Positions 1 to 35,425 of a stretch of DNA of 35,425 bases are shown piece by piece. The position numbers and the translations under genes are program-made. The stretch is taken from the NCBI GenBank assembly GCA_003697105.1, contig RFFQ01000033.1, positions 1 to 35,425 on the forward strand. The letters run 5' to 3'. The notes beneath the pieces are model-generated. The model made no database searches. It was not told where the DNA came from and saw only the letters and a list, made by a program, of their open reading frames with translations. Every line of letters begins with the position of its first letter. Within the stretch, counting starts at the first letter, position 1. The stretch comes from Gemmatimonadota bacterium (GTDB lineage Bacteria > 4572-55 > J002).

Positions 1-273
1 CCTCATAATATGCCTTGAGGATGGAGTCGTTGATTTCCGTATGAAAAACCGACATAACCGGTCACCCTTAAATCTATAAAAAATCTTTGCTCTACATATG
101 CAGACCCACGCTATCAAATTTATTAGTGGGGTGTCAACCCAATTTCCCTTCAATCTGAAAGAAGTCCACCATTATGAATCAGATAAATGTAGAAGCCTTA
201 TTATAGTAGTAACTATTAGTACTGTCAACGGTAAAGAAGGGTCTGAAAAAGGACGATTTTCGCAACCTCAACC

Positions 274-302
274 TTGACGGATAATCCTATCCACGCTATA
301 TT
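274..302 (+). promoter_or_regulatory. sigma70-type promoter TTGACG-N17-TATATT
   Basis: Near-consensus -35 (274-279) and -10 (297-302) with exact 17-nt spacing in non-coding DNA. Confidence 0.55.
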
Positions 303-489
303 GTCCCTGTCCGTCAGGGGGGTTCTCTGAATCATGCGCGGCGTTAAAACGTGATAGACATGAGTGCGATATTTGAAAAAGCGTATGAGATTTATACGGA
401 ATGCGTTCTGATCACAGTTAAGATCACACTTACACTATTTATCGGGAAATTTAATCCCGGCACTGCAGGATTTGGATGATGCCAGGGAT
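303..489 (+). ncRNA. candidate structured ncRNA (6S-RNA-like architecture) or long 5' leader
   Basis: Manual pairing: GTCCCTG(303-309)/CAGGGAT(483-489) closing stem, inner stem ~353-375/418-440, small hairpin CGGGA..TCCCG (443-459); ~187 nt next to a promoter; no family-diagnostic sequence recognised. Confidence 0.3.
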
Positions 490-645
490 CAGGAGTTAGG
501 GATTAGGTGGTGCCATAGAACATCATTTTATGGAAATATTGGAGAAGTGGATGAAATGACAAGAACGCTGCGATCACCGATCAACGCCAGTTGTTGAGCT
601 TTATTTCACCCATTCAAAAACATCATATACTAAGGAGTTCTACCG

Positions 646-1158
646 GTGAAGGGGAAAGTGATCCGAAAATCCCCCAAAAAAACTTCCAAAGGGCTATCCA
701 AAACGGCTGGGTCCAGCTTGATGCTCGGCGGTTTGGGATTGATATTGGTGATTATCGGGGGATATTCACTGTTCAGCAAATCGGATTTTGAAAAAGAAGG
801 CGTACCGGCAACGGCAACTATCATCAAGAAATTCGACCTTTCGGGGATGAGTGTTGATGGCTTCCCCATTCGCAGTTTTATGGTCACCCTTCAATTTGAC
901 GATACTACCGGAAACACTCAGACGCATGATTTGGAATTGCACGAAGTATATTGGAAAACACTCCGTGAAAATGAGACCCTCGAAATTATCTATTTACCGG
1001 AGACGCCAGCACAGTTGACTCTGGCAAAAAATGTCAAATCCGGAACGGGAGAAGCCAGTGTGCTCATGATTGCCGGAATCGGTGCAATGGCGCTGGGAGC
1101 TATCCTCTGGTGGATGGAAGACCGGAATAAAACCCGTTTGAATGCTTCACATCATTAG
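646..1158 (+). CDS. two-TM membrane protein, DUF3592-like
   Basis: AAGGAG RBS before GTG; N- and C-terminal hydrophobic helices flank a beta-rich domain (GVPATATII ... LEIIYLPETP). Confidence 0.7.
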   Translation: MKGKVIRKSPKKTSKGLSKTAGSSLMLGGLGLILVIIGGYSLFSKSDFEKEGVPATATIIKKFDLSGMSVDGFPIRSFMVTLQFDDTTGNTQTHDLELHEVYWKTLRENETLEIIYLPETPAQLTLAKNVKSGTGEASVLMIAGIGAMALGAILWWMEDRNKTRLNASHH

Positions 1159-1237
1159 CTATACCCTATTTCAGAGATGAGAGAGATACCAGACCTTTTT
1201 AACCCATTTAAAACCTAATATACAAGGAGTTTAGCGT

Positions 1238-1843
1238 ATGACGGATTTCAAAGTCGGAGACCGGATCGAGCATCCTCGATTTGGGCAAGGCACCATTGTC
1301 AAAATTGAAGGAGATACGGAACTGGATGATATCCGGTTGTTGATCGAATTTTCCGATGGCAAAAAGTCTATTGACCCGGCATATGCCCCCATTGAAATCA
1401 TTGGAACCGATGATACGTTTACCTTAAAAGAGACCCTCCGGCAAGTGATCCGGGAGGAATTAAACAGCCTACAGGCAACGGCTACGGCGGGAAGCAGTAT
1501 CGATATTAAAGCCGCCTTCCGCGACATCATCGCCGAGGAATTGGGCATTACCCCTGTAGAACTTGGCGACCGCTGGATCGGGGGTACACTTTATCTGCAG
1601 CCTGGACGAGAGGGACTTAAAGAGAAAGAAATCCCCATTGAAACCTTTTTCCACAAGATTGTGATGGTGCGAGACCGGTTGCGCGTGCTAGAACAACAAA
1701 TTAACTCTCATCCCAAATTGGATGATGAAGATAAAGTCAATTTACAGCAATATATCACCCGCTGTTATGGTTCCCTGACGACCTTTAACGTCTTATTTAA
1801 GGAACGGAGCGATTGGTTTGTCGGGTCAAGCCATCGTGGCTAA
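1238..1843 (+). CDS. hypothetical protein with N-terminal PcrA/UvrD-CTD-like Tudor domain
   Basis: AAGGAG RBS; N-terminus FKVGDRIEHPRFGQGTIVKIEG matches the UvrD/PcrA C-terminal Tudor-like motif; helical C-terminal region of unknown function. Confidence 0.75.
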   Translation: MTDFKVGDRIEHPRFGQGTIVKIEGDTELDDIRLLIEFSDGKKSIDPAYAPIEIIGTDDTFTLKETLRQVIREELNSLQATATAGSSIDIKAAFRDIIAEELGITPVELGDRWIGGTLYLQPGREGLKEKEIPIETFFHKIVMVRDRLRVLEQQINSHPKLDDEDKVNLQQYITRCYGSLTTFNVLFKERSDWFVGSSHRG

Positions 1844-1859
1844 ATCGAATAGGTGCTTC

Positions 1860-2600
1860 ATGAAAATTACCCCCCGAATTTTGATTGTCGAAGATGAACC
1901 CTCGGTAGTGGTTTATCTCAAAAGTTTGTTAAGACGCTGGAATTGTGAGGTGTGTGATGTCGCGTACACCGGTAAAGAAGCGGTCACAAAAGCATTGGAG
2001 CACCAACCGGATGTTATTCTGATGGACATCATGCTGGTAGGAGATACGGATGGAATTGATGTCGCTCAAACCATTGAGTCCCAATTGAACACGCATATCA
2101 TTTTCATTACCGCAATTATCAGTAGTGTCACCAAAAAGATACCCGAAATTAAATCCCGGCCGCTGTTGCACAAACCGATAGACCCGAACCAACTGTTGCA
2201 AGCCCTAGAAAAAGTAACGGCTGCCGGTACGTTTGATGTCACATCTTCGACGAATCACCCCTTGCGGATATTGCTTGTGGAGGACAACCGGGTTACCCTA
2301 AAGATTGTCAGCAGTATGCTCAAGCGTCTCGGTTATGAGATTGTTGGCATGGTCATGAGCGGCGAGGAAGCCATCCAAAAGGCAGAAGCGTTACACCCGG
2401 ATATTATCCTTTCGGATGTGGACTTGATGGGCGACATGACCGGTCTGGAAGCGGCGCAGTACATCCGCACCCACTATCAAATTCCGGTTGTTTTCCTGAC
2501 AGGGCAATTAACAGCTATCGATAACTCTTTTGTGACCCTAAATAAAGCCGCGTTTACCGCCCGCGATATTCAGCAAGCAATTGAAAAAGCGATTGCCTAA
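1860..2600 (+). CDS. response regulator with two tandem receiver domains, no output domain
   Basis: ILIVEDE..PDVILMDI..HKP and ILLVEDN..PDIILSDV..FLTG; ATG 1860 follows AGGTG (preferred over track start 1818). Confidence 0.9.
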   Translation: MKITPRILIVEDEPSVVVYLKSLLRRWNCEVCDVAYTGKEAVTKALEHQPDVILMDIMLVGDTDGIDVAQTIESQLNTHIIFITAIISSVTKKIPEIKSRPLLHKPIDPNQLLQALEKVTAAGTFDVTSSTNHPLRILLVEDNRVTLKIVSSMLKRLGYEIVGMVMSGEEAIQKAEALHPDIILSDVDLMGDMTGLEAAQYIRTHYQIPVVFLTGQLTAIDNSFVTLNKAAFTARDIQQAIEKAIA

Positions 2601-2641
2601 ACCCCATACTATTCTTGCCGGCAATGTTCTATTCTTTTTCA

Positions 2642-2670
2642 TTGACAAGTACGGGCAACCGGTTTATTCA
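2642..2670 (+). promoter_or_regulatory. possible sigma70 promoter for the giant ORF and its leader
   Basis: Perfect TTGACA at 2642-2647; weak -10 (TATTCA) at 17-nt spacing. Confidence 0.35.
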
Positions 2671-2697
2671 TTAGCCATTCGATAGGCTCATTTCACG

Positions 2698-2858
2698 ATA
2701 ACCCAAGTTAAAATTTCGATGCACACGTCGCGACTGTTTCAATCCCAATACAATAATCTATCCCAGCAATAATTGGGATATTGCTGGTGCTGGTTGTTTT
2801 GGGGATATTGATGAAGCAGGGGCGAGATGCAGTGTTTTGGAGATTTAACTTGGGTTAT
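2698..2858 (+). ncRNA. long rod-like hairpin (structured leader or ncRNA) upstream of the glutamate-synthase-like gene
   Basis: Perfect 15-bp IR ATAACCCAAGTTAAA/TTTAACTTGGGTTAT; nested CTGTTTCA/TGAAGCAG and TCGC/GCGA; apical CCAGCAATA/TATTGCTGG; followed by a T-rich tract. Confidence 0.55.
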
Positions 2859-2896
2859 TTTTATTTGCTCCGATAATATCATCAGGAATTTGGCTC

Positions 2897-5800
2897 ATGT
2901 TTACCATTACACCACCTTTTGACGTGCTATGGCAACAATCTGTGCAAAAGCGGGTAGCCACCCAACATAGCGCCGTCGAGTTACTACTAGAGAAATATCA
3001 AGCCCACCTCGAAGCGATGCCCGCTATAGAGGATAATCCTCACTATCGCCGGGTAAAAGCGAAACTCAGCGAGGCTTCGGAGGTGTTCCCCCTGCGCGCC
3101 GTTCAGCAAGCCATTTATTACTCGGATGCCGGAACGGTGGTCGTACCCGATGAGATCAAACATCATTTGGTCAACATCAGTGCGCAATTTGTGGTGCGCC
3201 CGGGTTCGCTGGCGGACTTGCAAGCGTTCGTTCAACTGGCTTATCAGGAGCAAATTCGCTATACCATTCGCGGGTCTGGTACGTGGCCCTTCGGAGGCTC
3301 GATCCCGATGAATAAGGAGGTTGTTCTGGATCTCTCCTACCTGAATTTTCATCACTTGGATCTAGATCGGGCGCAGTTGACCGTTGCGCCGGGAACTGTT
3401 TTTGCCCCCATGCGGCAAATACTCCGCGATCAAGGGTTTGCTTTCCGGCAAGAGATCACCAATCCCCATTCCGGCACTATCTGTGGCTGGATTGCCACCG
3501 GTGGCTTGGGTATTGGTGCGTATAAGTACGGGCATGTGCAAGAGTCCGTCGCGGCAATCCTGTGGCTGACCCCCCAAGGCGAATGGCAAACCTTGACCCC
3601 AGACGATGATCGCTTTGACCTGCTGTTTGATTCTGAAGGGCAAATGGGAATTGTCGCAGGTGCGGTACTGGATGTAAAGCGCTTGAGTTACGTCTCAAAA
3701 CCGTATGCCTTTTCCTTTGATAACGCGGTGGCAGTCCAAACTTTTGTGGAGTTGATCGCTAAGTGGGAATTGCGACCCTCATCAATGATCTACTTTGACA
3801 AACATTACATGAATATCACGTATGCTATTGAATGCGAACACCTTGAACAACATGTGCAAGAGGCCCTCCGTACCGAAGATGACCTGCGTATCCGCCGGGA
3901 TCGCCACCGTAAAGAGGTCATCGAACGCCTGAATGGGCTTGACCATGTGCTGGTGTTGGAATTTGACACCCCAGAAGATTACCAACGCGCGTTGAAATAC
4001 CAGCCGTTCCGCAAGATGGGCGAACAACTGTTTCATGGGGTGTCATTCCGCCGTCTTCCCACAGATGTGGCACACCATATGTGGGAGCATCGCTACGCGC
4101 CGGTGCAGATGAAGCAAAAAGGACCCTCTATGCTGGTTGGAGAGACTATCTTGCCGGTTAAAAACTTCCCCGAATACATGAATTTTGTGGAAGCCGCCAT
4201 CAGCAATTGGACAGGCAATCCGGTAAAAACGGAAGCACACGTTCTTAGCCCGCAGGAAGTTCTCATCCAGACCATCTTGCTTGCCGACATCGATACCCTG
4301 CGGCATAAACTCTACCTCGGTTTGGTACCGTTCATGATCCAAACGTCGATCCAGTTGGGCGGCAAACCGTATGGTACGGGCATCTGGAACCTGCCTTTCC
4401 TCAAAGCCCGGATGAAAACCGGTGATGGGAAGCACATCCAAAAGTTAATCGATACCAAAAATACCCTCGATCCCCAGCACCTGATCAATCAATGCAAATT
4501 TATCAATGAACAGGGGCGCAAACCCGCTTTAAAGCTTTTTCAAAAAATGTCACCTGTCTTGGTCGAAAAAGGTGTTAAATGGCTCTATCAAGGCAAGTTG
4601 AAGGAGGGGAACTCGCTAGGGAAATGGCTTTGGAAGGCAAATAAAGCCCTTTTTCCGCAAATGGTGCCCCCTCAACTTCAGGCAAAGCGTCCGTCGCTAC
4701 TGGAAATCAATTCGGTCTGCGCGGAATGCGATAGCTGTGAGAAAGTCTGCCCCACCAGTGATGTGTTTGGTATGTGGGGGTTAGCGACACCAATTACCCG
4801 CCGCAAAACAGCCAATCGATTGGCTCGCGGTGAGGCGATCACCCCCAGTGAAGCCCTCGGTTTTCTGGTTTGTACCCGGTGCGATAACTGCACCCGCGTC
4901 TGCCCCACGGATATTCCACTAACCCGCATGTTTGACGCTGTTGAAGCGGATACCCATTACCAACTTGCCCTTGCCAAAGGGCTGGGTGCAGACCCCACCG
5001 ATAGCGATGATCTGGCAGAGAAAAAGAACGAATTTATTACTCGCTTTTGGGATATTATGAAGGAAAGCCCGCTCTACTTGCCCCACACTTTAGCGGAACA
5101 AAAAGAGGAAAAATCCCACTTACAACACGGCTTGAACATCATTTATCCCCGCGGGTTCGCCTACGCTGAACTTTTCATCGACCCCGAAACCTGCATCAAA
5201 TGCGGCATGTGTGCGCATGAAAACGCATGTACCTATGGGGCACGCAAAGGCGCCCCGCGTGAAATCCCCCAACTGATCGATCAGAACTGTGCCCTGTGCA
5301 ATGCCTGCATCAATTATTGTCCTCAAAATAAAGCAGTCCATGCGGAACGGGAGTACTTGGATAAGTTGATTAAGAACGCCATCGATTTGGAAGAACGCAA
5401 ATTCTGGCAGACCGAAAAGTCCTTTTTGCGCGATACGACCACCATTCAACGCTCCCCAGAGATCACGCATCAAGCGGATATTTATGTCACGGAAAATATT
5501 ATTATGGAGATCGATAAAGAATCCTCCACCGGACAAATTCCCGTCTCTGGGATGGGGCAAGGCGACCGGCACACGGGTATTGGGTTTGATGCCGAGCGGT
5601 TTTCGCACTTCCACATTGTCGGTCCGGCTCAAAACCGCTTGCATGAGGGCGACCCCGATGAAGAACTCTCCGTAAAATTGGGCAAACGGCATCGCTACTG
5701 CAAATTTGATGCGGACGAAAATCTCCACAATCCCCCGTATCACAAGATCGAACTTCAGACCCCGATGATGTATAACGCCGTGCCGCTGGATAGTAATGGG

Positions 5801-8800
5801 CATGTGGAATTGGCATTCATCAAGGTTGCCGAGCAACACCAAACATTGGTTCATATGACGCTGGATCGCTTTTTGGAGTATTACACCTTTTTCCTGAGTG
5901 AAGGCGGTTACGGCGAATTACCTCCGGTGATTGTCCCGCGTGTGGATGAAGAATTTATCGACCACCTGCAAGTCCAACCGACCGTCACTCGCAAATTACT
6001 GATGGACTTGTGGAAAATGCCAATGTTTGAGATCATCTACCACAAGGAGATGAACCAAACGATTGAGTTTGTCCGTAATTCGGTGCAAGCCCTAAACCGG
6101 GAGATCCCCCTCATCTGCGGCTATCTGGAAGTCTCCGAACATGACATCATCGGGGGGGAGCAAATCATCCCCCATGTGCTAGAAATGTTGGAGGACTTTT
6201 TACGCCTTGAGGTGGACGTGATTCACATCCGGGGTAAACGCAACAAAGACCACTATTTTACCACCTCGCAAGCCGTGCGCGCCATTCACCATTATCTGGT
6301 GGAGAGTGGACGGCGCCATCTGGTGTCACTGATTGCTTCCGGCGGTATCCGGTTGGCATCGGATAGCCAAAAAACGATTCAACGCGGCGCAGAAGCCACC
6401 TTGCTTGATTTCGCGGCTCTCTTGGCACTAGACCCCGATGCCTACAAAGCCATTGTTGAGCATAAAACCACTACCGAACACCTGATCGATCTGGACATTG
6501 AGTGGGCGATAGAACGATTAAACAACCAGATGGAATCCCGAAAAGTGCAAATTTTAGAAGTACTTGGCGCCGCCGGATTCAAGGATTTGAAAAAAACTGT
6601 GGGCGAAGAAGGACGCCTGATCGACTTTTTTCAACTGGAAGAACGTATCCAAAAAGAGATTTTTGAACAGGATGAGAAACTCAGCCAACAGGCAGAATTG
6701 AACCGGCAATTGATGACCACCGAAAGAGTGAATCCGGCAGATGCCTTTCGCTATTCGGAACTGAAACAGAAAGTGCAACCGCTAAAATCTCCGCACTACT
6801 TTTATGAACTCGGTGAGGTCAACCAGACGGTTTATCAACGGGATCACGTGTGGCCCGGCACCTTGATTGAGACCTTAGGACGCATGGCGGCAGGAGACCC
6901 CGCCATGTTTTATCTGAAGCATGTTAAATCTGTCGGCTTGTTAGGAGACGGCTTCGATGTGATGAAAATTCTCTACCAGCGGGACCCAGACACCATCGAT
7001 GAGACCGAACTAGACCGCGTTCAGACGGCGTTACCGCTCGATAAAGGGCTTATCCTCAAACAACCGTGGATGCTCGGCGGCAAATCGGTCGGTTCTATCG
7101 GGTTGGATACGTGGCGTGCGCATGTTATTCTTTCTCGTGAATTGGGCATTCAATACGATACCGGCGAAGGCGGCTACCCGACCTGTTTTTTCCTTAATCG
7201 CAAAGGGGAACCCATCTTTTTCACGGAGCGGGATATCCAACGCATCAAATACTTCTTTAAACATGATACCCATTACACCGTGAAAGAAATCAAGGCAATC
7301 TTACACGAAAATCGGATCACCGAGTCCACGCATCCCCACATTTATGAACAATTGAATGAACACCCAGACCTGAAACCATTCCTCTTTTACGAAGTGATTA
7401 GTACTGAGGATGAGCCGTTTGTCTCAACCGAACTCAAAACCGGTCTGTTTGGCGTGACCAAAGAGACCATCAAAAAAGCAAGACGGGTGGTCATCGCTTA
7501 CAGTCAAGGCGCTAAAATGGGGATTGGGGGACACATTCTAGCCCGGAAGGTCAATAAGTTGGTCTCGTACCTGCGCGGGATTCAAGGCTTGGAAGAACTC
7601 AATACCAGCCGTATCCAGCAATTGATCAAACGGATCGAAAAACTTGAAAAAGATGCCACTCACCCCATGCACGACCTCGCCACATCTGCCATGCCGGAAC
7701 TGATGCGTGCTAATGATGACGGCGAAATTTACCCCGAACTGAAAACATGGCTCTGGCAGATTCAACAGCGGACATACGAACTCCATGAAGCCAAAAAAAT
7801 CGACCCCATCGATTTTGAGTACCTGATTCGCCTCAGTGAGGAGGTCATCAGCTATAGCTACACCAGCGTGATTTCACCGTTTCCGTTCCATAACTGCTAT
7901 TCTATTGAAGATGTCAAAGCATTCATTGACATGGTGCGTATGATCAACCCGCAGGCGGTGATTTCGGTCAAGGTATCGCCTTCGGTGGACATCGAATTCA
8001 TTGCCGCCGGTCTAGCACGTATTGCCAAAGATAACACGGAGGAAGCGGAAAAGGGCATTAAAAATTCAACACCCCTAAATCCTGACTACGGCATGAAGAT
8101 CGAAATTTGGCTGGATGGTCCTCGGGGAGGGACGGGCGCATCGCCTAACATCATTAAGGGGCAGATGGGAATGCATCTGGAGTACGCGATTCCGTTGATC
8201 CATGACCGGTTAGTCCGCGATGGTTTGCGGAATTATGTGAAATTTATGGTCTCTGGGGGGATTCGCACCTATGAGGATGTGATCAAAGCGGTGGCGTTGG
8301 GAGCAGATGGTGTAATTTGGGGCACGGCGCCGCTGGCAGCAATTGGGTGTGATCGCAATCGCAATTGCCATGACGGATGCTCGCGCGGGATTGCCACTAG
8401 CAATTTAATCATGCAGAACCTGCGCAATGTAGATTTGAACTCCAAGCAGATGATCAACGCCTTCGTCATCATGCAAATGCAGGTGATTCGGGCGTTGGCG
8501 GGGCTAGGATTTACCGACATCCGGCAGTTGCGGGGTCGTTTTGATAAAATTCAGTGGTTAGGCTTGAAAGAGCGGGTTGATTTTCGCATTCGGCAGCGCA
8601 AATCGTTTGCTCAACAGATGCAGAGCGCCGGCTACAAAGCGCCGGAACGACAGCCGCACGCAACCGGACAGACCAATTGCGGTGTGGCGGCATTGATCGG
8701 TTCCCATCCGGTACCGAGTTTTATCATGGATGAAGCCCTCAAATCGATGAAAAATCGGGGGATGGATGGTGTCGGTATTGGTAAGACCCTCTGTTTTAAT

Positions 8801-11389
8801 ACCTTCCGAGATCACTATGCCTACCGGGTGATGGTCAAAGGCAAATTGCAATTGGAGGTAGAAGCGGAAGGCAAGAGACCAGATGCTAGAGCGGAACTAC
8901 TCGCGTATCGTTACCAATTAGCGGCAAAGATCAAGCGAATTTTCCTCGATCCGGATTTCGATTTTGCCGGAGATGTGGATGTGACGCAGGTACGGGAATC
9001 TTACAAAAAAGATGATCAGGGTCGAGAACGTGATTACCGCGATTTTGGTAATGAAAACACCGACCCGGGAGATGTTTTCCGCTGGTTCGTGCGAGTCAAG
9101 CCGGAAAAATTAGCCCACTTCATTGAACAGGAGATTTTGCAGCAATCGCGCTATGAATACATCCGTGAATACTTCCCCGAGGTGACCCAAGAGAATTACA
9201 CCGAGCACGCGAAATTTATGCAAAAGGCAGAAGATTTGTTTGTATTCAACCATTCTACGCGATTGACACAGGTGTTATACGTCTGGCAACCGGCGGATCC
9301 GCGAGTTGAAGGCGACCCGAATGATGACGCCGTATTGCATCGACTCAATGAGGTCAGTAAAGCGTACCCTCAAATCACCCATCGAGAGAAGTATGTGCCC
9401 CGGCTACGCAAAATTGCCGCGGTGATGTCCTGTGGTAAAAACTTTGCCGTGTGGAAAACCGCCGGACGTGAGATTCCGTGGGAAACACCGCCTTCACCGA
9501 ATAACATCATCCATGTGCGGCTGGCAACCGGTTCGATTGTGGAGCAGATGAATGCCCACCCATTTGGTAAGCTCCACACCGCTTTGACGCACAACGGGGA
9601 AACCACAAATTATGAAGCGTTAAAGCAACGGGTGGAACAGTTCGGCTTACCGCCACTGGCCACGACCGACACCGAAGTCGCCGCCCTCAAATTCCACTTG
9701 CTGGCGGAAGAGTTGGAATATCCCGATTGGGCACTCTTCGAGAGCTTCTCCCCAACGACCGGTGATGATCTTGCACTCGTTCCACCAGAATTACGTCACC
9801 AACTGGAAGAGGTTCAACGGGTTGAATTTACGTCTTCACCGGATGGACCCTACCAGTATCTGTGTTTACGCCATCACCCAGAATCCAACGTGACCGAACG
9901 CATCGATCTGAAAGACCCGGCCGATTTGCGTCCGAGTACCACCGGTTTTTGGTCGGATGGCAAAAAAACCTTTAGTGCCATTGCCTCGGAAGAACAAGCC
10001 ATCCAAAAAATGATGCAACTGTTGGATCAAGAAGGGCTTATTGACGGTGGTGTACCCGATCAGACGATGGTCAGTAATGGTATGATCAACCGTTTTGCCT
10101 TCAATGAACAAGGGCATATTGCCAATGTTGAATTTGTGGATCGCTATGGGCAGGAGATTCCGTTGGTAGATTACGGACGGCATTACAGCATCCGCCGTAC
10201 CCCGCTGGAAACACCGGTAAATCCCGAGACGTTAAGCGAGCAGATGGAGGCGCATCTACAACATCTGACCGCTTGGATACGGTCACAATTGCCAGAATGG
10301 GATTTTAACACGTACCGGTGGGTCATCGAAAATCTGAAAGACCATCCAAACCTTTCAGATTCAGAGAAAATCGCCACGTTCACCTATTTCATCGATTATC
10401 TGCGAACGATGAACACCGGTGACAAGGCAAAAAGCTCGCTGTTGGATGTGACCCGCACTATCTTTTATCGATTTTTGGATGCCTTGCCACAAGGGGAGGC
10501 GGCGGCGTGGGTTCGTATCACGTACCTCCAACCCGAAGTACCGCCGGTTTCTGGAGATCAGACATTGCTCATCGATGCCACAGGTTTTGAGCCGGAAGGT
10601 ACGAATCCGCGCCAATCTTTGGGCGCATTGTTGGGCATGGCGTATGACCGGGGTTGGCGCAACTTTTTGCTGTACCGCGTGAACGGGCAACGGCTTATTT
10701 CCACCGGCGTGATGGGGAACACCCACACCGATGATGTGGTAATAGATGTGTACGGGACACCGGGCGAATATTTTGGCGCGTTTATGCAAGGAGGACTCGT
10801 CCGGTGCCATGGCAATGCGCAGAACTTCACCGCGATGACCATGCATCATGGTACTTTACAGATTTTCGGCAATGCGGGCAAAGTGTGTGGTTATGCCTCT
10901 AAGGGAGGTACCGTCTTTATTTTAGGGGATGTCGTTGATCGGGTATGGACGAATTCGGTCAATGACCCCCGCTGCGATGACCTCAACGTTCATGTGTTGG
11001 GGAGTGCCAGTAAATATGCGGGGGAATCACTGATGGGAGGTGATTTCTTCTTCGGAGGGATGTATTTTGATCATACCGGAGCATTACGGGTGCAAGACCG
11101 CCCGTATCGAGGCACAAAATTGTTTGGTGGCGCCTCACGGGGAAATTTCCTCTTTTTTGACCCCTATGACCGGCTCGATCCGGCGCAGTACACGCATGGC
11201 AACATCAGCCCTATAGATGACCAAAGCTGGATTAAATGGACAAAAAGGATTACCGCAACGCTCACTCTAGCAGGCGTACCTCTTGTGGAAGGACGGTTTC
11301 AAGCAGATAACCGGTGGTTTGACCTCGACCCAAGCCATTTTAAGTTGATAGTCCCTCGCGGAGGGCTGAAAGGTTACGAATCGCACTGA
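2897..11389 (+). CDS. giant fusion: FAD-linked oxidoreductase + 4Fe-4S domains + glutamate synthase FMN domains + class II glutamine amidotransferase + GXGXG domain
   Basis: FAD_binding_4 motifs (IRGSGT..GG, GTICGWIATGG, SEGQMGIV); four ferredoxin-type Cys motifs; GltB FMN motifs (DTGEGG, QGAKMGIGGH, SPFPFHNCYSIED, GGTGASP, SGGIRT, CDRNRNCHDGC); GATase-II motifs (CGV, NRG, HVRLAT, NAHPF, HNGE, TDTE); GXGXG repeats; AGGA RBS. Confidence 0.92.
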   Translation: MFTITPPFDVLWQQSVQKRVATQHSAVELLLEKYQAHLEAMPAIEDNPHYRRVKAKLSEASEVFPLRAVQQAIYYSDAGTVVVPDEIKHHLVNISAQFVVRPGSLADLQAFVQLAYQEQIRYTIRGSGTWPFGGSIPMNKEVVLDLSYLNFHHLDLDRAQLTVAPGTVFAPMRQILRDQGFAFRQEITNPHSGTICGWIATGGLGIGAYKYGHVQESVAAILWLTPQGEWQTLTPDDDRFDLLFDSEGQMGIVAGAVLDVKRLSYVSKPYAFSFDNAVAVQTFVELIAKWELRPSSMIYFDKHYMNITYAIECEHLEQHVQEALRTEDDLRIRRDRHRKEVIERLNGLDHVLVLEFDTPEDYQRALKYQPFRKMGEQLFHGVSFRRLPTDVAHHMWEHRYAPVQMKQKGPSMLVGETILPVKNFPEYMNFVEAAISNWTGNPVKTEAHVLSPQEVLIQTILLADIDTLRHKLYLGLVPFMIQTSIQLGGKPYGTGIWNLPFLKARMKTGDGKHIQKLIDTKNTLDPQHLINQCKFINEQGRKPALKLFQKMSPVLVEKGVKWLYQGKLKEGNSLGKWLWKANKALFPQMVPPQLQAKRPSLLEINSVCAECDSCEKVCPTSDVFGMWGLATPITRRKTANRLARGEAITPSEALGFLVCTRCDNCTRVCPTDIPLTRMFDAVEADTHYQLALAKGLGADPTDSDDLAEKKNEFITRFWDIMKESPLYLPHTLAEQKEEKSHLQHGLNIIYPRGFAYAELFIDPETCIKCGMCAHENACTYGARKGAPREIPQLIDQNCALCNACINYCPQNKAVHAEREYLDKLIKNAIDLEERKFWQTEKSFLRDTTTIQRSPEITHQADIYVTENIIMEIDKESSTGQIPVSGMGQGDRHTGIGFDAERFSHFHIVGPAQNRLHEGDPDEELSVKLGKRHRYCKFDADENLHNPPYHKIELQTPMMYNAVPLDSNGHVELAFIKVAEQHQTLVHMTLDRFLEYYTFFLSEGGYGELPPVIVPRVDEEFIDHLQVQPTVTRKLLMDLWKMPMFEIIYHKEMNQTIEFVRNSVQALNREIPLICGYLEVSEHDIIGGEQIIPHVLEMLEDFLRLEVDVIHIRGKRNKDHYFTTSQAVRAIHHYLVESGRRHLVSLIASGGIRLASDSQKTIQRGAEATLLDFAALLALDPDAYKAIVEHKTTTEHLIDLDIEWAIERLNNQMESRKVQILEVLGAAGFKDLKKTVGEEGRLIDFFQLEERIQKEIFEQDEKLSQQAELNRQLMTTERVNPADAFRYSELKQKVQPLKSPHYFYELGEVNQTVYQRDHVWPGTLIETLGRMAAGDPAMFYLKHVKSVGLLGDGFDVMKILYQRDPDTIDETELDRVQTALPLDKGLILKQPWMLGGKSVGSIGLDTWRAHVILSRELGIQYDTGEGGYPTCFFLNRKGEPIFFTERDIQRIKYFFKHDTHYTVKEIKAILHENRITESTHPHIYEQLNEHPDLKPFLFYEVISTEDEPFVSTELKTGLFGVTKETIKKARRVVIAYSQGAKMGIGGHILARKVNKLVSYLRGIQGLEELNTSRIQQLIKRIEKLEKDATHPMHDLATSAMPELMRANDDGEIYPELKTWLWQIQQRTYELHEAKKIDPIDFEYLIRLSEEVISYSYTSVISPFPFHNCYSIEDVKAFIDMVRMINPQAVISVKVSPSVDIEFIAAGLARIAKDNTEEAEKGIKNSTPLNPDYGMKIEIWLDGPRGGTGASPNIIKGQMGMHLEYAIPLIHDRLVRDGLRNYVKFMVSGGIRTYEDVIKAVALGADGVIWGTAPLAAIGCDRNRNCHDGCSRGIATSNLIMQNLRNVDLNSKQMINAFVIMQMQVIRALAGLGFTDIRQLRGRFDKIQWLGLKERVDFRIRQRKSFAQQMQSAGYKAPERQPHATGQTNCGVAALIGSHPVPSFIMDEALKSMKNRGMDGVGIGKTLCFNTFRDHYAYRVMVKGKLQLEVEAEGKRPDARAELLAYRYQLAAKIKRIFLDPDFDFAGDVDVTQVRESYKKDDQGRERDYRDFGNENTDPGDVFRWFVRVKPEKLAHFIEQEILQQSRYEYIREYFPEVTQENYTEHAKFMQKAEDLFVFNHSTRLTQVLYVWQPADPRVEGDPNDDAVLHRLNEVSKAYPQITHREKYVPRLRKIAAVMSCGKNFAVWKTAGREIPWETPPSPNNIIHVRLATGSIVEQMNAHPFGKLHTALTHNGETTNYEALKQRVEQFGLPPLATTDTEVAALKFHLLAEELEYPDWALFESFSPTTGDDLALVPPELRHQLEEVQRVEFTSSPDGPYQYLCLRHHPESNVTERIDLKDPADLRPSTTGFWSDGKKTFSAIASEEQAIQKMMQLLDQEGLIDGGVPDQTMVSNGMINRFAFNEQGHIANVEFVDRYGQEIPLVDYGRHYSIRRTPLETPVNPETLSEQMEAHLQHLTAWIRSQLPEWDFNTYRWVIENLKDHPNLSDSEKIATFTYFIDYLRTMNTGDKAKSSLLDVTRTIFYRFLDALPQGEAAAWVRITYLQPEVPPVSGDQTLLIDATGFEPEGTNPRQSLGALLGMAYDRGWRNFLLYRVNGQRLISTGVMGNTHTDDVVIDVYGTPGEYFGAFMQGGLVRCHGNAQNFTAMTMHHGTLQIFGNAGKVCGYASKGGTVFILGDVVDRVWTNSVNDPRCDDLNVHVLGSASKYAGESLMGGDFFFGGMYFDHTGALRVQDRPYRGTKLFGGASRGNFLFFDPYDRLDPAQYTHGNISPIDDQSWIKWTKRITATLTLAGVPLVEGRFQADNRWFDLDPSHFKLIVPRGGLKGYESH

Positions 11390-11409
11390 CCGGAGTACCA
11401 TGAGCTACG

Positions 11410-11449
11410 AAAAACGCCCGAAAATTTTATCAATTTCGGGCGTTCTTTA
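11410..11449. terminator. bidirectional intrinsic terminator
   Basis: AACGCCCGAAA/TTTCGGGCGTT stem flanked by A and T tracts between convergent genes. Confidence 0.8.
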
Positions 11450-11471
11450 TGGGTTCTGGTGAGTACAGTTG

Positions 11472-12059
11472 CTACCGGTAATACGGATTTAATCCTAAAT
11501 CATGTTCCGTCACATCGTAAATTTCACCTAAATCGGGGACGTTTTGGCGTAGGAGGGTCTCGATCCCTTGTCGCAGGGTAGCGGCTGCCATACCACAGCC
11601 TTGACAGCCACCGCCCATCTCCAAATAGAGGTCGTTGTCCTTGAGGTCGATGAGTGCCACCCAGCCGCCGTGCATCGCAATCGCCGGGTTGATGTGAGAA
11701 TCGATAATCTGCTGGATTCGTTCCGCCATAGGGTTATCTGCCAGATGTTCTGGCAATGTACTACTGTTCATCCCACTTTTATCAATTTTAAAGCCGCTCC
11801 CCATGCTGGTTTCCAGATAATCGATTTTGATATTTTCCACATAGGGTAGGCTTTGCGGATCGACATAGACATCAAATTCTTCAAAATTGACGGTGGTATC
11901 GGTAGGAGCAATTTCATCTTCAGCCACCAACGCTAAACCAAATTCGGCTTGTTGCATATTGATGGGTTTGGTGGTAATGCGAATCCCGGTGATGTTCTCT
12001 TCGGTCTCATCCATCAGTTGTAAAATTTTCGTTTTGGCATTGCTGGTAATGGTTATCAT
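11472..12059 (-). CDS. nfuA: Fe-S biogenesis protein NfuA (degenerate A-type carrier domain + NifU-C domain)
   Basis: N-terminal ITITSNA..GIRI..IDY..GFKI HesB-like domain lacking Cys; C-terminal INPAIAMHGG..GGGCQGC..TLRQGIE..DVTEH; GAGGTG RBS. Confidence 0.9.
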   Translation of the reverse strand: MITITSNAKTKILQLMDETEENITGIRITTKPINMQQAEFGLALVAEDEIAPTDTTVNFEEFDVYVDPQSLPYVENIKIDYLETSMGSGFKIDKSGMNSSTLPEHLADNPMAERIQQIIDSHINPAIAMHGGWVALIDLKDNDLYLEMGGGCQGCGMAAATLRQGIETLLRQNVPDLGEIYDVTEHDLGLNPYYR

Positions 12060-12200
12060 GAGTTCACCTCTTGAATTGAATATGGAAAAGTATGTGACTA
12101 ACTTAATGATTTGCCTCGTAAAAAGTCAATAGATTTTGGTGGAGAGGAGATCAGGGTAAATCCCCGCTAAAAACTATCAGAATATCTTCAAGAAAATGGA

Positions 12201-12229
12201 TTGACAGTTATCTTTTTTTAAGGTAAGGT
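12201..12229 (+). promoter_or_regulatory. sigma70-type promoter TTGACA-N17-TAAGGT
   Basis: Perfect -35, 17-nt spacer, TAnnnT -10, upstream of the fibre gene. Confidence 0.55.
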
Positions 12230-12328
12230 CACGGTTGTGTGTGTGTGTTTTTGCGTGATTCCCGCATTCAGATGTTTTCTTATTTGAAAACAACTTATCA
12301 TCTTATTAATTTTAAGGAGGAGGAAATT

Positions 12329-14422
12329 ATGATGGTGTCACGAACGTTTGGATTTTCACTGGTAATTTTAGCTTTCGTGGTGATGTGTGTTGCGCCGGTT
12401 GTCACCGCAGAATCGCTATTTGTGGTCAAAAATGCGGCAGGCGATACGGTTTTTGTCGTTACCGAAGAAGGGATTGTGGTGCGCGGTCGGGATGACAGCG
12501 GGAACATGGTCAATTTGATGACCATTTCCCCGGACAGTATGGTGTTTGAGTTGCCCGATGCCGTGACTCGTCCGGGCGGTGGCGGGGGTTACCAATTTCG
12601 CGGTCGTGGTGGGGGCGGCCGGACAGATGCGGTCAATTTACTGACCTTGACCTCCGATAGTGTTGTATTTGACCTGCCCGGTGCGGCAATTCGTCCGGGC
12701 GGTGGCGGGGGTTACCAATTTCGCGGTCGTGGTGGGGGCGGCCGGGAGGATGTTTCTAACTTCCTGACCCTAACCCCAGACAGCATCGTGTTTGAGTTAG
12801 CAAATACGGCCATTCGTCCGGCGGGCGGTGGCGGTTACCAATTTCGCGGTCGAGGCGGTGGCGGTCGTGTCGCGGAACCAGCTTGGTTGCACATCACTCC
12901 GGATAGCATGGTCTTTGACCTGCCCGGGACGGCGGGCCGTCCGGCAGGAAATGGGGGCGGGTATCAGTTTCGAGGTCGCGGGGGCGGTGGTGGCGGTCGC
13001 ACCGGCGAACTCAATTTGATGACCCTCTCTACGGATCCAGACTTTAGCGGTTCAATTGATGAGGAACGGATGCTCTGGTATCCGGTTAAAAATGCGTTTT
13101 TGGTGGGACGGGTGCTGGTAGAACATCCAGATAGTGTGGGTTCTAATTCTCTGGCGGCAGGATACCAAAACAAAGCGATGGGTGATTTTTCACAAGCAAT
13201 GGGGTATCAAAATATTGCCCGCGGACGTGGGGCTTCTGTATTTGGTTACCAGTCCCAAGCCAACGGTGAAAATTCCTTTGCCTTTGGTAATCAATCTATT
13301 GCCAATGGAGATAATTCCTTTGCCTTCGGTTCAGAAACCCGGTCAACACAGGAAAATACATTTTCCATTGGTAAAGAAGCATGGGCACTGGGCACCAATG
13401 CCTTTGCAATAGGTTTGATCTCTACCGCGAATGACTCCAACTCGATTGCCATTGGTACACGAGCGTTCTCCTACGGTGAAAATGCGTTAGCTTTAGGAAC
13501 AAACACCACGACTACTGAATCTAATGCCATTGCCATGGGTCATAGTAGTTTCGCGTGGGGCAGTGGGAGCGTCGCCATCGGGGATCAACCGGCGGCCTCG
13601 GGTATCAACTCCATCAGTATAGGCACTCAAGCGGTTTCGGCTAGTGACGGTACCGTGGCATTGGGTCAACAGGCATCCGCCGAGGGGCAGTATGCGATTG
13701 CCTTTGGCTATGGTGATTCTGCCAGCGGCTATTTTAGCTCCGCGATAGGTTACAGAAATAAAACGCTGGGATATGGGAGTGCTGCCTTCGGCTATCAGAC
13801 AACATCAACCGGTGACTACAGTATCGCTATGGGCAATAATGCAACGGCGGCGTCCTATTCCTCATTTGTGACCGGACGCTATAATGAGATCACCGGCAAT
13901 ACGTATTTTTGGGAGGACACTGACCCGCTCTTTGTGGTGGGAAACGGTTTCGATGCGAATAACCGCAGTAATGCCCTGACCTTGCTAAAAAATGGGGAAC
14001 TCATCGTGGCGGGCACGGTGAATGGTTCTTCCGATGCACGGTTAAAGACGAATATCACGCCATTGCGTAATGTCCTCAGTAAACTGGCTCAGATCAATCC
14101 GGTCTATTTTGAATTTAAGAACCAGCAGACACACCCGGCAGGGACACATATCGGATTTTTAGCGCAAGAAGTGCAACAGGTCTTCCCAGAGCTGGTCAGC
14201 GAGGATGCTTCCGGTTATCTAGCTGTCGCGTATGGCAATATGACGGCGGTATTGCTCCAAGCACTCAAGGAACAACAACAAGAGATTGACCGGATTCGCA
14301 GCGAAAATGACCAACTGCGTGCAAAAGTGGATCAATTGGAATCGTTGGAAAAACGGGTGAGGGAGCTGGAAGCCTTGTGGATACCGCACCAACCAGATGT
14401 TACGACTCGCGCCGCACGATAA
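12329..14422 (+). CDS. secreted trimeric fibre/adhesin: Gly/Arg repeats, YadA-head-like repeats, C-terminal peptidase S74 intramolecular chaperone
   Basis: AAGGAGGAGG RBS before ATG 12329; signal peptide; many 14-aa (S/A)xAxG repeats; SSDARLKTNI...HIGFLAQEV..VFPELV..VAYGNM..ALKE plus coiled coil. Confidence 0.88.
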   Translation: MMVSRTFGFSLVILAFVVMCVAPVVTAESLFVVKNAAGDTVFVVTEEGIVVRGRDDSGNMVNLMTISPDSMVFELPDAVTRPGGGGGYQFRGRGGGGRTDAVNLLTLTSDSVVFDLPGAAIRPGGGGGYQFRGRGGGGREDVSNFLTLTPDSIVFELANTAIRPAGGGGYQFRGRGGGGRVAEPAWLHITPDSMVFDLPGTAGRPAGNGGGYQFRGRGGGGGGRTGELNLMTLSTDPDFSGSIDEERMLWYPVKNAFLVGRVLVEHPDSVGSNSLAAGYQNKAMGDFSQAMGYQNIARGRGASVFGYQSQANGENSFAFGNQSIANGDNSFAFGSETRSTQENTFSIGKEAWALGTNAFAIGLISTANDSNSIAIGTRAFSYGENALALGTNTTTTESNAIAMGHSSFAWGSGSVAIGDQPAASGINSISIGTQAVSASDGTVALGQQASAEGQYAIAFGYGDSASGYFSSAIGYRNKTLGYGSAAFGYQTTSTGDYSIAMGNNATAASYSSFVTGRYNEITGNTYFWEDTDPLFVVGNGFDANNRSNALTLLKNGELIVAGTVNGSSDARLKTNITPLRNVLSKLAQINPVYFEFKNQQTHPAGTHIGFLAQEVQQVFPELVSEDASGYLAVAYGNMTAVLLQALKEQQQEIDRIRSENDQLRAKVDQLESLEKRVRELEALWIPHQPDVTTRAAR
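12515..13025 (+). repeat. four tandem 123-nt (41-aa) intragenic repeats
   Basis: RP codons at 12569, 12692, 12815, 12938; 12568-12622 is identical to 12691-12745. Confidence 0.92.
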
Positions 14423-14623
14423 GACTGGATTCCATGTCAAGGTGGTTTTGTGCAGGCGGGATGCAACCGGATGTTTTCCGGGTGATTTTTTCCTTTATTC
14501 TGAATGAAAATCAATTATATTGGAAGTAGTTTCACGTTGTGGCGCCGGTGAGTGGACGCTCCGGTGCCCGGCTACCGGACGGTAATTTAACGTTGTGCTC
14601 ATTCTTTTCAGGGAGGTACTACC

Positions 14624-15709
14624 ATGAAACGCGGTTTATGTTTTTTAACCCCGATGGCACTTCTGATGCTGTTTTTAACCCCCATTTGGGCCACGGTGAC
14701 GATTCGTGGTGAATTAACGACGATCGAACTCCACAACGGTGGTCAGATTGATGTGTACGGCGATTGGGAAAACGAAGGTATGTTTTCCCCCAACGGTAAT
14801 CGCGTGACGTTTACCGGAAACGGTGATGCCCAAATTATCAATACGGACGGAGAGACATTCGACCAACTGGTGGTGAATATCACTGGGGGTGACCTGATCT
14901 TAACCCACAATGTAACAGTAAACAACGTCTTGCAGATCGATCAAGGGAATGTTCGAGCGGAAACTAGCACACTCTCCCTCAGCGAAGGGGCACAATTGGT
15001 TGAAAATGGCGGTTCGTTATTGGGCAGTGTAACGACCACCCAGACGGTTGGCACCAATGCGGGAGATTTCACTCATTTGGGGGTCTCTATCAGTTCCGGT
15101 GCGGATGATTTGGGCACGGTGCGGGTCACCCGGTTCAATGGACCCGGTGGCGCTATTTCAAGCGGTGATTACACGGGGATCAACCGGTCGTGGCAAATTT
15201 TATCCGATAATCCGCCGGCTGCTGGGCGAGATGTGACCTTTAGCTGGTCATCCGCCGTTGATAATGGTAAAGATATGACTCAAGCACAGATTTGGCAAAG
15301 TACAACCCATGGGCGGTTGTGGGATGAAGCCTCTACCGTAACGAATGTGTCCGGCAATGACCCGCGTACCCTTACCGCCCCCAACCGCACCGATTTTGGG
15401 TTGTTTACCATCAGTGATGCCGCTAATCCGCTCAAAGTATGGCATGATTTTAATCAGGATGGCAACATTGATGTCTATGATGTGCAGGCGATTGCCCAGT
15501 ATCTCGGAACGACACTAGACCGGTACGACCTAAATGGGGATACCGTTGTGAATGCAGTGGATGTGGAATTGGTGTTAGAACAATGGCGCCAGTTACAACC
15601 GGAACGTGCCCGCGAACGTGCGTTATCCGGTGTGCCGGCACAAAAAGCGGCTTCCTCACCAACGCGAACGGGGCCTAAGCAAGCTGTGCCATCGCCAGTA
15701 CAACCATAA
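14624..15709 (+). CDS. secreted beta-rich protein with C-terminal dockerin-like (paired EF-hand) domain
   Basis: GGGAGG RBS; signal peptide; DFNQDGNIDVYDV and DLNGDTVVNAVDV duplicated Ca-binding loops. Confidence 0.8.
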   Translation: MKRGLCFLTPMALLMLFLTPIWATVTIRGELTTIELHNGGQIDVYGDWENEGMFSPNGNRVTFTGNGDAQIINTDGETFDQLVVNITGGDLILTHNVTVNNVLQIDQGNVRAETSTLSLSEGAQLVENGGSLLGSVTTTQTVGTNAGDFTHLGVSISSGADDLGTVRVTRFNGPGGAISSGDYTGINRSWQILSDNPPAAGRDVTFSWSSAVDNGKDMTQAQIWQSTTHGRLWDEASTVTNVSGNDPRTLTAPNRTDFGLFTISDAANPLKVWHDFNQDGNIDVYDVQAIAQYLGTTLDRYDLNGDTVVNAVDVELVLEQWRQLQPERARERALSGVPAQKAASSPTRTGPKQAVPSPVQP

Positions 15710-15729
15710 ATCGCGCCGGTAGAAATGTG

Positions 15730-15768
15730 AAGGCTTGCCGAATCTGAATTAGATTCGGCAAGCTTTGT
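15730..15768 (+). terminator. intrinsic terminator-like hairpin
   Basis: 13-bp perfect stem GCTTGCCGAATCT/AGATTCGGCAAGC followed by TTTGTT. Confidence 0.7.
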
Positions 15769-15812
15769 TATGTTCCTGTGATGATTCTACTTGAATTGAA
15801 TGAGAAATATTG

Positions 15813-18800
15813 ATGAAACCATTCCGTTATATCTTGTTTTTTATCTGGCTCTTCATTGCGCCTCTGTATGCGCAAACCGCTGATATATCTGGCACGATAC
15901 ATTCCTTCCATGATTATATCTGGACAGAAGTTGATTATGAATGGATCGATCTGACTGAGATCGGTACACCTGTTCTTGAAGACGAATGGTTCAGCTTCCC
16001 GTGGATCGATGAAAATATGCCGGGTAGTGACGAAGGGTTTGCTAGCCCTTATGATGCCTCTTTTACCCCGCTCGGCTACGATCTTGGTTTTGATTTCCCG
16101 TATTATGGCTCGTATTATCGCTATATTTATATTGGCTCTAATGGGTTTTTAACATTTTACCCCTTTTGGGATCGGACATATCTAAACAGTGAATTACCTA
16201 ACATAGAGCGTATTCCCCAAGCGATCATTGCACCGTATTGGTCGGATATGTACCAACCGGAAGATGGTACAATTTATTATTACCGCGATGGCGAACGCTT
16301 CATTGTGGAATACCATCACTGGGGAGAGTGGATCGCAGGGACTCAACTTACCTTTCAGGTCATTCTTTCTGCAGAGGGTTCGATCACGTTTCAATACCAA
16401 CAGGTGCAGGAATACGCCCCAATTTACTCTATCGGAATTGAAAACGATGATGGGCAGTTCGGTGTACAGGTCTCCTATAATGAGTATTTTCTAAGTGATA
16501 GTTTGGCTATTCGTATTGAAGGTGCGCCGCTCAGCAATGTAACCGTGGAATTAAGTGGTGGCCACAGTGAGACGACTCTGACCAACCTCAATGGGCAGTT
16601 CCAATTTGAGGATGTCCCGACGGGGCTAGATTATACGCTCACACCGCACCTTCCGAATTGGGTATTTTTACCTGACCATATTGAAATTGACCCCCTGGAG
16701 GCGGACCAATTTGTCACATTTCAAGGCGGTGAGCCGTTTGAACAATTGCCCTATAGGGATGTCATTGGCACAGATTATGGGATCAGTTCGGATTATCGTC
16801 TTTCGCGCGGGGCAAGTTGGGCAGATTACGATAACGATGGGTTTATTGACCTCTTTGTAGCGAGTGTCGGCGTGAATGAACTGTACCATAATGACGGTGA
16901 TGGCACGTTCACCCGCGTTTATCAGGGCGAAATTATTGTGGATGAAGCCCGTTCCACCGGTGCGTGTTGGGGCGACTATGATAATGATGGTGACCTCGAC
17001 CTGTTTGTGTGTAACTATCCCGACCCCAATTACCCGAATTTTAATAACAGCCTGTATCAAAATAATGGCGATGGCACGTTTACCAAAATTGAAGATGACC
17101 CCGTCGTGACCAGTGGAGGTAAATCACAAGATTGCGCGTGGGGAGACTACAACCAGGATGGCTACCTCGATCTGTTTGTCATCAATTATGATGAAAATAA
17201 CTTTTTGTATCAAAATAACGGTGATGGCACGTTTACTCAAATCACAGAAGGGGTCATGGTCAATGATGGCGGATTCTCATACGGGTGTAACTGGGTCGAT
17301 TATGATTCAGATAATGATCTGGATATGTTTGTGGCAAATAAGTACGAAAACAGCCTTTACCACAACAATGGTGATGGTACGTTCAGTAAAGTCACCCGCG
17401 GCGCCCTCGTAACGGATGCCAGCCCCTCCTATGGGGCAAGCTGGGCAGATTATGACCAGGATGGTGACTTAGATGTGTATGTCGTGAATGCCAACGAAGA
17501 ACCAAATAACCTTTATCAAAATAATGGTGACGGTACGTTTACAAAGGTGACGGGAGGAAATCTCGTTACGGACTTTTTTATCTCCAAAAGTAGTAGTTGG
17601 ATTGATTTTGATAACGACGGTGATCTCGACCTGTTTGTCGCCAACGAACAGTACCAACGTGCGGCGGGAGATAATTTGATGTACCGTAACGAGGGCAACG
17701 GTCAGTTCACCCGCTTTTCGTTGAAGGATACCTATACGTACTCTGGCGGTTGCGCGTTTGGGGACATCGATAATGACGGTGACCTCGATGGGTTTGTCAC
17801 CAATGATTACGGCTTACCCAATACGTTGCTTATTAACGAGGGTTCTAGTGGACATTGGGTGGATATAACCGGTGTGGGCACCCTCTCGAATCGTGCCGCT
17901 ATCGGGGTGAACATTCATGTGAAAGCGACAATAAACGGGCAACCGGTCTGGCAGATGCACCAACTGATGACCCAGACCGGTCGATACGGTCAAAATCATC
18001 TTGTAGCCCATTTTGGGCTGGGGGATGCCACCCAAGTGGATTCGGTGGTGGTGCAGTGGCCTAGTGGCGTGATAACAACCCTCGGTGCCCAGCCTGTTGA
18101 TACCAATATTACCATCACAGAGCCGGAACATGAGCAAGTATTACGTGCCAATTTTTACACGCTAGACCGTACCGGCAATGCTCCGAAAACCGTTCAATTC
18201 ACAGATATTTCCACCCACACCAATACTCAAGTAACCCAGTGGGAATGGGACTTTGACAACGATGGTGTAATTGACTCCGAAGAACAGCATCCGGTGTGGA
18301 CATATAACGAACAAGGCGGGCACACCGTCACCTTAATCGTCTCTAATGGCACCGTACGGGACACGCTGACCCGCATGGATTATATTCATCTCAATCAATT
18401 TGAGTTTTTCAGCCAAAGTGTGGTTGCCACCGATGGCGGACGTTCCCGCGGGGGAAGTTGGGCCGATTATGATCAGGATGGCGACCCGGATTTATTTGTC
18501 GCTAATAACGGGAATAATTTTCTCTATCAGAATCAGGGGGATGGCTCATTTGTGGCAATTACGGAAGGAGCGATTGTCAATGATGGCGGAAACTCCACCA
18601 GTGCCACTTGGGGCGATTATGATAACGACGGCGACCTCGACCTGTTTGTGACGAATGCCTTTGGTGAATCTAATTTTCTATACCAGAATGAGGGAGACGG
18701 CTCCTTTACCAAAATCACAGATACCGAGTTGGTCTGGTATGGGGGCAATTATACCGGTGCCAGTTGGGGCGATTATGATAACGACGGTGACCTCGACCTG

Positions 18801-21434
18801 TTTGTGACCAGTTTGGGCGACCCTTTTAATTCCCTTTTTGAAAATCAGGGAGACGGTTCCTTTTACGAAGTACTCCACGAGGATGGTTCATTTGTATTTG
18901 ATGATGAAGGTAGTGACCGTTCCTATAGCTGTAGTTGGGCAGATTATGACCACGATAATGACCTCGACCTATTTGTGGCAAATGATGGACCGAATTTTCT
19001 CTATCGAAATAACGGTGATAAAACATTCACGCGGGTCACAACGGGAGATGTGATCACGGATGCGGATGTCTCCAAAAGTGGAAGTTGGGTTGATTATGAT
19101 AATGATGGCGATTTAGACCTCTTTGTAACCAATGGCGGCTTTGATTATAATGACCAGAGAGTGTTCCAGCCCAACCGGTTGTACCGCAATGAAGGCAATG
19201 GGAACTTCACCAAAATCACGGCAGGAGCGATTGTCACTGACGAAATGTCCTCCGTCGGGTGTAGCTGGGCAGATTATAACAATGATGGTGACCTCGATCT
19301 GTTTGTGGCAAATTACAATCAACATAACTCGTTCTATGTAAATCAGGGGGATGGCACGTTTCGGCGGGTGGATTATATCGATATGGTGACCCAAGAAGGG
19401 AGTTCCGAAGGTTGTAGTTGGGCAGATATTGACCAGAACGGGTCACCAGACCTCTTTGTAGCCAATCGAGGTGAAACTGGAGAAGCCAACGCGATCTACC
19501 GGAATACCGGCAATATGAATCATTGGTTCAAAGTACATTGCACCGGTGTGATTTCCAATTCTGCCGCGATTGGAACAGAGGTCTCGCTTTTTGCAGGTGG
19601 TACGGCACAAACCCGCCTACTTTCCGCTTCCAGTGGATTGGGCAGTCAAAACAGTTTGATCGCGAACTTTGGTGTCGGGAGCGCAACCGTTATCGATTCG
19701 CTCATCATCACGTGGAATCACCCCACAATTGGCTGGGACCGGGGGATTCAACGGGTATATTACCATTTACCCGTGGATACGATGGTGACCATCTACGAAA
19801 TTGATCATCCAGTGCTGATCGATTCCACGACACAGGTGCTAAACGCACTCGCTACAGAAGATGAAGCGTATGTGATTCGAGCGGCACTATTTAGCGTGAC
19901 AAAACCCGATTCCATCGGAATTTACTATGGGAAAGGCGCCGACCTGTTCCATGAAGGACAGCGGTTATCCATGACCCTCACGGGAACGCGGGACCAGTTT
20001 ATCGCGGAAGTGACGATTCCGGCATCAGATGTGACCGCCGAGGGGTTGTGGTATCGCTTTTATGCAGTAAATGAGCGGGGTCAAATGGCTTTTGACCATT
20101 TTCGGGATGTGGAAGTTCAGATTACCCATTACGACCGTATCTGGGCAAAAAGTGCGTACCCCGAGGGGATCCCTCCTGAAGCGTGGTACACCGTTTCATT
20201 GCCCTTTGCCGCGGATATAGAGCTGGCGGATGTGCTGGAACCCCAAGAGTTTAACAGTAGTGGTGAACCCACAAATTGGTCGGTGTACCGCTATGATAGT
20301 GTTGAAGGATTGATACCCGCCACCACGCTAACAAAACAACGGGGTTACTTTATTCATCATCGCCAGAACGAACCCGTGATTTTGGTTGCCGATTCTGCCA
20401 AATCCTACCCGTTACGTTCTGTTTTTCCCACATTGACTTTGCGCCCGGGCTGGAATGTGGTACCGTGGACATTTGCCTTTCCGGGCACAATTACCCGCCT
20501 AGATTCCTTACGAATTGGGCAAATTTGGCAATTAGACGCCAGCGAATGGCAACTGAACTCGCAACTTAAACCCTTTGGTGCTTTTGCCGTAGAAAATCGG
20601 ACAGACTCCAATCTCTTGTTAAGTTCGGTTCTGGCATGGCAACCCCTCGATGCGTCTGCGGAAACCCCCATAAAGCCACTCTCGACGATGCAAACCTATA
20701 CCAGCGGAGCGGTCATCATCCCGTTTAGCGTGGAATCTGCCACCCGGAAAGACCGGTTTAATGCCCTTGGATTTTCGCCGTACGCCGCACGAGGTTGGGA
20801 TGCGCTCGATGCCTCTGAACCAATGGGCATCGGAGATTTTGTACGATTGTATTTTACCGGGCACGACCAACTCCCACTTGCTTATGATATTCGATCCGAC
20901 ACCGCCGAGGGTCATATCTGGCAAATGATAATTGAAAATCAATCCGGTGCAAATCAACTGAAGGTGGCATGGGATGTCGCCAGCGTCCCGGAAGGGTACC
21001 ATCTGGCAATTTTGGATGACGCCGGGCAAAAATGGGTTGATCCGTCGGTGGGGCACTATTCGTTTACCGCGCATCCGGTGAACCGGTTTGAAGTGATCTT
21101 AGGTTCTGCCGCGTATGTTCAAGAGAAAATGAAGATGCTTGATCGAGCGATACCGGAACAGTTTTCCTTATCTCAAAATTTCCCCAATCCGTTTAACCCG
21201 GCAACAACAATCTACTATGATATTCCGGTTACCTCCTCAGTGACACTCCGTATTTATTCGATTTCCGGTCAGTTAGTCCGCACACTGGTGGATGAAACCG
21301 TCCCTCCGGGACGTTATGCGAAAATATGGGATGGACGTAATGAACACCATCAACCTGTACCGGGCGGTATTTACATCTATCGCTTGAAAACGGATCGTTT
21401 TAACCAGAGCCGTAAAATGCTATTACTCAAGTAA
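15813..21434 (+). CDS. large exoprotein: nidogen-like domain, 2x (FG-GAP/VCBS propeller + ASPIC/UnbV), PKD, C-terminal FlgD-Ig/secretion CTD
   Basis: Signal peptide; repeated W(A/G)DYDNDGDLDLFV and LYxNxGDGTF; AHFGLG and ANFGVG ASPIC motifs; WEWDFDNDG PKD; C-terminal FSLSQNFPNPFNPATTI..WDG..GIYIYRL..KMLLLK. Confidence 0.9.
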   Translation: MKPFRYILFFIWLFIAPLYAQTADISGTIHSFHDYIWTEVDYEWIDLTEIGTPVLEDEWFSFPWIDENMPGSDEGFASPYDASFTPLGYDLGFDFPYYGSYYRYIYIGSNGFLTFYPFWDRTYLNSELPNIERIPQAIIAPYWSDMYQPEDGTIYYYRDGERFIVEYHHWGEWIAGTQLTFQVILSAEGSITFQYQQVQEYAPIYSIGIENDDGQFGVQVSYNEYFLSDSLAIRIEGAPLSNVTVELSGGHSETTLTNLNGQFQFEDVPTGLDYTLTPHLPNWVFLPDHIEIDPLEADQFVTFQGGEPFEQLPYRDVIGTDYGISSDYRLSRGASWADYDNDGFIDLFVASVGVNELYHNDGDGTFTRVYQGEIIVDEARSTGACWGDYDNDGDLDLFVCNYPDPNYPNFNNSLYQNNGDGTFTKIEDDPVVTSGGKSQDCAWGDYNQDGYLDLFVINYDENNFLYQNNGDGTFTQITEGVMVNDGGFSYGCNWVDYDSDNDLDMFVANKYENSLYHNNGDGTFSKVTRGALVTDASPSYGASWADYDQDGDLDVYVVNANEEPNNLYQNNGDGTFTKVTGGNLVTDFFISKSSSWIDFDNDGDLDLFVANEQYQRAAGDNLMYRNEGNGQFTRFSLKDTYTYSGGCAFGDIDNDGDLDGFVTNDYGLPNTLLINEGSSGHWVDITGVGTLSNRAAIGVNIHVKATINGQPVWQMHQLMTQTGRYGQNHLVAHFGLGDATQVDSVVVQWPSGVITTLGAQPVDTNITITEPEHEQVLRANFYTLDRTGNAPKTVQFTDISTHTNTQVTQWEWDFDNDGVIDSEEQHPVWTYNEQGGHTVTLIVSNGTVRDTLTRMDYIHLNQFEFFSQSVVATDGGRSRGGSWADYDQDGDPDLFVANNGNNFLYQNQGDGSFVAITEGAIVNDGGNSTSATWGDYDNDGDLDLFVTNAFGESNFLYQNEGDGSFTKITDTELVWYGGNYTGASWGDYDNDGDLDLFVTSLGDPFNSLFENQGDGSFYEVLHEDGSFVFDDEGSDRSYSCSWADYDHDNDLDLFVANDGPNFLYRNNGDKTFTRVTTGDVITDADVSKSGSWVDYDNDGDLDLFVTNGGFDYNDQRVFQPNRLYRNEGNGNFTKITAGAIVTDEMSSVGCSWADYNNDGDLDLFVANYNQHNSFYVNQGDGTFRRVDYIDMVTQEGSSEGCSWADIDQNGSPDLFVANRGETGEANAIYRNTGNMNHWFKVHCTGVISNSAAIGTEVSLFAGGTAQTRLLSASSGLGSQNSLIANFGVGSATVIDSLIITWNHPTIGWDRGIQRVYYHLPVDTMVTIYEIDHPVLIDSTTQVLNALATEDEAYVIRAALFSVTKPDSIGIYYGKGADLFHEGQRLSMTLTGTRDQFIAEVTIPASDVTAEGLWYRFYAVNERGQMAFDHFRDVEVQITHYDRIWAKSAYPEGIPPEAWYTVSLPFAADIELADVLEPQEFNSSGEPTNWSVYRYDSVEGLIPATTLTKQRGYFIHHRQNEPVILVADSAKSYPLRSVFPTLTLRPGWNVVPWTFAFPGTITRLDSLRIGQIWQLDASEWQLNSQLKPFGAFAVENRTDSNLLLSSVLAWQPLDASAETPIKPLSTMQTYTSGAVIIPFSVESATRKDRFNALGFSPYAARGWDALDASEPMGIGDFVRLYFTGHDQLPLAYDIRSDTAEGHIWQMIIENQSGANQLKVAWDVASVPEGYHLAILDDAGQKWVDPSVGHYSFTAHPVNRFEVILGSAAYVQEKMKMLDRAIPEQFSLSQNFPNPFNPATTIYYDIPVTSSVTLRIYSISGQLVRTLVDETVPPGRYAKIWDGRNEHHQPVPGGIYIYRLKTDRFNQSRKMLLLK

Positions 21435-21435
21435 A

Positions 21436-22299
21436 ATGAGGGTCTTACCGATGAACGTAACAGGATTCACGGGTGTGATGATGGCGATTGTGTGGGTCTG
21501 GCTGGCCATACTCCCGGCAGAGGCTCAAAATGCGGATACCTTAACTACCAATTTGGTCATCACTTCTAACATCAAACATGCGGCAATTTATATCAATGGG
21601 GATTCCACAGGTAAGCATACCCCCACCATATTTAAAAACCTACCGGAAGGGAAATATACCATCGAATTGGTCGAAAAATATGGTAAGAAATTGGAAAAAG
21701 TGATCCAAATCTATGCCGGTCAAGATAATGAAGTCCAACTCGATTTTTATGTAGGGCAATTTACGATTGATTCCAATTTGCCGCTGGACTCGATAGTCGT
21801 GAATGGGAATCGGGTCGAAGCGGTGGTTCCCGTCACATTTGATCATATGCCCGCGGGTGATTACTCCGTGCAGGTATATGAGTCCTATGGAAATAGCCTC
21901 AGCCAGAAATTTTTCCTTTCCCCCGGTGATTCCCTGTTTTTGCCCCTCAATTTTAGTCTGGGAGATTTAGAAGTTAAATCGAATCTCAAACATGCCGCCG
22001 TCTGGCTCAATGGTAAATTGACCGGTCAAACGGTACCGGCATTATTAACCGATTTAGCCGAAGGAATTTACGATGTGATGGTGGTTTCTGCCGATGGAAA
22101 GTATAAAATCGGGCAGACTATCAAGCTGAAACAGGGCAGTAACACCTTGAATTTAGCCTTTGAACAGAAAAATAAATGGCACTATTATCTATATGGGGCG
22201 GTAGCGGCAGGAGTAGGCGGGACGGTTTACCTGTTGACGCGTAAAGAGCAAGCCCCGGAAAAAGAAGGCATTCCCAATCCGCCGGATTTTCCCCGTTGA
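21436..22299 (+). CDS. PEGA-domain protein with C-terminal hydrophobic helix
   Basis: Three PEGA-like repeats (ITSN..AAIYING..G.TP..L.EG.Y); signal peptide; starts 1 nt after the upstream stop. Confidence 0.85.
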   Translation: MRVLPMNVTGFTGVMMAIVWVWLAILPAEAQNADTLTTNLVITSNIKHAAIYINGDSTGKHTPTIFKNLPEGKYTIELVEKYGKKLEKVIQIYAGQDNEVQLDFYVGQFTIDSNLPLDSIVVNGNRVEAVVPVTFDHMPAGDYSVQVYESYGNSLSQKFFLSPGDSLFLPLNFSLGDLEVKSNLKHAAVWLNGKLTGQTVPALLTDLAEGIYDVMVVSADGKYKIGQTIKLKQGSNTLNLAFEQKNKWHYYLYGAVAAGVGGTVYLLTRKEQAPEKEGIPNPPDFPR

Positions 22300-22363
22300 G
22301 CGGATACAGAAGGGTAAAAGCGCACGTTGGTACAACATAACCCATTATTTATGACGGGATTAT

Positions 22364-22405
22364 AAAAAAAACAGACCTCCCTAAAAAGGGGCGGTCTGTT
22401 TTTTT
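22364..22405. terminator. bidirectional intrinsic terminator
   Basis: A8-CAGACC..GGTCTG-T7 between convergent genes. Confidence 0.85.
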
Positions 22406-22447
22406 AGGAAATGCGCGAAGCTTTTTTTACTTGCCTGTTGGTTTTGG

Positions 22448-22882
22448 TTATGATATGTTCACCTTATGTAGTTCCGGCGACGGGGATGTCTCTTCGGCGG
22501 GTTGATCCAGATCGGGGAAAAGCCTGCTAATTTCCTTCATCAGAATTTCGAGGGTAAATGGTTTTTTCATCAGGCTATCAATACCCCATTTATCTTTTTC
22601 AAGGATAAATTTCGCTTGCGTATAAACCGCTGTTAGTAAAATGATTTTTGCATTCGGATTAATATATTCTTTGATTCGCTTACTGGCTTCAAAGCCGTTG
22701 ATCTGCGGCATAAGACCATCCATAATGATCAGCGCCACTTCGGGATCACGCGAGAGCGCCACAGCTTCCTGCCCATCGTGTGCTACAATAACATCAAACC
22801 CTTGACGTTTTAAGCCCAACTGTAGAATTTTTGCTAATTTCGGATCGTCATCAGCAATTAAAATTTTCCCGTAAAACCGCAT
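22448..22882 (-). CDS. single-domain response regulator (CheY-like)
   Basis: ILIADDD..IIMDGLMPQINGF..LLTA..KPF. Confidence 0.9.
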   Translation of the reverse strand: MRFYGKILIADDDPKLAKILQLGLKRQGFDVIVAHDGQEAVALSRDPEVALIIMDGLMPQINGFEASKRIKEYINPNAKIILLTAVYTQAKFILEKDKWGIDSLMKKPFTLEILMKEISRLFPDLDQPAEETSPSPELHKVNIS

Positions 22883-23008
22883 AGGTACCCCCTGTCTAGT
22901 TATTTATCTATACTGAAAAAATCTTCACCAGATTTCGCAACAGCCAACTCTTTCTCACTCGATATAGCGTATCATGCTAGATCAATGCCACCAAAGGAGG
23001 GTAATTCG

Positions 23009-24697
23009 ATGTCATCTTATGTCACGTCTATTTCATTGATTATAATAGGCTTATCGCAGTTGGTATATGCAGAAGATTATCCCTTTACACCGGAAGACAT
23101 TCAAGCGGCGGCGACCATTATTGGTCTGGAGTTCACGGCAACAGAGCGTGATTCTATGCAGGAGGCATTAAATATACAACGCCAGAGCTACGAGACATTG
23201 CGAACGATTTCGCTGGAAAATTCGATTCCTCCGGCGTTGCAGTTCAACCCCATTCCAGTCGGCTTTACGGCACGAGAGGCAATCCGCTCACAAATCGATT
23301 CCACCCTCAGCGATGCCACCTTACCGGAAGTAACTCGCCCGGCAAACCTCGCCGATCTGGCATTTTATTCAATTCGAGAATTAACGTACCTCATCCACCA
23401 ACGGGAGATTTCCTGTGTAGAATTGACCCAGCTTTACCTTGACCGGTTGCGCACTTACGGAGATACCTTACAATGCGTGATTACCCTAACCGAGGAACGC
23501 GCATTAGCACAAGCAAAAAAGCTTGATGCGGAACTCGCTGCAGGCAAATCTCGTGGTATTCTGCATGGGATTCCATTTGGCGCGAAAGATTTATTGGCGG
23601 TTAAAGGATACCGGACGACATGGGGTGCGATGCCTTACAAAGATCAAGTGATCGATCAGGACGCCACAGTGATCCAGAAGTTAGAGGCAGCCGGTGCGGT
23701 TTTGGTTGCTAAATTAACGTTAGGTGCGTTGGCGTGGGGGGATGTCTGGTTTGGTGGGAAGACTAAAAATCCGTGGGACTTAGCACAAGGTTCTAGCGGC
23801 TCCTCGGCGGGTTCTGCGGCGGCAACGGCGGCGGGTTTAGTCCCGTTTGCACTTGGCTCGGAAACGTGGGGGTCCATTGTTTCACCTTCAACCCGGTGCG
23901 GGACGACCGGTTTACGCCCCACCTATGGGAGAGTCAGCCGTACCGGGGCAATGGCACTTAGTTGGACAATGGATAAATTGGGTCCCATCTGCCGTAGCGC
24001 CGATGATTGTGCCCTCGTTTTTGCCGCTATTCACGGATCGGATGGTATCGATCAAACGGTGGGAGATCATCCGTTTAGTTACCCAATGAATCCGGCGAAC
24101 CCAATCGATTTAAGTGCTTTGAAAATTGGTTATCTAAAACAGGCATTTGAAGATACCTCCGCGGAATATGCCGCCCAACAACCGTTCGATCAGGCGACGT
24201 TAATCACCCTAAAAGAACTGGGTGCCGAATTAATCCCTATCGAGCTACCCGATTATCCAGTGGAGGCGATCAGTTTTATTCTCAGTGCAGAAGCCGCCGC
24301 CGCGTTTGACGAATTGACACGGATGGATCAAGATGATCTGTTGGTACGGCAAATCCAAAACGCCTGGCCCAATGTGTTCCGTGCCTCGCGCTTGATTCCG
24401 GCAGTGGAATATATCAATGCCAATCGTCTGCGGTATCAAATTATTCAGGCAATGGCGCGCCTGTTTGAGAAGGTCGATTTGTATATTTCGCCGTCATTTG
24501 GTAGCAATAACCTATTATTGACCAACCTTACCGGACATCCGTGTGTGGTGTTACCGAACGGATTCGATCCCGAAGGACATCCAAAGAGCATTACGCTCAC
24601 CGGTAATTTGTACGATGAAGCGACTATTTTAGCCGTTGCCAGAGTGTTACAAGACGCCACCTCGTACCACCAGCAACACCCGCCGCGGTTCCGCTAA
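23009..24697 (+). CDS. amidase-signature family hydrolase with signal peptide
   Basis: AKD, GSSGSSAGS and GSETWGSI (Ser-cisSer-Lys triad), GLRPTYGRVS; AAGGAGG RBS before ATG 23009. Confidence 0.92.
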   Translation: MSSYVTSISLIIIGLSQLVYAEDYPFTPEDIQAAATIIGLEFTATERDSMQEALNIQRQSYETLRTISLENSIPPALQFNPIPVGFTAREAIRSQIDSTLSDATLPEVTRPANLADLAFYSIRELTYLIHQREISCVELTQLYLDRLRTYGDTLQCVITLTEERALAQAKKLDAELAAGKSRGILHGIPFGAKDLLAVKGYRTTWGAMPYKDQVIDQDATVIQKLEAAGAVLVAKLTLGALAWGDVWFGGKTKNPWDLAQGSSGSSAGSAAATAAGLVPFALGSETWGSIVSPSTRCGTTGLRPTYGRVSRTGAMALSWTMDKLGPICRSADDCALVFAAIHGSDGIDQTVGDHPFSYPMNPANPIDLSALKIGYLKQAFEDTSAEYAAQQPFDQATLITLKELGAELIPIELPDYPVEAISFILSAEAAAAFDELTRMDQDDLLVRQIQNAWPNVFRASRLIPAVEYINANRLRYQIIQAMARLFEKVDLYISPSFGSNNLLLTNLTGHPCVVLPNGFDPEGHPKSITLTGNLYDEATILAVARVLQDATSYHQQHPPRFR

Positions 24698-24765
24698 TCC
24701 GGCATGACGGTTTTTTTAGGTCTTACCCCGTTATTTTCAGAACATTCAAAGTGATACGGTGCAAA

Positions 24766-24960
24766 ATGGACTCACTTCAACTTATTTCGGAACGCATTAT
24801 TCATTATAAGCAACTGATGATCAAGGTCAAACAACAACAAAACCGCCCCGAAATAGAGGCGGTTTATCTGGATAAATATCAAGGTGTTATTGACGAATTG
24901 GAATTTCTGAAACAACAATTGGAAGAACCACCGGAGACGGCTGGTTTGTTTGAAGATTAG
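24766..24960 (+). CDS. small helical hypothetical protein
   Basis: Coding-like amphipathic sequence filling the gap; start uncertain (24751 GTG or 24766 ATG). Confidence 0.55.
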   Translation: MDSLQLISERIIHYKQLMIKVKQQQNRPEIEAVYLDKYQGVIDELEFLKQQLEEPPETAGLFED

Positions 24961-25367
24961 TCCCAGCGCAAGCCGACAATTTCAAATCCATCAATAGCGT
25001 GATTCCAACGCAAGTAAACTTCCACCCAGGATTGCCATTCCGGGGGCGTGTGGTGTCCTTTTTGGAGTGTTACTTTGAGGAAGTTCCGGCTCATCACGCC
25101 TTCCGTCATTTTATCGGGTAATAGCAGGCAGTGATCCCCCGTCCGCAGTTCCTGAAATGACATTAACTGATTTGCATTTTGCTCCATTTCATACCGATAT
25201 ACTACCGGATAAGCGGTCGTGTCTGTAAAGCAAAGATGCCCTTCATGTACCTCAAATTGTCCCTTGCGGTTCGGTTCGAGGTCTGGTACATGACCGGTAT
25301 GGTAATGGGAACAGCCCCAACAGAACCACAGCCCGCTTAAAAATGCGAAATAGCGAATGATAATCAT
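24957..25367 (-). CDS. hypothetical lipoprotein
   Basis: GAGG RBS, then MIIIRYFAFLSGLWFCWGC lipobox-like signal; track start 25499 is probably too long. Confidence 0.65.
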   Translation of the reverse strand: MIIIRYFAFLSGLWFCWGCSHYHTGHVPDLEPNRKGQFEVHEGHLCFTDTTAYPVVYRYEMEQNANQLMSFQELRTGDHCLLLPDKMTEGVMSRNFLKVTLQKGHHTPPEWQSWVEVYLRWNHAIDGFEIVGLRWD

Positions 25368-25723
25368 TGCAAACCTCATGGCAAAGGATAACAGATAGTC
25401 TGCCATAAGATTACGAGAGGATATGGGAAAAGTCAACCCTAAAGAGACCATAAAATTTTTAACGGTAATTCTATTTGATCTATATTTTAGTAGCACCACC
25501 GGGCATACGGTCGATTCAGGAGAATGAAATACGCCAGATTCGTAATTTTATCCTAGACGAACCTCGATATTTTATGTAAGTTTTAGAGACTCATTCGACA
25601 AATGAGTCGTCAGGTGGAGCAAATCCGTTGGGTGACATGACACACTGTTCTAAAAGCCGGGTTCATTCAAAAGTGGCAACATTTTGGTATGTACCTTAAA
25701 TCCAATAAACTGTTTTTTGATGA

Positions 25724-26494
25724 GTGATTATGATCCGGGCACAAGGTCTAACTAAAATTTATTCGGATAAAGAGCGTGGTGAATTTAAAGCCGCCGAAAA
25801 TATATCGTTTGAGTGTGAACCGGGCAGTGTGTTCGGGTTGTTGGGTCCCAACGGTGCGGGTAAAACCACCACCCTACGGATGCTGGCTACGTTGATTAAA
25901 CCAACACGCGGTACAGCAACCATCAACGGGTTTGATATTGTGAAAGAAGCCCGAAAAGTTCGGGAAAACATCGGTTTTATGACCGGCGAAACCGCCATTT
26001 ATGACCGGTTGACGGCACGAGAGATGATCCGTTACTTTGGACAATTATTTGGTCTGGAAAAAGAGAAACTCGACCAGCGGATAGAGGCCATTTTAGACCT
26101 GCTTGATATGCGTCATTTTGCCGATAAACGAAATGATAAGCTGTCAACCGGCATGAGACAAAAAGTTTCGATTGCCCGCACGATTGTGCACGATCCGCCC
26201 TGCCTGATTTTAGATGAACCCACTACCGGTTTGGATGTGTTGACTTCCAAAACCATTGTGGATTTTATTCATCAGGCGCGGGAAATGGGCAAAAGTGTGC
26301 TTTTCTCCACGCACATCATGAGCGAAGCGGAACGGCTTTGTGACCAGATTGCCATCATCCACAACGGGCATATCTTGGCGATTGGCTCCATTGAGGAGTT
26401 AAAAACAAAAGCGCAGGCTCACACCTTAGAGGATATGTTTATCAACATGGTCAATCAAACGGAAATTGACGGCACGGATGAGGCTCACCATTGA
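25724..26494 (+). CDS. ABC transporter ATP-binding protein, NatA (Na+ efflux)-like
   Basis: Walker [10 protein letters not shown], signature LSTGMRQK, Walker B LILDEPT, H-loop [12 protein letters not shown]. Confidence 0.9.
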
Positions 26495-27504
26495 TCACGG
26501 TTTTATTTCTTTGGCCGGTTCAGTCTGAATTACAAGCCTATTTTCGGCAGGGTTTACAAGACCTGCCCCGTATAAACTTGATCTTCCCCCCCAAAGCCTC
26601 CCCGGAGGAATTGCTCCAATATGCACCCCACGCTGACGTGATGGTCGGTTGGCGACCCACATTGGAATTGCTAACCGCCGCCCGCAATCTCAAATTAGTT
26701 ATCAATCCCGGGGCAGGTGTGCAGCATCTGATTCCCATGTTTCGGAAAATCAATCAAATTCGTCCGGTGGCATTAGCGAACGGGCACGGAAATTCTTATT
26801 TTACGGCTCAACATGCTGTGGCGTTGCTCCTCACTTTGATGAATCGAGTGGTAGCCCATCACAATTGGCTTGCCGCGGGCAAATGGCGTACCGGAGATGA
26901 CGATGCCGCCTCCATCCCATTACGGGATAAAACGGTGGGCTTATTGGGTTACGGTGCGATCAACCGCCGGGTGCATCGCTTTTTGAGCGGGTTTGACATA
27001 GATTTTGCTATCTTACGGCGTGGTCACTCCGCCGTGCCGGTTTCTGTGCTAACCCCGGCAACGTGGTTTACACCGGCTGAGTTAGATTCCTTTTTGGCGC
27101 TCTCTGACATCGTCATGATTGCCATACCCCATACATCGCTAACCGAAAATTGGATTTGCTTACCGGAACTGGAGCGGTTAGGACCGGGAGGGTTGCTGGT
27201 AAATGTGGCACGGGGCGCTATTGTCAATGAGGCAGATTTATTCTACGCCCTGAAAACCGGCCTCATTGCGGGTGCCGCCATTGATGTTTGGTATAATTAC
27301 CGTCCGGCACCGGATGCTGAGAATCATCTCTACCCGTACCATCACCCGTTTCATGAGCTGGAAAATGTGGTACTTTCTCCCCACCGGGGCGCATCCCCTT
27401 TTTCGGATTTGAAACGATGGGATGAGGTGATTGAGAACATCCGGCGCGTGGAGCGCGGCGAAAATGATTGGCTTAATCTTGTAGATTTAGATCGTGAGTA
27501 TTAG
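26491..27504 (+). CDS. D-isomer-specific 2-hydroxyacid dehydrogenase family protein
   Basis: GLLGYGAI Rossmann motif, NVARG, AIDVW, LSPH; TTGA start/stop overlap with the upstream gene. Confidence 0.9.
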   Translation: MITVLFLWPVQSELQAYFRQGLQDLPRINLIFPPKASPEELLQYAPHADVMVGWRPTLELLTAARNLKLVINPGAGVQHLIPMFRKINQIRPVALANGHGNSYFTAQHAVALLLTLMNRVVAHHNWLAAGKWRTGDDDAASIPLRDKTVGLLGYGAINRRVHRFLSGFDIDFAILRRGHSAVPVSVLTPATWFTPAELDSFLALSDIVMIAIPHTSLTENWICLPELERLGPGGLLVNVARGAIVNEADLFYALKTGLIAGAAIDVWYNYRPAPDAENHLYPYHHPFHELENVVLSPHRGASPFSDLKRWDEVIENIRRVERGENDWLNLVDLDREY

Positions 27505-27581
27505 CTGAATCTCTTTTCAGATCACCGGAGTTCTGTTGATGAACTTGTTTTTTTTATTTTTTATAGATGGAGGTAACTTTT

Positions 27582-27884
27582 ATGACCGCAGTACCAACGA
27601 TTTCTCTACGCGAAACCGCTGTTTTAGAGATGCCCGCTGCTGAGGCAAAATCTCATTTGCAGCAACGATTGAAAGACCTGAACTTTCAACTACAGCAGGA
27701 AAATGAGGCGTATCTCGTATATAAGGAAAGACGAAAATTCACAACGACAAATCTGGTAGAATTAGCGATCTCACTTTCTGACAAAGGTGACAAAACAACG
27801 TTGGACATTGAAGGCACTATTGAGGGCATTGGTATGATTCATAAAAACCGGTTGGCAGAAGTGATTGATAATATTCTACGGTAA
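27582..27884 (+). CDS. hypothetical protein
   Basis: GGAGGT RBS before ATG 27582; followed by a terminator. Confidence 0.7.
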   Translation: MTAVPTISLRETAVLEMPAAEAKSHLQQRLKDLNFQLQQENEAYLVYKERRKFTTTNLVELAISLSDKGDKTTLDIEGTIEGIGMIHKNRLAEVIDNILR

Positions 27885-27906
27885 GCGGCGTTCTGAGAGA
27901 TTGGAG

Positions 27907-27947
27907 AATAAAAAAGCTGGCTTCAAATCGAAGCCAGCTTTTTTATT
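27907..27947. terminator. bidirectional intrinsic terminator
   Basis: Perfect 18-bp IR AATAAAAAAGCTGGCTTC/GAAGCCAGCTTTTTTATT with a 5-nt loop. Confidence 0.92.
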
Positions 27948-27964
27948 GGCATAACGTGCAACCA

Positions 27965-30900
27965 TTACGGGCCCGATTGTGGTTTAACCTCGATAATCGG
28001 GTCTGGTTTCTGATTGACTTTCACCTGAATGGTGTCCGTGTTGGAATTGCATTTTAAGCCGGAATCATCCATGACGGTTAAAGTCACGGTATATTCCCCC
28101 GGCGCGGTGTAGGTGTGGACGGTGCGAACTCCTTCGCCGGTTGCTCCATCCCCAAAATCCCACTGAAATGTTAAGCCGTCCCCGTCGGGGTCATACGAAG
28201 CGGACGCATCAAATTTGACCTCATCTTGGGCACAACCATTACACGCCATGATTTGCTCTGGACCCGCTTCGGCAACCGGCGGTTGCTTCACAACAACTTT
28301 CATTTTATCCACGTGTTGGTTGCATTTCGTGCCGGAATTATCGGTCACGGTTAATGTGACCTCATACGTGCCAGCGGCGGCATAGGCATGGGTCGGTTTG
28401 GCACCTTCTCCGGTAGAACCATCCCCAAAATCCCATTGATAATGGCTAATTTTGCCGTCGCGATCCAAAGAAAGTGTCCCATCGAACGTGATCGTTTCAT
28501 TAACGCAAGCAAACCGATCGGAGCCGGCATTTGCCAGCGGGGGATCATTCACGATAATTGTCACAGCGCCCGTACCGGAATTACACTCCAACCCGGAATC
28601 GTCTTTGACCATCAACGAGGCTTGGTATGTCCCCGGCAAGCTATAGGCATGGGTTGGCGTTTTGCCGTTCCCCGTGTCACCATTGCCGAAATCCCAGATA
28701 TATTCGGTAATGGAACCGTCCATATCGGACGACGCCGAGCCATCAAACGTGATGGTTTCATCAGGGCAAACTATGTGTTGCTCACCCGCATTTGCCTGCG
28801 GCGGGTTGTTGATGACCACAGTGCGAGTATCGGTAGCGGTGTTGCACGCCATTTCCGAATTATCGGTGATGGTCAATGTAACTTCATACGTGCCGGCTTG
28901 GCTGTAGGCATGTGCTGCAAGAATGCCCTCCGCACTTGCGCCATCCCCAAAATCCCATTGGTAGGACACCACCGAGCCATCACCATCCGAGGATCCAGAA
29001 CCATCAAAATTGATCATATCGTTGATGCACCCGTGTACATCCTCACCGGCATCTGCAACCGGCGCTTCGTAAACCGTTACAACCAATCGATCTTTATGGA
29101 TATTACAGGTCGTTCCGGATTGGTCGGTGACGGTCAGCACAACGTTGTAAATGCCGCTTTGTGAATACGTATGTGCCGGTTTTGCGCCTTCACCCGTTGA
29201 TCCGTCGCCAAAATCCCAGGTATAGGTCAGGGAGGTGCCTTCAGGGTCTGTTGAATTTGACCCGTCGAACTGAGCCATGTCTCCCAAGCAGATACTCTGG
29301 TCGGGACCGGCACTGGCGACTGGCGGCTGGTTGATAAACACGGTTATATCGTCCGTGTCCGTGCTACACTCTGTACCCATTTCATCGGTGACGGTTAATT
29401 GGACGGTGTACGTGCCCGGTGTGGCGTATGTGTGGGTCGGACGAACCCCATTCCCGCTGGTGCCATCGCCAAAATCCCAAGCGTAGGTCAGGGCGCCACC
29501 ATCGGGATCGCTGGAACGGCTGCCATTAAACGTGACTGTTGTATTGCAGGTCGTAATATCATCACCCGCATCTGCTTGTGGCGGAGTGTTGATTATCACG
29601 GTCATCTGGTCGGTATGGCGGTTACAGGCGGTCTGAGTGTTATCTGTGACGGTGAGCTTGACGGTGTATGTGCCCGGTGCGCGGTAGGCGTGTGCCGGAG
29701 AGGCGCCCTCGCCCGTACTACCATCGCCAAAATCCCATTGGTACGAGGTGATGGTGCCGTCGGGGTCGGAAGAACCCGTGCCGACAAATTGAATTTCTTC
29801 GGCGACACATGCCCGGCGATCTTCACCGGCTTCTGCTTCTGGGCGAGCATTGACCTTAACTAGCACGTTATCAAATGCTTTGTTGCAGGTTAAACCGGAA
29901 TCATCCGTGACAGTCAACGTGACCAAGTAGTTGCCGGGTTTTGTGTAGGCATGGTTTACTTTAGCACCTTCCGCGGTACTACCATCGCCAAAATTCCAGG
30001 CATATGTTGTGATTTTCCCATCCGAGTCGGTGGAAGCAGACCCGTCAAATTGCAGGCTTTGATCGGGGCAGGTGATGGTCTTCTTCTGATCACTGCCGAC
30101 GACGGCATTTGCAACCGGTGTGGCATTGATGCGCACCGTCAATTCATCTGTAGCGGTATCGCATTTCGTACCGGAATCATCACGTACGGTCAACTTCACC
30201 GTGTACGTACCTTCGGCACTGTAAACGTGGGTGGTTTTCATCCCGGAACCTTCAGCGCCATCGCCAAAATCCCAAATGTATTGTATCACGCGCCCATCAT
30301 TATCATACGAGCCTTCCCCGTTGAATTCCACGGCGGCATTGCACGTGAAGATGTCATCTCCTGCAACGGCGACCGGCGGCTGGTTGATAGTCACCGTGAG
30401 TTCATCGGTGGCAGTCGCGCAGGTGGTACCGGAATTATCGGTTACGGTGAGTTTGACGGTGTACGTACCCGCTTTGCGGTAAGCATGAGTTGGTTTTGCT
30501 CCCGAAGCAGTGTTTCCGTCGCCAAAATCCCATTGATAGGTACTAATTTCGCCATCCGGGTCGTAACTTTTTGAACCGTCAAATTGTAACGTTTCTTCAA
30601 CACAGCCTTTCAAATCGCGACCGGCAACGGCAATTGGGGGCGCGTTGATGGTCACGGTGACCCCACTAACGGCGCGGCTATTCGTGGTTTGTGCGTTATC
30701 TTCAACCATGAGTGAGGCCTCATAAATACCGGGTTGGGCATAGGTGTGGCTCACTTGTGCACCTTCCGCGGATTCGCCATCACCAAAATTCCAGATGTAT
30801 TTGACGACAGAACCATCGACGTCGGACGATTGCGAGGCATCAAACTGAATAGCTTCACCGGAACACGCCAGTTTATGATCACCGGCATTTGCCACCGGTG

Positions 30901-32617
30901 GAAAATTGATAATCACCTTCATAATATCGGTATCTTCGTCACAAAAAGTACCGGAACGGTCTTGCACCTTCAACTTGACGGTGTATTCGCCGGGTTGGGC
31001 GTAATTGTGCACCGGACGAACGCCGTTTACCGGTGGCGTACCATCACCAAAATCCCACGTGTAAATCAGTGGATCACCGAGCGCATGGGGGTCTGCATCG
31101 GGATCGTTGGAACCACTGCCATCAAATTGAACGGTCGTCGTACCCAACACGCCTTGATCGGGACCGGCATCGGCATTGGGACGGGCATTAATTACCACAT
31201 CTACCACATCTTCGGCTTTGTTACATTCCGTACCGGAATTGTCTGTTACAACCAACCGCACGCGATATTGACCCGGTGCATCGTAAGCGTGGGTCGGGCG
31301 GGGACCGGAACCACCGGTGCCATCACCAAAATCCCAGCTATACTCGGTGATTTCCCCATCGGGATCAAACGAACGGGTTCCGTCAAATTGGATTTCCGTA
31401 TTGGGACAGTCCTTAACCGGCTTACCGGCATCCGCAACCGGTGGTTCATTCACATTAATGTTGACCATACGGTTTGATACGGCACAGATAGTGCCGGAAT
31501 CATCCTTAACCGTCAAGGTCACGGGGTAATTGCCGGAGGTGGTATATTCATGGGTCACGCGGATGCCTGTTTTAGTCGTACCGTCACCTAAATCCCACTC
31601 GTAGGTTAGATTATCTCCGGCGTTCACATCAAATGATTTGGAAGCGTCAAAGATCATCGCATTACACCCTTCCTTGATCGTATGCACTTCTGGGGCGGGT
31701 AACGCCGGTTCAGGAACTTTCGGCGCATCCACCAGTGACAAGGGCAACCCAATTTTGATCAGTTCATCATCTCCCTTGCCATAAAAGACAATATCGTTAT
31801 TCCCTTCGGAGGGTTTTTCGATGTTGACGGACCAATCTCCTTGCAAAGGGGTCGGAAAGGTATGTACGGTAGATTCCCACGCATCATTGGCGGAGGTTCT
31901 AATGGATAACCGCTGGTTATCCGGCGTATTCAAGGTTAAACCGGCTTGCCGATCCGCATCAAAATTGTAAAGTTCTAATTTGGAGATCGCTTTTTCAATG
32001 TCCAGATCGATTTGGACTACCCGGATCAATGTTTTGGGGACTCGAAACGAGACTTCATAGGTGAAGAAATGTTGCCCTTCAACGGGTGTTCGTACCGTTT
32101 CGGACTGGCTCATATCAATTTTATAGAGATTGCCATCATTTCCGGTTTCACCGGTTACGACTAACTTAAAATACGCTAAATCGCCAATCTGTTCCCCTTG
32201 GGCAGGGCTAAATGGACCCCAGACGAGCCATTGTTCGTCGCGTGCGGGGTCAATTCCAAAGGTCTCTTCTTGGATCAAGTAACCGCTGGTTAGCCCCTCG
32301 GAGGGATTTGTCGTGATGGCATCAACCGTGTAGGCACCTTCACCGCCATATAACGCGAATTTGGTCTCGGTATCCCATCCCTCGTTAATTTCATCCATAC
32401 GACCGCCACAATCGGGGTCTTTTAACCAGATGTAAAAAGGGGCGGCATCCACCGGCACTGCCATAAATGCAACTAAATTGAAATCATCGTCACCCCAGGC
32501 GGTCGGGCATTCAGGACCGAACGTGACCAAATATTCCGTGTTCGTATCATCCTGTGCCAGCGCAACGGATGTGATTCCAATAAAAAGCAACATAAGAAAA
32601 AAGGTACGGTACATCAT
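27965..32617 (-). CDS. secreted protein with N-terminal globular domain and 14 tandem PKD domains
   Basis: GGGGGA RBS and signal peptide MMYRTFFLMLLFIGITSVALA; 14 W(D/N)(F/L)G(D/N)G..H.Y..G.Y.V.L.V.D motifs counted. Confidence 0.92.
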   Translation of the reverse strand: MMYRTFFLMLLFIGITSVALAQDDTNTEYLVTFGPECPTAWGDDDFNLVAFMAVPVDAAPFYIWLKDPDCGGRMDEINEGWDTETKFALYGGEGAYTVDAITTNPSEGLTSGYLIQEETFGIDPARDEQWLVWGPFSPAQGEQIGDLAYFKLVVTGETGNDGNLYKIDMSQSETVRTPVEGQHFFTYEVSFRVPKTLIRVVQIDLDIEKAISKLELYNFDADRQAGLTLNTPDNQRLSIRTSANDAWESTVHTFPTPLQGDWSVNIEKPSEGNNDIVFYGKGDDELIKIGLPLSLVDAPKVPEPALPAPEVHTIKEGCNAMIFDASKSFDVNAGDNLTYEWDLGDGTTKTGIRVTHEYTTSGNYPVTLTVKDDSGTICAVSNRMVNINVNEPPVADAGKPVKDCPNTEIQFDGTRSFDPDGEITEYSWDFGDGTGGSGPRPTHAYDAPGQYRVRLVVTDNSGTECNKAEDVVDVVINARPNADAGPDQGVLGTTTVQFDGSGSNDPDADPHALGDPLIYTWDFGDGTPPVNGVRPVHNYAQPGEYTVKLKVQDRSGTFCDEDTDIMKVIINFPPVANAGDHKLACSGEAIQFDASQSSDVDGSVVKYIWNFGDGESAEGAQVSHTYAQPGIYEASLMVEDNAQTTNSRAVSGVTVTINAPPIAVAGRDLKGCVEETLQFDGSKSYDPDGEISTYQWDFGDGNTASGAKPTHAYRKAGTYTVKLTVTDNSGTTCATATDELTVTINQPPVAVAGDDIFTCNAAVEFNGEGSYDNDGRVIQYIWDFGDGAEGSGMKTTHVYSAEGTYTVKLTVRDDSGTKCDTATDELTVRINATPVANAVVGSDQKKTITCPDQSLQFDGSASTDSDGKITTYAWNFGDGSTAEGAKVNHAYTKPGNYLVTLTVTDDSGLTCNKAFDNVLVKVNARPEAEAGEDRRACVAEEIQFVGTGSSDPDGTITSYQWDFGDGSTGEGASPAHAYRAPGTYTVKLTVTDNTQTACNRHTDQMTVIINTPPQADAGDDITTCNTTVTFNGSRSSDPDGGALTYAWDFGDGTSGNGVRPTHTYATPGTYTVQLTVTDEMGTECSTDTDDITVFINQPPVASAGPDQSICLGDMAQFDGSNSTDPEGTSLTYTWDFGDGSTGEGAKPAHTYSQSGIYNVVLTVTDQSGTTCNIHKDRLVVTVYEAPVADAGEDVHGCINDMINFDGSGSSDGDGSVVSYQWDFGDGASAEGILAAHAYSQAGTYEVTLTITDNSEMACNTATDTRTVVINNPPQANAGEQHIVCPDETITFDGSASSDMDGSITEYIWDFGNGDTGNGKTPTHAYSLPGTYQASLMVKDDSGLECNSGTGAVTIIVNDPPLANAGSDRFACVNETITFDGTLSLDRDGKISHYQWDFGDGSTGEGAKPTHAYAAAGTYEVTLTVTDNSGTKCNQHVDKMKVVVKQPPVAEAGPEQIMACNGCAQDEVKFDASASYDPDGDGLTFQWDFGDGATGEGVRTVHTYTAPGEYTVTLTVMDDSGLKCNSNTDTIQVKVNQKPDPIIEVKPQSGP

Positions 32618-32821
32618 AAATTCCCCCAGCATTAGGAGTGAAAAGTGAACGGGTTTTATACAGATAAAATTACGCTGTAATATTCTTGAGAATATCTGCA
32701 AAATTCTTCCACACATACCGGAAAGTCAGGATCGGTTTTTACAAGAGTACCCGTATAACCCACAAATCCGGTAGGTGTTTCGCTGAGTATTAGAGCAGCT
32801 CCTTTATGAGGTTGAATATAG

Positions 32822-32876
32822 CATCCCTCTACCATGATGTCAAAAAGATTATCTCTTAACCCCTATGGTAGGGATG
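32822..32876. repeat. imperfect inverted repeat just downstream of the receptor gene (possible terminator or stability hairpin)
   Basis: CATCCCT(CT)ACCAT at 32822-32835 vs ATGGTAGGGATG at 32865-32876. Confidence 0.45.
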
Positions 32877-32885
32877 AAGATCGTG

Positions 32886-35117
32886 TTAGAAGTCGTACGT
32901 CATGCCAAGAATGATTTGGAAACCGTCGCGGAATACCGGTGAACCATCCAGTTCCTGATTGAAAAAACGACGCTGCGGATCAAATACCGGTGTGATCGTC
33001 TGGTGCGTGAGGTTAAGCACATCACCCACGAGTGATAGGTGTTGCCTCGGAAAATATCGAATGCGCACATCAATTTGATGATGGCGATAGGTCTGATCCG
33101 CATATTGATCAACCGTTGCGATGCCGAGCAGGTGAACGTACCACAACGGTGCGATTGCCATTTGAAGTTGTGCCGTAACACCGTGCCGCTGTTGCCAAAA
33201 AGGTGACGTCACGTTTACCTTGCTTGCTCGCCACCAGTAATATTCAATGCTGGCGGTCATTTCAGCGCGGTCAAACCACACCGGACCATGCCGGTATTGC
33301 AGGCTCACGCGATCCAGTGTAAACTGGCCCGAACTCTCCCACCGGTGCTCTGCGGTTTCTTGCGCTATCTGCGTATATTGCTGGTATTGGTAACCCAACG
33401 TAAACCGATAGACATCCTGAAACGTCCGCTGGTAACTCATCGCCGTCTGGAACAGTGACTCCATTTCAAGCAAGTGATAACCATTTCCCGGTTGCCCACT
33501 ATAAAATGTGTGAAATGGAGGCGGTTGGTGACGCCAACGGGTTGCGCCACACCATTGTTCATCTACTGAGGGGGAAAAACGTATCTCAAGCGCCGGGCTC
33601 GCCCCGAAGCGCGATTTGGAACCGGCGATTTCCGACCATGCGGCTGCCGGAGTCATTTGTTCCAGCCGGAGACCGGTTTGGATCTGCCACATTTTCGGTG
33701 ACCAATGGTGAGTTAGATATACTGCCGCGGATCTAGGCATTGCCCGGTAGATTTCAGACCGCTGGCTTGAATCGGGCATAACCTCTTGGTAATCTAAGTC
33801 TAACCGGAACTGTTCAAGGTTCACCCCAAAGCGCAGATCATGGTTATGGTAGAGGTGGGACTGAACTTCAACAGATGCGGTGGTGATGGCATCATGGCCA
33901 TCAAACCATACCGGTTTGTAAAGCTCAGCGGAAATCGATTGGGGATATACAACCTTTCCCTGCTCATCATAAGTCAAGTAGGATAGACTGGCAGTGATGT
34001 TCTTATGCTGGGCAGTGAAAATCGATTGGTCATGGTCAAGGTAGGTGAGGTCTGTTTTTAGCCAGAAATAGGGATTAAATTCGTACTCACCCCCCACGTG
34101 AAGCCAATAATGGTGATTTTTAACCTCCGGCAAGCCCCGTGGGTAACGCTCCCATGCCGGATCATATTCAATGGATTGGTACAAACTGATCAAACTTTGC
34201 AGTCGAAGTTCCAGATGAGGGAGCGCACGGATAGTACTTTTGAGATAAATATCCGCCGTTTGCTGGACAGGAAAATCGAAGGTTGGTGTTAGGAACTCCC
34301 GATAAGGTGTATCAGAGAGATTCATCCCGGCGGCGACGACAAAGGTACTGGGTAAATAAAATGGTAATGGTCCTTGCACCCTCACCCGGAACTGGCTGGC
34401 ATGATCCGACTGAACCATCCCCAATATGTCCGAAATCAACTGCATTTGACCTTGGAAAGCGGTGATGTCCTCTGTAGTGGCGGCATTGATTTGCCCAGAA
34501 AGCGCTTTACCACCGGGGCGAGTCGTGTGAAGGGTCAATTCCGTGATGACTTGCGGAGGTAGTGCATGGAATAAACGAGCATATTTCCGGCCCGGCAATG
34601 CGACGCCGTCAATGGCATATTCCCACGATTGAAACGCTCCCAAATAGAATGGTGGGAACGCGTACAGCACCTGCTCCACCCGGAATGCCGGTAGCGATAC
34701 GAGTTCCATACGAGGGATCGTCATTGCCACCGGTGTCAGGCATGATACTGCCGACGAGAATGGCAGCGTTAAATATTGCCACTCCATATTTTTGGGGGAG
34801 CGTTGTATTTCAACCGGCAGTAGAAGGGGGGCATCGCTGGAAATCCAGACATGATCGATTTGGTACGAAACATAGCCCATCATCACGACAACAACGGAAT
34901 ACTCGCCTACCGGTATGTTGGGGATAAAAAAAAGCCCGTCGGGACCGGCTAAGCCACCCATCACCGTCCCCTTGAGGAAAATATTTGCCCCGGCAACCGG
35001 TTCCCCTGTCTGGGCATCCATGACCCACCCTTCCAGCACACCGGTTGTTTTGGCGTTTGCGATAATAACGGTGGTAAGAAAATGAAAAACAAGGATGTAG
35101 GGTAACGTGAATTTCAA
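32886..35117 (-). CDS. divergent TonB-dependent receptor-like outer-membrane protein with N-terminal carboxypeptidase-regulatory-like domain
   Basis: G.LEG.V.DAQTGEPVAGANI..G.F.I.NIPVGEY; plug remnants YAIDGV and ALSGQIN; amphipathic strands; C-terminal LGMTYDF; likely TTG start at 35117 after AGGGG, giving a signal peptide. Confidence 0.75.
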   Translation of the reverse strand: MKFTLPYILVFHFLTTVIIANAKTTGVLEGWVMDAQTGEPVAGANIFLKGTVMGGLAGPDGLFFIPNIPVGEYSVVVVMMGYVSYQIDHVWISSDAPLLLPVEIQRSPKNMEWQYLTLPFSSAVSCLTPVAMTIPRMELVSLPAFRVEQVLYAFPPFYLGAFQSWEYAIDGVALPGRKYARLFHALPPQVITELTLHTTRPGGKALSGQINAATTEDITAFQGQMQLISDILGMVQSDHASQFRVRVQGPLPFYLPSTFVVAAGMNLSDTPYREFLTPTFDFPVQQTADIYLKSTIRALPHLELRLQSLISLYQSIEYDPAWERYPRGLPEVKNHHYWLHVGGEYEFNPYFWLKTDLTYLDHDQSIFTAQHKNITASLSYLTYDEQGKVVYPQSISAELYKPVWFDGHDAITTASVEVQSHLYHNHDLRFGVNLEQFRLDLDYQEVMPDSSQRSEIYRAMPRSAAVYLTHHWSPKMWQIQTGLRLEQMTPAAAWSEIAGSKSRFGASPALEIRFSPSVDEQWCGATRWRHQPPPFHTFYSGQPGNGYHLLEMESLFQTAMSYQRTFQDVYRFTLGYQYQQYTQIAQETAEHRWESSGQFTLDRVSLQYRHGPVWFDRAEMTASIEYYWWRASKVNVTSPFWQQRHGVTAQLQMAIAPLWYVHLLGIATVDQYADQTYRHHQIDVRIRYFPRQHLSLVGDVLNLTHQTITPVFDPQRRFFNQELDGSPVFRDGFQIILGMTYDF

Positions 35118-35358
35118 GCTATCCCCTTTGTTAAGGAGGTCTGTATGCGTCATGTTTGGCTTTTTGGATTGTTTACGGGAGTTGCTGGACCTGTGTCCCC
35201 ACAGCTTCCTTCTAAAATCCTTATAAAACCACGAAAAAGGATGATATATCAATGATTTAGTGCATAGTACACGACAAAACTTGAAAAAAAGTCCATTTTC
35301 TTCTACTTTCTAGAACAATCCGCTCATTTTCTCGTTCTAAATTTGGAAGAAAGCAGAC

Positions 35359-35425
35359 ATGACACATTTGGTACCACTTTATCGTTTTTTGGGCAGCCAT
35401 TTGCCATGGTCATTGCCTCGTTTGA
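35359..35425 (+). CDS. possible 5' end of a gene running off the window
   Basis: ATG after purine-rich GGAAGAAAG; frame open to the window edge (MTHLVPLYRFLG...). Confidence 0.3.
   Translation, partial: MTHLVPLYRFLGSHLPWSLPRL

Follow-up and report, generated by a model that had tools for sequence, protein, structure and literature searches.

A predicted single-chain glutamate synthase with a fused flavin and iron-sulfur electron-input module

Introduction

Which donor could supply electrons to a predicted glutamate synthase whose 96.85%-complete genome shows no GltD? The question is raised by one gene in a 35,425-nt contig of a Gemmatimonadota bacterium (RFFQ01000033.1, analysed at full length and hereafter the window). 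According to PMC3448663, the electron donors of characterised glutamate synthases are NADH, NADPH and reduced ferredoxin, and F420-dependent ones are only predicted. The product of the gene, P0001, joins a glutamate synthase-like core to a flavin dehydrogenase module in one chain. If the predicted function is true, it would represent a further class of glutamate synthase, with a VAO-type flavoprotein and its own Fe-S relay as the reductase, and how the host lineages pay for nitrogen assimilation would become a directly testable question. Two flavins and ~19 iron atoms would sit in one polypeptide, which makes it attractive for structural studies of long-range electron transfer and ammonia channelling. 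As an example of Ntn autoprocessing, the release of a nucleophile preceded by 1,927 residues would be extreme.

A single open reading frame encodes seven modules

Pfam was searched with the whole of P0001 and with six overlapping pieces of it. All module positions proposed by the initial annotation were matched in this way, and the single stop-free frame that it had claimed across 2897-11389 is borne out by an ORF of 2,830 aa, with an AGGA Shine-Dalgarno-like motif ~10 nt 5' of the ATG. From N- to C-terminus the modules are a FAD dehydrogenase, 2x[4Fe-4S], a further 2x[4Fe-4S], a degenerate TIM barrel, an FMN barrel, an Ntn glutaminase and GXGXG.

2897-11389, + strand: P0001, fused glutamate synthase-like megaenzyme, 2,830 aa (stop-free ORF, Pfam)
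3185-4498, + strand: VAO/PCMH-type FAD dehydrogenase module, FAD_binding_4 plus cap/FAD-oxidase_C, LctD/LDHD/GlcD fold (Pfam, profile, model)
4715-4915, + strand: first 2x[4Fe-4S] domain, GlcF/SdhB/GlpC-type, Fer4_8/Fer4_17 (Pfam, invariant Cys)
5174-5338, + strand: second 2x[4Fe-4S] ferredoxin domain (Pfam, invariant Cys)
5471-6628, + strand: highly conserved lead-in (aa 859-1000) and first, degenerate TIM barrel (to ~aa 1244; partial PF01645, model)
7085-8578, + strand: FMN-binding glutamate synthase barrel, PF01645 (Pfam, profile against PDB)
8348-8380, + strand: cluster motif C1818-X5-C1824-X3-C1828 (alignment to the [3Fe-4S] Cys triad of canonical GltS)
8678-10216, + strand: class-II (Ntn) glutamine amidotransferase domain (Pfam, invariant residues)
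8678-8680, + strand: codon of Cys1928, Ntn nucleophile, with predicted self-cleavage between TGQTN and CGVAAL (homologue alignment)
10514-11386, + strand: GXGXG beta-helix domain, FwdC-like (Pfam; profile match to 5t5i_C at 2.2e-9)

A very long gene in a metagenome-assembled genome could in principle be a pseudogene or a chimera of assembly, the latter being a concern of the initial annotation. Window positions 2658-11800 lie on one Logan contig of run X1 (9,413 nt), with 2 substitutions and 0 indels, and five contigs of run X2 tile the gene, again with 0 indels; either run is possibly the source sample of the window. Relatives were found in 126 species genomes, from which 70 loci were retrieved, and in an alignment of 26 full-length homologues the columns are on average 57% identical. 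Hundreds of residues are invariant, among them all 16 ferredoxin-type cysteines, the three cluster cysteines of the FMN domain and Cys1928. The spanning contig, the relatives and the conservation together rule out a chimera or pseudogene, to which we give a negligible probability.

The initial annotation knew of no characterised enzyme with such an architecture, and this agrees with our searches: it was absent from the PDB, a literature search with thin coverage of subscription journals found no paper describing it, and no NCBIfam model reaches its cut-off on P0001, the GltB equivalog NF008730 scoring 113.6 bits against a cut-off of 1,047.

The core retains glutamate synthase residues

The second 2x[4Fe-4S] domain (Cys 766/769/772/778 and 798/801/804/808, nt 5192-5323) is the one with which the 'Fer4-barrel-FMN' subunit of split types begins at its N-terminus. 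Beyond it, the degenerate barrel gives a partial second Glu_synthase match (PF01645, aa 1125-1227, 1.4e-8), keeps an SGGIR motif and lacks the DG..GGTGA that marks the true FMN barrel. By position it corresponds to the central domain of GltB, and its PF04898 sequence signal is weak. In the AF2 model of aa 740-1925 (pLDDT 81), model residues 120-1152 superpose on residues 448-1182 of Azospirillum (A. brasilense) GltB, which are its central and FMN domains (Z 27.4, rmsd 4.2 Å, 626 residues). The first barrel alone resembles DHODH, HAO1 and IMPDH in the model (Z ~19).

The main Glu_synthase domain (nt 7085-8512) matches PF01645 at 3.3e-60, and its profile finds Fd-GltS (1llw, 4.9e-75) and GltB (1ea0, 2.4e-74); the barrel also carries a lineage-specific insert (aa 1566-1656). 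Invariant Q1537, K1540 and R1560 align to Q969, K972 and R992 of Fd-GltS, of which we take K972 and R992 to be the 2-oxoglutarate-binding residues. An invariant histidine, H1546, stands where Fd-GltS has Q978. The cluster motif is likewise invariant and aligns to CX5CX4C of Fd-GltS.

Within the glutaminase, the GATase_6 match covers aa 2204-2264, and the conserved Cys-Gly-Val begins at aa 1928 (nt 8678), where the initial annotation had placed it. C1928, R1954, R2208, N2233-G2234 and D2258 are invariant in 20/20 glutaminase sequences and align to Cys1, R26, R73, N98-G99 and D123 of GlmS (1xff), the catalytic and glutamine-binding residues of Ntn amidotransferases. Since 1,927 residues precede the cysteine, self-cleavage is predicted, and the glutaminase domain should be inactive if the chain stays uncleaved before Cys1928. 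In all 56 split homologues (56/56) a leader with E-G-G at its end also comes before the Cys, and the closest potential start codon lies 4-36 codons upstream. GXGXG (aa 2610-2715) scores 35.9 bits with the C-terminal piece alone and 31.8 with the whole protein (Pfam cut-off 32.5), and the glutaminase/GXGXG profile has diverged to the point that GltB in the PDB is not matched.

The FAD module resembles D-2-hydroxyacid dehydrogenases and has lost their metal site

FAD_binding_4 (PF01565) matches aa 97-233 at 1.8e-24 and FAD-oxidase_C matches aa 274-534. The profile of the module aligns over its full length with LctD (7qh2_C, 1.6e-50), and its model superposes on D-2-hydroxyacid dehydrogenases with Z 25.5-26.3 and rmsd 2.7-3.0 Å over 430-441 residues, mouse LDHD (8jde) giving Z 26.3 and 2.8 Å over 431 residues and human D2HGDH standing among the tied top matches at Z 25.5. 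The cap domain is fully kept and confidently folded in the model. Across 21 sequences at ~25% identity, W396, R399, E416, Y492, G495, W497, K521 and eight cysteines are invariant (21/21), R399 aligning to the carboxylate-binding arginine of LctD (R328; R347 in mouse LDHD).

The metal-site and catalytic residues fare differently. With LctD H377/H384/E422/H423 and mouse LDHD H398/H405/E442/H443 as reference (as given in PMC9232219 and PMC10589216), the first metal-site His (H448) is kept in 15/21 FAD-module sequences; the second (position 455) is His in 0/21, with Val, Ala and similar residues instead; the Glu (position 491) is present in 0/21 and replaced by Pro; and the catalytic His (position 492) is Tyr in 21/21. 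Alanine mutants of these residues in mouse LDHD were dead, as reported in PMC10589216. Classical D-2-hydroxyacid oxidation is therefore doubtful for a module without the second His, Glu and catalytic His that LctD and LDHD need, and with three of the four metal-site and base residues missing its donor cannot be named. The proposal in the initial annotation of a substrate-oxidising flavoenzyme with an organic donor consequently holds for fold and profile, whereas the absent residues count against it.

Other likenesses are of the same general kind. LctD (7qh2), LDHD (8jd entries), GlcD/GlcF, YdiJ and D2HGDH (6lpn) have the fold and the carboxylate Arg in common with P0001, and as in GlcF and YdiJ the FAD domain is followed by a Fer4_8/17-type di-cluster domain, here with Cys 608/611/614/618 and 659/662/665/669 in two CX2CX2CX3CP motifs (nt 4718-4906). 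Unlike GlcD/GlcF-type enzymes, however, P0001 has no CCG domains after this first 2x[4Fe-4S] domain. The NCBIfam GlcD model scores 58 bits against a cut-off of 568 and YdiJ 38 against 1,350, and the ESM Atlas returned only generic FAD_binding_4 plus Fer4 clusters with no functional name.

Genome context points to nitrogen assimilation

The initial annotation had noted that the window has no gltD, and this extends to the whole genome: no Fer4_20/GltD (PF14691) was found in the window or in its 96.85%-complete genome, where 20 candidates were scored. The same genome contains no other strong Glu_synthase match and no other GXGXG match at all, alongside one GS and three GDH genes. A complete 4.7-Mb chromosome (G004) likewise encodes no GltD and no GOGAT other than its P0001 relative, so that at least two genomes have a P0001-type gene as their sole glutamate synthase candidate. 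Such a gene does not always stand alone, since genome G003 has a canonical GltB-GltD pair besides its P0001 relative.

The 126 species genomes belong to Calditrichota, KSB1, Thermodesulfobacteriota and others; the gene is common in Calditrichota, KSB1, Krumholzibacteriia, Zhuqueibacterota, Vulcanimicrobiota and Syntrophaceae-type Thermodesulfobacteriota, and its hosts are either anaerobic or belong to sediment and hot-spring lineages. Among the matches listed, the same architecture occurs in 71 protein clusters with lengths of 2,786-2,992 aa and in a further 35 with lengths of 2,503-2,565 aa. In the window's own phylum, for which three species were covered, a search with P0001 at 1e-20 found nothing in the remaining two genomes, which are 93% and 99% complete. 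On sequence evidence, P0001 belongs to a real and widespread family of biochemically uncharacterised, single-chain predicted glutamate synthases.

Short-form loci carry glnA directly upstream on the same strand (7/8) and carA/carB downstream (6/8), with glnD nearby too, and split loci carry amt, P-II, glnA, GS-III and carAB. Three long-form loci have a histidine kinase and a sigma54/NtrC-like regulator directly downstream; beyond this pair in a few loci, no neighbours are conserved among long-form loci. The neighbours of P0001 in the window (a response regulator and an NfuA-like gene) are not common to other loci, and the locus comparison found no donor-related transporter or pathway gene conserved beside P0001-type genes. 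A search for TGGCAC-N5-TTGCW sigma54 promoters with up to 2 mismatches gave no match within 2600-2896, and the 13 matches in the window are below the chance expectation of 17.9. No RNA data set is listed as containing the gene.

The fused order mirrors that of split operons

Split operons (L082-L161) contain the same modules in the same order, [FAD dehydrogenase + FeS], [Fer4 + barrel + FMN], [glutaminase + GXGXG], with the FAD signature W-R-E ... P-Y-G-x-G-x-W and a conserved leader before the glutaminase Cys. The initial annotation had described a permuted, self-contained megaenzyme with its own FAD oxidoreductase and Fe-S wire, re-fused in a new order; the self-contained architecture and the permutation relative to canonical GltB stand, and the 'new order' is not supported, as the fused order mirrors split-operon gene order. 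Split forms differ in that Fer4-barrel-FMN occupies one or two genes whereas P0001 is a single chain, at 25-30% identity, and in having a fourth Cys in the FMN-domain cluster and a Cys-rich insert between the barrels, neither of which is found in P0001.

In 15/77 split loci the core genes are immediately preceded by a FAD gene, and in 29/77 an MvhD-MetV-MetF-like flavoprotein set takes its place, which indicates that the position is a swappable electron-input slot. The FAD-FeS module occurs in three arrangements, namely as a separate upstream gene, in the fused order A-B-C (FAD-FeS, Fer4-barrel-FMN, glutaminase-GXGXG; 44 ORFs of at least 2,400 aa) and in the fused order C-A-B, represented by P0256 (glutaminase-GXGXG, FAD dehydrogenase, FMN). 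An FMN-domain tree (FastTree, SH-like support, unrooted) parts 42 fused from 69 split forms by a 100%-supported branch, the split loci being a biased sample retrieved entirely with query P0219 and some 'splitNoFAD' labels marking loci without upstream sequence. Separate genes, two fusion orders and a MetF/MetV/MvhD-type input form a series that illustrates enzyme evolution through operon fusion and the exchange of electron-input modules.

Recoding of the split 'B' gene, by selenocysteine or read-through, was also considered and rejected. Many split loci have a single in-frame stop within this Fer4-barrel-FMN gene; the 25 stops checked are a mixture of TAA (13), TAG (8) and TGA (4) with a start one codon later, and are therefore ordinary gene boundaries.

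Proposed reaction and alternative readings

We propose, with a probability of roughly 60%, that P0001 is a complete glutamate synthase in which a core of the split, 'archaeal-type' lineage and a dedicated electron-input module have been joined in the order of the operon. Glutamate synthase function of the core is very likely, and the FAD module is probably the electron entry point. That the donor is a small organic acid, replacing NAD(P)H, ferredoxin or F420, is a tentative suggestion that we place somewhat short of even odds. The overall reaction would be glutamine + 2-oxoglutarate + 2 e- -> 2 glutamate. The N-terminal FAD domain would accept two electrons from a donor that is small and probably bears a carboxylate, and not from NAD(P)H via GltD, and these would pass through the four [4Fe-4S] clusters and the [3Fe-4S]-type cluster, whose motifs are present, to the FMN of the second barrel. 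Cleavage before Cys1928 would give ~218 and 100 kDa chains and free the glutaminase, with its conserved residues, to release ammonia from glutamine. Following canonical GltS chemistry, the ammonia would add to 2-oxoglutarate held by the conserved K1540 and R1560 and the imine would be reduced to glutamate, while the first barrel and the GXGXG helix may be structural or tunnel-forming domains, as in GltB.

A core that is instead a related FMN enzyme transferring amine or ammonia, N-methylglutamate synthase-like or acting on another 2-oxoacid, is suggested by the divergence of glutaminase and GXGXG from any profile match to canonical GltB, by H1546 in place of Fd-GltS Q978 and by the GltB equivalog score (114 bits against 1,047). 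Such a core is hard to reconcile with the invariance of every glutamine-binding residue of Ntn amidotransferases and of the 2-oxoglutarate Lys/Arg equivalents, with a context of glnA, carAB, amt, P-II and glnD, and with two genomes in which the gene is the sole GOGAT candidate; we consider it very remote.

The entry of electrons leaves more room for debate. Ferredoxin, Etf or another protein might feed the enzyme, the LctD-like module then serving for docking or as a one-/two-electron converter and oxidising no small substrate. The metal triad and catalytic His of D-2-hydroxyacid dehydrogenases are indeed lost, split relatives without a FAD gene still have the N-terminal 2x[4Fe-4S], the hosts are of the anaerobic or sediment and hot-spring type, and LctD, the nearest solved relative, acts in complex with EtfAB by flavin-to-flavin electron exchange (as described in PMC9232219). 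A docking domain would not, however, be expected to hold R399, E416 and an invariant Tyr and Trp in 21/21 sequences at such low identity, nor does it fit an entire, confidently folded cap domain, and the neighbourhood of P0001-type genes shows no conserved etf or ferredoxin gene, so that we judge a protein-fed enzyme unlikely. A redox-neutral, 'hydrogen-borrowing' amination would use the FAD site to oxidise D-2-hydroxyglutarate or another 2-hydroxyacid and the FMN site to aminate the resulting 2-oxoacid, with the net reaction 2-hydroxyglutarate + glutamine -> 2 glutamate on the same two electrons and with no external redox carrier. It would suit a self-contained architecture with no external redox partner gene, as well as the structural match to D2HGDH (Z 25.5) and the weak N-terminal NCBIfam match to the D-2-hydroxyglutarate dehydrogenase YdiJ, also a FAD + FeS fusion. 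Yet the YdiJ score is far below its cut-off (38 bits against 1,350), and D2HGDH has a Zn/His/His/Glu site that is missing from the P0001 FAD module. Split relatives moreover swap in a MetF/MetV/MvhD set incapable of making 2-oxoglutarate, which argues that the slot only supplies electrons. Hydrogen-borrowing is highly improbable, and a glutamate synthase with a small organic donor is the more likely of the two.

Comparison with known glutamate synthases

P0001 has the FMN barrel, the 2-oxoglutarate Lys/Arg and the three-Cys motif in common with GltB/GltD (1ea0, 6s6s, 7mfm) and Fd-GltS (1llw, 1ofd), together with a central-type domain before the FMN barrel, an Ntn glutaminase, GXGXG and a nitrogen-assimilation context. 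The order of its core is central-FMN-glutaminase-GXGXG, whereas canonical GltB is glutaminase-central-FMN-GXGXG, and it differs from GltB/GltD in having no GltD, a built-in N-terminal FAD dehydrogenase with four [4Fe-4S] and an internal glutaminase Cys. MgsABC consists of three subunits (glutaminase-like, GXGXG and FMN) encoded in methylamine-utilisation clusters; P0001 relatives lie with glnA, carAB, amt and P-II and not with methylamine genes.

A precedent for an unusual electron input is the putative F420-dependent GltS (FGltS) of methanogens, with FrhB-type input (described in PMC3448663, PMC3087415 and PMC9012536). Its function is predicted from gene context only and 'remains to be proven', in the words of PMC3087415. 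Going by description, FGltS resembles P0001 in its separate FMN, glutaminase and GXGXG modules with a dedicated flavin/Fe-S input; by the same description that input is a FrhB-type F420H2 dehydrogenase, whereas that of P0001 is a fused VAO/PCMH-type FAD module of the LctD/GlcD kind. HdrL of Desulfobacterium, called a 'heterodisulfide reductase/glutamate synthase fusion' in PMC2702500, is a different, GltD-type fusion.

Domain architecture, integrity and distribution of the megagene

The megaenzyme (P0001) is encoded in a single open frame of 2,830 codons on the forward strand of the window (2897-11389). Pfam searches with the full-length protein and with six overlapping segments, together with the reading frame, confirmed both the coordinates and the domain order of the initial annotation, including the start of the glutaminase at nucleotide 8678.

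Features of the megaenzyme (aa, residues of the protein; nt, positions in the window)
aa 97-233, + strand, FAD_binding_4 (Pfam, 1.8e-24)
aa 274-534, + strand, FAD-oxidase_C (Pfam, weak; 2e-4 on a piece)
aa 607-673, + strand, di-cluster domain of the Fer4_8/Fer4_17 type (Pfam)
aa 760-814, + strand, second di-cluster ferredoxin domain (Pfam)
aa 1125-1227, + strand, second, partial Glu_synthase match (Pfam, 1.4e-8)
nt 7085-8512, + strand, main Glu_synthase domain (Pfam, 3e-60)
aa 1928 (nt 8678), + strand, Cys-Gly-Val opening the glutaminase domain (sequence)
aa 2204-2264, + strand, GATase_6 (Pfam)
aa 2610-2715, + strand, GXGXG (Pfam)

An assembly artefact was ruled out by a Logan contig and by full-length homologues in many genomes. 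The contig, from sequencing run X1, spans 2658-11800 of the window unbroken and differs by two substitutions but no indels. Contigs from run X2 tile the megagene without indels; neither run gave any sign of a chimera. Both runs are hot-spring metagenomes from one study and may be the source of the window; their agreement therefore shows only that a second assembler concurs, and the homologues are the stronger evidence.

A protein search found 260 relatives of at least 1,556 aa. Besides the query, 119 were listed: 71 long forms (2,786-2,992 aa; 96-100% query coverage, 54-67% identity), 35 short forms (2,503-2,565 aa; 40-45% identity) and 13 sequences truncated by contig ends. Short forms share this domain layout but lack loops such as aa 1566-1656, and across 26 aligned full-length sequences the mean column identity was 57%. 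In databases these proteins go under no more specific names than 'FAD-binding protein' or 'glutamate synthase-related protein'. When one genome per species was scanned, 126 relatives were found, and 70 loci were fetched. Record titles place the relatives in Calditrichota, KSB1, Krumholzibacteriia, Zhuqueibacterota, Vulcanimicrobiota, Brocadiia and Syntrophaceae/Thermodesulfobacteriota, although every one of these genomes is a MAG and some of the labels are clearly loosely applied. The GTDB phylum of the window is represented by only three species, and searches of the other two with the megaenzyme returned no match at 1e-20. Together with the position of the protein in the tree described below, this hints that the window's lineage may have acquired the megagene laterally, although MAG taxon names are unreliable.

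A probable glutamate synthase core

A profile of the Fer4-to-FMN region (9 fused and 10 split sequences) matched ferredoxin-dependent glutamate synthase (Fd-GltS; 1llw, 4.9e-75) and GltB (1ea0, 2.4e-74). Fd-GltS residues Q969, K972 and R992 align to invariant Q1537, K1540 and R1560, Q978 aligns to an invariant histidine (H1546), and the cluster cysteines align to invariant C1818, C1824 and C1828; these are functional residues in Fd-GltS. The AlphaFold model of aa 740-1925 (pLDDT 81, pTM 0.79) superposes as one unit on the central and FMN domains of GltB, model residues 120-1152 matching Azospirillum brasilense GltB 448-1182 with Z 27.4 and an rmsd of 4.2 Å over 626 residues, the GltB domain boundaries being approximate.

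Taken by itself, the first barrel resembles FMN-dependent TIM barrels (DHODH, Z 19.7; HAO1, 19.2; IMPDH, 19.0). Its sequence retains ASGGIRLASDSQKTIQRGAEA, which clearly duplicates the VSGGIRTYEDVIKAVALGADG of the true FMN barrel, and lacks the 'DG..GGTGA' element of the latter. The label 'degenerate barrel' is thus a fair one. At window 6300-6420 (aa ~1140-1170) the first barrel carries an invariant A-S-G-G-I-R...K-T-I..G-A, which duplicates the FMN-phosphate-binding stretch of the true barrel.

The glutaminase and GXGXG part is far more diverged than the FMN part. Its profile (10 fused and 10 split sequences) did not reach GltB in the PDB, and matched the glutaminase domain of GlmS (1xff, 1.6e-7) and FwdC (5t5i_C, 2.2e-9). 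GlmS Cys1, Arg26, Arg73, Asn98-Gly99 and Asp123, which have catalytic roles in the glutaminase, align to invariant C1928, R1954, R2208, N2233-G2234 and D2258. We put the probability that the megaenzyme works like a glutamate synthase at roughly 0.85.

The FAD module keeps a constrained pocket and has lost the metal site

The FAD-module profile (12 fused and 9 split sequences) gave full-length matches to LctD of the Acetobacterium woodii Ldh-EtfAB complex (7qh2_C, 1.6e-50), mouse LDHD (3e-44), alkyl-DHAP synthase (3.5e-41) and a glycolate oxidase/D-LDH (3.6e-39). The AlphaFold model of aa 1-700 (pLDDT 85.7) matched mouse LDHD (Z 26.3, rmsd 2.8 Å, 431 residues), LctD (Z 25.8) and human D2HGDH (Z 25.5), with cytokinin oxidases, AGPS and vanillyl-alcohol oxidases slightly below (Z 22.6-24.0). 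By fold and profile, the module belongs with the D-2-hydroxyacid dehydrogenases. The domain that follows it is a di-cluster domain of the GlcF/SdhB/GlpC kind; GlcF and YdiJ continue into CCG domains, whereas the megaenzyme is without them.

In LctD, passages of the structural report describe His377, His384 and Glu422 as holding the metal, His423 as the catalytic base and Arg328 as binding the carboxylate (PMC9232219). The mouse LDHD equivalents are His398, His405, Glu442, His443 and Arg347, and passages on that enzyme give their alanine mutants as inactive (PMC10589216). These positions align to H448, V455, P491, Y492 and R399 of the megaenzyme. In the alignment of 21 FAD modules the arginine is conserved in all and H448 in 15, while position 455 is never histidine, position 491 never glutamate and position 492 always tyrosine; W396, E416, G495, W497 and K521 are invariant too. 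Compared with LctD and mouse LDHD, the carboxylate-binding arginine has been kept and the metal site and catalytic histidine have been lost. As predicted from these residues, the module cannot act as a classical metal-dependent D-2-hydroxyacid dehydrogenase. The pocket nevertheless appears to be under strong constraint, which argues for a function there, and the FAD module is the probable entry point for electrons.

Split operons, alternative fusions and the origin of the architecture

A search for shorter relatives returned mostly fragments, together with proteins of 820-990 aa that combine Fer4, Glu_syn_central and Glu_synthase domains. One of these, P0219, was the single query that fetched 80 metagenome loci, on which the whole split sample rests; the loci were scanned with HMMs of the individual domains, taken from the alignment of fused proteins. 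The split operons encode the FAD dehydrogenase with the first FeS domain (~620 aa), the Fer4, barrel and FMN part (one or two genes) and the glutaminase with GXGXG (~880 aa), in the same order as in the fusion (hereafter A-B-C).

A core gene was present in 77 of the loci. The FAD gene immediately precedes the core in 15 of these. In another 29, MvhD-like (PF02662), MetV-like (PF12225) and MetF-like (PF02219) genes take that position, something else does so in 14, and 19 have too little upstream sequence to tell. The MvhD-MetV-MetF-like set seems to be another electron-input module for this core, and is likewise undescribed. We conclude that the FAD module occupies a slot in which flavoprotein modules were swapped, FAD-FeS here and MvhD-MetV-MetF-like elsewhere. 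For methanogens, passages of three reports propose FrhB-type modules for the same electron-input role (PMC3448663, PMC3087415, PMC9012536). The MvhD-like (FlpD), MetV-like (DUF5981) and MetF-like (MTHFR) genes are on the same strand as the Fer4-barrel-FMN gene (for example L087:4203-4874, L099:2308-3252 and L102:640-1074, among loci L083-L133 and others), and loci of this type often hold amt, P-II, glnA and carAB too.

Searching 1.84 billion representatives with the glutaminase-GXGXG profile gave 282 clusters at E ≤1e-30. One member, P0256 (3,152 aa), runs in the order glutaminase-GXGXG, FAD dehydrogenase, FMN barrel, with a cysteine at residue 79 after ..TEGG, FAD_binding_4/FAD-oxidase_C at aa 1315-1733 and the Glu_synthase barrel at aa 2545-2867. 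P0247 and P0344 are further A-B-C fusions, and P0320 and P0338 are core fusions without the FAD module. The FAD modules of P0256, P0247 and P0344 have the same W-R-E...P-Y-G signature as that of the megaenzyme.

In an FMN-domain tree (FastTree, 111 rows, unrooted, SH-like support only), a branch with 100% SH-like support separates the 42 fused sequences (35 long, 7 short) from the 69 split ones. The shared module order and this separation argue that the A-B-C architecture arose by fusion of an operon, probably only once among the sampled A-B-C forms. Of the proposal that split-type modules were re-fused in a new order, the fusion stands and the new order is not supported, since the split operons already show it; 'permuted' is true of the whole lineage relative to canonical GltB. 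P0001 itself nests within a Calditrichota-dominated group of the tree (98% support).

An internal catalytic cysteine and a predicted cleavage

Ntn amidotransferases use the free amino group of an N-terminal cysteine. Cys1928 sits 1,927 residues into the chain. Among 44 fused proteins of at least 2,400 aa, 42 have [ST][ND] just before the equivalent cysteine, as x-G/A-Q-S/T-N in the long form and P-P-S-D in the short. The split glutaminase-GXGXG genes do not begin Met-Cys; the cysteine follows a conserved E-G-G in 56/56, with the nearest possible start codon 4-36 codons upstream. As the split subunits have leaders too, leader removal appears to be a trait of the whole lineage, and the 'leader' of the fused enzyme would be its entire reductase-synthase part. 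Self-cleavage is predicted to yield chains of ~218 and ~100 kDa.

Proposed reaction and relation to known enzymes

A donor, whose involvement we infer, would reduce the FAD, and electrons would then pass to FMN through four [4Fe-4S] clusters and one [3Fe-4S]-type cluster, the motifs for which are present. Glutamine would be hydrolysed at Cys1928, where the catalytic residues are in place, presumably after cleavage; the ammonia would be transferred to 2-oxoglutarate at the FMN site and the imine reduced to glutamate. The megaenzyme would work like a glutamate synthase; in membership tests it fell outside canonical GltB and outside the classical D-2-hydroxyacid dehydrogenases. No description of the fused architecture was found in the literature or the PDB and no NCBIfam model scored above its cut-off, in line with the initial view that no enzyme of this architecture is known to have been characterised. 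According to PMC3448663, the glutamate synthases characterised so far draw on NADH, NADPH or reduced ferredoxin, and F420-dependent ones are predictions only.

Gene neighbourhoods and other glutamate synthases

Gene context points to nitrogen assimilation. In the short-form loci (L074-L081), glnA is directly upstream on the same strand in 7/8, the eighth (L077) being broken; a glnD-type uridylyltransferase gene lies farther upstream, and a 95-aa ABM protein, carA and carB are encoded downstream (carA in 6/8). Split loci also carry amt, P-II, glnA, GS-III, carA and carB. In three long-form loci (L038, L040, L056) the fused gene is immediately followed by genes for a histidine kinase and a sigma54-type NtrC-like regulator; no neighbour is otherwise conserved around the long form.

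The genome that contains the window (96.85% complete) encodes a single glutamine synthetase and three ELFV glutamate dehydrogenases. All of its strong Glu_synthase matches, and its one GXGXG match, fall in the megagene. A search for Fer4_20 (GltD) gave no matches in it, which extends to the whole genome the observation that the window lacks gltD. The inventory was extended to five other genomes carrying the fused gene. The complete 4.7-Mb chromosome of G004 likewise has no other candidate glutamate synthase, whereas the complete 6.3-Mb chromosome of G003 also encodes a canonical GltB (1,538-aa frame, 506 bits) adjoining GltD, and G005 has an extra 553-aa Glu_synthase protein. The fused enzyme is thus sometimes the sole candidate and sometimes a second.

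In the window, a response-regulator gene (1818-2600, + strand; receiver domain, 260 aa) precedes the megagene, and the 296 nt between the two showed no sigma54-type promoter motif. A convergent gene for an NfuA-like Fe-S cluster carrier (11472-12059, - strand; Fe-S_biosyn and NifU domains) lies 83 nt past the megagene stop and is not conserved beside the fused gene in other loci. An NAD-dependent D-isomer-specific 2-hydroxyacid dehydrogenase gene (26491-27504, + strand) is 15 kb from the megagene; no such linkage was seen in other loci. The reverse strand carries a run of large surface-protein genes (12239-14422, 14624-15709, 15810-21434, 21436-22299 and 27965-32716), whose products include a YadA-head repeat protein with a Peptidase_S74 chaperone domain (727 aa), a dockerin protein, a 1,874-aa FG-GAP/ASPIC protein, a PEGA protein and a 1,583-aa protein with 14 PKD domains.
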